NCBI GenBank assembly: GCA_964603545.1
Contig: CAZRVD010000001.1
Span: forward strand, 68,358 to 132,357
DNA: 64,000 bases
Direction: 5' to 3'
From: an uncultured Candidatus Saccharibacteria bacterium
GTDB lineage: Bacteria; Patescibacteriota; Minisyncoccia; Phycocordibacterales; DATDWN01
The notes under the pieces were generated by a model. It did not search any database, was not told where the DNA came from, and saw nothing but the letters and a program-made list of their open reading frames with translations. Positions 1 through 64,000 of this stretch are shown in pieces (position 1 is the stretch's first letter; each line of letters opens with the position of its first letter). The position numbers and the translations under genes are program-made.

Positions 1-30
1 ATGTGCGGGACTCCCGGTCGGGGCGATTGG

Positions 31-372
31 TCAGGGAAACTCAGTCACCCCATAAATCAATTGGGGTTTGAGTTCGATCCCGAACCTCTTTCGAGCGAAG
101 ACTTTTTGAACCTCGCCCTGCTTGGTGTAGTACGTGACGTTGATGGCGCGCCCATCAGATTCACCATCACATCTGATCGGTGATTCGGTTGCGTTGCAGG
201 CAAACAGGATCGCGAACTGGTCGTTTGGATAGCGTTGGATTGCATCGTTGATCCGCCAGCCTGCATCCTGCAGTGCGTGAAAAGCCATATCTCGCCGGAG
301 ACCGTTCTTCAACGGCTCCCAGCCTGCCAGGATGACCACAGCAAACATTGCGGTAAACAGAATCTTCTTCAA
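31..372 (-). CDS. small secreted protein (high-GC cassette), probable TTG start
   Basis: ORF 31..420 trimmed to the TTG at 370-372, which is preceded by AGGGAGGG. Signal-peptide-like N-terminus KKILFTAMFAVVILAGW. GC-rich relative to the backbone. No recognisable family. Confidence 0.35.
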   Translation of the reverse strand: MKKILFTAMFAVVILAGWEPLKNGLRRDMAFHALQDAGWRINDAIQRYPNDQFAILFACNATESPIRCDGESDGRAINVTYYTKQGEVQKVFARKRFGIELKPQLIYGVTEFP

Positions 373-409
373 TTTAAGGCCCTCCCTTGGCCCATTAATA
401 TCCACACTC

Positions 410-438
410 ACTATACACATAAAAAGTATCTATGTCAA
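410..438 (-). promoter_or_regulatory. sigma70-like promoter (minus strand: TTGACA-N17-TATAGT) for cassette ORF 31..372
   Basis: The reverse complement of 410-438 reads TTGACAtagatactttttatgtgTATAGT, followed by AGGGAGGG and the TTG start. Confidence 0.4.
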
Positions 439-525
439 GTGGTATTTTACTTATAAAAATAGCTAAAAATCGCTTGTTTATGGTGATAGAATTTGCTATA
501 ATGAACGGACCAAAAACACATAAAT

Positions 526-2610
526 ATGGCTAATAAAGTAGAGAAAAAGTCAGTAAAGAAAGACAGCTACGGAGCGGATGCAATCCAGATCCTAGAGGGC
601 CTAGAACCGGTCAGAAAGCGACCTGGAATGTACATTGGTACAACAGGAACAGATGGACTACATCACCTAATAACAGAGATTTTTGATAACTCGAGAGACG
701 AAGCCATGGGTGGTTTTGCAAACGAAATTGAAGTCACTCTTTTGCCTGGAAATAGAATTCGAGTTACAGACAACGGGCGAGGTATTCCTGTAGACATTCA
801 CAAGCAGACAAAAGTTTCAGCACTTGAAACTATTATGACGACTCTCCATGCTGGAGGAAAGTTTGGTGGCGAAGACGGTGGCTACAAAGTTTCTGGAGGA
901 CTGCACGGAGTGGGAGCTTCTGTTGTGAACGCACTTTCTATTTATTGTAAAGTTACTGTACATAAAGATGGGGGTGTTTATATGCAGGAGTATTCTCAAG
1001 GTAAGAAAAAAGCTCTTGTAAAGAAGATCGGTTCGACAAAACTAAATGGAACTATCTCAGTTTTTGAACCAGACCCAGCTATTTTCCCAATTATAGAATT
1101 CGATGCACAGAGAGTTATGGATCATATGCGACAGCAAGCATATCTAGTAAAAGGTCTAAGAATCACAGTAAACTACGCATCAAAATACGAGGGTAAAATA
1201 AAAGAAGATGAAGTTTTCAAAATTTCTGAACTTGGACTGGAGATTCCTTCTATGAGCTTTTATTTTGAAGGAGGACTTCTTTCTCTTGTTAAGTTTATGA
1301 ATTCTACAGAGAAGCCAATTCACAAAAATGTTTTCTATATAGAGAAAAAAACAAACGAATGGGAATCTGTAGAAGTATCACTCCAATATGTAGATGACAT
1401 AACTTGTAGACTTTCAGCTTTTGCAAACAATATCAGTACTCCAGAAGGTGGAACACATGTTACCGGCTTCAAAACTGCACTCACAAGAACACTCAACACA
1501 TATGGTAGAAAAAATAATTTAATAAAAGAAAGCGAAGACAATTTTACCGGGGAAGATGTTCTAGAAGGACTCACAGCTGTTGTTTCTGTAAAGCTTCGAG
1601 AGATTCAGTTCGAAGGACAAACTAAAGCTAAGCTTGGGACAGTTGAAGCGCAGGGTGCGGTTAATACTATTTTCTCAGAAGCATTTACATATTTCCTAGA
1701 AGAGAATCCAGACGATGCAAAGGCTATAATAAACAAAGTCGTTCTTGCTCTTAAGGCTCGTAAGGCTGCAAAAGCTGCAAAAGATTCTGTGCTTCGGAAA
1801 GGCGCGCTAGAGGGCATGACTCTCCCTGGAAAGCTTGCAGACTGTCAGAGTAAATCTGCGGAGGATTCTGAACTGTTTATTGTGGAGGGAGATTCTGCGG
1901 GAGGTACTGCAAAAACTGGACGAGACAGAAGAACACAGGCAATTTTGCCACTCCGAGGAAAAATTTTAAACATTGAACGTGCAAGACTAGACAGATTGCT
2001 TGAATCAGAACAAATTAAAAATTTGGTTATCGCACTCGGTACCGCGATAGGAGATACATTTGATATTTTTAAACTGCGATATCACAAAATAATTATTGCA
2101 ACAGATGCGGACGTTGATGGTGCACACATAAGAACACTTATTCTTACACTACTTTACAGATACTTCAGACCACTTATCGATGGAGGATTTATTTATATTG
2201 CTCAACCACCACTTTATAAAATAAAGAAAGGTAAAGAAGTTTTCTACGCTTATTCTGACGAGGATAAAGAAAAAATAGTTGGAAAAGCAGAAGTTGCTGA
2301 AATCACAGAAGTAGACGAAATGCCTGAAGAAGAAGAGGATTTGGATTCCGCCGGAGGTAAAAAATCATCAGAGGCGAAAGCTTCGAGAGCGGCAAAAATT
2401 TCTATTCAACGATACAAAGGTCTTGGAGAAATGAATTCAGAAGAATTGTGGGAAACAACCATGGACCCTGCACGTAGAATTCTAAAACAGGTTGCAGTAG
2501 AATCCACAGCATCTGCCGACAAAGTGTTTGATGTTTTGATGGGTACGGATGTGCCGGCTCGTAAGTCTTTCATCCAAAGTAATGCTACAAAAGCGAATTT
2601 AGATATTTAA
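526..2610 (+). CDS. gyrB: DNA gyrase subunit B
   Basis: 694 aa. GHKL ATPase N-terminus (LEGLEPVRKRPGMYIGTTG), Toprim motif EGDSAGG and a GyrB C-terminal domain. Confidence 0.9.
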   Translation: MANKVEKKSVKKDSYGADAIQILEGLEPVRKRPGMYIGTTGTDGLHHLITEIFDNSRDEAMGGFANEIEVTLLPGNRIRVTDNGRGIPVDIHKQTKVSALETIMTTLHAGGKFGGEDGGYKVSGGLHGVGASVVNALSIYCKVTVHKDGGVYMQEYSQGKKKALVKKIGSTKLNGTISVFEPDPAIFPIIEFDAQRVMDHMRQQAYLVKGLRITVNYASKYEGKIKEDEVFKISELGLEIPSMSFYFEGGLLSLVKFMNSTEKPIHKNVFYIEKKTNEWESVEVSLQYVDDITCRLSAFANNISTPEGGTHVTGFKTALTRTLNTYGRKNNLIKESEDNFTGEDVLEGLTAVVSVKLREIQFEGQTKAKLGTVEAQGAVNTIFSEAFTYFLEENPDDAKAIINKVVLALKARKAAKAAKDSVLRKGALEGMTLPGKLADCQSKSAEDSELFIVEGDSAGGTAKTGRDRRTQAILPLRGKILNIERARLDRLLESEQIKNLVIALGTAIGDTFDIFKLRYHKIIIATDADVDGAHIRTLILTLLYRYFRPLIDGGFIYIAQPPLYKIKKGKEVFYAYSDEDKEKIVGKAEVAEITEVDEMPEEEEDLDSAGGKKSSEAKASRAAKISIQRYKGLGEMNSEELWETTMDPARRILKQVAVESTASADKVFDVLMGTDVPARKSFIQSNATKANLDI

Positions 2611-2613
2611 TTT

Positions 2614-3549
2614 ATGGCAAAATATTTAGTTACGGGTGGTGCAGGGTTTATTGGTTCAAATATTGTAAAGAAACTTGTGGAGGACGGTCATATCGTCAGA
2701 GTTTTGGACAACTTAGCTACAGGAAAAAGAAAAAATTTAGAATCACTTCTTTCTAAAATAGAATTTATAGAGGGAGATTTCACAGATTTAACCGTTGCAA
2801 AAAAAGCTGTTGAGGGAATTGATTTTGTGTTACATCAAGGTGCTATACCATCCGTACCACGTTCAGTTGACGATCCGATTAAAACTAACAACGCAAATAT
2901 TTTAGGAACACTAAATATGCTCGTTGCATCGAGAGATGCAAAGGTAAAAAGATTTATATACGCTGCGTCTTCATCCGCTTATGGGGATTCAAAAGTAATG
3001 CCAAAGGAAGAGAGTATGGGTACTGCTCCTAAGTCTCCATATGCAATTCAAAAATTAACAGGAGAAGAATATTGCCAAGTTTTTTATAAATTGTATGGGT
3101 TGGAGACAGTTTGTCTAAGATATTTTAATGTCTTCGGTCCAAACCAGGATCCGGAATCAGTTTATTCGGCCGTTATCCCATTGTTTATAAAAAAAATAAT
3201 GCGCAATGAGTCTCCAGTTATATTTGGAGACGGAACAACTTCTAGAGATTTTACTTTTGTGGAAAATAATGTTGATGCCAATATCAGAGCTTGTGTTGCT
3301 CCAAGTATTGTCTCTGGAGAAGTAATAAATATTGCTTGTGGATATGAAATATCTCTAAATGAACTTGTTCAAAAAATAAATAAAGAATTTGGAACAAACA
3401 TAAAACCTATTTATAAAGACGAGAGAGTTGGAGATGTTAAACATTCTCTTGCTGATATTACCAAGGCAGAAAAATTATTAGGTTATAAACCAATAGTAAA
3501 TTTTGATGATGGATTAAGAAAAACTATAGAATTTTATAAAAATAATTAA
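2614..3549 (+). CDS. NAD-dependent epimerase/dehydratase (UDP-sugar 4-epimerase-like)
   Basis: N-terminal Rossmann motif VTGGAGFIGSN, YxxxK catalytic motif (SPYAIQK), 311 aa. Confidence 0.8.
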   Translation: MAKYLVTGGAGFIGSNIVKKLVEDGHIVRVLDNLATGKRKNLESLLSKIEFIEGDFTDLTVAKKAVEGIDFVLHQGAIPSVPRSVDDPIKTNNANILGTLNMLVASRDAKVKRFIYAASSSAYGDSKVMPKEESMGTAPKSPYAIQKLTGEEYCQVFYKLYGLETVCLRYFNVFGPNQDPESVYSAVIPLFIKKIMRNESPVIFGDGTTSRDFTFVENNVDANIRACVAPSIVSGEVINIACGYEISLNELVQKINKEFGTNIKPIYKDERVGDVKHSLADITKAEKLLGYKPIVNFDDGLRKTIEFYKNN

Positions 3550-3552
3550 ACT

Positions 3553-3576
3553 AAAACCACTCGAGTGAGTGGTTTT
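3553..3576. terminator. bidirectional hairpin terminator between the epimerase and the PspC-domain gene
   Basis: AAAACCACTC-GAGT-GAGTGGTTTT: 10-bp stem with A and T runs on either side. Confidence 0.6.
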
Positions 3577-3579
3577 AGT

Positions 3580-3873
3580 TTATTCCAAGTCCAATTCTTC
3601 TGTCTTTGGTTCTTCAGTATTAGGTTCCTCTTTCTTCTCCTTTTTTTCTGTCTTTTTTTCAGTGTGGTGCATGTGCACGGTGATGGGTTTTTTTGGAACA
3701 ATAAGTACTGCGATAATATAGCCCACTACAGCAGGGAAGACTCCTGTGGCTATGGTGATAATAATATAAGCGAGGCGCAATATGGTTGGATCAACATCGT
3801 AATACTCTCCAAGTCCTCCAATAACTCCAGCCACTATTTTGTTCTCTTCACTTTTATATAATATTTTTACCAT
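3580..3873 (-). CDS. PspC-domain membrane protein
   Basis: N-terminus KIVAGVIGGLGEYYDVDPTILRLAYIIITIATG matches the PspC domain. One TM segment and a Lys/Glu-rich tail. Confidence 0.65.
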   Translation of the reverse strand: MVKILYKSEENKIVAGVIGGLGEYYDVDPTILRLAYIIITIATGVFPAVVGYIIAVLIVPKKPITVHMHHTEKKTEKKEKKEEPNTEEPKTEELDLE

Positions 3874-3884
3874 AAATTTATTGA

Positions 3885-5147
3885 CTATGATTTGTTTTTG
3901 ATTTCTGTTTGGAGTTTGGCTAAGACTTCTTCAATCGACATCTGTCCAAGTTGACCTGCATCCCTAGATTCAAGAGTGACTTTTCCCGCTTCTACTTCCT
4001 TATCTCCTAATACAATCCAGTAAGGCATTTTATTTGTCTTAGCGTCACGAACTTTTGTTCCAAGGTTTTCATCTGCATTGTCTAGCTCTACTCGAATACC
4101 TGCTTCCAGAAGAGTTTTATAAACCTCTTCTGCTTTTGCGTTGTGAGTATCACGAACAGGAATAATTTTTACCTGAACTGGTGCAAGCCAGAGGGGGAAT
4201 GAGCCCTCATATTTTTCAATGAGGAAAGCCATAATTCTTTCAATCGCACCTATAGAAGAGCGGTGAATTACAGATGAACATAGTTTTGTTATACCATCTG
4301 AATCGACATATGAAAGTTCGAATCTGCCAGGGGCTAGAAAATCATATTGAACTGTGAATGCTGTATTTTCCAAACCCCTAACATCTTTCATTTGTACATC
4401 GATTTTTGGTCCGTAAAATGCAGCTTCGTCTTCTGCCTCGTAGAATTTAACTTCCTGGTTTTTTAAAACTTTTCTTAAAATTTCTTCTGCATTGTCCCAT
4501 GCCTTATCATCTTTGTGATATTTTTTTGAATCTGTTCTTTTACCAAGGGATAGTCTGTACCAAAAATCCTCTCCTTTTTTAAGCCCAAATACTCCAGCAG
4601 CATAAGTTATCAAGTCAAGAGCTTTTTGTATTTCAACACCAGATTGTTCGTTGTTTGCACAAATAATATGGGCATCTGCTAAACAAAAAGATCTTACGCG
4701 AACTAACCCCGTCAGGTTTCCAGAAGCTTCATATCTATAAAGTTTTGCAACTTCAGCTATTCTCATTGGGAGTTCTTTGTATGAATGAGGTTTAGAAAGA
4801 TATAATTCATAATGATGCGGGCATGTCATCGGACGAAGCATGAATTCTTCACCATCAATATTGATAGGAGCATACATTGTGTCTTTATAGTATGGGTAGT
4901 GTCCAGATTTCTCGTATAAACCTATTTTGGCTATATCAGGGGTACTAACATGTTTGTATCCACGTTTTATTTCCTCATCCACAATAAATCTCTCTAGCTC
5001 ACGTCTTATAGATGCTCCTTTATCCGTGTATAGTGGGAGACCTTTTCCTATAACATCTGAGAATACAAAAAGTCCCAATTCTTTACCAATGACTCTGTGG
5101 TCATTTTTGTCCATTTCATTGTTATCTTTTTCCATATTTATTAGCAT
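3885..5147 (-). CDS. thrS: threonyl-tRNA synthetase, short form lacking the N-terminal TGS/editing domains
   Basis: Class II catalytic core (RVIGKELGLF, motif 2/3 region) and ThrRS anticodon-binding C-terminus (LPLWLAPVQVKIIPV). The ORF extends to 5270, but the first 41 codons have no ThrRS counterpart. ATGs at 5147 or 5135 are the likely starts. Confidence 0.8.
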   Translation of the reverse strand: MLINMEKDNNEMDKNDHRVIGKELGLFVFSDVIGKGLPLYTDKGASIRRELERFIVDEEIKRGYKHVSTPDIAKIGLYEKSGHYPYYKDTMYAPINIDGEEFMLRPMTCPHHYELYLSKPHSYKELPMRIAEVAKLYRYEASGNLTGLVRVRSFCLADAHIICANNEQSGVEIQKALDLITYAAGVFGLKKGEDFWYRLSLGKRTDSKKYHKDDKAWDNAEEILRKVLKNQEVKFYEAEDEAAFYGPKIDVQMKDVRGLENTAFTVQYDFLAPGRFELSYVDSDGITKLCSSVIHRSSIGAIERIMAFLIEKYEGSFPLWLAPVQVKIIPVRDTHNAKAEEVYKTLLEAGIRVELDNADENLGTKVRDAKTNKMPYWIVLGDKEVEAGKVTLESRDAGQLGQMSIEEVLAKLQTEIKNKS

Positions 5148-5176
5148 AGCATAACACCAGGTATTTTTGCGACATG

Positions 5177-5216
5177 TTGACATTATGTATAAATGGTTTA
5201 TTGTGAATGTGGGGGG
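5177..5216 (+). promoter_or_regulatory. promoter region of high-GC cassette A (TTGACA at 5177-5182, GGGGGG RBS at 5211-5216)
   Basis: TTGACAttatgtataaatggtttattgtgaatgtGGGGGGattaataccATG. The exact -10 is ambiguous. The region is divergent from the thrS start. Confidence 0.35.
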
Positions 5217-5225
5217 ATTAATACC

Positions 5226-5456
5226 ATGACTGCAGGATTTGAGAACGTGAATGTCTCGGCCCTCCTCCAAGAATTAGGTATCAGTCGAGATAGAGCAGTC
5301 GAACTGCTTCAAGTCAAATCTGATACTCTTGCTGATTGGCAGGCCAGAGGGGAGATGCCTAAGGGAGTTCGGGGGTATCTGAAGCATCTTGTCCGTGGAG
5401 GAGAACCATATCGTGAATTGGTGGCAGTTTCACTTCGTGACAGGATAAACCAATGA
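5226..5456 (+). CDS. small HTH DNA-binding protein (AlpA/Xis/MerR-like), high-GC cassette A
   Basis: 76 aa from the ATG at 5226. LLQELGISRDRAVELL followed by LADWQARGEMPKG resembles the AlpA/excisionase-type HTH pattern (compare WIKEGKFP). GC clearly above the backbone. Confidence 0.45.
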   Translation: MTAGFENVNVSALLQELGISRDRAVELLQVKSDTLADWQARGEMPKGVRGYLKHLVRGGEPYRELVAVSLRDRINQ

Positions 5457-5641
5457 GTATACCTAGGACAAGCTGGATGGTAGGTGCTGTAGGTGCTGTG
5501 GCTGGCAGTATTCTGTTCACCTACGGACATAATCTCAACAGCTTTCTCGCGTCCATTCTAAGCATGATCTTCGTTGCATGTATCCTTAGGGCTCTTCTTG
5601 GTTTCGGTCCAGTCCAAGACAGGAATTCCCGCGAGCAATAA
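5453..5641 (+). CDS. small two-TM membrane protein, translationally coupled (ATGA overlap) to the HTH gene
   Basis: 62 aa with two hydrophobic segments (MVGAVGAVAGSILF; ILSMIFVACILRALLGF). Its start overlaps the upstream stop by 4 nt. Confidence 0.4.
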   Translation: MSIPRTSWMVGAVGAVAGSILFTYGHNLNSFLASILSMIFVACILRALLGFGPVQDRNSREQ

Positions 5642-5658
5642 CATCACACATCTGCCGG

Positions 5659-5714
5659 CGACGGAGTGTGTTGCATTCACACTCCGCGTCGAGATTCGTC
5701 TCGGCGTTTTTCTT
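5659..5714 (+). terminator. tandem hairpins ending in a T-run (terminator of cassette A)
   Basis: GACGGAGTGTG-ttgcatt-CACACTCCGCGTC, then CGAGA-TTCG-TCTCGG-CGTTTTTCTTT. Confidence 0.6.
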
Positions 5715-5763
5715 TATCCAACAACAAATAAATTTAGAATATTTTTAGAGACTCACGGAAACA

Positions 5764-5899
5764 ATTAGTAATTAACGACGAAGATAAAATAAGCACGAAG
5801 CATTGTTTGAGCAAAGCGAGTTTGCGAGAGTGCTATGTATCAAGGAGATTAATTTCTTGATTGTTGAGTGCGAGCAAAATTGTACCAACAATTTATGCG
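5764..5899. repeat. intergenic repeat family 2, copy A (3' of dnaE)
   Basis: About 75% identical to 46327-46465. Shared blocks are AATTAnnAAnnAACGACGA, GAAGCAyTGTyTGAG, CGAGTTTGCGAGA, TTTCTTGATT, CGAGCAAA and the end TTTATGCG. Confidence 0.6.
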
Positions 5900-5923
5900 T
5901 GCTCTAAAAATATTCCAAATTTA

Positions 5924-8900
5924 TTACTCCATCAGCTTTACTTTGTCGATCAATATTGACTTCTCTCCATTTCTTAAAGAAAAAGTCCCTTTTATAACGA
6001 TGCAACTTTCAGGGATTAAAATGTCTTGAAATTCTTCAAAAATTTTAGGGAAAGCAACAACATCTATACTATCTGTTAGATCTGCAAGTTTTAGGAAAAT
6101 CATTTTGTCTCCCTTTTTTGTCATTACACTTCGGATTTCTTCTACAATACCCCCCACAACAACCGGAGCTCTTTCTGTGGCAGTTTCTTTTAATTTTTTG
6201 ATATTAGTTTCTCTTCCTTCCAACTTATGTTTAAAAGAATCCAGTGGGTGTCCAGAAATATAAAGTCCGAGAAGTTCCTTTTCCCATAAAAGTTTTTCAG
6301 CTGAGTCACCTGGCGGAGATAGATCAAGTTCAATTTCTGAAGCTTTAGTCGGAGTGGACATCAAAGAGAAAAGTGAATCTTGGTCAGATTCCTTGCTTCG
6401 CTCTTCTTTGTTGAAAGTAAGAAGTTTATCTAGATTAAAAAGTAATGTGCTTCGATCACTGCCTTTTGGTGTTATGGATTCAAGTGCTCCTGTTTTAATA
6501 AGAGCTTCCATAGATTTTTTATTTAAATTTTTATCTTTTATTCTACGAAGGAAATCAGAAAGGGTAGTAAAAGGCCCATTTGCTTTTCTTTCTGTAATTA
6601 TTGATGTTGCGATTCCTTCACCAAAGTTTTTAATTGTTGTTAGTCCAAAACGGATTGAGTCTTTTCCATTTGTCTTTATTACGGTGAAGCCTTCAAAAGA
6701 TTGATTTACATCTGGGGGAAGAACAAGAATTCCCATTCTTTTACACTCGCTAATTATTTCTGAAATCATGTCTGTGTCGCCCGATTCTGCTGTAAGGACG
6801 GCGGACATATATATTGCGGGGAAGTTGGCTTTCATATAAGCAGTTTGGTAAGCCACTTTTCCATAGCTTGCTGCGTGGGCTTTGTTGAAGCCATAACCCT
6901 GGAAAGGTTCAAACAAATTCCACAATTCTTCTGCTTTTTTCTCTGTCATCCCGCCATGCGTCTGACAGCCTTCAACGAATTTTACGTGTTGTTTTGCCAT
7001 TTCTTCGCGGATTTTTTTACCAACAGCCTTTCGGAATTTATCCACTTCACCCCAATTGTATCCAGCCACTTCAATAGCTGTGTAAAGAAGGTCATCTTGG
7101 TAAACTAGCACTCCAAAAGTTTTGTCCAAAAAATTTTTCATTTTTGGATGCAAATACGTCACGGGTTTTCTACCATGCTTTCTCTCAATGTATTCTTTTA
7201 TGTTATCCATCGGTCCTGGGCGGTACAGAGCTACCATAACATTTATGTCGTGAATTACAGTTGGCTTCAAATCCTTAAGAGATCGAGTCATCCCATCCCC
7301 GTTAAGTTGGAAAAGTCCAACGGTTTCTCCGCGGGCGAGCATTTCAAAAGTTTTTTTGTCATCCACTGGTACGTTTTCAATATCAATTTTTACTCCTTCC
7401 AGTTTTTCTGCTAGTTTTACGGCGTCTGCCAAAATAGAAAGGTTTCGTATTCCAAGAAAATCAAATTTAAGTAACCCCACGCCGTCTTCACCAACATCAT
7501 TCATGTCGTATTGAGTTATTATTTTATTGTCACCTTTTGTGTCGTATTGTAGTGGCACATAGTCAGTAAGTGGTGTAGGGGAGATCACCACACCAGCTGC
7601 GTGCACAGAGATGTGTCTTGCTCCACCCTCTATTTTTTTTGCCATATCTATTATTTTTCGGACATCAGTTTGTTCTGTGTACATAGTTTTGAGTTCCGGG
7701 TTTTCTTTCAGTGCTCTCTCAAGGGTCATTGGGAAACCTTGTGCGCCCATGGGGATTTGTTTGGCTATCGCATCTCCCAGACTATATGGAAAACCAAGTG
7801 CACGTGTTACATCTCGCACTGCACCGCGAGCCGCCATTGTTCCAAATGTTCCGATTTGAGCCACTTTGTCTATACCGTATTTCTGCCTTGCATAGTCAAT
7901 CATTTCATCACGTCTATCATCGGCAAAATCCATATCAATATCTGGTGCTGATGGTCTGTCTGGGTTTAGAAATCTTTCAAACGGTAGTTTGTATTCAATA
8001 GGGTTTACGTTTGTGATTCCAGAAAGAAAAGTAACGAGTGAACCAGCCACCGAGCCTCTAATTGTTGTTAGTATTCCATGTTTGTGAGCGTAGTCTAGCA
8101 GGTCATATACAACAAGAAAGTATGGTGCGTATCCTTTGTCCTTGATAACCTTAAGTTCGTATTCTATTCTTTCTAATAGTTCTGGAGTCTTTTCTAGTTT
8201 TCTTTTTGGGATACCTTCAAAAACTATTCTTCGAAACTCGTCATCGTGAGAGAGACCACTTTCTACGATAAAATTTGGTAAAAACCATTTTCCAATAGAA
8301 ATTTCTAGGTTACATCTGTTTGCAATTTTCTCGTTGTTTATTAGCGCCTCTGGTAAATCTTTGAAATATTTCTCTACGATTTTTTGATTTATAAAAGAAA
8401 AGTCGTCTGTTCCTTCTTCCACCTTTTCGTCACTTTGTGACTGAATAGCAAGTAGAGTTTCGCGAGCCACTCTATCTTCTTTGTTTATATAATAGACATC
8501 ATGATTTGCAACAATGGGGGTGTTTGTCTCTTTGGCAAAAGTTATCAACTTTTTCATATTTTCCTCGTGGCCTTTCATCTCTGGGTGGTGAGTGATTTCA
8601 ATATAAAAGTTCGGGACTTCAGTTGTCCCAGCGAATGTTTTTTTGTACCATTCTACTCTTTCTAGTGCCTGTTCCTTATTTCCTGTTTCAAGCGAGGATA
8701 AAATATCGTTTGAAAAAGATGGGGCAATTGCAATAAGTCCATCAGAGTATTTTTCCAAAAGTTCCCTGTCCACTCTCGGTTTGTAGTAGAAACCTTCAAG
8801 GTGCGCGAGTGTCACAAGTTGGATTAAATTTTTATAACCTTTTTCATTTTTCGCAAGAAGCACTAGTCTGTAGCGCTGTTTGTCTATACCGGTTTGTTTT

Positions 8901-9133
8901 TCATGGCGACTTCTGTAGGCAACGTATGCGTCAATTCCAATAATGGGTTTAATTTCTTTTTTCTTGCAAGCCTTGTAAAACTCAATAGCTCCGTAAAGGT
9001 TTGCGTTGTCTGTTAGAGCTAAAGCCGTCATGTCGTTTTTCTTAGCTTCCTCAATTAATGCGTCTATTTTAGGTAGGGCATTAAGTAGGGAGTAGTGGGA
9101 ATGCGTGTGGAGGTGGGTGAAACGGGGTGCCAT
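5924..9133 (-). CDS. dnaE: DNA polymerase III alpha subunit
   Basis: 1069 aa. PHP domain N-terminus (HLHTHSHYSLL), polymerase core and a C-terminal OB fold. Confidence 0.9.
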   Translation of the reverse strand: MAPRFTHLHTHSHYSLLNALPKIDALIEEAKKNDMTALALTDNANLYGAIEFYKACKKKEIKPIIGIDAYVAYRSRHEKQTGIDKQRYRLVLLAKNEKGYKNLIQLVTLAHLEGFYYKPRVDRELLEKYSDGLIAIAPSFSNDILSSLETGNKEQALERVEWYKKTFAGTTEVPNFYIEITHHPEMKGHEENMKKLITFAKETNTPIVANHDVYYINKEDRVARETLLAIQSQSDEKVEEGTDDFSFINQKIVEKYFKDLPEALINNEKIANRCNLEISIGKWFLPNFIVESGLSHDDEFRRIVFEGIPKRKLEKTPELLERIEYELKVIKDKGYAPYFLVVYDLLDYAHKHGILTTIRGSVAGSLVTFLSGITNVNPIEYKLPFERFLNPDRPSAPDIDMDFADDRRDEMIDYARQKYGIDKVAQIGTFGTMAARGAVRDVTRALGFPYSLGDAIAKQIPMGAQGFPMTLERALKENPELKTMYTEQTDVRKIIDMAKKIEGGARHISVHAAGVVISPTPLTDYVPLQYDTKGDNKIITQYDMNDVGEDGVGLLKFDFLGIRNLSILADAVKLAEKLEGVKIDIENVPVDDKKTFEMLARGETVGLFQLNGDGMTRSLKDLKPTVIHDINVMVALYRPGPMDNIKEYIERKHGRKPVTYLHPKMKNFLDKTFGVLVYQDDLLYTAIEVAGYNWGEVDKFRKAVGKKIREEMAKQHVKFVEGCQTHGGMTEKKAEELWNLFEPFQGYGFNKAHAASYGKVAYQTAYMKANFPAIYMSAVLTAESGDTDMISEIISECKRMGILVLPPDVNQSFEGFTVIKTNGKDSIRFGLTTIKNFGEGIATSIITERKANGPFTTLSDFLRRIKDKNLNKKSMEALIKTGALESITPKGSDRSTLLFNLDKLLTFNKEERSKESDQDSLFSLMSTPTKASEIELDLSPPGDSAEKLLWEKELLGLYISGHPLDSFKHKLEGRETNIKKLKETATERAPVVVGGIVEEIRSVMTKKGDKMIFLKLADLTDSIDVVAFPKIFEEFQDILIPESCIVIKGTFSLRNGEKSILIDKVKLME

Positions 9134-9196
9134 ATGAAAGGATTATAGCACGAGGTTTTTATAGTAGTTCTATTGAAAAATTGCTAGAGTTATTGC

Positions 9197-9793
9197 ATGA
9201 AATATATAGTTGGTATAGACGAGGTCGGTAGGGGGCCCTTGGCGGGACCAGTCACAGTTTGTGTAACTCTTTGTGAGGAAAAAATCTACAAAAAATTGAA
9301 ACTCAACAAAAATTTACCACCGATTGGAAAAGACAGTAAAAAACTAAAAGAAAAAGATAGAGAAAAATTTTCAAAAGTTTTGGAGGATTTGAAAAAGCAA
9401 GGAAAAATTTCGTTTTCAATAAATCATGTTTCAAACACTATTATAGATACAAGGGGAATTTCTTTCGCTATTAAAAAGGCTATTCATCTTGGTATGAAAA
9501 AACTAAAAATAAATCCTAAAAATTATAGGATACTTTTAGATGGGGGTTTAAAAGTTCCAGTCGAGTTCGAACAAAAAACAATAATAAAAGGGGACGAAAA
9601 AGAAAGAATTATTGCTTGGGCATCTATACTGGCAAAGGTTAGTCGCGATAGGTTAATGGTTAAAATGGCGGAGAAATATCCAAAATATGACTTTGGGCAA
9701 CACAAAGGTTATGGTACGGCGAAACACAGCAATGCTATTTATAAATATGGATTAACTTTGGTTCACAGGGTTACTTTCTGTAGAAAGTATTGA
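9197..9793 (+). CDS. rnhB: ribonuclease HII
   Basis: N-terminus VGIDEVGRGPLAGPV, the RNase HII catalytic motif. 198 aa. Confidence 0.85.
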   Translation: MKYIVGIDEVGRGPLAGPVTVCVTLCEEKIYKKLKLNKNLPPIGKDSKKLKEKDREKFSKVLEDLKKQGKISFSINHVSNTIIDTRGISFAIKKAIHLGMKKLKINPKNYRILLDGGLKVPVEFEQKTIIKGDEKERIIAWASILAKVSRDRLMVKMAEKYPKYDFGQHKGYGTAKHSNAIYKYGLTLVHRVTFCRKY

Positions 9794-9839
9794 TTTTTCT
9801 GAATGGATAGTGTAAAGTATTCCCACTATGGTAGTACGA

Positions 9840-10055
9840 ATGCGTCATACAAAAAGCCAGCGAAACCGAACAAGGTCTCACCACAGACTCTCTAAACCTG
9901 CGGTTACAATGGATAAAAACACAAATGTTCCTCACTTAAGACACAGAGCTAGTCTTCAAACTGGTCAATATAAAGGTAGAACAGTAATAGATATTACAGC
10001 AAAGCTAGAGCGTAAAAACAAGAAAGCAAAAGCCTCTAAAAAAGAAGGAAGATAA
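9840..10055 (+). CDS. rpmF: 50S ribosomal protein L32
   Basis: MRHTKSQRNRTRSHHRLSKPAVTMDKNTNVPHLRHR matches the bL32 pattern (KKSRSRRDMRRSH...HLRHH). The ORF 9828..10055 is trimmed to an internal ATG. Confidence 0.75.
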   Translation: MRHTKSQRNRTRSHHRLSKPAVTMDKNTNVPHLRHRASLQTGQYKGRTVIDITAKLERKNKKAKASKKEGR

Positions 10056-10080
10056 AAACCTCCGAAACGGAGGTTTTTAT
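10054..10080 (+). terminator. rho-independent terminator after rpmF
   Basis: AAAACCTCCG-AAAC-GGAGGTTTTTAT. Confidence 0.7.
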
Positions 10081-10136
10081 CTTAATTAAAATTTGTAAAT
10101 TTTTATAATTGTTCTATACTGTAATCAAACAGTAGT

Positions 10137-11048
10137 ATGGCAAACAGGCACCTTTCAAGATCAATAGTCTTACAATCGCTCTTTGAGTGGGATTTTAATT
10201 CCAAAAATTCTGAAGAGGCGACATCTATCTTTAATCGTGATGTACTAGAATTTGCCCCAGGTACAAATGATATGTCTTTCATGGAAGGTCTCATGAAGGG
10301 TGTTTTAGAGAAACAAAAAGATATAGATTTAATAATAGAAAAAGCTGCTCCTGACTGGCCAATAGATAAAATAAGTGTGATGGATAGAAATATCCTCCGA
10401 ATAGGCCTCTACGAACTACTTTTCTCTGAACGCTCACAAGTACCTCCAAAAGTTGCTATAAATGAAGCAATTGAACTTTCCAAAGCTTTTGGAGGAGAAA
10501 CTTCAAGTAAATTTGTAAACGGAGTTTTGGGCGCGGTGTACAAAGAACTTGGAGAGCCCGGGAAAGAAGAGACAAGTAAAAATAAAAATAATAAATCTTT
10601 TAGTGGAGCTCCTGTTGCCACAGAAAATCTTGGTGGTGCCGTTGTTTATGCAAAAGATGGGGAAGATATTTATCTAGCACTAGTTCACGATGTTTTTGGA
10701 CGTTGGACATTGTCCAAGGGTAAGATTGCTAACACACCAGAGACTGTTGGCGAAACATTAAAAGAGGGAACGGTAAGAGGGATAAAGGAAGAACTTGGTT
10801 TGGATGTAGAAATCAAAGAAAAGTTGGGTGATAACGAGTATATTGCATATCATCCAGAAAAGGGAAAGATAAAAAAGCACGTTACTTTCTTTTTGGCTGA
10901 GTCGCCATTTAACGATATTGTAAGAGAAGAGAAGGGGGGGCTAGATGATGCAAAATGGTTCAAACTTGCTGACATCCTTGATTTAAATTTTTATAACGAT
11001 ATACTACCTCTCGTGACCAAGGCGATTAACTTATTACTGAAGAAATAG
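10137..11048 (+). CDS. nusB: NusB antitermination factor fused to a C-terminal Nudix hydrolase domain
   Basis: N-terminal ~140 aa are NusB-like (SRSIVLQSLFEWDFN, LRIGLYELLF). C-terminal ~150 aa carry a Nudix-like box (GRWTLSKGKIANTPETVGETLKEGTVRGIKEELGL: E-x7-R-[G]-I-x-E-E-x-G-L). One continuous 303-aa ORF. Confidence 0.7.
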   Translation: MANRHLSRSIVLQSLFEWDFNSKNSEEATSIFNRDVLEFAPGTNDMSFMEGLMKGVLEKQKDIDLIIEKAAPDWPIDKISVMDRNILRIGLYELLFSERSQVPPKVAINEAIELSKAFGGETSSKFVNGVLGAVYKELGEPGKEETSKNKNNKSFSGAPVATENLGGAVVYAKDGEDIYLALVHDVFGRWTLSKGKIANTPETVGETLKEGTVRGIKEELGLDVEIKEKLGDNEYIAYHPEKGKIKKHVTFFLAESPFNDIVREEKGGLDDAKWFKLADILDLNFYNDILPLVTKAINLLLKK

Positions 11049-11148
11049 ATACGAATATGGGAACAAGGAAAATTACGAATATATACGAATAGAATTCATT
11101 CGCATACATTCGTAATTGTATTTGATTTCATTCGTATCTCAATCACAT
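11048..11148 (+). promoter_or_regulatory. three-level nested inverted repeat of the heptamer TACGAAT/ATTCGTA in the rnc leader
   Basis: GATACGAAT...ATTACGAAT..TACGAAT-agaattc-ATTCGCA..ATTCGTAAT...ATTCGTATC. It could fold as one ~95-nt interrupted hairpin ending 8 nt before the rnc ATG. Confidence 0.55.
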
Positions 11149-11839
11149 GCAACCAGACTTAAAAGAATTTCAAAAATCCATAGGAATTACGTTCACTGAT
11201 GCGTCACTAATCACGCAGGCTTTTGTGCATCGTTCATATATAAACGAAAACAAACAGTCGGGGCTAAGTCATAACGAAAGATTGGAGTTTTTGGGAGACG
11301 CAGTTCTAGAACTTGTTATTACAGATTTTTTATACAAAAAATATACAGACAAAGCAGAGGGTGAACTTACCGCGTACAGGTCAGCTTTGGTAAACGCAGA
11401 TACTTGCGCTGGGATAGCTACAAAACTTGGAATGGATCAGTACCTCATGCTTTCAAAAGGTGAGAGTAAAGACACTGGAAGAGCAAGACAGTATATATTA
11501 GCAAATGCACTTGAGGCTCTTATTGGTGCAATTTATTTAGACCAAGGATTAGAAAAAGCACACGAATTTATAGAAAAGAATTTTACTCCAATGATTGAAA
11601 AAATTATTTTGGAAGGAAGTCATGTAGACAGCAAGAGTTTGTTTCAGGAAAAAGCACAAGAATTTGATGGTATCACTCCAGCCTACAAAACAATAAAAGA
11701 GTCAGGCCCAGATCATGAGAAAAAATTTACAGTTGGTGTTTATCTTGGCAAAGAGCTGGTTGCGACTGGTGAGGGGGAGTCAAAACAAGATGCAGAGCAA
11801 GAGGCGGCGGAGGAAGCACTATCTAAACGAGGTTGGTAG
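11147..11839 (+). CDS. rnc: ribonuclease III
   Basis: RNase III signature NERLEFLGDAVLELVI. C-terminal dsRBD. 230 aa. Confidence 0.9.
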   Translation: MQPDLKEFQKSIGITFTDASLITQAFVHRSYINENKQSGLSHNERLEFLGDAVLELVITDFLYKKYTDKAEGELTAYRSALVNADTCAGIATKLGMDQYLMLSKGESKDTGRARQYILANALEALIGAIYLDQGLEKAHEFIEKNFTPMIEKIILEGSHVDSKSLFQEKAQEFDGITPAYKTIKESGPDHEKKFTVGVYLGKELVATGEGESKQDAEQEAAEEALSKRGW

Positions 11840-11846
11840 GTGGCTT

Positions 11847-11957
11847 TCAAATTTGGCGAACTTCTCGTTCCCAAATTAAAAATACTCATCACCTTACTAC
11901 TTGTAAGGCTCTTCGTCTTTTTAATTTCTCTCGTCGGATTTCACTCAAATTTGAAAG
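11847..11957 (+). repeat. intergenic long-hairpin repeat family 1, copy 1 (after rnc)
   Basis: Terminal CAAATTTG/CAAATTTG, an AU-rich inverted flank (AAAATTAAAAATA / TTTTTAATTT) and apical CCTTAC-TACTT-GTAAGG. Homologous to the copies at 18157, 36238, 39505 and 51402. Confidence 0.7.
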
Positions 11958-11993
11958 CCGATAAAAAACTCAATTTAAGGTGTATTTTTGTGT

Positions 11994-12023
11994 TTGACAG
12001 GCACACCTAAAGTGTGCTACAAT
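11994..12023 (+). promoter_or_regulatory. consensus sigma70-like promoter with an embedded palindromic operator (high-GC cassette B)
   Basis: TTGACA(11994-11999)-N18-TACAAT(12018-12023). The spacer contains the perfect inverted repeat GCACAC-ctaaa-GTGTGC. RBS AAAGGAGGG at 12032-12040. Confidence 0.6.
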
Positions 12024-12042
12024 CGTGGTGAAAGGAGGGCTT

Positions 12043-12456
12043 ATGACTGAGGTCCAAGTGAGGGCTATTTTGGCCGGATTGTTCTTCGGGATTTGGCCGA
12101 TTGTGATGAGTTGGACGGGACTGAAAGGCAACGCCTCAGCAGCAGCGTTCAGCGGTATCACTTTTCTGATCGTGATACCCTTGGCACTGCAGGGAACGAG
12201 TTTCGCAGATTTGGCTCAGGCCAACTGGAAGTTTGCTCTGCTAGCTGGCCTTACTGGCGCATTGGGAGTGATCGCCTTCAACGGCGGTCTCGCCATTACG
12301 AACAAGTATACCGTCAGCACTTTCTTTATCACGATGATCGCAGTTCAGATCATGGTGCCGGCGGTCTACAAGGTGTTCGCGACTCGTTTCGTTACGCCCG
12401 AGCAACTCATTGGATTTACGTTGGCCATGTCGGCGACATATCTCCTGAATAAGTAA
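12043..12456 (+). CDS. small 4-TM membrane protein (EamA/DMT-like half-transporter?), high-GC
   Basis: 137 aa from the ATG at 12043 (the track ORF starts at 12025). Four hydrophobic helices. GC clearly above the backbone. The overlapping ORFs 12093..12452 and 12241..12483 are frame artefacts. Confidence 0.45.
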   Translation: MTEVQVRAILAGLFFGIWPIVMSWTGLKGNASAAAFSGITFLIVIPLALQGTSFADLAQANWKFALLAGLTGALGVIAFNGGLAITNKYTVSTFFITMIAVQIMVPAVYKVFATRFVTPEQLIGFTLAMSATYLLNK

Positions 12457-12461
12457 TTCGT

Positions 12462-12512
12462 AAGCACACTTAAAGAAAGGCACATTCGCTTTTCGAGAGT
12501 GTGCTTTTTCTG
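12462..12512 (+). terminator. hairpin terminator of cassette B that reuses the GCACAC/GTGTGC arms
   Basis: AAGCACACT...(27-nt loop)...AGTGTGCTTTTTC. Confidence 0.45.
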
Positions 12513-12543
12513 TTACAGAAAAATTGTTATACTGAAAAGTGAA

Positions 12544-14802
12544 ATGTATTTAAAAAGTATCGAATTATCTGGGTTTAAATCTTTCGCGAAAAAAAGCGAA
12601 CTCTCTTTTAATTCAAAAGTTTCTGCCATAGTTGGTCCAAACGGTTCTGGAAAGTCTAATGTTGCGGAAGCTTTTCGCTTCGTACTTGGAGAGCAGTCAA
12701 TAAAAAGTCTGCGTGGAAAAAAGGGTGAGGACCTTATCTTTAATGGCGCAGGGGATTTGCCTAGAGCAAACAGGGCGTCTGTAAAGGTAGTTTTTGACAA
12801 CACCTCTAAATTTCTACCAGTGGACTTTGAAACAGTAACAATAGAGCGTGTTGTTCATAGAGACGGGGTGAACGAATATTTAATAAATGGCTCGCAGGTA
12901 CGACTGAGGGATGTGGTAGAGCTTTTGTCGTCTGCACATATTGGCTCCTCTGGGCACCACATTATCTCTCAAGGTGAAGCAGATAGAATACTAAACTCCA
13001 GTCCAAAAGAGAGAAAAAACATGATAGAGGATGCACTTGGTCTCAAGATGTATCAGTACAAAAAAACAGAAAGTGAAAAGAAGTTAGAGAAGACGCGGGA
13101 AAATATTGGGCAGGTGGAGTCTCTAAGACGGGAGATTTTACCTCATATAAAATTTCTTAAAAAACAAGTAGAAAAAGTTGAGAGGGCAATACAAATGAAA
13201 GACGAGCTACAAAGGGAAGCATTAGAGTATTGCAAACGAGAAGACGATTATATTAAAAAGACAGAAGAGAGACTGGCAAAAGAAAAAGAACCATTGAGTC
13301 GGAAAGAAAAAGAACTTGATCACGAACTTAAAACAGCTAAATCTGTTTTGGAAAGAGCCAAAGACAAAGATGGTTTGTCAGACAGACTCATACAACTTGA
13401 AAACGATTTACATAAGACAAGAGATGAGAAAGACGAACTATTTAAAAATTTTGGTCGACTAGACGGGGAGATAAACTCTTTAGTAAAAATGGTTAGAAAG
13501 CAGGAGGAGGTTGCGAGGTCAATCGAGCACAAAACAGTCACCCTAGTTTCTGTAGAAGAACTTTCTGTCAAAATAGAAGAGAGGGTAAAAAAAGCGAGGG
13601 GTTCTCTTGATGTGAATACACTTGCATCAACTTTAGACGAAGTTTTTACTATGTTAGTAGATTTTATTGACCACAACAAAGACAAGGTAGAAATGTCACT
13701 TATCGCAGATGTACAAAGAGATATAGATAACTTACAAGTTTCCAAAAAAGAGTTAGAAGAGAAGTTAGAGAAAATAAACAAGGAAGAAAAAGAATTAACT
13801 CTGGAATATAACAAACTAAAAACAGAAATAGAAAGAGAGAAAGATTCAAACAGAGATGCAGAGAAAGCAGTATTCAGAATAATGGCAGAGTCTGGGGAGG
13901 TGAGATCTAGCCTTCACGACATTACTCTTCAAGAAGAAAACTTGAAGTTGGTAAAAGATGATTTCAAAAGGGAATTAACGGAGCTCGGAGTTTTACTTGG
14001 AGTCCATTTATTACAATTTAATAATTTTGTTATAGAAAATACAGATGAAGACAGACACACACAGGAAGAGAGGAGAAAAAGAATAGAAAAAATAAAAATC
14101 CGTTTAGAGGATTCTGGTGGTGTTGCTGGTACTGAGATTTTGAAAGAATATACAGATGCTACAGAGAGAGATTCTTTTCTTGAAAAGGAACTTTTGGATT
14201 TGCAAAATTCAGCAACTTCACTTGGTACTCTTATAACGGATTTGGATCAGAGACTTTCTTCGGAGTTTAAAACTGGAGTTGAAAAAATAAATACACAGTT
14301 TAAAGAATATTTTTCTATGATGTTTGGAGGTGGGGAAGCGAAGCTTGAAGTTACACTGCCTGTAAAGAAAAAGAAAAAAGATACAGATTTACTTTCTGAA
14401 GATGAAATTGTAGAAGAAGCAGAGTCTGAATCGCTTGAAACCTCCGATGAAGGGATAGAGATTGAGGTAAATTTGCCAAAGAAAAAAGTTAAGGGACTCA
14501 TGATGCTATCTGGTGGAGAGAGAGCGTTGACTTCTATTGCACTTCTTTTTGCAATCTCTCAGGTAAATCCTCCACCTTTTATTATCTTAGATGAAACGGA
14601 TGCGGCGCTAGACGAGGCCAATTCTAAAAAATATGCAGATATGGTTGAGAACCTTTCAAATCGTTCCCAGCTCATTGTTATTACTCACAATAGGGAGACA
14701 ATGTCTCGGGCTGGAATACTTTATGGTGTAACCATGGGCGCAGGAGGTGGCTCAAAACTACTTAGTGTTGCTTTTGAGGAAGCTCTAGCAGTAGCTAAGT
14801 AA
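12544..14802 (+). CDS. smc: SMC-family chromosome segregation ATPase (short form)
   Basis: Walker A VGPNGSGKSN at the N-terminus. Signature and Walker B LSGGERALTSIALLFAI...ILDETDAALD at the C-terminus. Long coiled coil between them. The ATG at 12544 matches the SMC N-terminus MYLKSIELSGFKSF. Confidence 0.8.
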   Translation: MYLKSIELSGFKSFAKKSELSFNSKVSAIVGPNGSGKSNVAEAFRFVLGEQSIKSLRGKKGEDLIFNGAGDLPRANRASVKVVFDNTSKFLPVDFETVTIERVVHRDGVNEYLINGSQVRLRDVVELLSSAHIGSSGHHIISQGEADRILNSSPKERKNMIEDALGLKMYQYKKTESEKKLEKTRENIGQVESLRREILPHIKFLKKQVEKVERAIQMKDELQREALEYCKREDDYIKKTEERLAKEKEPLSRKEKELDHELKTAKSVLERAKDKDGLSDRLIQLENDLHKTRDEKDELFKNFGRLDGEINSLVKMVRKQEEVARSIEHKTVTLVSVEELSVKIEERVKKARGSLDVNTLASTLDEVFTMLVDFIDHNKDKVEMSLIADVQRDIDNLQVSKKELEEKLEKINKEEKELTLEYNKLKTEIEREKDSNRDAEKAVFRIMAESGEVRSSLHDITLQEENLKLVKDDFKRELTELGVLLGVHLLQFNNFVIENTDEDRHTQEERRKRIEKIKIRLEDSGGVAGTEILKEYTDATERDSFLEKELLDLQNSATSLGTLITDLDQRLSSEFKTGVEKINTQFKEYFSMMFGGGEAKLEVTLPVKKKKKDTDLLSEDEIVEEAESESLETSDEGIEIEVNLPKKKVKGLMMLSGGERALTSIALLFAISQVNPPPFIILDETDAALDEANSKKYADMVENLSNRSQLIVITHNRETMSRAGILYGVTMGAGGGSKLLSVAFEEALAVAK

Positions 14803-14827
14803 AGATATGACTTTTTATATACGATGA

Positions 14828-14856
14828 AGGGCGGTCGCGTATTGCACGCGCCGCCC
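14828..14856. terminator. GC-rich hairpin between convergent smc and cassette C
   Basis: GGGCGGTCGCGT-attgc-ACGCGCCGCCC. Confidence 0.45.
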
Positions 14857-14873
14857 AACAAGTCCATGAGGCG

Positions 14874-15089
14874 TCACACCTTCATATAGTGCCGAAGTGG
14901 TACCGTCGGCAATGTTCCGTCGGCATTCCGACGGGGGAGCTGGTCAGGGTGCTCACCCAGGACAACCAGTTCCTGATTGGGGTCCACGTTGATGACGTAG
15001 ACTTCTCTTGGCATCATTGCGAGCCCTCTCTGTATGACTTGTTTCACCTTGTCTCCAGGGCTGACGGTCTGTCCTGTCGCTGTTCCCAT
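14874..15089 (-). CDS. hypothetical 71-aa protein, high-GC cassette C
   Basis: ATG at 15089 preceded by AGAGGAGG. GC-rich. No recognisable family (weak AbrB/MazE-like flavour). Confidence 0.4.
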   Translation of the reverse strand: MGTATGQTVSPGDKVKQVIQRGLAMMPREVYVINVDPNQELVVLGEHPDQLPRRNADGTLPTVPLRHYMKV

Positions 15090-15110
15090 CGAACACCTCC
15101 TCTGACCCAG

Positions 15111-15144
15111 AATTATACCACAATATAAAAAATAATGCAAGTCA
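15111..15144 (-). promoter_or_regulatory. promoter of cassette C (minus: TTGACTTGCAT...TGGTATAAT, extended -10)
   Basis: The reverse complement reads cTTGACTTGCATtattttttatattgTGGTATAATtctgggtcAGAGGAGG. Confidence 0.5.
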
Positions 15145-15227
15145 AGAAGGGAATAGTTGGGGATAATGAATTTTACTAAACTCATCGAGACTATATTTTT
15201 ATGGCGCATCACGGAGTTCGTGAAGAT

Positions 15228-15300
15228 ACGAGTGCGAGGAAAATTTCGAGCACGAAATTATTCCAACGACAGAAAAATATAGTTGAGTAAGAGTTTAGTA
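15228..15300. repeat. repeat family 2, partial/permuted copy (3' of rnr)
   Basis: GAGTGCGAGGAAAATT matches the 3' block of family 2. It is followed by CCAACGACAGAAAAATA..TTGAG.AAGAGTTT, which matches the 5' block. Confidence 0.4.
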
Positions 15301-15317
15301 ATCCGATAAATAAAAAA

Positions 15318-17255
15318 TCAAGAAACAATAGAGTAGTCCAGTACTCTTTTTTCCATATCTGCAGAAACTACTTTGAATTTTACTTTGTCACCAAGAGTAA
15401 ATTTTTGTCCAGTCTTCTCACCTTTGATAGTGTAATTTTTTTCATCAAGTGTATAAAAGTCATCACCTAGATCGCGGATTTTTACCATCCCTTCACACTT
15501 TGTCTCAATTTCTTCAATGTAAATGCCCCATTCAACAACACCAGTTATAGCTCCTTCGAATATTTCTCCAATGTGCTCCGTCATGTATTCAACTTGTTTG
15601 TATTTGATACTTGCTCTTTCTGCTTCGGATGCTTTTTTCTCAAGTTCAGAAGATGCCAAACAAATTCTTTCAAATTTTGTGTATTCATCAATTTCTATTT
15701 TTCCACCTTTTAGTTCGCGTTCAAGGAATCTGTGCACCAATACATCAGGGTATCTTCTGATCGGTGAAGTAAAGTGTGTGTAGTATGCAAATGCAAGAGA
15801 GAAGTGGCCAATATTTTTTGTAGAGTATGTTGCTTTAGCCATACTGCGTATAACTGCGGTGTTTATAAGGTCTTCGTTTGGAGTACCTTTCACATCCTTT
15901 AATAGTTCGTTTAAATCTCTTGAAGTCACCGAACCTTCTTTATTTTTGAGTTCAAAGCCCATAGCTTTTAAAAATACAGCTAGGTCTTGGATTCTGTCTT
16001 TATCTGGTTTTGGATGGATTCTGTATACAGATTGTTTCCCTTTCAATAAGCCCTGGTTTTGAGACATAAAAATATGTTTCGCTACCGCACGGTTGGCCAG
16101 GAGCATAAACTCTTCAACTAGTTTGTGTGTATCTAGTCTAGACTTTTTATAAACTTTTATTGGTTTACCTTTCTCATCTAGAACAAACTTTACTTCCTCT
16201 GTTTCAAAAACCATCGCACCGTTTTGTGATTTTTTCTTTTCTAATTTTTTTGCGATTTCGTTTAGTTTACGAAGCTCGACTTGGTGTGGACCGTCTTGAT
16301 TTCCAAGTATGACTTCGTTTGCGTCTTCGTATGTAAATCTTTTATTGCTATGTATGATTGTTCGGCCAAACCACTCTTCTAGGACCTCTCCACTACCAGT
16401 CATTTTAAAAATTGCAGAGAAAGTGAATTTGTCTTCGTTTGGGTTCAGAGAACAGAGGTCGTTTGAAAGTACTTCTGGAAGCATTGGTATCGTTCTGTCT
16501 ACCAGGTAAACTGATAAGCCTCTTTTTTCTGACTCTCGGTCCAAATCTGATCCAGGAGTAACAAAGTGAGACACATCTGCAATATGCACACCGATCTCAT
16601 ATTTATCGTCACCTAAGTCTTGGAATGAAATAGCGTCATCAAAGTCTTTGGCGTCAAAAGGATCTATGGTCATTGTTGTTACTCCGCGCATGTCGCGTCT
16701 GTTTTTTACTTCTTGATCGAAATTGTTTTTATATTCACTTTTTATTTTATCTGCTTCGGCTTCTACAGAGTGGGGGAATTCAATCCGAAAACCTTTTTCT
16801 AAAACGATGGACTCCATTTCTGTATTGTTTTCACCCTTTTGACCGATAACTTTCATAACTTCTCCTGTTAGTGTGTCCCAGTCAACAATTTTTACCAACA
16901 CTTTCTCTCCCACATTTACATCTGCGTCGTTGGAAAGGGAAATGTCTACATAGAGACGCTGATCATCTGGCATAACAAATTTTTTTCCATCTCTCTCTAT
17001 TATTACCCCCACAAACTCTTCTTTTGCTCTCTTTATTACTTTAACAACCCTACCTTGCTCTCGATTTTTTATCTTCTCACCAGTCAGCTCTATTTCTACT
17101 GTGTCTCCGTGTAGGGCACGATTAACGTCCTTTGGCTGTATCTCAATATTATTTTCTCTGTTCTTTTCTTCTGGATTTGGATCGAAAAAACCAACACCCT
17201 TCGTGTTTATGCTAATAGGTCCAACAAGCGAGTTTTTTTTCATAAGTAGCACCAT
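15318..17255 (-). CDS. rnr: ribonuclease R (RNB family 3'-5' exoribonuclease)
   Basis: RNB catalytic motif HFSLAFAYYTHFTSPIRRYPDVLVHR. Cold-shock/OB domain at the N-terminus and S1 at the C-terminus. 645 aa. Confidence 0.85.
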   Translation of the reverse strand: MVLLMKKNSLVGPISINTKGVGFFDPNPEEKNRENNIEIQPKDVNRALHGDTVEIELTGEKIKNREQGRVVKVIKRAKEEFVGVIIERDGKKFVMPDDQRLYVDISLSNDADVNVGEKVLVKIVDWDTLTGEVMKVIGQKGENNTEMESIVLEKGFRIEFPHSVEAEADKIKSEYKNNFDQEVKNRRDMRGVTTMTIDPFDAKDFDDAISFQDLGDDKYEIGVHIADVSHFVTPGSDLDRESEKRGLSVYLVDRTIPMLPEVLSNDLCSLNPNEDKFTFSAIFKMTGSGEVLEEWFGRTIIHSNKRFTYEDANEVILGNQDGPHQVELRKLNEIAKKLEKKKSQNGAMVFETEEVKFVLDEKGKPIKVYKKSRLDTHKLVEEFMLLANRAVAKHIFMSQNQGLLKGKQSVYRIHPKPDKDRIQDLAVFLKAMGFELKNKEGSVTSRDLNELLKDVKGTPNEDLINTAVIRSMAKATYSTKNIGHFSLAFAYYTHFTSPIRRYPDVLVHRFLERELKGGKIEIDEYTKFERICLASSELEKKASEAERASIKYKQVEYMTEHIGEIFEGAITGVVEWGIYIEEIETKCEGMVKIRDLGDDFYTLDEKNYTIKGEKTGQKFTLGDKVKFKVVSADMEKRVLDYSIVS

Positions 17256-17311
17256 ATTAACAAATATATAGTAATTTGACCATTTGGACTTGTTCTGCTA
17301 GAGTAAGTGGC

Positions 17312-17743
17312 ATGTTAAAAATTCGATTACAGAGAGTAGGAAGAAAACACGAGCCATCATTTAGGCTTGTTTTGACTGACTCAAAAAACTCTACAAAAAG
17401 TGGCAAATATCTAGAAAATCTAGGAAACTATGACGCAAGACGAGGCGAGAAGTCAGAATTCAAGGCAGATAGAATAACTTACTGGGTTTCAAAGGGAGCT
17501 CAACTTTCAGGCACAGTTCACAACTTACTAGTAGATAAGAAGGTGGTTACAGGTAAAAAAATCAACGTTCTTCCGCTTAAAAAAGCTATAGTAAAAGAAG
17601 CTCCTGCAGAAGCTCCAGCTCCGGCTCCTGCAGAAACTCCAATAGCAGAAGCACCAGCTACTATAGAAGAACCAGCTCCAGTTGATGTGATTGTGGAACC
17701 AGCCCCCGCTCCGGCTCCTGCCGAAGAAACTCCTATAGCCTAA
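17312..17743 (+). CDS. rpsP: 30S ribosomal protein S16 with a Pro/Ala-rich C-terminal extension
   Basis: MLKIRLQRVGRKHEPSFRLV is the bS16 N-terminus. The C-terminal ~50 aa are APAEAPAPAPAE low complexity. Confidence 0.85.
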   Translation: MLKIRLQRVGRKHEPSFRLVLTDSKNSTKSGKYLENLGNYDARRGEKSEFKADRITYWVSKGAQLSGTVHNLLVDKKVVTGKKINVLPLKKAIVKEAPAEAPAPAPAETPIAEAPATIEEPAPVDVIVEPAPAPAPAEETPIA

Positions 17744-17838
17744 ACTAACTAATAAGTTTGTTGACTAAGGTCTATTTTGTTAATAAAATATACAGAGTAA
17801 CCGTGCGTAAAAAGAATTACAATTAACTGATTGAAACT

Positions 17839-18153
17839 ATGGAAACTGATGTAAAATTTTTGGAATTTGTTGTAAAGGCACTAGTTGAAAATCCTGATGA
17901 TGTAAAAATAAATAGAACAGTGGATGAAATGGGAGTTCTTATGACGCTTGATGTACACAAAGACGATATGGGTAAAATAATTGGCCGTGAAGGAAACACA
18001 GCAAAAGCAATAAGAACACTACTTAGAGTTGTAGGGATGAAAAACAATGCAAGAGTTAATCTAAAAATTAACGAACCAGCAGGGGTTATGGGAGAGGTGA
18101 AGACTAGCTCGACCAAATCTCTAGACGATGCCATGAACGATTTGAAGTTATAA
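17839..18153 (+). CDS. KH-domain RNA-binding protein (YlqC/UPF0109 family)
   Basis: KH signature VIGREGNTAKAIRTLL. Sits in the position between rpsP and trmD that is typical of the family. Confidence 0.75.
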   Translation: METDVKFLEFVVKALVENPDDVKINRTVDEMGVLMTLDVHKDDMGKIIGREGNTAKAIRTLLRVVGMKNNARVNLKINEPAGVMGEVKTSSTKSLDDAMNDLKL

Positions 18154-18156
18154 CTT

Positions 18157-18269
18157 CCAAATCTGGCGAACTCCTAGTCTCAAATTTAAAAATATTCGGC
18201 ACCTTACTACCTGTAAGGCTTCTCACATTTTCAAATTCTCAACGTCGGATTTCATCCAGATTGTGAAAG
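18157..18269 (+). repeat. long-hairpin repeat family 1, copy 2 (after the KH gene)
   Basis: 5' CCAAATCTGG, 3' CCAGATTGTG (compensatory to the 5' end), apical CCTTAC-TACCT-GTAAGG. Confidence 0.7.
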
Positions 18270-18366
18270 TTCTAATATTTAAATCCCTAAAACGCTAATT
18301 TTATATACTGCATCTTACATAAAAGGTTTCCTTGATAAAGGATGCTTTTTATGTTATAAATACGAA

Positions 18367-19056
18367 ATGAATTTTCATATAGTAACATTATTTCCTGGTG
18401 CCTTTGACTCATATCTAAATGAGTCGATTATTTCTCGTGCAATAGAAGACAAGAAAATAAAGGTGGAGTTTTATAACCCTCGAGACTATTCTGACGATAA
18501 ATGGAAGAGAGTAGACCAAAAACCATACAGCGGAGGTCCAGGGATGGTTATACAGGCACTTCCTGTCATAAAAGCTATTGAAGCGGTCTTGAGAAAGATT
18601 AACAAAGTTAAAAAAACAAAGTCAAAGACGAAGTCCGGTAGTGAGCTTCGCTCTACTACTCGGATAATTTTCTTTTCTCCAGGAGGAAAACAGTTTGATA
18701 CGGATTATGCTAAAAAAACTGTCAAGAAATTTACTGACACCATTTTAGTTTGTGGCAGGTATGAGGGAATTGATAGCAGGGTGAAAAAGGCGTTTAAAAT
18801 GGAAGAAGTCTCTGTTGGGCCTTTTGTTTTAACTGGTGGAGAACTTCCAGCAATGGTTGTTCTAGATTGTATTAGTCGACAAGTGGAAGGTGTGCTTGGC
18901 AATTTCAATTCTCTTGAAGAAAGTCGTGTGGCAAGTCATAATGTCTACACTAGACCAGAAGTTTTTGAACATAAGGGTAAAAAGTATCGAGTTCCAAAGG
19001 TTCTACTTAGTGGAAATCATAAACAAATTGAAGAATGGAAACTAAAGAAAAAATAA
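18367..19056 (+). CDS. trmD: tRNA (guanine37-N1)-methyltransferase
   Basis: MNFHIVTLFPGAFDSYL is the TrmD N-terminus. SPOUT knot region GGYEGIDSRV is present. Confidence 0.85.
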   Translation: MNFHIVTLFPGAFDSYLNESIISRAIEDKKIKVEFYNPRDYSDDKWKRVDQKPYSGGPGMVIQALPVIKAIEAVLRKINKVKKTKSKTKSGSELRSTTRIIFFSPGGKQFDTDYAKKTVKKFTDTILVCGRYEGIDSRVKKAFKMEEVSVGPFVLTGGELPAMVVLDCISRQVEGVLGNFNSLEESRVASHNVYTRPEVFEHKGKKYRVPKVLLSGNHKQIEEWKLKKK

Positions 19057-20174
19057 TAAAATATCTGTTATGGTTTTTTGTTTGTGTGGTTTTGGTTTTA
19101 GGGCTATTACTTTTAAAGACCAATTCGTCATTAAAAAATTCAGAAGTTAAGAGCGAAACATTGGTCGTAGAAAAAAACTTAGTAGCAACTTCAACAGAGA
19201 CTAAAGGCAAGGTGGTAGAAAAATTACCAACTTCTGTTTCTACAAAATGTGAGTTTCCAAGCACAGACTTTGACTGCTACTACAACTATTACACTAAGTT
19301 AGTCAAGGAGAAGGGTCCAAAGGAGGCTTTTATTGATTTGAAAAAGCAGTATGAAACAAGTAGCTATGTTCGTGCACAATGTCATCCATTAACACATGTT
19401 ATTGGTCGAACAACTGCTATGCTCTACCCAAACACTACTGAAGCTTATAAATACGGAGATCCTCTGTGTTGGTCCGGGTTTTATCACGGGGTTATGGAAA
19501 CTATAGTAAATGAAATTGGCATAGAAAAAATTAAAAGTAGTTTAGATAATATTTGCGACGGAATTCCTGGTAAAGAAAAATATAGTTTTGATTATTATAA
19601 TTGTGTCCACGGTTTAGGGCATGGACTAATGGCCATAACAGAAAATGAACTTTTTGACTCTTTAAAATATTGTGACAGTCTAACTGGAGATTGGGAAAGA
19701 AGTTCTTGTTACGGCGGGGTTTTTATGGAAAACGTTATCGTTGATAACTTGAGTCACTTTACAAAATATTTAAAACCATCTGAGCCTCTTTATCCGTGCA
19801 ATGCAGTTGGGGGAGTGTACAAAACCCAATGTTATTTAATGCAGACATCATATATGTTAAAAGTAACAAGTTATGATTTTAATAAAGTTTTTGAACTTTG
19901 TAGAAATGCAGATCTTGGTTTTGAAGCAACTTGTTTTCAAAGTTTAGGAAGAGACGCCTCAGGTCAGAGTTTGTCTAATGCTGATGCCACTTGGGCAAAG
20001 TGCAGTCTTGGTATAGGGTTTGATGAGCAGTCGAACTGCATTGTAGGTGCGGTTAAGGATTTTATTTCTTATTATCATTCGGACAACCAAGCAAATGTTT
20101 TATGCGCAATTGTTTCTCCAGATTTGCAAAAAATTTGTTTAGATACTGCAACTTCCTATTATAAAACTCTATAA
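19035..20174 (+). CDS. membrane-anchored Cys-rich repeat protein (hypothetical)
   Basis: N-terminal TM (LLWFFVCVVLVLGLLLL) followed by about eight repeats of a ~35-aa C-x(8-12)-C..G.G motif. No recognised family. Confidence 0.45.
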   Translation: METKEKIIKYLLWFFVCVVLVLGLLLLKTNSSLKNSEVKSETLVVEKNLVATSTETKGKVVEKLPTSVSTKCEFPSTDFDCYYNYYTKLVKEKGPKEAFIDLKKQYETSSYVRAQCHPLTHVIGRTTAMLYPNTTEAYKYGDPLCWSGFYHGVMETIVNEIGIEKIKSSLDNICDGIPGKEKYSFDYYNCVHGLGHGLMAITENELFDSLKYCDSLTGDWERSSCYGGVFMENVIVDNLSHFTKYLKPSEPLYPCNAVGGVYKTQCYLMQTSYMLKVTSYDFNKVFELCRNADLGFEATCFQSLGRDASGQSLSNADATWAKCSLGIGFDEQSNCIVGAVKDFISYYHSDNQANVLCAIVSPDLQKICLDTATSYYKTL

Positions 20175-20182
20175 TACAGAAA

Positions 20183-20205
20183 ACCCACCTATAGAACAGG
20201 TGGGT
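20183..20205. terminator. bidirectional hairpin between the Cys-rich gene and cassette D
   Basis: ACCCACCT-atagaac-AGGTGGGT. Confidence 0.55.
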
Positions 20206-20227
20206 CTGTCCCAGTGGTGGGCGTGGT

Positions 20228-20476
20228 CTACAGGCGACCAGTTTGTTGTCTTATCCTTTCCTTTATGCTGGGGTCGAGGTTGACCGTTTGGTAGTCCCTT
20301 GCAGGGTCAATACCTTCAAGTTGTCCTTCGGCGAAACGACGATCGAGTACACCTAGCAAGAAGCACTTAGCTAGGACGATCTTGCCTTCTTTCAGATGGT
20401 TGCTCACCTGAATTTGACCTTTCGGTCCAAGAATACGTACCGCGAGTTCCCAGATATCCATCTCTTCTTTTGTCAT
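20228..20476 (-). CDS. hypothetical 82-aa protein, high-GC cassette D
   Basis: ATG at 20476 preceded by GAGGAGG. GC-rich. No family recognised. Confidence 0.4.
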   Translation of the reverse strand: MTKEEMDIWELAVRILGPKGQIQVSNHLKEGKIVLAKCFLLGVLDRRFAEGQLEGIDPARDYQTVNLDPSIKERIRQQTGRL

Positions 20477-20492
20477 AGAGGCCTCCTCAGCC

Positions 20493-20530
20493 ATCCATCC
20501 TTACTATATCTAATTTGCAAAATTTGTCAA
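20493..20530 (-). promoter_or_regulatory. promoter of cassette D (minus: TTGACA-N16-TATAGT)
   Basis: The reverse complement reads TTGACAaattttgcaaattagaTATAGTaaggatggctGAGGAGGcctctATG. Confidence 0.5.
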
Positions 20531-20583
20531 TTATAATATTTTTGATATTTTAGTTAAAGGGTTAGTACTGGTACAATGTTCCA

Positions 20584-22281
20584 ATGCTTCAATCACAAGC
20601 TCTAGATATTTTAAAAATGGGCAAGAACGTTTTCATCACTGGTCCTGCTGGAAGTGGTAAAACTCATGTTATAAACACATATGTAAAATATTTAAAGGAG
20701 CACGCGGTAGACGTAGCAGTTACAGCATCTACTGGTATCGCAGCTACACACATTGGCGGGATGACCATTCACTCATGGTCAGGACTTGGAATACGCGACA
20801 CTCTGACTGACTATGACATTGAAGATATGATAGAGAGACAGTATTTGTACAAAAGATTCGATAGAACAAAAGTTTTAATAATAGACGAGGTTTCAATGCT
20901 CCATAACTACAGACTAGATCTTATCGATTGGATTTGTCGGCAGATGAAACACAACGAAAAACCTTTTGGTGGGATGCAAATTATTTTATGCGGAGATTTT
21001 TTCCAGCTTCCCCCAGTTACGAGAGCAGGGAATTATAGAACATTTTCAGATGTTCCTTTTGGCGACACGGTTGAAACAGAGTTTGCTTATAAGTCACAAA
21101 GTTTTCTAGCCTCCAAATTTACTGTGTGTTACTTATCCGAACAGCACAGACAAAAAGACAATACTTATCTTTCTATTCTCAATCAAATCCGCGAAAACAA
21201 AGTATCTAGTAAAACAATTGAACTTTTAAAATCACGTTTGAATATTGGCACGGACGAATCTGGTGAATCTACTCGGCTTTATACTCACAACATAGATGTG
21301 GATGTGGTAAACAAAAAACATTTGGATTTAATCAATTCAAATTCTAAAAAGTATTATATGACAAGTAAAGGTTCAAGTGGACTTTCTGAGACTTTGAAAA
21401 AAAGTTGTCTGTCTCCAGAAGAATTGGAACTAAAAGTTGGTGCAAAAGTTATGTTCACTAAAAATCATCCAGAAGGTTTGTATGTTAACGGGACACTGGG
21501 TGTAGTAAAGGAGTTTAATTCGTTTGGCGAGCCGGTGGTGGTTACAAACAGCGGGATGGAAATTTCTGTAAGTCCACAGTCATGGAAAATAGAAGAAGAA
21601 GGAAAAATAAAAGCAGAAATAAGTCAGCTCCCACTACGTTTGGCGTGGGCTATAACAGTTCACAAAAGTCAGGGTATGTCTCTTGATTCCATGGAGGTGG
21701 ATCTTTCAAAATCTTTTGTAAAGGGTATGGGGTATGTTGCTCTTTCTCGGGTTCGTTCGTTGGAAGGCATGAAGCTTTTGGGTTTCAACGACATGTCGCT
21801 TTTAGTTGACCCAGAAGTTTTGGAAATGGATAAAAAGTTTCGTGAACTTTCAGTAGATGCTGTAAATGATTTAAAAGAACTCTCACGAGAGCAAATTTTA
21901 GAAGCACAAAAGGCATGGATTAAGAAAATAGAACCAGAAGAAAAAGTGAGAATCAAGAAAAGGGAGAAGGAATTAAAAAAAAGTACTCACGAAATAACTT
22001 TGGAAATGCTAGGGAGCCAAATCCCACTCAAAGATATTGCCAAAGCTCGTGGTGTAAAAGAAGAAACTATAGTATCTCACATAGAAGATCTGAAAAAGGA
22101 AAATAAATATCCTGATGTAGAGTATTTAAAGAGGGAACTAAAACGAAGTGAACTAGATGATATTTTGGATGCTTTTGATGTTTGTAATACCACAACTCTT
22201 TCTCCAGTTTACAACTATTTAATGAAGAAAAAAAAGAAACCGAATTACCTTAAAATTCGACTAGCTAGACTGTTTTTGTGA
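20584..22281 (+). CDS. PIF1/RecD-family ATP-dependent DNA helicase
   Basis: Walker A GPAGSGKTHV, motif II LIIDEVSM and the characteristic WAITVHKSQGMSLD box. ~140-aa Lys-rich C-terminal extension. Confidence 0.8.
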   Translation: MLQSQALDILKMGKNVFITGPAGSGKTHVINTYVKYLKEHAVDVAVTASTGIAATHIGGMTIHSWSGLGIRDTLTDYDIEDMIERQYLYKRFDRTKVLIIDEVSMLHNYRLDLIDWICRQMKHNEKPFGGMQIILCGDFFQLPPVTRAGNYRTFSDVPFGDTVETEFAYKSQSFLASKFTVCYLSEQHRQKDNTYLSILNQIRENKVSSKTIELLKSRLNIGTDESGESTRLYTHNIDVDVVNKKHLDLINSNSKKYYMTSKGSSGLSETLKKSCLSPEELELKVGAKVMFTKNHPEGLYVNGTLGVVKEFNSFGEPVVVTNSGMEISVSPQSWKIEEEGKIKAEISQLPLRLAWAITVHKSQGMSLDSMEVDLSKSFVKGMGYVALSRVRSLEGMKLLGFNDMSLLVDPEVLEMDKKFRELSVDAVNDLKELSREQILEAQKAWIKKIEPEEKVRIKKREKELKKSTHEITLEMLGSQIPLKDIAKARGVKEETIVSHIEDLKKENKYPDVEYLKRELKRSELDDILDAFDVCNTTTLSPVYNYLMKKKKKPNYLKIRLARLFL

Positions 22282-22293
22282 TAAAATTAAGCA

Positions 22294-23250
22294 GTGAAGA
22301 AAACCTATTTTTTATTTCTTGTACCACTTTTACTTTTTACTCTTGCTGAAGCCCCAACCTTTTTTCTTGGACCTAGTGTTAAAATTTTGAATTTCGGAGA
22401 CGTAATGTTTGATAGGGGTGTAAGAAATATAATTGAAAATAGAGGAAGAGATCCATTTGAATATATTAAAAAAGATTTGAGTTTACTTAAAGGCTTTGAT
22501 GTTTTTATCGTGAACCTTGAAGGTCCGCTAGTAGAAATGGATAGAAGTGAGTGCCAGCAGAAGGCGTATAATTTTCAATTTGCACCCGACACAGCGGAGA
22601 GATTAAAAAGCATTGGCGTAAATATAGTTAACATTGCAAACAATCATAGCTATGATTGTTTTGAGGGGGGTCTTGAAAGTACAAAAAAATATTTAAGTCT
22701 TTCTAAGATAGATTATATTGGAGACCAGAACCTAGAGAAAAGTTACCATATCAAAGAAATATCAGGCAAAAAAGTGGCTTTCGTTGGTATGGATGAAACC
22801 GTGCAAATAATTCCTCTTTCAAGTTTTTATCCACTCGTGAAAAAAATAAAAGCTGAAAATGATTTGGTGGTTGTAAATATTCACTGGGGTACAGAGTATG
22901 AACTTACAAACAATTCAAACCAACAAGCTATTGCTCACAGACTAATAGATAGTGGTGCAGATGTTGTTTTCGGTCACCACCCCCACGTTGTACAAAATAT
23001 GGAAATATACAAAGGCAAAGCAATATTTTACTCACTCGGGAATTTTGTCTTTGACCAAAAATTTGGAGACACCACAGTTGGGTTAGGAGTTGGAGTTGAA
23101 TTTGAAGAAGATAAAACCACTTTTGAACTTTTCCCGTTTAATATAAAAATTTTCGCACCAGATATGATGAAGGGGGAAGAAAGAGAAAAGTTTTGTAATG
23201 AATATTTAGAAAAATTCAATCATAATGATTGTGAATTTACTGTGATATAA
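22294..23250 (+). CDS. CapA/PGA_cap family metallophosphatase-like protein
   Basis: N-terminal signal/TM. Motifs NLEGPL, NIANNHSYD and GHHPHVVQ are typical of CapA. Confidence 0.7.
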   Translation: MKKTYFLFLVPLLLFTLAEAPTFFLGPSVKILNFGDVMFDRGVRNIIENRGRDPFEYIKKDLSLLKGFDVFIVNLEGPLVEMDRSECQQKAYNFQFAPDTAERLKSIGVNIVNIANNHSYDCFEGGLESTKKYLSLSKIDYIGDQNLEKSYHIKEISGKKVAFVGMDETVQIIPLSSFYPLVKKIKAENDLVVVNIHWGTEYELTNNSNQQAIAHRLIDSGADVVFGHHPHVVQNMEIYKGKAIFYSLGNFVFDQKFGDTTVGLGVGVEFEEDKTTFELFPFNIKIFAPDMMKGEEREKFCNEYLEKFNHNDCEFTVI

Positions 23251-23398
23251 TTTGCATATGCAAAAAAACAAAACAAAAAATTTTGATACTAGAATCAAGG
23301 TGAAGTCCAAAAAAAGTGGAAAGAGTATGAGTGTAAAGGCAAAAGTAAAAGGCAAGGCTCCTAGACCAAGTCGTACAAACAGCTAACTAAATTATTGT

Positions 23399-23428
23399 TT
23401 GACGTATATTCTTGTTTGTTGTTATATA
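23399..23428 (+). promoter_or_regulatory. promoter of high-GC cassette E (TTGACG-N18-TATATA)
   Basis: TTGACG at 23399-23404, TATATA at 23423-23428, RBS GGGGAG at 23434-23439, ATG at 23448. Confidence 0.5.
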
Positions 23429-23447
23429 AACCTGGGGAGTGTGATAC

Positions 23448-23738
23448 ATGCCAGATATTCCAAAAGCAGTCATTAGTCCTTTCTGGACTAAAGTGGAGAG
23501 AGACAGGGTGATAGTCAGGGTTCGGCTCGAGTTCAAGTATCTCGAGAGTGTAGTGGCCGGTCTTGCATCCTCTCGAGAGATAGATACCGACGCCTACCAG
23601 TATGCATGTAGTCGCAGGTGGTGGCTGGCAATTCTTCAGGAACTGCTGAACCATTATTCCGCTGAATTTCTGGAGAGACACCGAATCCTGTTCCATGAGT
23701 ACGTAGATGACTCTCGTTCAAACGCCTCGACACACTAA
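23448..23738 (+). CDS. hypothetical 96-aa protein, high-GC cassette E
   Basis: GC-rich. No family recognised. Its stop codon lies in the loop of the terminator hairpin. Confidence 0.4.
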   Translation: MPDIPKAVISPFWTKVERDRVIVRVRLEFKYLESVVAGLASSREIDTDAYQYACSRRWWLAILQELLNHYSAEFLERHRILFHEYVDDSRSNASTH

Positions 23739-23750
23739 GTGTCGGGGCGT
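23722..23750 (+). terminator. hairpin at the end of cassette E
   Basis: ACGCCTCGACAC-actaa-GTGTCGGGGCGT. The core CACACTAAGTGT resembles the cassette B operator. Confidence 0.45.
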
Positions 23751-23822
23751 CGTTGTATATGAAAATAAAAAATCCTCATGCTATAATTATTATTATAGAA
23801 ATTATAAATTTTAATAAACTAA

Positions 23823-24182
23823 TTGATAAATATGGTAGAAAATAAAAATGTGTGTGAGGTTTGTGGTTCTGGAGATGGAAGGTGTGGCCAATGCGGAAAT
23901 ATGTGTGGCTACAGAGGAAATCATCTTCTAAGATGGATACTTGGAATTATTATTATAACTTGGGTGTTTAGCATTGGAATGAAATTTGGTGAAATGAAAA
24001 CCTATCTAGAGCAATCTGGATATGGCCGAGGCGGTAACGGTTTTTATAAAACAATGCCAATGATGGGAGGAACTTACCCCGTTGGAGGACAGTGGAGTGG
24101 TGAAGATGTTATTTATTCAACATCAGCTACACCAGCAACTATGATGGGCACAGGGGCAGTCAGGGTAATAAAGTCTAACTAA
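23823..24182 (+). CDS. hypothetical membrane protein with an N-terminal CxxC..CxxC cluster
   Basis: CEVCGSGDGRCGQCGNMCGY, then one TM segment, then a Gly/Met-rich tail. Low GC. Confidence 0.4.
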   Translation: MINMVENKNVCEVCGSGDGRCGQCGNMCGYRGNHLLRWILGIIIITWVFSIGMKFGEMKTYLEQSGYGRGGNGFYKTMPMMGGTYPVGGQWSGEDVIYSTSATPATMMGTGAVRVIKSN

Positions 24183-24226
24183 AAAACAAGTAGAAAGTAT
24201 AGTCAATGCTTTTTGTTGTAAGGAGG

Positions 24227-24267
24227 AGTCCGTATTATCGTCTCAAATGGCAGTACGGACTTTTCTG
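24227..24267 (+). terminator. hairpin terminator
   Basis: AGTCCGTA...TACGGACTTTTCTG. Confidence 0.45.
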
Positions 24268-24304
24268 TACACATTAGTCTTAATTCTTCAATTTATACAA
24301 AACA

Positions 24305-25603
24305 ATGAAAACAAAAACATTAGTATTCTCTAATATTTCTATGTCAGTCATTTTGGCTGCTCTGGTGGTTGTGGTTTATGCATTTACAGCTTCATCTGCT
24401 TTTGCAGCAACAATACCTACAGTTGAAACGACAATCAGAAACACAAGTAACACGAACGTAACAACTGCTCCTATCGGAACAGTGGTTCATGCAAACACTT
24501 CAGTTTCTTCTTCAACAGGGCCTACAGTACTTGGTACTGTTGATTTTAGTTTATATCCAAACACAACTTGTTCTGGGATAGCTTCGGTGCAAGCCGGAGT
24601 GTTACTAGCTACAGGAGTAGCAGATTCTTCTACTACAACAGTTGGAAGTAGTGGACTTTCTTACAAAGTTACATTTAACGGACAAAGTGATGTTTACGCA
24701 ACTACCACAGGACCTTGTGTATCACTTAGTCCAACTTCTTCTAACGTTAGTGTGAATTCAACACTTTCAAGTACAACAGTTGTACAAGGAACAAACGTGT
24801 ATCAAAATTCTACTCTCTCTGGAGTAACAGCTAATGCTACAGGAACAGTAGCTTATGGAATTTACACAAACAACGCATGTACTCTTGGAAAAATAGATGC
24901 AGGTAGCAAAACAGTTGCAAACGCAGTTGTGCCACAGTCAAACTCTGTTCAAATGAACACAGTTGGAACTCTTTATTTCCAAGCACAGTATTCTGGTGAC
25001 CAATTTAATACTGGAGCAAATGGCCCATGTCAGGCATTCTCTGTAATTTCTGGTTCTACTACACCTCCTCCACCAGTACCTGTTGGTTCAGGAACTCTTG
25101 CCGGGGTATCTTTTAACGACTTAAATAAAAACAAAACCAAGGATAGCGGTGAAGCGGGGATTGCTGGTTTTACAGTTAGACTTTACGGTGGAACTTTCTG
25201 GTGGAACTGGGGTAGACCTAGAGCGGTTGCCACAACTACAACGGATGTAAACGGAAACTACTCATTTACAGGACTGGCAGATGGTTTATACAGAGTTGAA
25301 GAGACAAAATTAAAAGGTTGGGCACAAATATCTCCCGACTACAAATGGGTTCTACTTCTAAATGGCAAAAGTGTAACAGAACTAAACTTCGCTAACATTT
25401 CTGTTGCAAGTGGAGCAAACGCTACAACAACAAAACCAAGAATTGATGATGATCATAAAAACAGAGGACAAGAAAAGAAACAAGAAAAAATGGAACAGAA
25501 AGAAATAAAGAAGGAAGCTCAAAAACAAAAAAAGATAAACAAACTTTTCGACAGAATAAATAAACTTAGAGGAAACGGAAACGATAACGATAGAGATGAC
25601 TAA
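24305..25603 (+). CDS. Thr/Ser-rich cell-surface protein with an SdrD-B/Cna-B-like domain
   Basis: Signal/TM N-terminus, long T/S/N-rich region, GIAGFTVRLYGG...TDVNGNYSFTGLADGLYRVEE (SdrD B-like fold), and a Lys-rich C-terminus. Confidence 0.6.
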   Translation: MKTKTLVFSNISMSVILAALVVVVYAFTASSAFAATIPTVETTIRNTSNTNVTTAPIGTVVHANTSVSSSTGPTVLGTVDFSLYPNTTCSGIASVQAGVLLATGVADSSTTTVGSSGLSYKVTFNGQSDVYATTTGPCVSLSPTSSNVSVNSTLSSTTVVQGTNVYQNSTLSGVTANATGTVAYGIYTNNACTLGKIDAGSKTVANAVVPQSNSVQMNTVGTLYFQAQYSGDQFNTGANGPCQAFSVISGSTTPPPPVPVGSGTLAGVSFNDLNKNKTKDSGEAGIAGFTVRLYGGTFWWNWGRPRAVATTTTDVNGNYSFTGLADGLYRVEETKLKGWAQISPDYKWVLLLNGKSVTELNFANISVASGANATTTKPRIDDDHKNRGQEKKQEKMEQKEIKKEAQKQKKINKLFDRINKLRGNGNDNDRDD

Positions 25604-25623
25604 AAAATAAGCAAAAACAAAAA

Positions 25624-25647
25624 AGACCCGACCAGGGTCTTTTTTGT
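25624..25647. terminator. rho-independent terminator (bidirectional)
   Basis: AAAAAGACCC-gacca-GGGTCTTTTTTG. Confidence 0.7.
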
Positions 25648-25707
25648 GTAAAAGAAAAATCGGTGGCCCCGTAGTGGGGCCCCGATCGTTGTGCGCGTGG
25701 CGGGGTG

Positions 25708-25911
25708 TTAATCCCGCCGAATCCTGGCAGAGACTTCCCGGGAAGGATCCTCCGAACTCCAGGCCCGGATGGGTGCCTGCCCAGGGAGTCGGCGGCTTGC
25801 CGACACGCTGTCGCGCGACCGTGGGAAGGGCTTCCCGGGATTGTCGCTGGGGAGTGTGACTCCTCGGCAGATTACACCGAAGATGGGACGGTTTCCGTTG
25901 ACGTCAGGCAT
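25708..25911 (-). CDS. hypothetical Pro/Arg/Ser-rich 67-aa protein in a ~65% GC, hairpin-dense segment (cassette F)
   Basis: Minus-strand ATG at 25911 preceded by AGGAG (8 nt) and a TTGACA-N17-TAAGAT promoter. The protein MPDVNGNRPIFGVICRG...SRDSVSASRRLPG is low complexity. Coding status is uncertain. Confidence 0.3.
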   Translation of the reverse strand: MPDVNGNRPIFGVICRGVTLPSDNPGKPFPRSRDSVSASRRLPGQAPIRAWSSEDPSREVSARIRRD

Positions 25912-25931
25912 GTGGTGGTCTCCTACTGTGT

Positions 25932-25960
25932 ATCTTAGCACATCTAATCTAAACTGTCAA
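25932..25960 (-). promoter_or_regulatory. promoter for 25708..25911 (minus: TTGACA-N17-TAAGAT)
   Basis: The reverse complement reads TTGACAgtttagattagatgtgcTAAGATacacagtAGGAGaccaccacATG. Confidence 0.4.
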
Positions 25961-26054
25961 GTACATTTAAATAACTTAAAAAGGACCTGGCTGGTTACAA
26001 ACCATGCAGGTCCCTCGTGTTTGTAACTTATCCACAGTTTTATCTGCATATTAA

Positions 26055-26084
26055 TTGACTGGTGAACCATCGTTCACTTATAAT
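26055..26084 (+). promoter_or_regulatory. SOS promoter: TTGACT-N18-TATAAT with a Cheo-type LexA box (GAAC-N4-GTTC) in the spacer
   Basis: TTGACT(26055-60) ggtGAACcatcGTTCact TATAAT(26079-84), upstream of the 66-aa ORF and lexA. Confidence 0.65.
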
Positions 26085-26125
26085 AAACCTATATAAAACA
26101 AGGGTTAGTAATTTATAAAAACAAA

Positions 26126-26326
26126 ATGACACATCAAAATTTAGAAAGATCATTAAAAAAAGAATTGTATTTATTAAATGATATTATTGACAGGAAAATA
26201 GTAAGAGGGTTACCTTACTCAAAAGAGGCAAAACAACATAAGTTTATTTTGACAAAACTTTCAAATCTTCGTAGGGACAGAATGAACTGGATGCTAAGAC
26301 CATTCTCATCACTTTCTTTAATTTAA
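26126..26326 (+). CDS. small hypothetical protein co-transcribed with lexA
   Basis: 66 aa, low GC, directly downstream of the LexA-box promoter. Ends 4 nt before lexA. Confidence 0.4.
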   Translation: MTHQNLERSLKKELYLLNDIIDRKIVRGLPYSKEAKQHKFILTKLSNLRRDRMNWMLRPFSSLSLI

Positions 26327-26330
26327 AAAT

Positions 26331-26912
26331 ATGAGTGACGAAAAATATTCTACATATAGAGACAAAATACTTTCTTTCTATCGTGCCAACAGACGTATGC
26401 CTGGTTACAAGGAAATAATGTCACTAGTGGGATTCAAATCCAAAAACGCTGTCTACAAACTCATAAACAAACTTGTTGATGACGAAGTTATAGACAAGGA
26501 CAGTAACGGTAAGCTCACTCCTCTTAAAATATTTGGAGAAACTCCACTCCTTGGGCTTGTTGAAGCAGGTATTCCTACTACAGTAGATCAAGACAATACA
26601 GAAACAGTAAACATAGGAGAATATTTGATTGGCAACAACAAAAGGTCAACATACTTGCTAGAAGTAAAGGGGGATTCAATGATAGACGAAGGTATTCGTG
26701 AGGGCGATCTGGTTTTAGTAGAAAGACGGGGTGACCCAAAGGATGGTGACATTGTTATCGCGGAAGTAGATGGTGGTTGGACTATGAAATATTTCAAAAA
26801 GAAGGGAAACACGATTTACTTAAAACCAGCTAATAAAAATTATTCACCTATTTACCCTGAATATGATCTAAAGATTGCAGCGATAGTCAAAGGCGTAATT
26901 AGGAAGTATTAA
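26331..26912 (+). CDS. lexA: LexA repressor (S24 peptidase)
   Basis: N-terminal winged HTH. C-terminal S24 Ser/Lys dyad context (EVKGDSMIDEGI...DGDIVIAEVDGGWTMKYF). Confidence 0.85.
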   Translation: MSDEKYSTYRDKILSFYRANRRMPGYKEIMSLVGFKSKNAVYKLINKLVDDEVIDKDSNGKLTPLKIFGETPLLGLVEAGIPTTVDQDNTETVNIGEYLIGNNKRSTYLLEVKGDSMIDEGIREGDLVLVERRGDPKDGDIVIAEVDGGWTMKYFKKKGNTIYLKPANKNYSPIYPEYDLKIAAIVKGVIRKY

Positions 26913-27202
26913 TGTCTAGAGTTTTTACATTTGATGGGGTAGTTTGGGTATGGCCAGGAGTAGGAGGTTGGCATTTTGTAAATGTACCAGATAAGATTTC
27001 AAAACCTATAAGAAAAAATTTTGGGAAAGGTATGATAAAAATTGGTGCAAAAGTCGGCAAGACTATGTGGAACACATCTCTATTTCCTCACAAAAACTCT
27101 AAAGGTGAATTTGGTTACTTGATATCAATCAAAAAAATTGTAAGAAAGAATGAAAATATATATGAAAATGATAATATTAAGGTAACATTTAACTTAAAAT
27201 AA
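26912..27202 (+). CDS. DUF1905-like small protein
   Basis: WHFVNVPDKISKPIRKNFGKGMIKIGAKVGKTMWNTSLFP resembles the DUF1905/YdeI N-terminal domain. Confidence 0.4.
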   Translation: MSRVFTFDGVVWVWPGVGGWHFVNVPDKISKPIRKNFGKGMIKIGAKVGKTMWNTSLFPHKNSKGEFGYLISIKKIVRKNENIYENDNIKVTFNLK

Positions 27203-27204
27203 TT

Positions 27205-27474
27205 ATGGAAAGAGACCCAATACAAGAAATAGAAAGGATGATAAGGGGGATTCATGACCAGATGGCAAGTAAAGCAAAACCAGTACTTACGAGATACCCA
27301 CTTATTTTTGCTTTTTTGGTTACATTCGGTTTGGCCTCGATACTTCATGGTTTTGAACTTTTTACGGACAAGATGCCGGTTTTTCGACAGAATCCTCACT
27401 ATCTAGTTATTATTGGAATCGTAGTTCTGCTTATTACTGGGACTTTGTATAAAAAACTTGATAAGGGGGAATAA
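27205..27474 (+). CDS. small 2-TM membrane protein (hypothetical)
   Basis: 89 aa with two hydrophobic helices. Confidence 0.35.
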   Translation: MERDPIQEIERMIRGIHDQMASKAKPVLTRYPLIFAFLVTFGLASILHGFELFTDKMPVFRQNPHYLVIIGIVVLLITGTLYKKLDKGE

Positions 27475-27475
27475 A

Positions 27476-27730
27476 ATGAGAATAATTGTTAAGACAAAAC
27501 CAAATGCAAAAGTTGAAAGTGTAGAGAGAGTCACCCAAGCGACACTTCCACTTGATTTGAAAAAGGAAATGGAAGTTTACAGAGTCTCTGTAAAAGAACC
27601 CCCAGTAAATGGTAAGGCCAATACGGCGGTGGTAAAAGCTCTAGCAAAGTATTTTGAAGTTTCTCCGTCACTAGTGACTTTGGTTTCTGGTGGGTCTTCA
27701 AAAAGTAAAGTTTTTGAAATACTAAAATGA
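27476..27730 (+). CDS. DUF167 (YggU-like) protein
   Basis: VKTKPNAKVESV...VSVKEPPVNGKANTAVVKALAKYFEVSPSLVTLVSGGSSKSKVF matches the YggU pattern. ATG at 27476 after AAGGGGGA. Confidence 0.6.
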   Translation: MRIIVKTKPNAKVESVERVTQATLPLDLKKEMEVYRVSVKEPPVNGKANTAVVKALAKYFEVSPSLVTLVSGGSSKSKVFEILK

Positions 27731-27987
27731 GACCAACATTTAAAGACAAGGTAAGAAATATTGTTAAAAAAATTCCTAAAGGAAAAACTTTAACATACAA
27801 ACAGGTAGCGAGTTTAGCTGGTAGTCCTGGTGCAAGTCGAGCTGTGGGAAGTATTATGAAAAATAATTTTGATCCGCACATTCCCTGTCACCGTGTCATT
27901 CGCTCAGATGGAAGGATGGGGGGATATAATAGAGGCGGGGTAGAAAAAAAGAGGCAAATGTTGAAAAAGGAAGGGGCTTTGAAATAG
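27727..27987 (+). CDS. methylated-DNA-protein-cysteine methyltransferase DNA-binding/active-site domain protein (Ogt C-domain-like)
   Basis: IPKGKTLTYKQVASLAGSPGASRAVGS...IPCHRVIRSDGRMGGY carries the PCHRV active-site motif. Only 86 aa. Confidence 0.65.
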   Translation: MRPTFKDKVRNIVKKIPKGKTLTYKQVASLAGSPGASRAVGSIMKNNFDPHIPCHRVIRSDGRMGGYNRGGVEKKRQMLKKEGALK

Positions 27988-28034
27988 AAATAAAGGGAGT
28001 ATAATTGTTAGTATTATAAATAGTCTCAAATATT

Positions 28035-28580
28035 ATGAACAAACAAGTCATTGGAGTGGTTGTGGTGGTTGCGATTCTAGTTGTCGGTTATTTTACTTAT
28101 ACAAGCATGAGTGGTGTAGGAGGTAGAGATAGCAAATTGATTGGACCTCCAGTAAATCAAGATGAGGTAAACGGAAATACCAATACAACTGGCAAGAAGA
28201 TGTCTTTTGATTCTTTCTTAAGGCAGGGGGGTGCTTACCTCTGTACCGTGAATCAATCTGTAGAGGGTGTAGAAAGTAAAGGCACAGTTTATGTAGATGG
28301 AGCTCGCACTCGAGGTGAGTTTAAAACTAGTGTGCAGGGTATGAGCATAGACAATATTTTTGTTGTAAAGGACGGCTTTTCCTATTCTTGGTCTAGTATG
28401 ATGCCAGGCAAAGGTTACAAAGTAGCTGTTAGTGGAACCGGTGGATCCGGCGGGACTACATCAGGTCAGTATAGTTTTAATGCAGAACAGATAGGAGATT
28501 ATAACTGTGAGGCATGGAGCGTTGATAGTTCAAAGTTTGCATTACCAAGTGGAGTAGTGTTTACAGAAATTAAAAATTAA
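28035..28580 (+). CDS. membrane-anchored hypothetical protein
   Basis: N-terminal TM (VIGVVVVVAILVVGYF) followed by a Gly/Ser-rich extracellular part. Confidence 0.4.
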   Translation: MNKQVIGVVVVVAILVVGYFTYTSMSGVGGRDSKLIGPPVNQDEVNGNTNTTGKKMSFDSFLRQGGAYLCTVNQSVEGVESKGTVYVDGARTRGEFKTSVQGMSIDNIFVVKDGFSYSWSSMMPGKGYKVAVSGTGGSGGTTSGQYSFNAEQIGDYNCEAWSVDSSKFALPSGVVFTEIKN

Positions 28581-28587
28581 TAATTAA

Positions 28588-28623
28588 TTACAACCGTGCG
28601 AAGCCCAGAGTGGTCGCATGACC
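28588..28623 (+). promoter_or_regulatory. 33-nt conserved leader motif (family 3) overlapping the start codon of 28618
   Basis: AACCGTGCGAAGCCCAGAGTGGTCGCATGACCA. The ATG of the downstream gene sits in the TGGTC-GCAT-GACCA mini-hairpin. Confidence 0.5.
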
Positions 28624-29025
28624 AAACTTATGTTAACAATTATTTTAAGTGCAGTTGCGATATTTGCTTTCGGAGCTTTTTGGTTTACTGTTTTGTTTGG
28701 ACAGACTTGGGCAAAACTTATGGACTTTAACCCTGCAGGGGACGATGTTGCTAGGCAAATGGGGATGGGTAAGCCCTTAGTTCAGAATTTTATATCAAAT
28801 CTTGTTATCGCAACAGTTTTTTACTACATGATTCCACAGTTATTGGTTTCTTCATATTTAAGTCTAGCAAAGGTCCTGTTTATAGTTTGGTTAGCCTTTA
28901 GTTTGCCTATTTTTGCCAATGCCGCTATTTGGGAGAGAAAAAGCTGGAAGCTAGTTTTGATTAACTCTGCTCAGAGTCTTATCTCTCTGGCTATAGTTTC
29001 AAGTATTGTCTACTATATGCAGTAG
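28618..29025 (+). CDS. 4-TM membrane protein (DUF1761-like)
   Basis: 135 aa, four hydrophobic helices. Confidence 0.4.
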   Translation: MTKLMLTIILSAVAIFAFGAFWFTVLFGQTWAKLMDFNPAGDDVARQMGMGKPLVQNFISNLVIATVFYYMIPQLLVSSYLSLAKVLFIVWLAFSLPIFANAAIWERKSWKLVLINSAQSLISLAIVSSIVYYMQ

Positions 29026-29304
29026 TCAAACTGGGTGTTAGTAGTATGTGGATAACTTCATTGACTTTTGTTGACAAAAAATACCTATTGACATATACTC
29101 CTCTTTAGCTTCAATGATTGAGTTTCGGCAGGGGCAAGATAGAATCTAGGGTTGTTTTGAGTTTTTTACAGGGTTTAATAGTTTCATGACTATTTTGCAG
29201 TTCAATCGCTAACAGTTTAAAAGTTTTTAATAGCTATCCTCAGACAGGATGGCTGGTTTTGTTTGTAATTATTAAAGTTTCCGGGGTTAATTTTAATATT
29301 TTTT

Positions 29305-32300
29305 ATGCAAAAATTAAGAAGTGCTCGGCCACAGAAGTTTTTTAGTCGCTATAAAAAACCTCTATTGCCATCACCTAACTTTGTTGAATCCCAACTAGAC
29401 TCTTTCAAGATGTTAATTGAAAAGGGTCTCAAAGAGGTATTCGAAGAGTTTTCTTCTATTAAAGATTTTTCAGGAAAGAAGTTCACTCTGGACTTCACTG
29501 GTTTTGAGCTATCTGAGCCAAAATACGATGAGTATTATGCAAAGGACAACAAGCTTTCATACGAAGCACCACTTAAGGCAAAAGTTAGACTAAAAAACCA
29601 TATACTTGGGACAGAGAAAGAGCAGGAGATTTTCATGGCGGATTTTCCACTTATGACTTCTCACGGTACTTTTATTATCTCTGGGATCGAAAGAATCATT
29701 GTTCCGCAACTAGCAAGATCTTATGGAGTTTTCTTTACCGCTACAGAAATAAAAGGACGAAAGTTTTTTGGTGCAAAAATCATTCCATCTCGTGGAGCGT
29801 GGGTAGAAATAGAATCTGACAGCGAGGGTGTAATTTCAGTTAGAATAGATAGAAAGAGAAAGTTTGCCGGTACAACCCTGCTTCGGGTTCTTGGGGTAAA
29901 GGATGATGAGGCGATCAAAAAGCTTTTTAAGGATGATGCTTTTGCTACAGCTTCAATTGAAAAGACTCTACTTAAGGATCACACAAAGACTCCAGAGGAA
30001 GCATATATAGATATACACAAAAGACTACGAGATGGGGACTTGGCTACAGCCGAGAATGCCAAGGAATTCGTGGATTCTATTTTCGACTCCGAAAGATACG
30101 ACCTTTCTCCAGTTGGACGACACAGATTTAACAAAAGATTTGGTCTGAGCATGGACGACAAGGAACTTAAGAGAAAAACTGTATCTGTCTCTGACTTAGT
30201 AACTATTATTTCTCACGTAGCGATGTTAAACAACACTCCAAACGCTGCGGAGGATGACATTGATCACTTAGGATCAAGACGAGTTAGATTTGTTGGTGAA
30301 CTCTTTCAGCAAAACATCAGAAAGGGTATTGCACAAATAAAAAGAAATATTCAGAACAAAATGTCTACAATTGAGACAGATGTTACACTTCCAGTACAGT
30401 TTGTTGCTCCTAGACCATTACAAGCAAGAATAAAAGAATTTTTCACAACCAACCAACTTTCACAGTTCATGCTTCAGGAAAACCCCGTTGCGGAAATTGA
30501 GCACCTTCGAACCCTGTCTGCATTGGGTCCAGGAGGACTAAACAGAACTCGAGCGGGATTTGAAGTTCGTGACGTTCACACATCTCATTATGGAAGAATT
30601 TGTCCGATTCACACACCAGAAGGTCCAAACATCGGACTAGTTCTTCGTCTTGCCATTTATGCAAGAATAAATAGTTTTGGAATGATTGAAACTCCATACG
30701 CAAAAGTTAAACACGGAAAAGTTACAGACGAAATAGTTTATATGAATGCTTCTGAGGAAGAGGGTTATGCTATTGCACACGCAGCTACACCAGTAGATGA
30801 AAATGGAAAAATATTAGCTGATGAAGTTGAGGTTCGTATAGAAGGTAACCCAGCGACTGCTTCAAAAGACAAAGTTGATTTTATTGATGTTGCAACAAAC
30901 CAAGCATTCTCCATCGCAACTTCTATGATTCCTTTCCTAAACCACAATGAAGCAAGTAGAGCACTGATGGCATCAAACATGCAGAAACAAGCTACACCTT
31001 GTATTATTCCTGAAGTTCCCCTTGTGGCTACAGGCATGGAAGCAGATGGTATAAAAGACGCTGGTAGACTACTTTTTGCAGATGAAGAAGGAACAGTAAC
31101 GCATGCAGATGGAAATAAAATTGTTATAAAAAATAATAAAGGAAAGGAAGTTGAACACAATTTAGTAAAATTCTCTAGAACAAATGGCTTTACTTCTTTC
31201 CATCAGAGACCATCAGTAGATGTTGGAGACAAGGTAAAGAAGGGACAAATTCTAGCTGACACTTCTTCTAGTAAAGATGGACAGGCAGCGATTGGTCAAA
31301 ACATGCTGGTCGCTTTTATGTCATGGAGTGGTAGTAACTACGAAGATGCAATTATTCTTTCCGAAAGAGTTATAAAAGATAGTAAATTTACATCTATTCA
31401 TATAGATGAGTTTGTAGTTAATGTGCGAGATACAAAACTTGGTCCTGAAATCACCACTTGTGACATTCCAAACGTTGGTGAGGCAAAACTAAAGAACTTG
31501 GCAGAAGACGGAATCGTACGTGTTGGTGCAGAAGTAAGACCTGGAGATATTTTGGTTGGTAAAATTACTCCAAAAGGAGAAACACAACTTACTCCAGAAG
31601 AGAGATTACTTAGATCACTTTTCGGCGAGAAAGCTCACGATATCAAAGATACTTCAAAGAGAATGGAAGGAGGTAAAAGAGGAAGAGTGGTTAAGGTTCA
31701 AGTATTTAGTAGAGAGAAAGGTGACAAACTTGATTCTGGAATTATAAAAAGAATTCACATTGAAGTAGCACAGCTTAGAAACGTTTCTGTTGGAGACAAA
31801 CTTGCAGGACGACACGGAAATAAAGGAGTTATTTCTAGAATTCTTCCAGAAGAAGATATGCCATATATGGCTGACGGTACTCCAATTGACGTTATTCTTA
31901 CACCACTTGGTGTGCCATCACGTATGAACCTGGGTCAGATTCTTGAGCTCCACCTAGGCTTAGCGGCAAATACACTTGGTTATCAAGCTATCGTCCCACC
32001 ATTTGCAGGAGCAACTGGAGAAGAAATTAAAGAAGAGCTTGTGAAGGCAGGATTTTCTCCAACAGGAAAAATGAAACTGTTTGACGGTAGGACAGGGGAA
32101 GCTTTTGCTCAGGATGTTGCCGTTGGATATATGTATATTATGAAGCTCCATCATATGGTAGAGGACAAGATTCACATGCGATCTATCGGTCCATACTCTC
32201 TTATTACTCAGCAACCACTTGGAGGAAAGGCTCAAAACGGAGGCCAGAGATTTGGAGAAATGGAAGTGTGGGCACTTTTGGGTCATGGAGCAGCTCATAC

Positions 32301-32508
32301 TCTGCAAGAAATTCTAACTATCAAGTCAGACGATATTGTCGGACGCTCTGCTGCTTTTGATGCAATTGTGAAAGGTCTTCCAATCACACAGTTAAACATT
32401 CCAGCATCATTTAATGTGCTATTAAATAATTTAAGAGGATTAGCATTAGATGTTCAGATAAAAAGAGGGTCGAAAGAATTATTAGATGGTCACAAACAAA
32501 TCGTTTAG
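29305..32508 (+). CDS. rpoB: DNA-directed RNA polymerase beta subunit
   Basis: 1067 aa. Conserved RpoB blocks (GRHGNKGVISRILP, MNLGQILELHLG). ~280-nt leader with a triple TTGAC promoter region. Confidence 0.95.
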   Translation: MQKLRSARPQKFFSRYKKPLLPSPNFVESQLDSFKMLIEKGLKEVFEEFSSIKDFSGKKFTLDFTGFELSEPKYDEYYAKDNKLSYEAPLKAKVRLKNHILGTEKEQEIFMADFPLMTSHGTFIISGIERIIVPQLARSYGVFFTATEIKGRKFFGAKIIPSRGAWVEIESDSEGVISVRIDRKRKFAGTTLLRVLGVKDDEAIKKLFKDDAFATASIEKTLLKDHTKTPEEAYIDIHKRLRDGDLATAENAKEFVDSIFDSERYDLSPVGRHRFNKRFGLSMDDKELKRKTVSVSDLVTIISHVAMLNNTPNAAEDDIDHLGSRRVRFVGELFQQNIRKGIAQIKRNIQNKMSTIETDVTLPVQFVAPRPLQARIKEFFTTNQLSQFMLQENPVAEIEHLRTLSALGPGGLNRTRAGFEVRDVHTSHYGRICPIHTPEGPNIGLVLRLAIYARINSFGMIETPYAKVKHGKVTDEIVYMNASEEEGYAIAHAATPVDENGKILADEVEVRIEGNPATASKDKVDFIDVATNQAFSIATSMIPFLNHNEASRALMASNMQKQATPCIIPEVPLVATGMEADGIKDAGRLLFADEEGTVTHADGNKIVIKNNKGKEVEHNLVKFSRTNGFTSFHQRPSVDVGDKVKKGQILADTSSSKDGQAAIGQNMLVAFMSWSGSNYEDAIILSERVIKDSKFTSIHIDEFVVNVRDTKLGPEITTCDIPNVGEAKLKNLAEDGIVRVGAEVRPGDILVGKITPKGETQLTPEERLLRSLFGEKAHDIKDTSKRMEGGKRGRVVKVQVFSREKGDKLDSGIIKRIHIEVAQLRNVSVGDKLAGRHGNKGVISRILPEEDMPYMADGTPIDVILTPLGVPSRMNLGQILELHLGLAANTLGYQAIVPPFAGATGEEIKEELVKAGFSPTGKMKLFDGRTGEAFAQDVAVGYMYIMKLHHMVEDKIHMRSIGPYSLITQQPLGGKAQNGGQRFGEMEVWALLGHGAAHTLQEILTIKSDDIVGRSAAFDAIVKGLPITQLNIPASFNVLLNNLRGLALDVQIKRGSKELLDGHKQIV

Positions 32509-32542
32509 TAACCGTGCAAAGCCGAGCAATGGTCGCATGACC
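32508..32542 (+). promoter_or_regulatory. family-3 motif filling the rpoB-rpoC spacer and overlapping the rpoC ATG
   Basis: TAACCGTGCAAAGCCGAGCAATGGTCGCATGACCACC. Confidence 0.5.
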
Positions 32543-35500
32543 ACCAATAAAAATTATATGAAAAATAGAATAAACACAGACGCAAACGATTTCGAAACAA
32601 TAGCTCTAAAAATTGCTTCTCCTGAAAGAATAAAGGAGTGGTCATTTGGTGAAGTTACGAAACCAGAAACAATAAACTACAGAACACAGAGATCTGAAAA
32701 AAACGGTTTGTTTGATGAAAAGATTTTCGGTCCAGATAAAGATCATGAATGTTATTGTGGAAAATACAGAGGTATTAGATACAAAGGTATTATTTGTGAA
32801 AAATGTGGAGTTGAAATCACTCGTTCAATCGTTAGAAGAGAGAGAATGGGCCACATCGAGCTAGCAACTGTCGTTTCTCACATTTGGTTTTTGAAATCAA
32901 TGCCAAGTAGAATTTCTCTTGTTCTCGGTATTCCAGTAGCTGATATAGAGAAGGTTATATACTTTGCCGGATACATAATTACAAAAGTTTCTGAGGAAGA
33001 TAGGACAAGATATCTAAAGGATTTAGATTCTGAATATAAATCAAAAATAAAATCTCTTCAGGATGAAAAAACAAAAGAGAAGTTGAAAGAAATGTTACTT
33101 AATGCCAAGCGAGATATTGATTCTATCCAAGAAGGCAAGGTTTTGGATGAAGTAGAATACTACAACTTTGGAATGAAGTACGGAACAATGTTTGAGGCAA
33201 GTATAGGAGCAGAAGCGATTTACAACATTTTCAAAAAACTAGATCTAAACAAACTGCTTGAGCAACTACACGTTGAGCTTGAAAAAGCTGGTTCACTTGA
33301 GGTAGGAAAAGTTAATAAAAGAATTGGGGTGGTTAGCTCAATGATAAACTCAAACATCAGACCTGAGTGGATGTTTCTTACACATATTCCAATTATTCCT
33401 CCAGCACTGCGTCCTATGGTTCCATTAGACGGAGGAAGATACGCAACTTCTGATGTAAACGATTTGTATCGAAGAGTTATAAACAGAAATAATCGTCTAA
33501 AGAAACTAAAAGAAATTAGTGCTCCTGACGTTATTTTGCGAAATGAAAAAAGAATTCTACAAGAGGCAGTGGATGCACTTATAGATAACTCTATCAGACA
33601 TGGTTCAGCAACAAGTGCTTTAAATCAATCCCAGAGAAGAGCTTTGAAGTCTCTGGCGGACAATCTAAAAGGCAAGAGAGGAATTTTTCGACAGAATCTT
33701 CTTGGTAAAAGAGTAGACTACTCTGGACGATCTGTTATCGTTGTCGGTCCTGATCTTCACTTAAATCAATGTGGTCTTCCAAAACACATGGCTCTGGAGC
33801 TTTTCAAACCGTTTGTAATTTCACAGCTTCTAAAAAGTGAATTGGCTTACAACATAAAAGGGGCAAGCAAACTTATTGATGATGGTATTCCTGAAGTGTG
33901 GGCAATTTTAGAAGAAGTTATTTCTGACAGATTTGTTCTTCTAAACCGTGCACCAACTCTTCACAGACTTGGTATTCAAGCTTTCAAACCTATATTGATT
34001 GAAGGTAATGCTATTCAGGTACATCCACTCGTTTGTTCTGCTTTCAACGCGGACTTCGACGGTGACCAAATGGCAGTTCACGTACCACTTTCTGACGAAG
34101 CACAACTTGAAGCACGGGAGATAATGGCGTCTGACAAAAATATTCTAAAACCAGGATCTGGCGACCCAACTGTGTCCGCAAAAATGCTAGATATCACACT
34201 TGGTTGTTATTGGATGACAAAAGGAATAGATGGAGAGATGGGTGAAGGAAAGTTTTTCTCATCTCCAAACGCGGCCATTACCGCGTATGACCTTGGCGCA
34301 GTTTCTTTCAGAGCGAAAATAAAAGTTCTTCCATCTGATACAGAAAAGTACTCACAGTTTGGAGGAAAATTATTTGAAACAACAGTTGGAAGACTTTTGT
34401 TTAACTCCGTTCTGCCAAAAGATTACGCATTTATTAACAACGAATTTGATAGAAAGAAAATATCTGCACTAGTGGATGATCTTATAGAAAAATATGGTAT
34501 TGAAAATGTTCCTGTTATTATCGACAAGATAAAAACATTCGGTTTCAAATATGCTACTTACTCTGGCGTTACATGGGGACTAGATGACGTGGCTATTCCA
34601 GAAGGTAAGAAAGCTATTATTCTAAAATCAAAAGAGAAGTCTGATTCTATTGTCGGTCACTTTAACGCAGGACTTATTTCAAAGGAAGAAAGACTAAGAC
34701 AGACGATTGAGATTTGGCAGGGTGCAAAAATGGAAGTTGAAAAACTAATGCCTGGTGCACTTCCTAAAAACGGCTCAGTTCTTGACATGGTACTTTCTGG
34801 AACTAGAGGTTCTATGTCAAACATCACCCAGATGGCAGGTATGAAGGGTCTTATTGCAAACAACGCCGGAGAGACTATTGAATTTCCGATTATATCTTGT
34901 TCAAAAGAGGGTCTTACCCCGCTTGAATACTTTATTACTACTCACGGCGCTAGAAAGGGTTTGACTGACACTGCTCTGAACACTGCGAAATCTGGATATC
35001 TAACGAGAAAAATGTTCGTTGTAGCACAGGATACTATAATTGTAGAAGAGGATTGCGGTACAAAAGAAGGTGTTGTTATCGACAAGTTTGCTATTTCTGG
35101 AATCGAAACTCCAATTGCAAAACACGTTAAGGGTAGATTTTTGTCAGAGGATGTCTCCACTCCTGACGGAAAGGTTCTCTTTAAAAAAGATCACTTGGTA
35201 AGCAAGGCAGATGCACAAGCTATAGAAGCAAGCGGTGTTACAAAAGTGTGGGTACGGTCACCGCTGTCATGTAAAACTCCAAACGGTATCTGTATAAAAT
35301 GTTACGGAACTGATCTTGGTAAAAACAAGGTGGTTGAACTTGGTGAAGCAGTAGGAACAGTTGCAGGACAAGCTATTGGTGAGCCAGGAACACAGCTTAC
35401 TATGAACACAAAACATGCGGGAGCGGCTTCAGTTTCTGGAGACATTGTTCAAGGTTTGCCTCGTGTTGAAGAGTTGTTTGAAAAAAGAAAACCGAAGAAT

Positions 35501-36232
35501 CCTGCTGTTGTCTGTTCTGTTTCTGGAACTATTTCAGAGGTTAAGGTTACTGATAAGGAAAAAATTATCACCATCACCCCTGACCTAGAAGATAGAAAGA
35601 AATCAAAAGACAGAATAGACTACTCAACATCTCTAAACAGAACGATATTAGTAAAAGTGGGGGATGAAGTTAAAAAGGGTGACATAATCACAGACGGTTC
35701 AGCAGACATAGATGAACTTTTCAAATATGCTGGTAAAGATAAAACTGTTGACTATATTATTCACGAAATTAACAAACCATACGAACTTCAAGGGGAAAAT
35801 GTTTCCAGAAAACACATTGAAACTATTGTCAGGCAAATGTTCTCTAGAAAGAGAATTAAAACTACAGGAGATACTTACTTTGTAGCCGGGGACATTGTAG
35901 AAGCAAATCTTCTTACAGAGGAAAATGCAAAAATGAAAACTGAAGGAAAGGAAGAGGCAAAAGCAGAGCCAGTCGTGATGGGTATCACAGATGTGTCACT
36001 TTCAAGACATAGTTTCCTTTCAGCGGCTTCATTCCAACACACAACACGAATCCTTATCTCAAGTGCCATAAGAGGTAATGCAGATAAACTAGCTGGTCTT
36101 ATGGAAAACGTTATCTTAGGAAAACTTATCCCAGCGGGTACTGGTTTTAAGGGAAGTAGCAAGGCGGAGATGATAGCTAAGATGCGAGCAGAGAGACCTG
36201 TAGTATTCGACGAGAGCACTCGCTACCAGTAA
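32537..36232 (+). CDS. rpoC: DNA-directed RNA polymerase beta-prime subunit
   Basis: Zn-binding CYCGKYRG...CEKCGVEI. Catalytic NADFDGD. The ATG at 32537 matches RpoC N-termini; the track ORF starts at 32486. Confidence 0.95.
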   Translation: MTTNKNYMKNRINTDANDFETIALKIASPERIKEWSFGEVTKPETINYRTQRSEKNGLFDEKIFGPDKDHECYCGKYRGIRYKGIICEKCGVEITRSIVRRERMGHIELATVVSHIWFLKSMPSRISLVLGIPVADIEKVIYFAGYIITKVSEEDRTRYLKDLDSEYKSKIKSLQDEKTKEKLKEMLLNAKRDIDSIQEGKVLDEVEYYNFGMKYGTMFEASIGAEAIYNIFKKLDLNKLLEQLHVELEKAGSLEVGKVNKRIGVVSSMINSNIRPEWMFLTHIPIIPPALRPMVPLDGGRYATSDVNDLYRRVINRNNRLKKLKEISAPDVILRNEKRILQEAVDALIDNSIRHGSATSALNQSQRRALKSLADNLKGKRGIFRQNLLGKRVDYSGRSVIVVGPDLHLNQCGLPKHMALELFKPFVISQLLKSELAYNIKGASKLIDDGIPEVWAILEEVISDRFVLLNRAPTLHRLGIQAFKPILIEGNAIQVHPLVCSAFNADFDGDQMAVHVPLSDEAQLEAREIMASDKNILKPGSGDPTVSAKMLDITLGCYWMTKGIDGEMGEGKFFSSPNAAITAYDLGAVSFRAKIKVLPSDTEKYSQFGGKLFETTVGRLLFNSVLPKDYAFINNEFDRKKISALVDDLIEKYGIENVPVIIDKIKTFGFKYATYSGVTWGLDDVAIPEGKKAIILKSKEKSDSIVGHFNAGLISKEERLRQTIEIWQGAKMEVEKLMPGALPKNGSVLDMVLSGTRGSMSNITQMAGMKGLIANNAGETIEFPIISCSKEGLTPLEYFITTHGARKGLTDTALNTAKSGYLTRKMFVVAQDTIIVEEDCGTKEGVVIDKFAISGIETPIAKHVKGRFLSEDVSTPDGKVLFKKDHLVSKADAQAIEASGVTKVWVRSPLSCKTPNGICIKCYGTDLGKNKVVELGEAVGTVAGQAIGEPGTQLTMNTKHAGAASVSGDIVQGLPRVEELFEKRKPKNPAVVCSVSGTISEVKVTDKEKIITITPDLEDRKKSKDRIDYSTSLNRTILVKVGDEVKKGDIITDGSADIDELFKYAGKDKTVDYIIHEINKPYELQGENVSRKHIETIVRQMFSRKRIKTTGDTYFVAGDIVEANLLTEENAKMKTEGKEEAKAEPVVMGITDVSLSRHSFLSAASFQHTTRILISSAIRGNADKLAGLMENVILGKLIPAGTGFKGSSKAEMIAKMRAERPVVFDESTRYQ

Positions 36233-36237
36233 AAGTT

Positions 36238-36347
36238 TCCAAATTTGGCCAATTTCTTTGTCAGAGTTCAAAAAATAATTCTCACCGTACTAGTTGTACG
36301 ACTCGAATTATTTTTATCCTCTTTCGCGAAATTGTCTCAAATTTGAA
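36238..36347 (+). repeat. long-hairpin repeat family 1, copy 3 (after rpoC)
   Basis: Terminal CAAATTTGG / CAAATTTG. Apical helix is CGTAC-tagtt-GTACG (compensatory relative to CCTTAC/GTAAGG). Confidence 0.65.
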
Positions 36348-36392
36348 AATTTTACGAGAATTCTGATGATAAAGTTTTAAACTCAAAACTAA

Positions 36393-38168
36393 ATGTCCTC
36401 AGTAGATCAAATCAAATCAAAAATAGATATCGTAAGCCTAGTTTCATCTTATATAAAACTGGAAAAGGCTGGAACGAACTTTAAAGGCAAGTGTCCTTTT
36501 CACAACGAAAAGACGCCGTCCTTTTTCGTCTCTCAAGATAGGGGCAACTATTATTGTTTTGGCTGTCACGCTAAAGGCGACATCTTTACTTTTGTACAGG
36601 AGTTTGAAGGGTTGGATTTTGTTGGAGCGCTTAAAGTTTTGGCAGAAAAGGCAGGAGTAGAGCTTGAGCAGTACAAAAGCGGAGAGAAGTCAGAAAAAGA
36701 CAGACTTTTTTCTGTTCTAGAAAAAGCAGTTTTCTTTTACGAAAAAAAATTATCTGAAAATAAGATTGCCTTGGACTATGTTCACAGTAGGGGCATCACA
36801 GACGAAACAGTAAAAAATTTCCGTATTGGTTATGCACCACTTGACTGGAGATTACTTTATGACTATCTGAAAGAAAAAGGTGTGACAGAAAAAGATATGC
36901 TTGCTGTAGGGCTCATAAAACAAAAAGATTCTACTTTTTCTAGCTCCTCTTATTATGATGTTTTTCGTGGAAGAATTATGTTTCCAATAGCAGACTCTTC
37001 CGGAAGAGTAGTTGGTTTTTCTGGAAGAATCTTGGTTCCTGACGAAAAGTCTCCAAAATATTTAAACACTCCTGAAACAGAACTCTATAATAAATCGGAA
37101 ATTCTTTTTGGGTTAGATAAGGCCAAGAAAGATATAAAACTAAAAGACTATTCTATTTTGGTAGAGGGTCAAATGGATCTTGTAATGATGCACCAGGTAG
37201 GGATGTCTAATACTGTAGCTTCTTCTGGCACGGCAGTTACAGCTGATGAAAACAAGAAAGATGAAGATAATAAAAGATCTCAGGATCACCTTGTTAAACT
37301 TCGCCGTCTTTCAAATCGCATAGTCATGTCTTTTGATTCAGATAGTGCTGGTTTCTCGGCTTCTAATAGAACTGCTAAACTTGCTTTGGCTCTAGATATG
37401 GACTTGAAAATTGTTAAATTGCCGAAAGGTAAGGACCCTGCAGAACTTGCAAAAGAGGATCCGGAGTTACTGAAAGAGTGTTTTAGGAACTCTAAATCAA
37501 TAGTAGATTTCTACGTTGATTACTTATTAGATCAAGATTTAAACCCTAGAGATTTAGCAACAGAAATAAGGAAAAAAGTATTACCATATGTAGCAGAAAT
37601 GGCACCTACAAATCAATCTTCGTCAATAATGAGTATTAACCAAAAAACTTTTATCAATCCAGAAGCATTACGTGCCGACCTAAATACTATAACTACTGGC
37701 CAAACCCCTTATGTTCCAGTAATAAATACTTCTCCACCTGGAAAAAGAGTGGATAGTATAGAGAGAAAAATATTTGGAATTATACTTTGGACAAAGGAGA
37801 AAAAAAATAAAGAAGAAGATGTCAAAGTTGAGATAGATGTAGAGAGTCGGGCAAAAGCAATTTTAGGAAAAAGATTGGATGAACTTGAAAAAGAATTTCA
37901 AAAAGATAAGGAACTACTTTTATTTGAGACGGAAAGCTATTATAATGATAAGGCAAATTTAGAAAAAGATATTGACGAACTCCTAGTCTCACTTGAGGAA
38001 GAATATTTAAAAAAAGATTTGTCTCTTGCCATGATAAATCTTCAAAAGGCCGAGCAGAAAAGGGAAAGTGGGGAGGTCTTAAAATTTTTAGAAGAGTGCC
38101 AGAGAATAACACAAAGAATAAACACAATAAGAACAATCAAAAACGCATTCCAAGATAATACAAAATGA
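36393..38168 (+). CDS. dnaG: DNA primase
   Basis: Zinc ribbon [11 protein letters not shown]...CFGC. Toprim core EGQMDLV...DSD. Confidence 0.85.
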
Positions 38169-39490
38169 AAAAAGGTAAAAAATCAAAAAAAAATAAATCT
38201 GTCTCACGGAAGTCTACAAAAAAAGTAGCAAGAAAACCTGAGAAGAAAGTGAAGAAGGTAAGGGTATCTAGTAGACAGCCGAAGCGTAAGCTACGAAAGC
38301 CTAAGAAAATATCCGTACCTAAAATTCGTTTAAAAAAGAAAAACAAGTCTTCTCTTGCCATGAGAGCCTCTAAATCCGTGCCAAAAAGTACCAAAGTACT
38401 TAAAAAGGCAGATAAACAGCACGATGGAATGGCGAGACTTCTTCACAAAGGAAAGGAGAGGGGCTATATAACGTTTGATGAAATTTTGAAGGAGTTTCCT
38501 ACTGTTGAGGATGACATTCTTTTCCTAGAAGAACTTTATGATAAGTTTTCAGTAAGTGGTATAGACGTTTTGGAAGGAGGCGGACTTCTTGACGCTTCTA
38601 CTACAGAAGATTTAGTAAGTAAAAAATATACATATGGCAGAGGCAATGAGTCTTCGTACGATTCTATTCAGATGTACCTAAAGGAAATTGGTCAGTACCA
38701 ACTTATTTCTGGTGGAATGGAAAAAGAATTGGCAAAAAGAATTGAGGCGGGGGATGTGGAAGCAAAAACTCTTTTAGCTCGAGCAAATCTCCGTTTGGTT
38801 GTTTCTATCGCAAAAAAATATGCAAATCGAAGTGCGGATCTGACACTTCTAGATCTTATTCAAGAGGGAAATCTAGGTTTGTTTAAGGCGGTAGATAAAT
38901 TTGATTGGACAAAGGGTTACAAGTTTTCAACATATGCAACTTGGTGGATACGCCAAGCTATCACTCGTGCCTTAGCAGACCAAAGCAGAACAATTCGTGT
39001 ACCAGTACACATGGTAGAGACAATCGCAAAATACAAACAAGTAGTAAGACGACTTTCACAAGACTTGGGCAGAGATCCACTTCCAGAGGAAATTGCAGTT
39101 GAGATGAATCTTAGTGTTGATAAAGTTTATACAATTGAAAAAATTGACCAAAGTACACTTTCTCTTGAAGCACCGATAGGGGATGAAGGAGATGAAAGTA
39201 AAAGTAAGCTCGGGGATTTCTTGGCTGATGATAAAATACTTTCTCCAGAACAAGAAGCATCACGCAGAATTATAGGAGACCAAGTTCGTGAAATACTAAA
39301 CGACCTTCCAGAAAAAGAAAGAAAAATTCTAGAACTTAGACATGGACTTGTCGACGGCGTTACTCATACACTTGAAGAAGTGGGGAAAGAGTTCGGAGTT
39401 ACGAGAGAGAGAATTCGACAAATCGAAGCTAAGGCGCATGAGAAAATCCGCCAGCATGACAAGATCAATAGGTTAAGGAACTATTACTAG
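38165..39490 (+). CDS. rpoD: RNA polymerase sigma-70 factor with a Lys-rich N-terminal extension
   Basis: Regions 2-4 present ([30 protein letters not shown]). ~80-aa KKxK-rich N-terminus. Confidence 0.9.
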
Positions 39491-39504
39491 GCTCGGGTCT
39501 TTTT

Positions 39505-39595
39505 ACTCAATCTCATCTTCTAAAATTTGAAAATAATCATCACCTTACTACTTGTAAGGCTCTTCATATTTTAAAATTTTATAAGCGACCTTGAG
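39505..39595 (+). repeat. long-hairpin repeat family 1, copy 4 (after rpoD)
   Basis: Its own terminal helix GCTCgGGTC / GACCttGAGC. Shared core TCTAAAATTTGAAAATAATCATCACCTTACTACTTGTAAGGCTCTTCATATTTTAAAATTTTATAAGCGACC. Confidence 0.65.
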
Positions 39596-39626
39596 CAAAA
39601 ATCCTCCAAGTTTCATAGCTTCATTA

Positions 39627-39704
39627 AATACAAGAACACTCTCAATTGAGAGTGTTCTTGTATTGACAAAAGGAAATAATTATGCTAGTGTCTTGCGCAG
39701 GAGG
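39627..39704 (+). promoter_or_regulatory. 32-bp perfect palindrome abutting a TTGACA promoter (cassette G)
   Basis: ACAAGAACACTCTC-AATT-GAGAGTGTTCTTGT at 39627-39658, then TTGACA(39662-67)-N17-TAGTGT, then AGGAGG at 39699-704. Confidence 0.5.
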
Positions 39705-39742
39705 GGATTTTCCCCTTGCATTAGACCAGAAAGGTTACTACG

Positions 39743-40408
39743 TTGAAAACACTCCGTATTGTCATGGCGATGACTCTGTTCTCTCTCACTTCCTTCGCTT
39801 CGGCGACGGCGCAGGACGGAGGATACAAGGTTTCGGCGATTTCTGTCGGTTCGGGGGAAACCCCGATCTCCGGCGGGATCTCCGCTTCAGTCGATCTGAC
39901 GACCGAAAGTGGCGGATTCATGCAGGTCATGGTTCAATCTGAGCAGGCTTGGTTCATGATTGGCAAGGACTGGAAGTTCTCTCGCTCCCGTTGCAGTTTC
40001 TACGGTTCAGTGGGGCATTTCCAGTCGGCGCCGTGGGTGGGTCCGTACGCGGGTTGTACCCTTGTTCTGGCCAACCTTGGTGGGCAGGAGGTTTCTATCA
40101 GTGCTCTGACTTGGCCCGGCTTTTACATCGGTTGGGAGCCGAAGAACTGGCGCACAGCCGAGGATGGGGTGGAGAATCCGGAGTCCTTGAAGGCTGGGTA
40201 TTTCTCGGTTGCCTCGCTCAATCTCGGGAGGGTTTCGGTGAGCATCGCTCATTTGAACTTTTTGGACGACAAGACCAACATCCTTCCGGGCGTCGCATAC
40301 ACCCAGAAGGTGCGTAGTGACATGGATGTCAGCGGGAGTTTCACTTGGAACTCCAACTCTGACTCCCCGATGTTCTTCGTTGGTGCATCATGGCATCCGA
40401 AGAAGTAG
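39743..40408 (+). CDS. secreted beta-rich protein (possible beta-barrel or adhesin-like), high-GC cassette G, TTG start
   Basis: Signal peptide KTLRIVMAMTLFSLTSFASATAQD, then alternating-hydrophobic beta-strand-like sequence. GC well above the backbone. Only TTG is in frame upstream, after GAAAGG. Confidence 0.45.
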   Translation: MKTLRIVMAMTLFSLTSFASATAQDGGYKVSAISVGSGETPISGGISASVDLTTESGGFMQVMVQSEQAWFMIGKDWKFSRSRCSFYGSVGHFQSAPWVGPYAGCTLVLANLGGQEVSISALTWPGFYIGWEPKNWRTAEDGVENPESLKAGYFSVASLNLGRVSVSIAHLNFLDDKTNILPGVAYTQKVRSDMDVSGSFTWNSNSDSPMFFVGASWHPKK

Positions 40409-40427
40409 AGCGACTAGCTTCGTGTAC

Positions 40428-40470
40428 GGCAGGACACCCGAGTGGGGGTCCTGCCGGCGCGGAGTTTTTT
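40428..40470 (+). terminator. rho-independent terminator of cassette G
   Basis: GGCAGGAC-acccgagtgggg-GTCCTGCC ggcgcggagTTTTTT. Confidence 0.6.
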
Positions 40471-40549
40471 GATACCTGAAATTATCCACAAGGGGTTTAA
40501 AAAATCTTCATGTTAGTATTGATACGGAAAGTCTGAGAGGGGAGGTGAC

Positions 40550-40753
40550 ATGGAGAAGTGTCCGGATTGTGAGGGTCCTGTCGGTGTGCTCATGAACTAT
40601 TATATTTGTAGGGGTCAGTGTGACGGCAAACTTTTGTTGCACACTGATCCAGATGAAAACAGGAAGGAGATGAGAAGGAGAGGGGCTCTTCTTCAAGTTA
40701 GCCACACGGATGAGGACGTAGTACACTTCGTCAGTCGAACACCCAAAGTCTAG
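40550..40753 (+). CDS. small zinc-ribbon-like protein, high-GC cassette H
   Basis: CPDCEG...CRGQC (CxxC-N16-CxxxC). RBS GGGGAGGTGA. 67 aa. Confidence 0.4.
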   Translation: MEKCPDCEGPVGVLMNYYICRGQCDGKLLLHTDPDENRKEMRRRGALLQVSHTDEDVVHFVSRTPKV

Positions 40754-40798
40754 TCTTGTCATGGTGGAGTCGTTTTGTGACTCCACCCGCAAGGCCTG

Positions 40799-40831
40799 CC
40801 CCGTAGTAGAGATACTCTACCGGGGTTTTTT
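40799..40831 (+). terminator. terminator of cassette H
   Basis: CCCCGTAGTAGAG-atac-TCTACCGGGG TTTTTTCG. Preceded by a second hairpin GGTGGAGTC-gttttgt-GACTCCACC at 40763-40787. Confidence 0.55.
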
Positions 40832-40853
40832 CGTATTAAAAAGTATATGAGAA

Positions 40854-40877
40854 GGCCCCGGGGTTGATTCCGGGGCC
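40854..40877 (-). terminator. terminator of the minus-strand coiled-coil gene
   Basis: GGCCCCGG-ggttgatt-CCGGGGCC, followed on the minus strand by TTCTCATATACTTTTTAAT. Confidence 0.5.
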
Positions 40878-40905
40878 TGGTATTCGATGTCGCAACTTGC
40901 GCTTC

Positions 40906-41542
40906 CTACTTCTTCTTCGTCAGGAGCGCACGAAGCGCGTCAGCTTTGCTCTTGCGCGCGGCCATCAGGACCGCGCGCTGTTCGGTTCCGGAGGGTCGAG
41001 GCGTGGCGACCACCACGGCGGGGTTTGCGACCTTCGCCTTGTTCGCGACTTCTCGCTGAACCCGACGTACCTGGTCGCGCTTCTTCTGCTCGACTTCGGC
41101 CTCGTCGACTGCGTTCGCCAGTGCGTTGTAGGCGTTGATGCGAAGTTCGAATGTGCCGTTCAGTTCTGCGCTGACTGCGCTGACGAGCTCAGCCTGGAGC
41201 TTCTGGAGGCGTTCGATGAGGTCCTTGTCGTAGCCCTCCTCGTCGCGCAGGCGGTTGATGATCTTGGTGAAGCGTGCCGTCTGCACCTGGTTGCCCTCGA
41301 GTGGCTTGTCGGTGACCGAGTAGCGCAGGAAGGCTCGGAGCTTGCCGTGTTCCGGTCGACACGATATCGGCCCCGATGACGATCGCCTTCTCGTTCTCGC
41401 CTTCCTCGATGGCGTCCGCCATCGCCAGGATGTAGCTGTCGATGGGGTTGCCGATCTGGAAATCGCGCGTCTTGCTCATCGCGCCCATGATTTCCGCGAC
41501 CGCTTCCTGAGACTGTTCGAAGGTCATTGTCGTCTTGGCCAT
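40906..41542 (-). pseudogene. GC-rich alpha-helical/coiled-coil protein gene interrupted by a frameshift near 41330-41360 (cassette I)
   Basis: ORF 41189..41542 is protein-like for about 62 aa (MAKTTMTFEQSQEAVAEIMGAMSKTRDFQIG...AIVIGADIVS) and then becomes P/R/G-rich junk. The +1 frame continues protein-like (EHGKLRAFLRYSVTDKPLEGNQVQTARFTKIINRL...) into ORF 40906..41286. The plus-strand ORF 40864..41379 is an antisense artefact. Confidence 0.5.
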
Positions 41543-41609
41543 ATCGGACTCCGTTCTATGAAGGTACTGCTTTTCTGAGGGCGAAATGCCGTTCAGATCT
41601 AACTAGACG

Positions 41610-41638
41610 TAGTGTAGCATGCTATGCAAAAAATGTCA
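41610..41638 (-). promoter_or_regulatory. promoter of cassette I (minus: TTGACA-N17-TACACT, with TAGCATGCTA palindrome in the spacer)
   Basis: The reverse complement reads TTGACAttttttgcatagcatgcTACACT...GGAGtccgatATG. Confidence 0.5.
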
Positions 41639-41677
41639 ATAGATTAAACATACACTAAAAAATGCTATTCTATAACC

Positions 41678-44611
41678 ATGTCTGACACTATTTTGAACAA
41701 AAAATTTCAGGAAAAATATAAAGCCTTGAACAAGGCGCAGAAGGAGGCAGTGGATGCAATTGATGGCCCTGTCATGGTTGTGGCGGGGCCTGGAACAGGT
41801 AAGACAACTATTTTAACTTTACGTATTGCAAATATCCTAAAGGAAACAGACACTCCGCCTTCGGGCATTTTGGCCCTTACTTTTACTGATGCCGGAGCAA
41901 AAGTAATGAGACTTAAATTACGTGAGATTATTGGAAGTTCTGCTGACCTAGTTCGCATTCACACTTTTCATGGATTTGCCTCAAGCGTGATAGCAGAGTT
42001 TCCAGATCACTTTCCTCACCTTTCTCGTTCTACACAAATCACAGAAATAGAAGCTGAGGCGATTGTTAGAGAAATATTAAAAGATAAAAAATTTTCCAAA
42101 TTGAGACCCTTTGGAGATAAGGATTATTATATTGGTAAAATTTTGGGAGCTATTCGTGACTGTAAAAAAGAAGCTTGGACTCCAGACGTAGTAAAAAGTT
42201 TTGCCAAAGAAGAAATAGAAAGAGTTAAGACCAACGAAGATTCCATATCTACACGGGGTAGTTCAAAAGGAGAACTTAAAGCTGATGCACTTAAGAGGAT
42301 AGAGAAGTGTGAGAGAACGATTTTATTTTCTGATGTTTATAGTGAATATGAAATAAAAAAAAGAGAAGAAAGAAAAATGGATTTTGATGACCTTCTTTTT
42401 GAGCTACTTTTAGCACTACAAAAAGACGAGTTATTACTGCGACTGTTGCAAGAAAAGTTTTTATATATTTTAGTTGACGAACATCAAGACACAAACGACT
42501 CACAAAATTTAATAGTGACACTTCTTGCCAACTTCTTTGAAAACCCAAATGTTTTTGTTGTAGGGGATGAAAAGCAAGCCATCTACCGTTTCCAAGGAGC
42601 GTCAGTTGAAAATTTCTTGAAATTCCAAAACATTTGGAAAAGTATGAAAGTCATAACTCTTAAAAGTAATTATCGTTCCCATCAGAGCATTCTTGACGCC
42701 ACATTCTCTATGATAGAGAACAATTATGCAGACGGAGAGCATTTAGGTTTAAGAACGATTTTAAAATCTGAATCAAAAACAAAACAAAAACCTATAGAAG
42801 TTGTGTCGGCTGGCAATAGTCAGTCTGCCGACAATTATCTAGTGAAAAAATTAAAAGAAATCCACAAAAACGCTTTCGAGAGCACGGTTGCGGTTATTGT
42901 TCGCAAAAACAGAGAAGTGGAACATATTTTAAATATTTGCGAAGCAGGGGGTGTGCCAGTTTCTGCTGAACGCGGAACAGATGTTTTCTCTCACCCAGTA
43001 GGGATTTTATATTTTAACCTACTGGAGTATTTGGACGACCCAACAAAAGTAGAGTGCCTGGCGGAGACACTGGCAGTGGGACTTTGGAAAGTAAGTTTTA
43101 CAAAAGGCAAAGATTTAATTTCTAAACTGCGCAGTAGCAACATAGAAATAGAAAAAGAAATTCCAGCACTAAATAAACTTCAACAAGAAATAACAAATTC
43201 TGGAGTTATTTCTTTTCTAATTCTTGTTGGAGATTTGTCAGGGTTTACAGAACTAACAACAAAGAATCCACTTTCGGCAGAAGTTTGGAGAAGTATTATT
43301 GATCTTTCTCGGGATATAGCTGAGAGACAAAAAATTTCTGACCCAAAGGTTTTAATCAAAGAACTTCTAGCCTACAGAAAGACAGCAGAAACTAAGAGTA
43401 TAAAAATCGGGGGTGGGAAACTGGATGCCAATATTCACATAATGACAGCGCATGGTTCAAAGGGTTTGGAGTATGACCTTGTGTTCCTACCTTTTGCCAC
43501 AGAGGAGTCTTGGATGAGACACACTTTTGGCTCATCTTTTGTGTTACCTCGTGAGAAAGACGAGAAAGACGAGATTCGTGATGCTAGGAGACTTTTTTAT
43601 GTGGCTATGACCAGAGCGAGAGAGCATGTGGAGATTGTAGTGCCACTAGAGGATAATCTGGGTAAGATTTTTACACCACTACGGTTTATTTCTGAGATGG
43701 ATAAAAATCATGTGAAGTATATAGATACACCAGCGGTTCACGAACTACCAAAATCTTTCAAACTCTCCGATATAGAGTCACAGAGAAGGAGTGATATGAT
43801 AGAGCATACCAAAAGAACTATTGTAGAGAAGGGCCTGTCTGTCACGGCACTAAATCACTATATGGTTTGTCCTAGACAATTTTTTTACAAAAGTATTTTG
43901 AAAATCCCAGAAGCACCGAGTGTATCTTCTGAAAAAGGTATCGCAATGCACAAAGCACTTGCTTATGTGTGGAAAGAGGAAGATAGAAGTGTAAAAAACA
44001 TTTCACGAGTTATTGAGGACACAGTGAAAGATTATTTTCACGTCTCACTACTTCCTAGTTTTGAAAAAGAAATAATAGTAGAAGAACTTCTGGAGAGCGC
44101 CCCAAAAGTCGCTACAGCTCTCCATGGATATTTCCAAAGTGAGGGAAAAGTTTTTACAGAGATTTGGGAAGAACGTGCTTTTGATACAACTTTTGGTAAA
44201 AAGCAAATCTCTTTTAATTTACACGGACAACTTGATGCGGTTATTGACCTTGCAGACAAAGTAGGGGTTTTTGATTATAAAACTCGCGAAGCTTTGAGCG
44301 TAAACGCTATAAAAGGGGAGACCAAGGATTCCGACGGAAATTATTTTAGACAACTGGTGTTTTATAAGATTTTACTCGGAACAAATTCAAAGTATAAAGG
44401 TAAGCAAATAGAACCTGCGCTTATTTTTGTAAAACCAGATAGCAAGGGAAGATGTCCAACTATTGTTTTGCCAATAGAAAAAGAAGATGAGGCGAAAGTA
44501 ATGTCGGAAGTAGAAGCCCTTGTACAAAGCGTTTGGTCCGAAAAGTTTCTAGAAGCAGATTGTGAAGACAAAGACTGCAAATACTGTAAAATGTTCAAAC
44601 TAATAGTTTAG
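41678..44611 (+). CDS. UvrD/PcrA-family helicase fused to a C-terminal PD-(D/E)XK nuclease with a 4-Cys cluster (AddA/AddB-Cas4-like)
   Basis: Walker A VVAGPGTGKTT, DExx ILVDEHQDTN, helicase motif VI VAMTRAREHV. C-terminal nuclease-like domain ending with CEDKDCKYC. Confidence 0.75.
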   Translation: MSDTILNKKFQEKYKALNKAQKEAVDAIDGPVMVVAGPGTGKTTILTLRIANILKETDTPPSGILALTFTDAGAKVMRLKLREIIGSSADLVRIHTFHGFASSVIAEFPDHFPHLSRSTQITEIEAEAIVREILKDKKFSKLRPFGDKDYYIGKILGAIRDCKKEAWTPDVVKSFAKEEIERVKTNEDSISTRGSSKGELKADALKRIEKCERTILFSDVYSEYEIKKREERKMDFDDLLFELLLALQKDELLLRLLQEKFLYILVDEHQDTNDSQNLIVTLLANFFENPNVFVVGDEKQAIYRFQGASVENFLKFQNIWKSMKVITLKSNYRSHQSILDATFSMIENNYADGEHLGLRTILKSESKTKQKPIEVVSAGNSQSADNYLVKKLKEIHKNAFESTVAVIVRKNREVEHILNICEAGGVPVSAERGTDVFSHPVGILYFNLLEYLDDPTKVECLAETLAVGLWKVSFTKGKDLISKLRSSNIEIEKEIPALNKLQQEITNSGVISFLILVGDLSGFTELTTKNPLSAEVWRSIIDLSRDIAERQKISDPKVLIKELLAYRKTAETKSIKIGGGKLDANIHIMTAHGSKGLEYDLVFLPFATEESWMRHTFGSSFVLPREKDEKDEIRDARRLFYVAMTRAREHVEIVVPLEDNLGKIFTPLRFISEMDKNHVKYIDTPAVHELPKSFKLSDIESQRRSDMIEHTKRTIVEKGLSVTALNHYMVCPRQFFYKSILKIPEAPSVSSEKGIAMHKALAYVWKEEDRSVKNISRVIEDTVKDYFHVSLLPSFEKEIIVEELLESAPKVATALHGYFQSEGKVFTEIWEERAFDTTFGKKQISFNLHGQLDAVIDLADKVGVFDYKTREALSVNAIKGETKDSDGNYFRQLVFYKILLGTNSKYKGKQIEPALIFVKPDSKGRCPTIVLPIEKEDEAKVMSEVEALVQSVWSEKFLEADCEDKDCKYCKMFKLIV

Positions 44612-44612
44612 G

Positions 44613-45314
44613 TTATTCGAAGAGAAGAGCATCTATGACACGCTTTAGGTTTTCGTAAGGTTGTGCGCCTTGAACAACTGTTTTTGTTCCATCTCTTGAA
44701 ACAATTATAGAGTTTGGTGTGCCTCTTCCTCCGGCCTTAACAGCGTCTTGGTAGTCTACTTCTACTTTGGTTGCGTATTTACCACTAGATAGACATTCGT
44801 TGAATGCAGTTACATTAAGTCCGACATCTTTTGCGATTTTTGGAAGCTCTGCTGGATCTAGAGAGTCGTTTGAATTTGTTCTTGTGTAGATAGTGTTTAG
44901 GTATTCCCAGAATTTTGTAGGTCCACCAAGTTCGTTTGCACATTCTGTCGCTTCCGCTTCCTTACGAGCCTTTGGATGGAGTTGGTCTATAGGGAAGTGT
45001 CTGTAAACCCAAGCCACTTTTCCATTTTTGCCATACTCATCCATCATGCGTCTTAGCGTTGTGTGGAATTGTTTACAGTAAGGGCATTCTGTATCAGAGT
45101 ATTCAACTAGTATAAGTTTTGCATCTGGGTTTCCCAAAATATGATCCTGTGCTGTTATTGGTCTCATTTCTTCACCAGCAGTAGTTTCTGTCCCTGTTGT
45201 TTTGACTTTAGCTAACTCCTGTCCGTTTTTAAGGTTTGAATAATAAAATGCTCCAGCTATTAAGGCTCCTGCGATAACTATTGCTATCGGTACAGATAAT
45301 TTTTCTATATTCAT
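44613..45314 (-). CDS. DsbA-family thiol:disulfide oxidoreductase (membrane-anchored)
   Basis: N-terminal TM. Thioredoxin active site ECPYCKQF. Confidence 0.75.
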   Translation of the reverse strand: MNIEKLSVPIAIVIAGALIAGAFYYSNLKNGQELAKVKTTGTETTAGEEMRPITAQDHILGNPDAKLILVEYSDTECPYCKQFHTTLRRMMDEYGKNGKVAWVYRHFPIDQLHPKARKEAEATECANELGGPTKFWEYLNTIYTRTNSNDSLDPAELPKIAKDVGLNVTAFNECLSSGKYATKVEVDYQDAVKAGGRGTPNSIIVSRDGTKTVVQGAQPYENLKRVIDALLFE

Positions 45315-45384
45315 ATGTGACCATTCTACTAGGGAATAAATTTATATGCAATTGGACTTTTTTAGAATCGTGTTATTATGATAA

Positions 45385-45519
45385 CGGATGCATGTGCATC
45401 TCCGGGAAAGGAGGGTATCGCATGAGGTAGTCGCCATTCTCCTGGGGGAGTATACTTTCGCACTGGGAAGAGGAGGGGTTCTATGACACCACCCTCCTCA
45501 ACCCGGTTTTTCTTTTATT
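45385..45519 (+). ncRNA. candidate ~135-nt GC-rich small RNA with its own promoter and intrinsic terminator
   Basis: TTGGAC(45352-57)-N16-TATTAT(45374-79) promoter. Terminator GAGGAGGG-gttctatgacacca-CCCTCCTC aacccggTTTTTCTTTTATTT at 45468-45519. No ORF longer than 10 codons with an RBS inside. Not matched to a known RNA family. Confidence 0.35.
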
Positions 45520-45570
45520 TGAAAACTAGTATAATTAAAAAGGATCGAGGGCGGTCCAGAAAGGAGTGTA

Positions 45571-45612
45571 ATGGCTATGAAGGCAAAGAAGGCTGCGAAG
45601 AAGACCGCCTAG
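45571..45612 (+). CDS. tiny Lys/Ala-rich ORF (13 aa, MAMKAKKAAKKTA) with strong SD and terminator
   Basis: TATAAT at 45529-34, AAAGGAG at 45559-65, ATG at 45571, TAG at 45610-12, then the hairpin terminator at 45650-45674. Confidence 0.25.
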   Translation: MAMKAKKAAKKTA

Positions 45613-45649
45613 AAGCGGTAGGTTGCGATCTTCGCGACTGCACTATCCA

Positions 45650-45674
45650 GGGGGCACCGTGTGCCCCCTTTTTT
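45650..45674. terminator. bidirectional hairpin terminator
   Basis: GGGGGCAC-cgt-GTGCCCCC TTTTTT. Confidence 0.6.
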
Positions 45675-45678
45675 ATAT

Positions 45679-46260
45679 CTAAAAAAGACTTTGAGTTTTT
45701 ATTTCAGGAACTGGCTCCCAATGTTTAGTTTCCAACTTTATTTCTTTTGTAAAAGGTCCTTCTTTGAACATCAGCTTCTTATTTTTCATAGCAAATTCAA
45801 AAACATCTTTGGTTATTTTTACATCGTCTAAACAATACTTGCGTATTTTTTCTATCTCTCCTGACCTCCACCAAGCTACGGCTTCTAGTCCGTTACCACT
45901 TTTACTTAATCCAAAAGTTCCTTGGGCTATTTGTTCTAGTTTCATTCTACGACCGTAGGCTTGGCGGATTTCTTTTAGTAGGTCTAGTGAAAGTGTTTGT
46001 GTAAGGTCACCGTGTCCAGCTTTTTTATAGTATTTATTTAATAGGGGAATATCAAAGTGGTCGCCGTTAAAAGTGACAAGCATTTCCGCTTTTTTAAAGT
46101 AAGGCCACATTTTTTCAAATTCTTCTTCTAAAAAACTTTCATACTTGCCGGTTTCGTAGTCAAAAAGCCCAACTAGAGAAATATCTAAATCTACTGGGTC
46201 ATTAGATCCCACATCTTGAAATATGTTTTTTGTTTCAATATCAAAAACTACTTTTCTCAT
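45679..46260 (-). CDS. RNase H-like 3'-5' exonuclease (DEDDy, PolB-exonuclease-domain-like)
   Basis: Exo I FDIET, Exo II FNGDHFDIPLL, Exo III YCLDDV. Confidence 0.65.
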   Translation of the reverse strand: MRKVVFDIETKNIFQDVGSNDPVDLDISLVGLFDYETGKYESFLEEEFEKMWPYFKKAEMLVTFNGDHFDIPLLNKYYKKAGHGDLTQTLSLDLLKEIRQAYGRRMKLEQIAQGTFGLSKSGNGLEAVAWWRSGEIEKIRKYCLDDVKITKDVFEFAMKNKKLMFKEGPFTKEIKLETKHWEPVPEIKTQSLF

Positions 46261-46326
46261 AAAATTCAGTATAACAGGTATTCCACGTTCGTAAAATATT
46301 AATTAATTTTAAGACATTGCGCAGGA

Positions 46327-46465
46327 AATTAGAAAACAACGACGAGCGAAAAGAAGCCTGAAGCACTGTCTGAGGGTAATCCCGAGTTTGCGAGAAGGCT
46401 CTGGAGTGAGGAAGATTGTTTTCTTGATTTCCGAGCAAAGCAAAATCAAAGCTTTGATTTATGCG
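46327..46465. repeat. intergenic repeat family 2, copy B (3' of hisS)
   Basis: Aligns with 5764-5899 across ~135 bp (AACGACGAG...CGAGTTTGCGAGAAGGCT...TTTTCTTGATTTCCGAGCAAAG...TTTATGCG). Confidence 0.6.
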
Positions 46466-46475
46466 GGTCTTAAAA

Positions 46476-47756
46476 TTAATTAAGATTTGAAGCTATCTCT
46501 TCCAATTTCACTTTCTTTTCTTCACCACTTTCCATATTTTTTAGGTTATATACACCAGATTTTACTTCATCTTCACCAACACAGATAACAAAAGGAATTT
46601 TCTGTTTATTGGCAAGTTTCAATTGATCACTAAGTTTTTTGTCTGTGAGGTCAACTGCAGTATTTACGCCAAACTCTCTCATTTTTCCCGCCAGAGTTTC
46701 TGCTTCATTTTTAAACTCACTACTTACGGTACAAATATAGACTTGCGTTTTAGGTTTATAAATAGGAAGTAGGTTGTGTTTCTCTAGAAAATCCTGAGCA
46801 GTGACGTCTCCTGCGCCGAAACCAACAGAAGGAACTTTTTTTACTCCAAAAATATTCATAAGGTCATCGTACCTGCCACCGCCAAAAACAGAGCGAGTAT
46901 TCTCTGGGTCTGTATCAAAAACCTCAAAAACCATACCAGTGTAATAATCAAAACCACGTACTAGGGTTGGGTCAAAAGTTACATTTTTGACACCAAGGTT
47001 TAAGAGTTTCTCTATAGTAGAGATCATTTCTTTTGTCACTTCACTTTCACCTAGAAAATCCAAAAGTTTATCATGTGATTCAAGTAATGAGGTAAATTCA
47101 ATAGCTTTATCTCCTAAAAGTTCTCCGAAAGCTTCTTGAAACCCGGATTTTGAGATTTTATCTTTTTTGTCTATTACTTTTGAAGCCTTGTTTGACTTCT
47201 CTTCATCTAAACCAAATTTTTCATAAAGTTTCTTTATGATTCTTCTGTCATTTATTCGAATAATAAAATCTTCGTCCTTTGCACCAAAATTTTTCATTAT
47301 TTGGTAGGCGATGTTTACAATTTCTATATCTGCTAGGCTAGAATCTACTCCAAACAAGTCAACGTTGAGTTGCCAGTGCTCGCGCAGTCTGCCTCTTTGG
47401 GGTTTCTCGTATCTAAAAAGGTTTGGGATGGAATACCAGCGAAGTGGAAAAGCAAGTTCCTTTTCTTTTCCTGCTACCATTCTAGCCACAGTTGGCGTCA
47501 TCTCTGGACGAAGAGTAACTTCGCGGTCACCACGGTCTGTAAAAGTATAAGTTTGTTCGCTTACTATTTCTTCACCAGATTTTGCTTTGTATAGTTCTGC
47601 CGATTCTAGTATAGAAGCCGAATATTCTTCGTATCCGAATTTTTCAACGGTGTCTTTCCAGGTTTGGAATATGTAGTTTTGTATAAAAAGTTCTTCGGGG
47701 TAGAAGTCGCGCACGCCTTTGTAGCTTTCTGTACTTAACTTTGATTTGTCTGTCAT
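46476..47756 (-). CDS. hisS: histidyl-tRNA synthetase
   Basis: Class II motif 2 FRYEKPQRGRLREHWQ. HisRS-specific GGGRYD. Anticodon-binding C-terminus. The ATG at 47756 (MTDKSKL) is the likely start; the track ORF extends to 47837. Confidence 0.85.
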   Translation of the reverse strand: MTDKSKLSTESYKGVRDFYPEELFIQNYIFQTWKDTVEKFGYEEYSASILESAELYKAKSGEEIVSEQTYTFTDRGDREVTLRPEMTPTVARMVAGKEKELAFPLRWYSIPNLFRYEKPQRGRLREHWQLNVDLFGVDSSLADIEIVNIAYQIMKNFGAKDEDFIIRINDRRIIKKLYEKFGLDEEKSNKASKVIDKKDKISKSGFQEAFGELLGDKAIEFTSLLESHDKLLDFLGESEVTKEMISTIEKLLNLGVKNVTFDPTLVRGFDYYTGMVFEVFDTDPENTRSVFGGGRYDDLMNIFGVKKVPSVGFGAGDVTAQDFLEKHNLLPIYKPKTQVYICTVSSEFKNEAETLAGKMREFGVNTAVDLTDKKLSDQLKLANKQKIPFVICVGEDEVKSGVYNLKNMESGEEKKVKLEEIASNLN

Positions 47757-47776
47757 ATGGGTTATTGTATCAGAAT

Positions 47777-48535
47777 ATGGAAGCTTCACAAGAAAAGGAT
47801 GTGTATGTTGTATATAAAAATCTGGGCGAGACTCCACTTGAATGTATACAAAGATTTAAAAAAAATAAGCCGGAATTTGGAAGTTCTAGCGTGACCTATG
47901 CAGGAAGGCTGGACCCCATGGCAGAGGGGCTACTTATTTTACTTACAAACGAAAAAGTAAACGAGAAGGAGAAATATTTGGATTTACCAAAAACGTATGA
48001 ATTTGAGGTTCTGTGGGGCTTTGAAACGGATACACTAGATATATTAGGAAAAATTTCAAATTCAAAATTTCAAATTTCAAAACAGGAAGAGGTTGAAGAT
48101 TATTTAAAAAAAACGGTTGGAAAATTTGAACAAAAATATCCAGATTATTCGTCAAAGCCAGTGCAAGGCAAACCTTTGTTTCAGTGGGCTAGGGAAGATA
48201 GACTTTCAGAAATAGACATTCCAAAACACGAGGTTGAAGTTTTTGAAGCGAAGTATATTTCTAGAAGGATTATTTCAAAAGAGGATTTGCTTAATGACAT
48301 TGATTTTAAAATAGGAAAAGTAAGGGGAGACTTTAGACAGAAGGAAATACTTGAGAAGTGGAAAGAAGTTTTGAGTGGAACGAGTGAGGAAAACTTTGTA
48401 ATTGATAAATTAGAATTAAAAGTTTCTAGTGGTTTCTATGTTAGGCAATTTGTTTCTGATATGGCAGAGGACTTAGGGATGCTTGCAACTACTTTTCATA
48501 TAAAGAGGACAAAGATTGGTGATTGCGAAATTTAA
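47777..48535 (+). CDS. truB: TruB-family tRNA pseudouridine synthase (divergent)
   Basis: Catalytic Asp context YAGRLDPMAEGLLILLT (compare GTLDPLATGLL). Confidence 0.6.
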   Translation: MEASQEKDVYVVYKNLGETPLECIQRFKKNKPEFGSSSVTYAGRLDPMAEGLLILLTNEKVNEKEKYLDLPKTYEFEVLWGFETDTLDILGKISNSKFQISKQEEVEDYLKKTVGKFEQKYPDYSSKPVQGKPLFQWAREDRLSEIDIPKHEVEVFEAKYISRRIISKEDLLNDIDFKIGKVRGDFRQKEILEKWKEVLSGTSEENFVIDKLELKVSSGFYVRQFVSDMAEDLGMLATTFHIKRTKIGDCEI

Positions 48536-48652
48536 AATGAAAGAAATACACAGTTTTGATTGTAATAGGCGTTTACAGACTATTTCTTATGTGATTAGAT
48601 ATTATAGGAGGATCCTCGTTTCAATTTGAGGGTCTCTAGGGAGTGTGATTTG

Positions 48653-49003
48653 ATGCCGGCTGAGGACACACGGAAATCTGAAGCGTTGGTGGCGATTGGG
48701 CAAACCCTGGTCACCGCCCGTCGACGTTCGGGTCTGAGTTTGACTCAACTCGTTCGTTCAACCCGTAACCCGCGCCTTTCAGGTGTGGGTGACAAGTTCG
48801 TTCTCGCTGAGAAGGGGACGTTTGAGGGCAAGGAAGACCTGCTTCGGGAAATCATTCAGGCTTACCACCTGAACACTTCCGAGGACGTGGAGGTGGAACG
48901 CTGTCTGGCCGTCACGTTCCCGAAGACGGATGCCAACTCTCGCAGAAGTGGTGTTCCCGGCCATCCAAGGCCTTCACTCGGAGGGTACAGACCCTCGGCG
49001 TAG
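48653..49003 (+). CDS. XRE-family HTH regulator, high-GC cassette K1
   Basis: AIGQTLVTARRRSGLSLTQLV is a helix-turn-helix. ATG at 48653 after GGGAGTGTGA. GC-rich. The C-terminal ~30 aa are low confidence. Confidence 0.45.
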   Translation: MPAEDTRKSEALVAIGQTLVTARRRSGLSLTQLVRSTRNPRLSGVGDKFVLAEKGTFEGKEDLLREIIQAYHLNTSEDVEVERCLAVTFPKTDANSRRSGVPGHPRPSLGGYRPSA

Positions 49004-49023
49004 AAAAAGCACACAACAGGGGC

Positions 49024-49058
49024 CGGTCGCGCATGCGCGACCGAGCTCTTTTTCTTAT
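49024..49058 (+). terminator. terminator after K1
   Basis: CGGTCGCGC-at-GCGCGACCG agctcTTTTTCTT. Confidence 0.55.
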
Positions 49059-49061
49059 GGT

Positions 49062-49128
49062 CATGCGACCATTCTGGGTTGCGCACGGTTGCGGTCATAC
49101 GACCACTGCTCGCTTTCAGCGGTTGCAT
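49062..49128 (-). repeat. two adjacent TGGTCGYATGACC-core sites (family 3 copy plus 33-bp direct-repeat copy 1), minus strand
   Basis: The minus strand reads CGCTGAAAGCGAGCAGTGGTCGTATGACC-GC-AACCGTGCGCAACCCAGAATGGTCGCATGACCA. Confidence 0.6.
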
Positions 49129-49172
49129 AAAGTTTAAGTAAGTGTAGATTGATATTTAGGGAGGCAGACAGG

Positions 49173-49499
49173 ATGCTGAGCGGAGTCCAGCTGAACGAGG
49201 TAGTGAAGGATGTCAAGATATTTCGGATGAAGAGAGGACTGGAGAGAAAAGACCTGGCCTTGGAGGCTCAGGTTGGAGTTAGGTTTGTCCGAAACGTGGA
49301 AGAAGAGAGAAGGCTCAAGTGGAGGCTTCCACTAGTGCAGAAGCTTCTGCGGGTTCTGGTGGCACTGGATCTCAAACTTCATGAAGAGGCCATCAAAAAG
49401 AAAGTCAGCCAAGTTGCTCATTCACCTCGCAAGAAGAGGCGTTGCAGATTCGACCGGCGTCGTGGCGGAGTTGTTCTGAATCGGCGCTGTCGCAGGTAA
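49173..49499 (+). CDS. XRE-family HTH regulator, high-GC cassette K2
   Basis: MKRGLERKDLALEAQVGVRFVRNVEE is a helix-turn-helix. ATG at 49173 after GGGAGG. Basic Arg-rich tail. Confidence 0.5.
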   Translation: MLSGVQLNEVVKDVKIFRMKRGLERKDLALEAQVGVRFVRNVEEERRLKWRLPLVQKLLRVLVALDLKLHEEAIKKKVSQVAHSPRKKRRCRFDRRRGGVVLNRRCRR

Positions 49500-49518
49500 G
49501 TTCTTCGTTTTCGAAAAA

Positions 49519-49565
49519 GGCTCTGGGTGTGTGGCGTCACACACCCAGAGCCTTCGTTCGTTTTG
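49519..49565 (+). terminator. 15-bp perfect-stem terminator after K2
   Basis: GGCTCTGGGTGTGTG-gcg-tCACACACCCAGAGCC ttcgttcgTTTT. Confidence 0.65.
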
Positions 49566-49566
49566 G

Positions 49567-49599
49567 TCATACGACCTCTGCTCGCTTTCAGCGATTGTT
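49567..49599 (-). repeat. 33-bp direct-repeat copy 2 (31/33 identical to 49094-49126), abutting the typA stop codon
   Basis: GGTCATACGACCtCTGCTCGCTTTCAGCGaTTG versus GGTCATACGACCaCTGCTCGCTTTCAGCGgTTG. Confidence 0.6.
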
Positions 49600-51388
49600 A
49601 TTTTCTAACTGATTTCTTTCTCAATCGGACGGATTTTGGGGTTATCTCAATATACTCATCATCCGACATGATTTCCATAGCTTTTTCAATATCTAGTTTA
49701 AAAGTAGCGGCAAGGTAAACAGAACCATCTGAACTAGAAGATCGCATGTTTGTTAGTTGTTTACCTTTTGTTGGGTTTACTATTAGATCTTCACCCTTTG
49801 ATACGTTTCCAATAACCATTCCAACATAAACTTCTGTTCCGGGGTCTATGTATAGTGTTCCTCTTTGTTGTAGGTTATCTAATGCAAAAGCAAGTGCTTT
49901 ACCTTTTTCCATTGAAACCATTGAACCGTAGCTAGTACGATTTATTTCTCCAACATATTCTCTGAATTCAACAAATCGTGAAGAAAGTATTCCGAGACCT
50001 TTTGTATCTACTACAAATTGTCCACGGTATCCCAAAAGTCCTCTTGTTGGTATTTCAAACGTCAGCCGTTGTGTTCCGTGACCTTGTTTTACGTTCATTA
50101 GAACTCCGCGTCTTTCTGTAAGTCTTGAAATAACTGAGCCAGCGATTTCGTCTGGAACATCCACCGTGACTTCTTCAAAAGGTTCCATTTTTATCCCATT
50201 AACTTCTTTTATAATAACTTGTGGCTGTGAGACTTGGAGTTCAAAACCTTCTCGTCTCATATTTTCACAAAGTATTGCAATATGAAGTTCACCACGACCA
50301 TATACGGTGTAGTATTCGTTGTTGTTCCAATCCACTTTTAGTCCGACGTTTATTTCCAGCTCCTTTTCAAGTCTGTCGCGGATTTGTCTACCTGTAACAA
50401 ACTTTCCTTCCTTTCCTGCGAAAGGTGAGTCGTTAACTAAAAAGTTTAGAGAAATTGTAGGTTCATCAATGTTGATAGATGGTAGTGGTTCCGCATCTTC
50501 ACTTTGGCAAATAGTGTCTCCAATATAAACTGTTGGAAGTCCAGCAATCATCACAATGTCTCCTGCGGAAGCCTCTTTTATTTCTACTCTTTTGGTTCCT
50601 TCAAAACTGAAAAGTTTAGTAAGCTTTCCAGAAACAGTAGCTGGCGCTTTTGCATCGTGATGTTGTTTCACAAACACGGCATCATTGTTTTTAATAACAC
50701 CTTCATAAACTCTACAAACTGCAAGTCGTCCAAGGAAGTTGTCGTATGCTAAATTAAACGATTGCAGTCTTGCGGGCGCGGTTTTGTCACCTGTAGCAGG
50801 TGGGACTTCTTTTAAAATTGTTTCAAGAAGGGGGGTAAGGTCCTTGCTTTCATCTATTAGTTTCATTTTTGCAATACCTTGTCTTCCTATAGCATACACA
50901 GTTGTGAAATTAAGCTGTTCATCATTTGCTCCAAGTTCCATAAACAATTCCAAAACCATTTCGTGTACATCATCTGGTCTTGCAGCTGGTTTATCTATTT
51001 TGTTTATAATAACGATTGGTTTAAGTCCGAGTTCAAGGGATTTTTTCAAAACAAAACGAGTTTGTGGCATTGGCCCTTCTTGGGCGTCTACTAAAAGTAA
51101 AACTGTATCAATAGAACGTAGTACGCGTTCTACTTCAGAACCAAAGTCTGAGTGGCCTGGAGTATCCACAATGTTGATTTTTGTTACTTCTCGGCCTGAA
51201 TCAGCTGGGGGATAGTAAACTGATGTATTTTTTGCATATATAGTAATACCACGCTCTTGTTCTAGAGCGTTTGAGTCCATGGTTACACCTTCCTCGGTTA
51301 CCATGCCAGTCTGGCGCATTAGGGCGTCAGTTAGGGTTGTTTTGCCGTGGTCGACGTGGGCTATAATTGCTATGTTACGAATTTCCAT
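49598..51388 (-). CDS. typA: GTP-binding protein TypA/BipA
   Basis: N-terminus MEIRNIAIIAHVDHGKTTLTDALM. EF-G-like domains. 596 aa. Confidence 0.85.
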   Translation of the reverse strand: MEIRNIAIIAHVDHGKTTLTDALMRQTGMVTEEGVTMDSNALEQERGITIYAKNTSVYYPPADSGREVTKINIVDTPGHSDFGSEVERVLRSIDTVLLLVDAQEGPMPQTRFVLKKSLELGLKPIVIINKIDKPAARPDDVHEMVLELFMELGANDEQLNFTTVYAIGRQGIAKMKLIDESKDLTPLLETILKEVPPATGDKTAPARLQSFNLAYDNFLGRLAVCRVYEGVIKNNDAVFVKQHHDAKAPATVSGKLTKLFSFEGTKRVEIKEASAGDIVMIAGLPTVYIGDTICQSEDAEPLPSINIDEPTISLNFLVNDSPFAGKEGKFVTGRQIRDRLEKELEINVGLKVDWNNNEYYTVYGRGELHIAILCENMRREGFELQVSQPQVIIKEVNGIKMEPFEEVTVDVPDEIAGSVISRLTERRGVLMNVKQGHGTQRLTFEIPTRGLLGYRGQFVVDTKGLGILSSRFVEFREYVGEINRTSYGSMVSMEKGKALAFALDNLQQRGTLYIDPGTEVYVGMVIGNVSKGEDLIVNPTKGKQLTNMRSSSSDGSVYLAATFKLDIEKAMEIMSDDEYIEITPKSVRLRKKSVRK

Positions 51389-51401
51389 ATTGTTGTGAAC
51401 T

Positions 51402-51515
51402 TCCAGATTTGGCCAATCTCATCTTCTAAAATTTAAAAATACTCCTCACCTTAGCGCTAACTAAGGCTCGTCACATTTTTAAATTTTATAAGCGACCTTG
51501 TCTCAAATCTGAAAG
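51402..51515 (+). repeat. long-hairpin repeat family 1, copy 5 (typA-dedA divergent spacer)
   Basis: Terminal CCAGATTTGG / CAAATCTG (compensatory pair). Apical CCTTAG-cgctaa-CTAAGG (compensatory pair). Confidence 0.7.
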
Positions 51516-51636
51516 TTCGGGTTAATTTCATTCAAAAGCCGGCAAGGCCGGCAATAGAGGTCTTATTAAAGCAAATTTAGGGAGAAAAGTCAAAAAATCG
51601 GTTGCTTTATCTCTACAAAATTGAGATTATTAAACA

Positions 51637-52233
51637 ATGTTCGCGTCACCTGCAGAGCTTATAGGAATACTAGAGCACTATAAATATTGGATTATTTTTC
51701 CAATAGCCATTTTTGAGGGACCTATAATAATAATTATTTCAGGGTTTCTCGTAAGTCTTGGTTATTTAAATGGGGTAATAGCTTATATCGTTGTTGTTGT
51801 GGCAGACATGATAGGGGATTCTCTTTATTATTCTATAGGTAAGTACTGGGGCAAAGCCTCTTGGATTAAAAAAGTAGGTAAATTTGTTGGTTATGATGAA
51901 AATAGTGAAAAGTTTTTAGAGGAGCACTTTAAAAAACACAAGGTCAAAACTTTTCTTATAGGTAAGGTAACACATGGTTTGGGGGGCTCGGTACAGATCG
52001 CTTCTGGCATAGGGAAGGTTAAATACTCAGAGTTTTTCGTATTGTCTCTTCTGGGCACAGTCCCAAAAGCGTTATTTCTAATTTTACTTGGATATTTTGC
52101 AGGTAGTTATTACGAAAGAATAAATGGTTACCTACACAATATTGCACTTGTAACTATAAGTATTTTTGTTTTAGTTTTGTTTTTTGTGATTTCAAGAAAA
52201 ATTCAGAGTAATTTTTTAAAAAGTAAAGATTAG
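51637..52233 (+). CDS. DedA-family membrane protein
   Basis: DedA signature region GFLVSLGYLNGVIAYIVVVVADMIGDSLYYSIGKYWGK. Confidence 0.7.
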   Translation: MFASPAELIGILEHYKYWIIFPIAIFEGPIIIIISGFLVSLGYLNGVIAYIVVVVADMIGDSLYYSIGKYWGKASWIKKVGKFVGYDENSEKFLEEHFKKHKVKTFLIGKVTHGLGGSVQIASGIGKVKYSEFFVLSLLGTVPKALFLILLGYFAGSYYERINGYLHNIALVTISIFVLVLFFVISRKIQSNFLKSKD

Positions 52234-52280
52234 CTTTTTATCTTACGTGCGTTTTTTAATTTTCTTGATATAATATTAGT

Positions 52281-52529
52281 ATGGAATTCGAGATTTTCTC
52301 ACTACCAACGTTTTCAGGTTTTAATATAAGTTCAGTTTTAAATAAACCCGTGCTCGTGTGGATACTTATTGTTTTTTTCTTTTTCTACTGTGTGATTTCT
52401 GGGATACTTATGTATCACTGGTCAGCATACGGGATGAGACATCGTGGAATAATTTTGGCTAGGAGTTTATATATTTTCGTTTCTATTGTCCTGTTTGTCA
52501 TAGCAGGACTTGCTATATCTTATTATTAA
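52281..52529 (+). CDS. small 2-TM membrane protein (hypothetical)
   Basis: 82 aa, hydrophobic. Confidence 0.3.
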   Translation: MEFEIFSLPTFSGFNISSVLNKPVLVWILIVFFFFYCVISGILMYHWSAYGMRHRGIILARSLYIFVSIVLFVIAGLAISYY

Positions 52530-52534
52530 ATTAT

Positions 52535-53077
52535 ATGAATTATAAAGCGTTACACTTAGATGAAGGAGAAACTGTGGTTTTAGAAGTTCGAAAACATTGG
52601 ATTGTTTTTGCTGGTATTGCTTTCGGACTTTTAACTATTGCCTTTTTGCCAATTATTATTTTTTCTCTTCTTGAAATATTTTTGCCAAGCTTGGTGAATT
52701 TTGATTTTCCTGGGAATGGAAGTGCTTTATTTGTATTTTTGCACACTCTCTGGATATTAGGACTGTGGGCTCTATTTTTTGTTGATTGGACAAAATATTA
52801 TTTAGACGTTTGGTATGTTACCGAGAAAAGAATTATAGCTATTGATCAGAGATTTATCTTTAGTAGGGAGGTTTCAAACTTACGTTTTGACAAAATTCAA
52901 GATATCACAGTAGATGTTCATGGTTTTATTCCAACAATGCTAAATTTCGGCAGTATTCGTGTTCAAACTGCTAGTGAAGACAGTAAAGAGTTTTACATAA
53001 AAAATATAAGACATCCAGAAAACATAAGAAAGGTTATTTTTGGCCGTCAAAATAAAATAAACGACGCAGTACGTTGA
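52535..53077 (+). CDS. membrane protein with a bacterial PH domain (YdbT/DUF304-like)
   Basis: Two TM helices followed by WYVTEKRIIAIDQRFIFSREVSNLRFDKIQDI (bPH_2 pattern). Confidence 0.6.
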   Translation: MNYKALHLDEGETVVLEVRKHWIVFAGIAFGLLTIAFLPIIIFSLLEIFLPSLVNFDFPGNGSALFVFLHTLWILGLWALFFVDWTKYYLDVWYVTEKRIIAIDQRFIFSREVSNLRFDKIQDITVDVHGFIPTMLNFGSIRVQTASEDSKEFYIKNIRHPENIRKVIFGRQNKINDAVR

Positions 53078-53201
53078 TTTTTTTAGTTTCTTAACCAAAT
53101 TCTTATTCACATGTGTTTTAGCACGAATCTAGAAATCAACTATTCCCTCGTGATATAATATACACGTAGTTAGTATTTATAATTAAGATAAACATTTTTT
53201 T

Positions 53202-53426
53202 ATGAAATCATTACACATGGTTACTTTTGTTCTTCTAGTAGTTGGAGGTCTAAACTGGTTACTTGTTGCTTTCGGGTATAACCTAGTAGATGGTCTTTTG
53301 GGAGAAGGATCAACGTTATCAATGTTGGTTTATATATTAGTTGGTTTGTCTGCTGTTCATCAGGTAGTTACTCATAAGAGTCATTGCAGAGCTTGTGGAG
53401 GTTCCTCTATGGGTGGCCAAATGTAA
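53202..53426 (+). CDS. DUF378-family small membrane protein
   Basis: VGGLNWLLVAFGYNLVDGLLG...LVYILVGLSAV matches DUF378. Confidence 0.55.
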   Translation: MKSLHMVTFVLLVVGGLNWLLVAFGYNLVDGLLGEGSTLSMLVYILVGLSAVHQVVTHKSHCRACGGSSMGGQM

Positions 53427-53457
53427 TATTAGAAATCTTAAATTCAGCACATAAAAA

Positions 53458-53490
53458 CAAAAAACCAGAGACACAAATCTCTGGTTTTTT
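53458..53490. terminator. bidirectional rho-independent terminator
   Basis: AAAAACCAGAGA-cacaaa-TCTCTGGTTTTTT. Confidence 0.7.
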
Positions 53491-53494
53491 GTGT

Positions 53495-54388
53495 CTAGTC
53501 GAAGAAATTAATAAGATAACCGTCTATTACTCTCTGATCCAAATCATAAAAATTTAACTTGTCATTGTACAGACTGGTAGCAAGAGGAATACTGACAAAA
53601 CGGAAGTGCCATGGCTCATAAACATAGTAGGTGTTTCCTTTGGGATAGGATAGTGTAAAGCCGTATCTGTGAGAATTTTCAGTTAGCCATTTATAGGCTG
53701 TGGTTTTTTCAAAACCAACTAGATTACCTCCGATTTCTTGGGTGGTGAAATCTAGTGTTGTGCCAAGTTGGTGTTCAGAGTAGCCCTGGTCGGCAGAAAA
53801 TTTGTTAGCTGTTCCCACACCATAAGTTACGCTATATGTTGATTTTAAACCCGCTTGTGCCCCGAAAGACCTGTACCCAGATGCTATTTGTATTTTTATA
53901 CCACTTGCAAGTGCTGATTCCAGCATTTTCTGTAGATGTGGCCAGACACTTTCGTGTATCTCTACAGGTTTGTCTTTAGTAAAAAGATATTGGGATGGAA
54001 TAGAGACTAGTTTTGGTGGTACATAATTTTCATTCAAAAAATATACTTTTGAATACTTTTTAAGCAGTTCTGTATCAGTCTTACTTAATTTCTCTAGGAC
54101 CCCTACTGTGCCCGTTAGGTTTTGTATTTGGTTTTGGAATAAACTAGTGTATTCTTTTTCTTTCTGTAGTGTGTCAGCTAAAGCTAATTTCTCTGACATT
54201 GTGTTTGTAAGTCGTTTTTGGCTAACAGAAAGGGCAGTGTCAGATTCTTCTAACTTTTGCAAAAGTACCAAATTCTGCTCCTTCAGTTTCCAAAATTGGT
54301 ATCCATTATAAGCAAAAGACAAAAGAAGAAGTGAGAGAGAACCTGTGAGAATCAGGGTTTTTCTTTTTGTTTTATCTATTGTGTGCAT
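53495..54388 (-). CDS. D-alanyl-D-alanine carboxypeptidase (peptidase M15B/VanY-like), membrane-anchored
   Basis: N-terminal TM and coiled coil. M15 motifs SGYRSF, HQLGTTLDF, EPWHFRF. Confidence 0.7.
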   Translation of the reverse strand: MHTIDKTKRKTLILTGSLSLLLLSFAYNGYQFWKLKEQNLVLLQKLEESDTALSVSQKRLTNTMSEKLALADTLQKEKEYTSLFQNQIQNLTGTVGVLEKLSKTDTELLKKYSKVYFLNENYVPPKLVSIPSQYLFTKDKPVEIHESVWPHLQKMLESALASGIKIQIASGYRSFGAQAGLKSTYSVTYGVGTANKFSADQGYSEHQLGTTLDFTTQEIGGNLVGFEKTTAYKWLTENSHRYGFTLSYPKGNTYYVYEPWHFRFVSIPLATSLYNDKLNFYDLDQRVIDGYLINFFD

Positions 54389-54400
54389 GGTCTTATGGTA

Positions 54401-54730
54401 TCACATAATACCATATGAAAAATCATTAATTTTAATATCAAAATGGCTTGCAGAGTAGGTCACTAAACCTCTACTTATTATTATGATTTGAGGGGATTCG
54501 TGTTTGATATTAAAAAATTCTGCTATTTTTTTAGAAAGAATAGGCTTTTCTTGTACAGTTAAAAGGTATATTGAATTTTTTAGTTTTTTGTTGGTGATAT
54601 TTTTCTCTAGTTCTGTTTTTAAGGTATCACTACTTTCACATTGATTAGAGTATTTAAAGATTATTACAGGATTTTTTTCTGATTCTTCTAATATTTCAGA
54701 TAAATGAGTTGTTATTTTGAACAAATTCAT
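54401..54730 (-). CDS. YtxJ-like monothiol thioredoxin-fold protein
   Basis: VIIFKYSNQCESS resembles the YtxJ TxxC motif. 109 aa. Confidence 0.45.
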   Translation of the reverse strand: MNLFKITTHLSEILEESEKNPVIIFKYSNQCESSDTLKTELEKNITNKKLKNSIYLLTVQEKPILSKKIAEFFNIKHESPQIIIISRGLVTYSASHFDIKINDFSYGIM

Positions 54731-54805
54731 TTAAAAAGTGTAGCATATACATATGGGTATATGAATGATAAAATAAACGAAAGATTATTAAATAACTTAA
54801 AAATC

Positions 54806-55109
54806 ATGAAAGGATTTTTGGATTTTGTAAGAGAGCAGGGGGGTTGTAGGGCTCGCAGTCGGTTTTATTTTGGGCGGGGCTGTTTCAAAAGTCGTTACAG
54901 CTCTTGTAACTGATATTGTAAATCCACTATTGGGAACGATTTTGGGTGGAACTGGGGAATTAAAAACTGCTTCATTCGGGATAGGTTCTGCTCGGATTCT
55001 TTACGGAGACCTTATCTCAGTAGCCATAGATTTTCTAGTTATAGCACTCGTGGTTTATTATGGGGTAAAGCTTCTTAAACTTGATAAATTAGATAAGGCA
55101 AAGGCATAA
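54806..55109 (+). CDS. mscL: large-conductance mechanosensitive channel MscL, interrupted by a +1 frameshift in a G6 tract (54838-54843)
   Basis: ORF 54704..54913 encodes MKGFLDFVREQGG (MscL N-terminus). ORF 54870..55109 continues in the +1 frame. Removing one G from GGGGGG yields MKGFLDFVREQGVVGLAVGFILGGAVSKVV, which matches the MscL TM1 consensus. Confidence 0.7.
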
Positions 55110-55624
55110 TGGATATATTTTCACACGGACTGTATGGTGGAGTGGCTTTTGGTCGGAAGACCAAGAGAGACTACATTACTGCTTTTTTGTTTGGTATTGG
55201 GCCAGACCTTCTTGCTTTTGGTCCATTTTTCATTTTTGCTTTTTTAGGGTTTGTTCCATTTCCAACAGGAAGAATTGAACCCCCAAGTTCGAACGTTATA
55301 CCAGAGTATATTCACTCACTTTATAATTTTACGCACAGTTTTATTATATACGCTCTATTTTTTGCTTTGCTTTGGTTTTTAGGCAAAAAAACTTTTGCCA
55401 AATTGACTTTGGGATGGCCACTTCACATTCTAATTGATATGCCGGTACACTCGCTCAACTTTTTCCCAACTCCATTTTTATGGCCGGTGTCAGATTTTCA
55501 TATTGACGGAGTTCCTTGGAGTAACCCTTATATATTTTTTCCTAATATTATAGTTTTACTTGTTCTTTATGTTTTCTGGTTTTTTAAGAAAAAAAGAAAA
55601 AGATTAGAAAACCAAAACAATTAG
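55109..55624 (+). CDS. membrane-bound metal-dependent hydrolase, YdjM/DUF457 family (native low-GC copy)
   Basis: FGIGPDLLAFGPF and WPLHILIDMPVH motifs. 171 aa. Low GC. Confidence 0.6.
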   Translation: MDIFSHGLYGGVAFGRKTKRDYITAFLFGIGPDLLAFGPFFIFAFLGFVPFPTGRIEPPSSNVIPEYIHSLYNFTHSFIIYALFFALLWFLGKKTFAKLTLGWPLHILIDMPVHSLNFFPTPFLWPVSDFHIDGVPWSNPYIFFPNIIVLLVLYVFWFFKKKRKRLENQNN

Positions 55625-56392
55625 AATTAAACAGGCAATTACAATACGATAAATTCCAAAATAGGTAAGTGAGATTTTTGTTAAATATTTCTCCATTAAA
55701 TATAATGTAAAATAGCTTGTAATAAAGGCTACTAATATTCCAAAACTCAAACTACCATAAGAATTTATCGTTTCAAATATTTCTCTAGATTTGTATGCAT
55801 CGTACAAAACTGCCACTCCCAATGTTGGAAGTGCTAGTACAAAAGTGTACTCGATTATTACAGCTTTTTTTATACCTCTTAAAATACCGGCAACTATAGT
55901 TGCGCCAGAACGAGATACTCCGGGGATAATGGCTAGTGCTTGGACTAGTCCAACCACAAAAGCATCCATAATTGTCATTTCAATTTTACCAAAGGTTGCT
56001 GAGTCAGTGACTTCATTTTGTTTCATAAAAACTTTTTCAAGATATATAAAAATTATTCCCCCGATAAGTAGAGCTAGTGACAGCACCAACATGTTTCCTT
56101 CAAGTAATTTTTTAAAAGATTTATATAAAACAAAACCTAAGATCGCACTTGGTAGGAAACTAATACATATGTTGATAAAGAGTTTTTTGTTAGTTAAGAC
56201 CTTTTTTGCAAAGAAAAATAGACCAGCAAGTAAGGCTCCTAGTTGTATAACAAGTAAATAAAATTTTATATACGGCAGAGTCAAGTTTACTCCAAGGATT
56301 TTTGAAGTGACTATAAGATGCGCGGTGGAGGATATTGGTAGGAACTCTGTCAGTCCTTCTAAAAAAGAGATAAATATTAAGTTTAAATCCAT
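55604..56392 (-). CDS. uppP: undecaprenyl-diphosphatase
   Basis: N-terminus LEGLTEFLPISSTAHLI is the BacA/UppP signature. 262 aa, 7-8 TM. Confidence 0.85.
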   Translation of the reverse strand: MDLNLIFISFLEGLTEFLPISSTAHLIVTSKILGVNLTLPYIKFYLLVIQLGALLAGLFFFAKKVLTNKKLFINICISFLPSAILGFVLYKSFKKLLEGNMLVLSLALLIGGIIFIYLEKVFMKQNEVTDSATFGKIEMTIMDAFVVGLVQALAIIPGVSRSGATIVAGILRGIKKAVIIEYTFVLALPTLGVAVLYDAYKSREIFETINSYGSLSFGILVAFITSYFTLYLMEKYLTKISLTYFGIYRIVIACLILIVLVF

Positions 56393-56424
56393 TCGAATAT
56401 TTTAGTCTAAAACTTTGAAGTTGG

Positions 56425-56841
56425 CTATTTAAAACATTTCATGCATTTACATCCAACTGGTTTCAAGTGTTCGTCAAAGTATTCCTTGCCATAGTCGTAG
56501 GTAAGTTCCTCGCCCGCTTTGATGTTTTTAATCGCAGAGATAAAGACTCTTCCTGCTGGTCCATCGGCTTCGCAGTTACCGACACATGAGTGGTTTATAA
56601 ATCGAGCCGTGTTACTTTTTATATTTCCGTTTATGGTTTTATTTTTACCCACTTCAAAAAGGTATTTACTGTTGATTGTGTACAAATCTTTTTCTTTCAT
56701 CAAAATCCCCGTGTATTCAATAATACAACTCCCTTTAGGTATTGGGCTAAGAGTAAAAAGGCCCTTTCCAGTTCCTGATTTTTTAACTTTTAATGCAAAG
56801 TTTCCTGGGGTGTATTTACTTTTTTTCATACGGTTTTTCAT
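56425..56841 (-). CDS. SET-domain protein (lysine methyltransferase-like)
   Basis: RFINHSCVGNC...ELTYDY and post-SET CKCMKC. Confidence 0.7.
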   Translation of the reverse strand: MKNRMKKSKYTPGNFALKVKKSGTGKGLFTLSPIPKGSCIIEYTGILMKEKDLYTINSKYLFEVGKNKTINGNIKSNTARFINHSCVGNCEADGPAGRVFISAIKNIKAGEELTYDYGKEYFDEHLKPVGCKCMKCFK

Positions 56842-56856
56842 TCTAACTTAAATTAT

Positions 56857-56907
56857 CCAAAAGCGAAACCCGCCGAGACTGCACAATGTCCGTGCTGTAA
56901 CGGCGGG
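56857..56907 (-). terminator. terminator of the high-GC YdjM-like gene
   Basis: CCCGCCG...CGGCGGG stem. On the minus strand it is followed by TTTCGCTTTTGG. Confidence 0.45.
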
Positions 56908-56915
56908 GGAGAGAT

Positions 56916-57452
56916 TCATAAAGACATCTCGGGGACTTTTATTGGTGCTACTCTAACCACCATCTTACTTCTAGGCCTGAATTTCCATGCGAACCACCAT
57001 AGGAGTAAGGTGTCGATCGTGCCAATCGTGATTGACCACTGTTTCGGCCAGTCACGTTTCCACCAGTTGTGAAGCTGGTGGTGGAAGTTCTCGTAGTCCT
57101 TAAGCCACTGTGACTGTGGGAGGTAGTCAATCTGGGTCCATGCCTGTACAAGGTCTGGACCGATCCCAGCAATGAAGATGAGCCACACAACCCGCCTGTA
57201 TTCTGGTTGGTTTTTGGTAAGTTTGTGACATAGCAAGAACGAAATTGCTATGTCGGTCTGGGCCCACCAGAAGTTAAAGGTGTAAGGGCTCGTGTATTCC
57301 GAACCCGAGAACAGTCCTGGCTCGAGATGTGGTATGAGGTCGAACGGCACATGTGCCAGTATGACCATGATAGGAAACCAGATCCATGATGTTTCTGGTC
57401 TGGTTTTTATGGCCACAGCTATGGCAGGTAAAATGTGCGCGCTCGGCAACAT
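56916..57452 (-). CDS. YdjM/DUF457-family membrane hydrolase, high-GC xenolog of 55109..55624 (cassette L)
   Basis: IAGIGPDLV and HVPFDLIPH correspond to the motifs of the low-GC paralog. GC clearly higher. GGAGG 9 nt upstream of the ATG. Confidence 0.55.
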   Translation of the reverse strand: MLPSAHILPAIAVAIKTRPETSWIWFPIMVILAHVPFDLIPHLEPGLFSGSEYTSPYTFNFWWAQTDIAISFLLCHKLTKNQPEYRRVVWLIFIAGIGPDLVQAWTQIDYLPQSQWLKDYENFHHQLHNWWKRDWPKQWSITIGTIDTLLLWWFAWKFRPRSKMVVRVAPIKVPEMSL

Positions 57453-57521
57453 GAGACAATCCTCCGGTTTTTTGTGAACAGTCTGAGGATTAGCTTATCT
57501 CAAACTTAAATTAATATCAAA

Positions 57522-59000
57522 TTATTTAGCCCAAATATAACTTAATGTAGATTCATACCACTTTTTATTTTCAATTCTTTTTTCCTGTTTTTCTATCCAA
57601 GGGTTCCAGTCAAATTCTTTTTTGGTGATTTCCATTTCTCCATTTGGTTTTATGATAATTAAGTCTACTTCCTCAATTAATTTTCCTTCAGCTTTGTATT
57701 TTTTGATTTGGGGCAGAACGTCAGGAGAAAGCATTGTCATCTCAAATAAATGAATTTTTGTATCTGGTCTGTCTACCAGAGTCATATTTGATTTCAGTAT
57801 AAACAATTCAACTGGGAATATTGATACTAGTGAAAACATCCAAAGAAACTGAAATGCCAGGAATTTAACGACATTTGATTTTTTATTAATAAATAGTCGT
57901 GAGATGAGCCAGAGAAAAAGTACTCCACAAAATAATACGGTATATGATGCATAAAACTTTTCGTAACTAAAACCATAATGAGTTACATAGAGTACGATTC
58001 TTTGCGCAGAGGAAACCAAAAGCAAAAGAGAGGCAAAAGAAAATACACCCAGCAGTTTTTGCCCCACAGAGACAGTTCTGCGATAGAGGAAAAGGAAAAT
58101 AGCAATATTTATAACCGAGAGGAATAGAAGTTGCCAAAAACCGCTTTTTACCAAATTTTCTGTTTCCTTGAAATCAAATGGTAATGCTCCTACCCACAGA
58201 CGATCAATTTGTATCCAAAGAAATAGGAGATAAACAACAAAAATTCCTCCCAAAACAATGCTGGTAATTACAATGTCTACGTCAGTTTTCTTTTCAGTAT
58301 TAGTTATTGTAAGAGGTCTGCCCCATGCGATTAGCGCTGTTAGTGTTCCCAGGGTCAGTAATACAAAGACAATTATTTTTGCAACAATTGAAGTAGATAA
58401 GATTTTAGTAAAAGCGTCGTAAAAAGGTTTTAATTTTTCTGCAAAAAGTGGGTCAGAGGAAGAAAGAAGAGGAACGATGACAAGGAGGGCAACCAGGAGG
58501 AGGGCTATACCAGTCAATACTCTTTTCCATACTTCACCTTTATTTTTTTCCTTATTATAAATAGTGTTCAAAATAAACTGTATAGATGGATATAGAAAAA
58601 CTAAGAAACCTAAAATGTGTTTAACTATTTTAATGGCAAAAAGACTATTCCAATCAATTTCTTTCTTTCTCTCTAGCCATGAGTAAGAATAAAAGACAGA
58701 AAAAAGTACAGGAAATAACAAGAAACTAAATGCTTTGAAAAAAGGATTCTCATATACTGCAAACGAAACAGAAAGTAAAAATAAGGGAACAATCCACACA
58801 GAGTCACTTACATCAAATTTAAGATTTTTTCTCAATCTATATACGAAAAAGGCGACAACAGAAACAAGGTAAACAGCGAAGTTAATTCCAAGAGCGAAAA
58901 TTTCTCTTGAAAAGAAGCCCCACATGAAAATGATAAAAAACAACGACAAGATAAGACTTATGCCTACTTCTTTTTTTGTTGCAAATAATTTGTTTTCCAT
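57522..59000 (-). CDS. large polytopic membrane protein (hypothetical, 12 or more TM)
   Basis: About 490 aa. The ATG at 59000 (MENKLF) is used; the track ORF extends to a TTG at 59039. It is the last gene of a three-gene minus-strand operon (59257..59790, 59049..59252, 57522..59000). Confidence 0.5.
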   Translation of the reverse strand: MENKLFATKKEVGISLILSLFFIIFMWGFFSREIFALGINFAVYLVSVVAFFVYRLRKNLKFDVSDSVWIVPLFLLSVSFAVYENPFFKAFSFLLFPVLFSVFYSYSWLERKKEIDWNSLFAIKIVKHILGFLVFLYPSIQFILNTIYNKEKNKGEVWKRVLTGIALLLVALLVIVPLLSSSDPLFAEKLKPFYDAFTKILSTSIVAKIIVFVLLTLGTLTALIAWGRPLTITNTEKKTDVDIVITSIVLGGIFVVYLLFLWIQIDRLWVGALPFDFKETENLVKSGFWQLLFLSVINIAIFLFLYRRTVSVGQKLLGVFSFASLLLLVSSAQRIVLYVTHYGFSYEKFYASYTVLFCGVLFLWLISRLFINKKSNVVKFLAFQFLWMFSLVSIFPVELFILKSNMTLVDRPDTKIHLFEMTMLSPDVLPQIKKYKAEGKLIEEVDLIIIKPNGEMEITKKEFDWNPWIEKQEKRIENKKWYESTLSYIWAK

Positions 59001-59048
59001 ATTTGTTACGGTTATGTGGCCGGCTACTCGGCTTCGCAAGGTTGTTAA

Positions 59049-59252
59049 TTATTTTTTGTATTCTAAAATGTCACCTGGCTGACAATCTAGCGCCTTACAA
59101 ATCGCCTCGAGTGTTCCAAATCTCACAGCTTTTGCTTTTCCGTTTTTCAATATAGAAAGATTGGCCATAGTTATCCCAACTTTTTCAGTAAGTTGGGTCA
59201 AACTCATTTTTCTTCTTGCTAGCATCACATCTATATTGATTATAATTGACAT
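59049..59252 (-). CDS. XRE-family HTH transcriptional regulator (YozG-like)
   Basis: LARRKMSLTQLTEKVGITMANLSILKNGKAKAVRFGTLEAICKALDCQPGDIL. Confidence 0.8.
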   Translation of the reverse strand: MSIIINIDVMLARRKMSLTQLTEKVGITMANLSILKNGKAKAVRFGTLEAICKALDCQPGDILEYKK

Positions 59253-59256
59253 GATG

Positions 59257-59790
59257 TTATACGGTTAAGTCGTTCTCAGTTTTGATATCTATGGCATTTT
59301 GTAAAAGTCTCTCAAACACCGCCGCAGCAGTAGCAATTACCGCAGACAGAAAAATCATTACAAGACCTATTACAACACCACCAGCGATGTCTTCACCCTT
59401 GCTACGCTCCACTGTATTGAAGTACACTTCTGCTCCCACAATAAAACCGATGAGAGTCATTGCGCAGTATTTAATAGTACGTAGTGTTCCCACAGAATCT
59501 AATGAGAATACTTTATTTTGTCCAATATATCCGAGTAACTTAAATGCTTGGTAGATTGCAATGAAAAAGGGAATAGATGCAATATATGCATATGCCAAGA
59601 ATGGGTCATTGAAATATATTTGAAAGAGTGTGGCATTTACATTCCTGCCCTCAAGGTGGGGTTCCCAAAGCATAAGGGCAAGAGCACCTAGGGCTACAAC
59701 TACTAGGACAAATTTTAAAAATAATGTTGATCCTTTTTTCATAGGGTAAATTTTCTTATGTAGTAATAAGGTAATACTAGCATACCTCAC
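59257..59790 (-). CDS. DUF2975-like membrane protein (typical partner of YozG-type regulators)
   Basis: Four TM helices. Lies upstream of and adjacent to the HTH gene. The start may be the internal MKKGSTLF at 59742. Confidence 0.5.
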   Translation of the reverse strand: MRYASITLLLHKKIYPMKKGSTLFLKFVLVVVALGALALMLWEPHLEGRNVNATLFQIYFNDPFLAYAYIASIPFFIAIYQAFKLLGYIGQNKVFSLDSVGTLRTIKYCAMTLIGFIVGAEVYFNTVERSKGEDIAGGVVIGLVMIFLSAVIATAAAVFERLLQNAIDIKTENDLTV

Positions 59791-59901
59791 ATCGTATTAC
59801 AATAAATATATATTGTTTATTACAAATAGTCACATGAGTCTAGTTTGTATATACAGAATCGCCCGACGCAGTCGGGCGACCTGTCGGGCGTGTAGTTTGC
59901 C

Positions 59902-60084
59902 TTATTCACGAGGGATAGCCATCTCTGGCACCTGTCCCGCGAATTCTTTCAAACACTGGTCATAGATATCAAGCCAAAATCTGGCCCAATTACCACCGTC
60001 TCGCCCTTCTCTGTAGGCGATTTCCATCTCTCTTTCTGCGATGTGCATCGCACGTTCCGCTGGGTTGTTTGTGTGGTGCCTCAT
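59902..60084 (-). CDS. hypothetical 60-aa protein, high-GC cassette M
   Basis: Minus-strand TTGACA-N16-TATAAC promoter (60100-60128), AGGAGG, ATG. Downstream hairpin CGCCCGAC-tgcg-TCGGGCG at 59861-59880. Confidence 0.4.
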   Translation of the reverse strand: MRHHTNNPAERAMHIAEREMEIAYREGRDGGNWARFWLDIYDQCLKEFAGQVPEMAIPRE

Positions 60085-60099
60085 GACAAACCTCCTGTG

Positions 60100-60128
60100 T
60101 TTGTTATAACAATTATAAATAATCTGTC
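60100..60128 (-). promoter_or_regulatory. promoter of cassette M
   Basis: The reverse complement reads TTGACAgattatttataattgtTATAACaaacacAGGAGGtttgtcATG. Confidence 0.45.
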
Positions 60129-60248
60129 AACTATCAACTCTTGCGATAGAGTAAAAAAGAAGTAATTGCGTTGCTTTCTTACTTATTTTTGATATTATCT
60201 ATTCTGTTAGAATTTGTACTTTGAAAATTAAATAAATGATTAATAAGC

Positions 60249-60320
60249 TCCGGTGTAGCTCAGTGGTAGAGCAATCGCCTGTTAAGCGATTGGTCGTAGG
60301 TTCGATCCCTACCGCCGGAG
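60249..60320 (+). tRNA. tRNA-Asn (anticodon GTT)
   Basis: Acceptor stem TCCGGTG/CGCCGGA. D arm GCTC-AGTGGTA-GAGC. Anticodon stem ATCGC/GCGAT with loop CTGTTAA. T arm GTAGG-TTCGATC-CCTAC. Discriminator G. No encoded CCA. Confidence 0.85.
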
Positions 60321-60363
60321 CTTAGTAATCATTTAAATTTTATAAATTTATTACAATTGAATT

Positions 60364-60585
60364 ATGAATAATGAAAACAGCCCACGAGTTGATTCTTTAT
60401 CTGAAGGCTTCACTACAGAATTTGAAGTTTTAGCTAGTCGTTTAAAAGAATTAGAAGTGAAAAGACGAAAACTAGAAGATGAAGGGATGAATGGTATTCC
60501 GAAAGAAGAGGATGTTTCAGAAGCAGCTAGTATTTCCTTAGAAATGCTTGATATTAAAGAAGAATTGAAAAAACTTCAAAACTAG
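60364..60585 (+). CDS. small acidic coiled-coil protein (hypothetical) between the tRNA and its 3'-end repeat
   Basis: 73 aa, low GC, weak RBS. Confidence 0.25.
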   Translation: MNNENSPRVDSLSEGFTTEFEVLASRLKELEVKRRKLEDEGMNGIPKEEDVSEAASISLEMLDIKEELKKLQN

Positions 60586-60660
60586 GTAGAAATTGATACC
60601 AGACATCAATCTCACTTTAATTTTATCTATACAGACAAAATTAAAAAAGATCACTCTATG

Positions 60661-60683
60661 CCGCCGGAGCTTAGTAATCATTT
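60661..60683 (+). repeat. 23-bp exact direct repeat of the tRNA-Asn 3' end plus its downstream flank (att-like)
   Basis: CCGCCGGAGCTTAGTAATCATTT at 60312-60334 and again at 60661-60683. Confidence 0.75.
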
Positions 60684-60691
60684 TTTATAAA

Positions 60692-60725
60692 TTGACACAA
60701 ATGTCATTTTAATAGATAATCCTTC
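60692..60725 (+). promoter_or_regulatory. promoter of cassette N (TTGACA with overlapping TGACA-caaa-TGTCA palindrome)
   Basis: TTGACAcaaatgtcattttaaTAGATAAT, then AAAGG, then ATG at 60759. Confidence 0.45.
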
Positions 60726-60758
60726 TCGGAACTTCTTCCAAGAAAGGTTGGGTTAGCT

Positions 60759-61523
60759 ATGCTTTTGAGAAAAGGAGACCACTCTGTATGGGCAACGTCT
60801 GAAGGCGGGTCCATACTCTCGTGGCAATGGCGAGAGCACAACATTCTCGGACCAGCACGTTTTGTGCGTGTAGATGGAGAACTTAAACTTCGCGGTGAGA
60901 CGCACTGGTGTTACCCGAACTTTGGGTCTGTGCCAGAGGGTGCCAATTTCAATTACCCCAAACATGGGCACCTTCGAAACGTCGTTCTTGACATTGAACG
61001 ACTTTACGACGATTCTGCACAGTTCTATCTGCCATCCAATCGTACCGGCAACTCCACCGAAGTCAGGGTTGACTTGGGAGTTCATAATTGGGGGGTTAGC
61101 ACATGGCTTTCTGCCATCAATCGAGGCGATGAGCGTGTGCCAATGTTGGTTGGGAGTCACCCCTACTTTGTAGTTCCGGAAGATGGCCTTGAAGTCTGGG
61201 TGAACGGCAAGTTGGAAGCTGAGGTTGTACGCCTAGGAGCTGGCCTATTGCAATCGGCAGGAGTTTTCTCGAAGGCGCGAATCCTGCCTCGATTTGGTGG
61301 TAGGGTCGCGGTAAACCTCAAGGGTCTCGGAGAGGTGCATCTCGGTTTGCACGATCACTGTTCACACATTGTCATTTGGTCTGATTGCCGGGCGGAGTAC
61401 ATTTGTGTTGAACCCGTATTTGGTGAACCCGGGGAATTTGGTACCGAGGAGGGAAATTGGCTTAGCAAGAATGAGTCCACTTTCTGCCAGGTGGACTTCA
61501 ACTTCAAACCGCGCTCGGTATAA
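60759..61523 (+). CDS. aldose 1-epimerase-family protein (glucose-6-phosphate 1-epimerase/YeaD-like), high-GC cassette N
   Basis: GGSILSWQ, HPYF and ICVEP motifs. GC-rich. Confidence 0.55.
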   Translation: MLLRKGDHSVWATSEGGSILSWQWREHNILGPARFVRVDGELKLRGETHWCYPNFGSVPEGANFNYPKHGHLRNVVLDIERLYDDSAQFYLPSNRTGNSTEVRVDLGVHNWGVSTWLSAINRGDERVPMLVGSHPYFVVPEDGLEVWVNGKLEAEVVRLGAGLLQSAGVFSKARILPRFGGRVAVNLKGLGEVHLGLHDHCSHIVIWSDCRAEYICVEPVFGEPGEFGTEEGNWLSKNESTFCQVDFNFKPRSV

Positions 61524-61644
61524 CCGCGTGCGATCAAGAAAGGATGGGCTCGCTTTAGCTACGGCTAAGGGCGGGCCCGTTTCATTTAAGTTAATTATTT
61601 GGTATATTAATAATTAGAAATTTCAGTTCATCTGGAGGTCTTAC

Positions 61645-61845
61645 ATGGGTAATCGGGGAACTACTCCTTCGTGGGATGATGAGCAAATCGCATTGTACGG
61701 CCTTTTTGGACACATGGACAATGTGAGAAGAGGTTACAGGATGAGGGAAGTCTCTCGTAAGAAAGCGCGACGCCGGAATATAAAGGAGGATCTCAAGCGT
61801 CGGCTTGACTCCAAAAGAGAAGAAAGGAGTCGTTCAAAGAAGTGA
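61645..61845 (+). CDS. hypothetical 66-aa basic protein, high-GC cassette O
   Basis: TTTCAT-N17-TATATT promoter, GGAGG RBS, ATG at 61645. Arg/Lys-rich C-terminus. Confidence 0.35.
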   Translation: MGNRGTTPSWDDEQIALYGLFGHMDNVRRGYRMREVSRKKARRRNIKEDLKRRLDSKREERSRSKK

Positions 61846-61875
61846 ATCTGCCGAACTCTACACTAGTTCTACAGT

Positions 61876-61918
61876 CCGCCCCGAAGGCCAAACGCTTTTG
61901 CGGGCGGCTTTCGTTTTG
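61876..61918 (+). terminator. hairpin terminator after cassette O
   Basis: CCGCCCCG...CGGGCGG, then cTTTCGTTTTG. Confidence 0.4.
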
Positions 61919-61944
61919 TATTTAGGTGGGTGTATAATGTAGGT

Positions 61945-62322
61945 ATGAATATTAAAATACGATCAATAAACTTTGATTTAACAGATGCGATAGAGGAATA
62001 TGTAAATAAAAAAGCATCTTCTCTTGAGAAGTTTTTGCAAAACAAAGAGGGTGCGCTCTGTGAAGTGGAAATAGGTAGAACAACCAAACATCACAATTCT
62101 GGTGATATTTTTAAGGCAGAAATCAATATTATGGTACCCGGTAGCGGACAGGTTTATGCAGTAGCAGAAGAACCAGAGCTTTACACTGCAATAGATATTG
62201 TTCGGGATGAAGCAGAAAGGGTAATAGTCAGTCAAAAAAGTAAAAGAGACACTCTTTTTAGAAGAGGGGCATCACAAATAAAAAATTTAATAAAGAGGAT
62301 TAACGGTGGGAGCAAAAATTAA
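61945..62322 (+). CDS. hpf: ribosome hibernation-promoting factor (RaiA/YfiA family)
   Basis: MNIKIRSINFDLTDAIEEYV...AEINIMVPG matches the HPF/sigma-54 modulation protein fold. Extended -10 TGTATAAT at 61931-61938. Confidence 0.8.
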   Translation: MNIKIRSINFDLTDAIEEYVNKKASSLEKFLQNKEGALCEVEIGRTTKHHNSGDIFKAEINIMVPGSGQVYAVAEEPELYTAIDIVRDEAERVIVSQKSKRDTLFRRGASQIKNLIKRINGGSKN

Positions 62323-62486
62323 ATGAGAGTAGGTTCTTTACAAGAAAGGGCCAACTGGTTTTTAGTCGGTTTTGTATTCGGGTGTATTTTTATAATTATC
62401 TTACTTCTTTACGCAATGGTTAAGGCAGAACAAAAAGCAGATTATTTAGATTCAGTTTCACTTTATTATGTGCACAATCCAAAAAT

Positions 62487-63371
62487 CTAGTTGATCTTTA
62501 TTCCCCGGAGGAAGTCAGTATAATCCATTTCTTTTTTTCCTTCAGGAATAACTCTTTCTAACACTAACTCGCCATTCTCTAAGTGAGCCGTTTTAACTAT
62601 AATTCTTTTTTTAACCCCATCTATTTCTTTAAAGAAGTAAGCCCCTGGCCAACTACAATAAGCTCTAATTTTTCTCAAGTTTATCTCTCCCGGGTCTTTC
62701 ATATCAAGTTCGCCGTCCGCTTTTTCTATTTTTTTTGTAAAAGTAGCTAGATTATGGTTTTGCTCTATTTCTTTTACCTCGCCCATTATCCATGGAGAAA
62801 TAATATGGGCTAACATTTTACCACCGAGCTCCCCAGCCAATTTTTCTAAGTTATAAAAATATGGTGGCCACTCCACCTCTATTTTTTCTTGGGCTAATAT
62901 AGGTCCATGATCAATTTCTTCATCCAGTCTCATTATAGTTACTCCCGTCTCATTTTCAGATAAAATTGCACTTTGGATAGGGGATGGACCACGAAGTTTG
63001 GGTAGTAGGGATGGGTGGACGTTTAGTGTTTTGAATCTAGGGATATCTAATATATTTTTAGGTATTATTTTCCCATAAGAACAGACAATAAATAAGTCAA
63101 AACCACTTGATGAGAATGACCTTATTTCATCTATCATTTCATTTGTTTTAAGTGTTTTTGGTTGGATGTACTTAACCCCTTCTTTTTCTGCCCAAGTTTT
63201 TACTTCGGAGGGCGTTAGTGTGAGTTTCCTACCCTTTGGCTTATCTTCAGTTGTTATAACGAGAGATGGTACAAACCCTCCCTTTTTGAGTTCATCTAAA
63301 ACATTTACTGCAAATTTTGATGTACCAAAATATGCAACAGTGGGTTTATTTTGTTTTTCTTGATTTACCAT
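62487..63371 (-). CDS. fmt: methionyl-tRNA formyltransferase
   Basis: Formyltransferase core LNVHPSLLPKLRGPSPIQ. C-terminal Fmt domain. Confidence 0.85.
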   Translation of the reverse strand: MVNQEKQNKPTVAYFGTSKFAVNVLDELKKGGFVPSLVITTEDKPKGRKLTLTPSEVKTWAEKEGVKYIQPKTLKTNEMIDEIRSFSSSGFDLFIVCSYGKIIPKNILDIPRFKTLNVHPSLLPKLRGPSPIQSAILSENETGVTIMRLDEEIDHGPILAQEKIEVEWPPYFYNLEKLAGELGGKMLAHIISPWIMGEVKEIEQNHNLATFTKKIEKADGELDMKDPGEINLRKIRAYCSWPGAYFFKEIDGVKKRIIVKTAHLENGELVLERVIPEGKKEMDYTDFLRGIKIN

Positions 63372-63945
63372 TCTTTTTGTATTCTTCGGGGAATATTTCT
63401 TCTACGTTTTGAGCCTTATCAATAAAAAGCACTCCGTCTAAATGGTCCATCTCGTGTTGAAATATCTGTGCCAAAAGTCCTGTACCACCTCTTTCAAATT
63501 TATTTCCATTTTCATCAAATGCTACTACTGTGGCTTTTTTACTACGACTAACTTGGCCGTAGAGGTATCTTACGGACAAACACCCCTCTTCTACCGTTTT
63601 TCTTTCTTTAGAAAGCTTTTTAATTGTTGGGTTAATAAAAACGAGATCTTTCGTATCTTTGGTTTTAAAAGCTAAATCTCCCTCAATCTGCTTTGTTGGA
63701 AGACTAGTTTTTTTTCTTTTTGTTTCAGCTAGAATATCCTCTACTTTTCTGGAAACCACAAATATTCTAAGTGAGTGGCCAATCTGCGGAGCGGCAATAG
63801 CCACGCCGTCCTCCTGGGAGTCTAAAGCTTCCTTCATTTCAGATAAAACTTTTTTTATTTTAATCGATTTTATCTCCTCTACTGCGACAGGTAGGGCTAT
63901 TTCTCTCAGGATTTCCGCGTCTTTCTGTAAAATCTTAGTTGTCAT
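63346..63945 (-). CDS. def: peptide deformylase
   Basis: Motifs GVAIAAPQIG, EGCLSV and QHEMDHLDG. Overlaps fmt by 26 nt (def-fmt operon). Confidence 0.85.
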   Translation of the reverse strand: MTTKILQKDAEILREIALPVAVEEIKSIKIKKVLSEMKEALDSQEDGVAIAAPQIGHSLRIFVVSRKVEDILAETKRKKTSLPTKQIEGDLAFKTKDTKDLVFINPTIKKLSKERKTVEEGCLSVRYLYGQVSRSKKATVVAFDENGNKFERGGTGLLAQIFQHEMDHLDGVLFIDKAQNVEEIFPEEYKKNGKSRKTK

Positions 63946-64000
63946 TTATTCTATTAAAATATCATAAAAGACTGGCTGGGTCTATTCTAACGGAGAATTG

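Follow-up and report, generated by a model that had tools for sequence, protein, structure and literature searches.

A duplicated tRNA-Asn 3' end as the probable scar of a small integrated segment in a Paceibacteria genome

The SCC and pseudo-SCC islands of staphylococci are found at the 3' end of rlmH (orfX) and employ the Ccr serine recombinases, while CIMEs are cis-mobilizable, att-flanked elements that derive from ICEs. Textbook serine integrases leave merely a 2-bp overlap, and an identity of 23 bp is more typical of tyrosine integrases or of serine recombinases of the Ccr type. Tandem accretion accompanied by partial tRNA genes is an established model for the growth of genomic islands (bioRxiv 10.1101/2020.12.28.424599; PMC7192596). 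The genomes of the CPR are tiny and the ways in which these bacteria gain genes are poorly documented. The locus described here lies within a 64-kb stretch of DNA (the window) from a member of this group, a tiny groundwater bacterium of the Paceibacteria. An earlier note on this DNA had pointed to a duplication of the 3' end of a tRNA-Asn gene and had read it as an att-type scar, left by a tyrosine integrase at a recurrent landing site.

The tRNA-Asn(GTT) gene is the sole tRNA gene within the window (Table 1). Nucleotides C64-G72 of the tRNA, followed by a C and by 13 nt of trailer, make up an exact 23-mer, CCGCCGGAGCTTAGTAATCATTT, that occurs twice with a start-to-start distance of 349. The duplication was confirmed at the positions given in the earlier note, as were those of the ORFs M, N and O around it. 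None of 100 dinucleotide-preserving shuffles contained a match, which puts the chance expectation at 0, and the pair was also recovered by blastn (E 1.4e-7). The direct repeat extends imperfectly beyond the 23 nt, with TTTATAAATT present after both copies (60339-60348 and 60684-60693) and displaced after copy B by a 4-nt insertion (AAAT). An inverted third copy with three mismatches abuts the 5' end of the tRNA at 60234-60256. An independent Logan contig from another sample (L002, SRR8863434) is identical to the window over 3459 bp that include both copies, indicating that the repeat structure is not an assembly artefact, and the arrangement is present in four contigs from several sources. The probable promoter of the tRNA was missed by the promoter scan because its -35 element is weak; the promoter block TTATTTTTGATATTATCT is kept upstream of tRNA-Asn in L006, L014, L012 and L087.

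Table 1. Positions of features at and around the tRNA-Asn locus, numbered from the first letter of the window.
Feature	Position	Strand	Description	Basis
ORF M	59902..60084	-	60 aa, GC-rich; located 5' of the tRNA	
Probable promoter of tRNA-Asn	60171..60198	+	-35 TTGCTT (60171-60176), extended -10 TGATATTAT (60190-60198)	read from the sequence
Leader strand of the leader-trailer helix	60234..60248	+	AAATGATTAATAAGC, inverted copy of the trailer	
tRNA-Asn (GTT)	60249..60321	+	intact, without intron; would bear the attL side of the scar	ARAGORN; Rfam tRNA, 72.2 bits
Repeat copy B	60312..60334	+	last 9 nt of the mature tRNA, C, 13 nt of trailer (TTAGTAATCATTT)	
Cargo module	60339..60613	+	promoter-like TTTATAAATTTATTACAATTG, 73-aa acidic ORF, about 28 nt past the stop	block homologous to L096
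Degenerate distal arm (arm A)	60586..60660	+	conserved part ...TTTAATTTTA..GACAAAATTAAAAAAGATCACtCTAtg	nhmmer, alignment, motif scan
Repeat copy C	60661..60683	+	putative displaced tRNA-Asn 3' end with original trailer; attR side	
Promoter of ORF N	60692..60720	+	strong, sigma-70-type: TTGACA, 17-nt spacer, GATAAT; 11/12 matches	
ORF N	60759..61523	+	254 aa, aldose-epimerase-like, GC-rich	
ORF O	61645..61845	+	66 aa, basic, GC-rich; own terminator hairpin after it	

As had been noted, a single ORF lies between the two copies (60364-60585). Its acidic 73-aa product has no match in Pfam, and among 5.8 billion proteins it has a single homologue, encoded in L096. The two proteins are of equal length and share 77% amino acid identity (86.5% nucleotide identity over the ORF), with 9 synonymous and 17 non-synonymous codon differences; the ORF has kept its frame and length under a constraint that is weak. 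An acidic ORF at the same position in L014 was considered as a further homologue and rejected (BLASTP E = 6.8). In L096 a partial tRNA-Asn 3' end (CTACCGCCGGAGC) comes before this homologue, and beyond the homologue lie a GC-rich PurC/PurE gene and, at a distance of 1.7 kb, the gene of a large serine recombinase (LSR) of 498 aa with Resolvase, Recombinase and Zn-ribbon domains. Directly 5' of copy C in the window is AAAATTAAAAAAGATCAC, part of a sequence referred to here as arm A. A profile of the corresponding unit A matches the window at 60618-60670 (nhmmer, E = 7e-5), and the arm could be aligned with those of L008, L009, L011, L057 and L093. The window's arm is degenerate (GATCACtCTAtg as against GATCACCCTA), and only the last 9 nt of the tRNA take part in the identity. 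The stretch 60335-60683 is best read as element DNA made up of a promoter-like stretch with the 73-aa ORF, the degenerate arm A and copy C.

Evidence on the nature of this junction comes from relatives, in which the position of tRNA-Asn beside fmt/HPF is conserved across the clade. In each of the five genomes with which the arm was aligned, a copy of the 3' end of that genome's tRNA-Asn lies downstream with arm A directly in front of it; in a sixth (L017) a shorter version of the arm, AAGATCAC, takes this place. The copied core follows the acceptor sequence of each host (CCCGCGGAGC in L057, for example). Arm A with the copied tRNA 3' end is, on this comparison of sequences, an attR-type junction. 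This is in agreement with the earlier reading of the repeat as an att-type duplication, copy C in the window standing at the end of the same conserved arm as the copies at the equivalent junctions. The arrangement does not behave as a fixed and identical feature, in that no relative combines this duplication with this insert. A second arm family, arm B (...CAGAACAGGTGTAC.GAAACTGTAAGTTTCGAT), is placed in the same way in L008, L009, L012, L027 and L036.

Several relatives carry arrays of such copies. Counted from the tRNA 3' end, tRNA-end copies occur at +177, +338 and +1023 in L008, at +166 and +928 in L009, at +161 and +346 in L012 and at +3911 in L017, so that their spacing ranges from 160 bp to 3.9 kb. 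Some of the interposed segments consist of a promoter, one ORF and a terminator (the ORF is GC-rich in L008 and encodes 114 aa in L009) and others are 'empty' units of approximately 165 bp. The intact tRNA of L008 has a new trailer, and two distal copies retain an ancestral one (ATAGTAATCATTA, TTAGAAATCATTT), which also follows tRNA-Asn in L013, L014, L090 and the window. This is the pattern that a series of successive integrations at the tRNA would predict. Scans of viral contigs with the exact 23-mer, a degenerate 20-mer, arm A and arm B gave no genuine free attP, and the degenerate 20-mer gave only chance matches in coding DNA, with no tRNA nearby, in metagenome contigs. Contigs that end exactly at tRNA-Asn (L004, L006, L050, L002 and L093) were considered as a sign of population heterogeneity, and identical tRNAs in co-assembled relatives explain them equally well. 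A partial tRNA at 19184 in L020 (an 11-mer) is near chance.

No recombinase was found in the 64-kb window by phmmer (with Xer-like and element tyrosine recombinases, two LSRs and a Prim-Pol) or by tblastn (with eight serine recombinases), and the claim of the earlier note that the window has no integrase holds as far as these searches go. The 349-bp segment contains no integrase gene, and no recombinase was found in the repeat-bearing arrays of relatives. Most matches to a regular expression for box II of tyrosine recombinases were artefacts in the wrong frame, and its one genuine match was an Xer-like protein of L029; it missed the true enzyme of L046 and is therefore a weak negative, to which the phmmer search was added.

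The LSR of L096 was used as the query for finding LSR genes at tRNA-Asn. In nine loci (L010, where the gene is fragmented, L020, L046, L049, L054, L067, L073, L077 and L080) an LSR gene lies directly downstream of tRNA-Asn and convergent with it, the domain assignment being confirmed by Pfam (Resolvase, Recombinase and Zn_ribbon_recom). The LSR frame overlaps the tRNA 3' end in antisense and does so in the same register in all eight intact ORFs (C-termini ...LRRQ(G/D)SNL and ...WLRR); the tRNA-proximal fragment in L010 ends in that register too (...WLRG). From this, the attachment site of the element, at the end of the LSR gene, seems to include the tRNA 3' segment. Remnants of an LSR C-terminus abut the tRNA in L017 (tblastn, E = 2e-20) and L091 (E = 3e-19). 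LSR remnants seen by eye beside unit A in L009, L011 and L057 were not confirmed by tblastn at E <= 1. Going outward from the tRNA in L017, the LSR remnant comes first and is followed by 3.6 kb of small accessory genes; beyond these lie an older, decayed tRNA end, whose trailer is TAAGTAATTATTA, and the distal junction, formed by the shorter arm and a 12-nt exact repeat of the tRNA end. By this layout an arm-A-type distal junction is part of an LSR-type island. The loci with an LSR ORF have no direct repeat of the tRNA end within the flanks covered (8-9 kb in most, less in three), so that the link between LSR and repeat rests on L017 and L096. Other cargo of the LSR elements includes a Prim-Pol/helicase (L067), and the elements of L046 and L080 carry ParB, a second LSR and a tyrosine recombinase (PF00589, E = 4.5e-16).

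We consider it probable that a small segment of 349 bp, either a remnant or a mini-element, has integrated here with the two 23-mers as its attL and attR, and that the enzyme responsible was most likely an LSR. A site-specific recombinase would have joined a circular element to the T-loop or 3' end of tRNA-Asn, with a crossover in or near the T-loop, where the similarity between arm and tRNA begins in relatives. The element's own copy of the tRNA 3' end and trailer (copy B) would have kept the tRNA intact while the original 3' end and trailer (copy C) were displaced to the far side, where they now stand behind the distal arm A. What is left over would be the promoter, the 73-aa ORF and an arm of about 100 nt. 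Since no recombinase lies in the window, the segment would be either the decayed remnant of a larger element, from which recombinase and cargo have been deleted, or a mini-element that lacks a recombinase and depends on one in trans. The recombinase is most likely to have been an LSR of the family that abuts tRNA-Asn in relatives. Under this model the empty site would have the tRNA and trailer joined directly to TTTATAAATTGACA, which is the sequence of the ORF N promoter, beginning 9 nt past copy C, and the junction of the 349-bp circle would read arm A, core, trailer and AAATTTTATAAATTTATT.

The earlier note had named a tyrosine integrase as the cause, and the same scar could in principle have been made by such an enzyme, with a crossover in the T-loop/acceptor region and a gene since lost or located elsewhere in the genome. 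A 23-bp identity (about 37 bp with the gap) that includes the tRNA 3' end is the usual signature of tyrosine integrases (bioRxiv 10.1101/2020.12.28.424599), and the T-loop, in which the similarity of the relatives' copies to the tRNA starts, is a known sublocation of their crossovers. The identity blocks at the tRNA-Asn junctions, at 12-23 bp, are likewise longer than usual for phage serine integrases. Tyrosine recombinases also occur in tRNA-Asn-linked elements, although in two loci only (L046 and L080), each time beside an LSR, and none is found in any repeat-bearing array. The gene that abuts the tRNA in nine loci, and as a remnant in two more, is an LSR. The attribution to a tyrosine integrase is thus not upheld by the enzymes seen at this site in relatives, and we regard it as unlikely.

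A further explanation for copy C is provided by the surroundings of the tRNA. The leader AAATGATTAATAAGC is predicted to pair with the trailer GCTTAGTAATCATTT and so to extend the acceptor stem by 15 bp (MFE -47.8 kcal/mol, z = -8.1). The inverted match between leader and trailer covers 21 nt at 95% complementarity, or 23 nt with three mismatches, and copy C could pair with the same leader (91% complementary over 23 nt). The leader and trailer of L014 are the same as those of the window, and L007 has the same helix architecture in a different sequence, with a mismatch at the same position (z = -4.4); by eye, two pairs have changed on both sides relative to the window, three have changed to wobble and one is broken. 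The helix may provide a second reason for conservation of the 14-nt trailer within the repeat. It may also explain why the block of identity reaches 14 nt beyond the tRNA, because the helix would be lost if an insertion put another trailer in place of this one.

Copy C could be something other than an attachment site, namely a sequence that arose by local duplication or gene conversion, or was kept, for an RNA function as a processing or 3'-end signal of a co-transcript of the tRNA and the 73-aa ORF. The helix, its recurrence in L007 and its retention in L014 would fit with this, as would the pairing capacity of copy C and the fact that the promoter and terminator scan found no terminator between the tRNA, the ORF and copy C. 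Against it, arm A precedes the copied core at junctions in genomes that have no such helix (L008, L009 and L093), where the core tracks the host tRNA and the trailer does not, and the helix-bearing relatives L014 and L090 have no second copy. A local duplication, moreover, would not import arm A or an ORF that is linked elsewhere to an LSR. We regard an origin of copy C in RNA function as improbable. The least probable reading, a possibility raised in the earlier note, makes copy C what is left of a second tRNA-Asn gene, a decayed tandem pseudogene. A weak resemblance of GATCACTCTATG, just upstream of copy C, to the T-loop/T-stem sequence GATCCCTAC might lend it something. It is disfavoured in that nothing upstream of 60649 is tRNA-like (blastn-short of the tRNA and its flanks found only the 23-mer and the inverted leader copy), that the sequence before copy C is arm A, conserved as such in other genomes, and that the trailer is duplicated too and an unrelated ORF lies between the copies.

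If the two 23-mers are taken as the junctions of an integrated segment, the question arises of how this insertion relates to the rest of the island. The SET-to-HPF interval measures 5.1 kb in the window. In the nearest relative as judged by HPF, Parcubacteria bacterium C7867-003 (L087, 88% identity), it is only 234 bp and consists of the tRNA, promoter and terminator, with no cassettes. L090 (HPF 80% identical) has its tRNA in the window's orientation, and there TTAGTAATCATTA and a terminator lead from the tRNA directly to HPF. No homologue of p178, the DUF4153, HTH and DUF2975 genes, M or O was found in approximately 90 related loci; for the SET and YdjM-like genes at the borders, homologues are present there. 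With the genes from p178 to O lacking a counterpart in loci that possess the borders, tRNA-Asn sits in the middle of a lineage-specific variable block. The arrays, the cassette-free relatives and these genes without counterpart all speak for the view, expressed in the earlier note, that tRNA-Asn is a recurrent landing site. ORF N was described there as aldose-epimerase-like; its position stands and its match to Pfam Aldose_epim, at 24.3 bits, falls short of the cut-off of 27. None of its homologues exceeds 49% identity, and one of them is found in L093 in the same kind of tRNA-Asn-to-HPF island, beyond a copy of unit A. For this reason N and O look like older island content, distal to the scar and outside this insertion. 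A blastn-short search of the window with the tRNA and its flanks found no att-like repeats or tRNA fragments beside M, N, O or the other GC-rich ORFs of the window. An 11-nt match between the window at 61860 and L009 (ACACTAGTTCT) is at chance level. HPF, N and the 73-aa protein each have a counterpart with 100% identity in 'Parcubacteria group bacterium Gr01-1014_46'. For Fmt (methionyl-tRNA formyltransferase) no GTDB species representative exceeds 66% identity, and the matching representatives all belong to the Patescibacteria/Paceibacteria.

The 'empty' units are structured, and tRNA-Asn is not the only tRNA that they follow. Similar ones were seen after tRNA-Gln (L070) and after tRNA-Lys and tRNA-Leu (L031), each with an inverted copy of the T-loop/T-stem of its own tRNA. 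A direct copy of the 3' end of the unit's own tRNA forms the end of the Gln and Leu units; none was seen for Lys. A hairpin with the loop CTGTAAG covaries across 13 sequences, three of its five pairs showing four pair types each and a fourth two; the fifth pair is invariant apart from one cell, the only non-canonical one. A related motif also occurs free-standing, at places other than tRNA 3' ends. Searches of the units and of the free-standing motif against Rfam returned only tRNA, group I intron and one LOOT RNA, and the idea that the GAAAGGTGTAC...CTGTAAG motif is part of an RNase P RNA was dropped for lack of an Rfam match.

As a speculation that we think doubtful, arm A of the window could be a worn member of an undescribed family of structured units of approximately 150-165 nt that stand behind tRNA-Asn, -Gln, -Lys and -Leu genes of Paceibacteria. 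The proposed parts of such a unit are an inverted copy of the T-loop/T-stem, two covarying hairpins, the GAAAGGTGTAC motif, the CTGTAAG-loop hairpin and a copy of the tRNA 3' end. Together with the small promoter-bearing cassettes between them, the units could constitute an integron-like cassette system behind tRNA genes, in which the unit would be either a new type of folded recombination site or a guide-like RNA that steers a recombinase to a particular tRNA T-arm. The alternative to a folded site or an RNA is that the units are simply decayed attP arms.

A single tRNA gene serves as a shared docking site across a whole clade of Paceibacteria, one that hosts LSR elements, their remnants and strings of very small cassettes. 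This would represent a concrete route by which CPR bacteria gain genes, including the GC-rich accessory genes nearby, although for M, N and O entry by this route is a candidate only. The LSRs found here, together with the tRNA ends that they abut, are candidate pairs of recombinase and attachment site with a conserved tRNA target, and may be of use as tools for site-specific integration.

The feature itself, a small ORF between two att junctions, is a modest relic of a known kind in an unusual host from a little-documented lineage. Tandem tRNA islands (Islander/TIGER and the tycheposons of Prochlorococcus) resemble it in having an intact tRNA at one end and partial 3' ends downstream, in the displacement of older arrivals away from the tRNA by newer ones, in the occurrence of degenerate elements without an integrase and in a small accessory cargo carried by a streamlined genome (bioRxiv 10.1101/2020.12.28.424599; PMC7192596). 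The tycheposons differ in that their hallmark tyrosine recombinase is absent here and that the enzyme at the site in relatives is an LSR. The units described here are also far smaller, at 160-700 bp against a lower limit of 2 kb for tandem tRNA islands, and their host belongs to the Paceibacteria (CPR). Integron cassettes share with the present arrays small single-ORF units lined up at one site, each ending in a sequence that resembles a structured recombination site. No IntI, attI or attC consensus is seen here, however; it is a copied tRNA 3' end, and not GTTRRRY, that terminates the units, and the cassettes carry promoters and terminators of their own. For the leader-trailer helix alone, an analogy can be drawn with the RNase III stems that flank rRNAs, in which the 5' and 3' flanks likewise form a continuous helix, here of about 22 bp; the present helix encloses a single tRNA and is a predicted fold only.

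CIMEs are comparable in that a segment bounded by attL and attR, having lost its recombination genes by deletion, could be moved by the enzyme of a related element. They differ in size, being kilobases long where the present segment has a few hundred bases, and no ICE or conjugation genes are in sight here. SCC islands share with this site a recombinase of the LSR family, direct repeats of approximately 15-20 bp by which a conserved gene regains its end, tandem arrays, and cassettes that lack a recombinase, bear the same repeats and are presumably moved in trans. The target is rlmH in the one case and a tRNA in the other, and the LSR at tRNA-Asn reads antisense into its target when integrated. 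With these differences in mind, Ccr and SCC would seem to offer a closer analogy for the tRNA-Asn site than do the classical serine integrases.

The relative orientation of SET and HPF, the genes that border the tRNA-Asn interval, is unchanged across the genomes compared (window 56425-62322 against L087 9362-10378, L008, L009 and L014; L-numbers denote contigs or loci compared with the window). The tRNA-Asn, together with its promoter, faces SET in L087 and L008 and faces HPF in the window, L014, L009, L090 and L091. This variable direction of the tRNA suggests that inversion or re-insertion has occurred repeatedly at the tRNA-Asn hot spot. Several independent assemblies were also seen to break exactly at or inside tRNA-Asn, a finding that fits either strain heterogeneity at this site or identical tRNAs common to co-assembled relatives.

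Structured units of about 150-165 nt were found directly 3' of tRNA-Asn, -Gln, -Lys and -Leu. Their layout begins with a terminator followed by a hairpin, the cognate tRNA's T-loop/T-stem in inverted form and a long hairpin, and continues with GAAAGGTGTAC and a hairpin with the loop CTGTAAG, the stem of which is strongly covarying. Most units close with the tRNA 3' end repeated in direct orientation, a feature not seen in the Lys unit. Comparison of the units with Rfam gave no family match. A motif akin to that of the tRNA-linked units also stands alone, remote from tRNA 3' ends, in the order GGTGAGAAG, hairpin, CGCAAGACCTTGA, hairpin, GCGAAAGGTGTAC and hairpin with CTGTAAG. In L067 this free-standing motif is joined to a 5' fragment of tRNA-Asn and is located immediately upstream of the intact gene. 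The motif may represent an undescribed small RNA.

Coordinates of features in the window and in related loci
Feature	Locus	Position	Strand	Remarks
Leader-trailer helix	window	60234-60248 with 60320-60335		
Leader-trailer helix	L014	about 12634-12620 and 11976-11962	minus	
Leader-trailer helix	L007	11625-11745	minus	
tRNA-Asn group I intron	L014	12579-12016	minus	Rfam Intron_gpI, 65.4 bits
tRNA-Asn group I intron	L090, L011, L053, L010, L016			
Structured unit	L008	11739-12090		
Structured unit	L009	13830-13663	minus	
Structured unit	L012	11528-11690		
Structured unit	L027	12000-12164		
Structured unit	L036	13073-13239		
Structured unit	L070	2935-2775	minus	
Structured units	L031	20450-20620 and 20095-19951 (minus)		
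Free-standing motif	L007	about 7330-7200	minus	
Free-standing motif	L012	about 5460-5560		
Free-standing motif	L014	about 10870-10980		
Free-standing motif	L092	about 20-120		
Free-standing motif	L067	about 8070-8180		
Free-standing motif	L081			
Free-standing motif	L036	about 12860-12950		
LSR ORF ending in antisense tRNA-Asn	L067	8287-9975	minus	
LSR ORF ending in antisense tRNA-Asn	L020	11581-13263	minus	
LSR ORFs ending in antisense tRNA-Asn	L073, L080, L077, L049, L046, L054		minus (all)	
LOOT RNA	L067	14783-14904	minus	Rfam RF03000, 83.3 bits
20-nt direct repeat around ORF N	window	60739-60758 and 61535-61554		CAAGAAAGGTTGGGTTAGCT / CAAGAAAGGATGGGCTCGCT
Recurrent promoter	window	61915-61947		
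Recurrent promoter	L014	about 11925-11898	minus	
Recurrent promoter	L008	12170-12200		
GC-rich islands	window	39688-41616, 48596-49606, 25598-25966, 56856-57458 and others		
Breaks at tRNA-Asn	L004, L006, L050			contig ends
Breaks at tRNA-Asn	L002, L093			contig starts

The leader and trailer of tRNA-Asn form a helix of 15 bp that prolongs the acceptor stem to a total of about 22 bp and contains one conserved internal mismatch. The L007 helix differs in sequence and has the same architecture as that of the window, with compensatory and wobble changes among the differences. This helix may act as a stem for the processing of a tRNA-Asn that is transcribed together with the genes downstream. The window tRNA-Asn is intron-less; in many relatives the anticodon loop is interrupted by a group I intron (CCTGT/TAAGCG), which in L014 contains an HNH endonuclease ORF.

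Two copies of a 20-nt direct repeat flank ORF N, the aldose-epimerase-like reading frame: the upstream one runs up to the start codon, and the downstream one begins 11 nt past the stop codon. The copies are identical at 17 of 20 positions, a match near chance level in an all-against-all search, and it is the placement around the ORF that is suggestive. Where the recurrent promoter TTAGGTG(G)GTGTATAATGTAGGTATG occurs, its -10 box is followed after 6-7 nt by the start codon, and this spacing implies that HPF and some cassette ORFs would be expressed from leaderless mRNAs. Further GC-rich islands are dispersed in the window (GC 0.50-0.56 against 0.385 overall), with no tRNA-Asn fragments at their borders.

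In several relatives the gene for a large serine recombinase (LSR) adjoins the tRNA-Asn 3' end. These ORFs terminate within the antisense tRNA-Asn gene in a constant reading frame (tails ...LRRQ(G/D)SNL), and the C-terminus of the LSR is therefore set by the integrated state. The far end of the L067 LSR element was not found. L067 also carries a LOOT RNA, matched to an Rfam family, about 6.5 kb downstream of tRNA-Asn and past the LSR and Prim-Pol genes.
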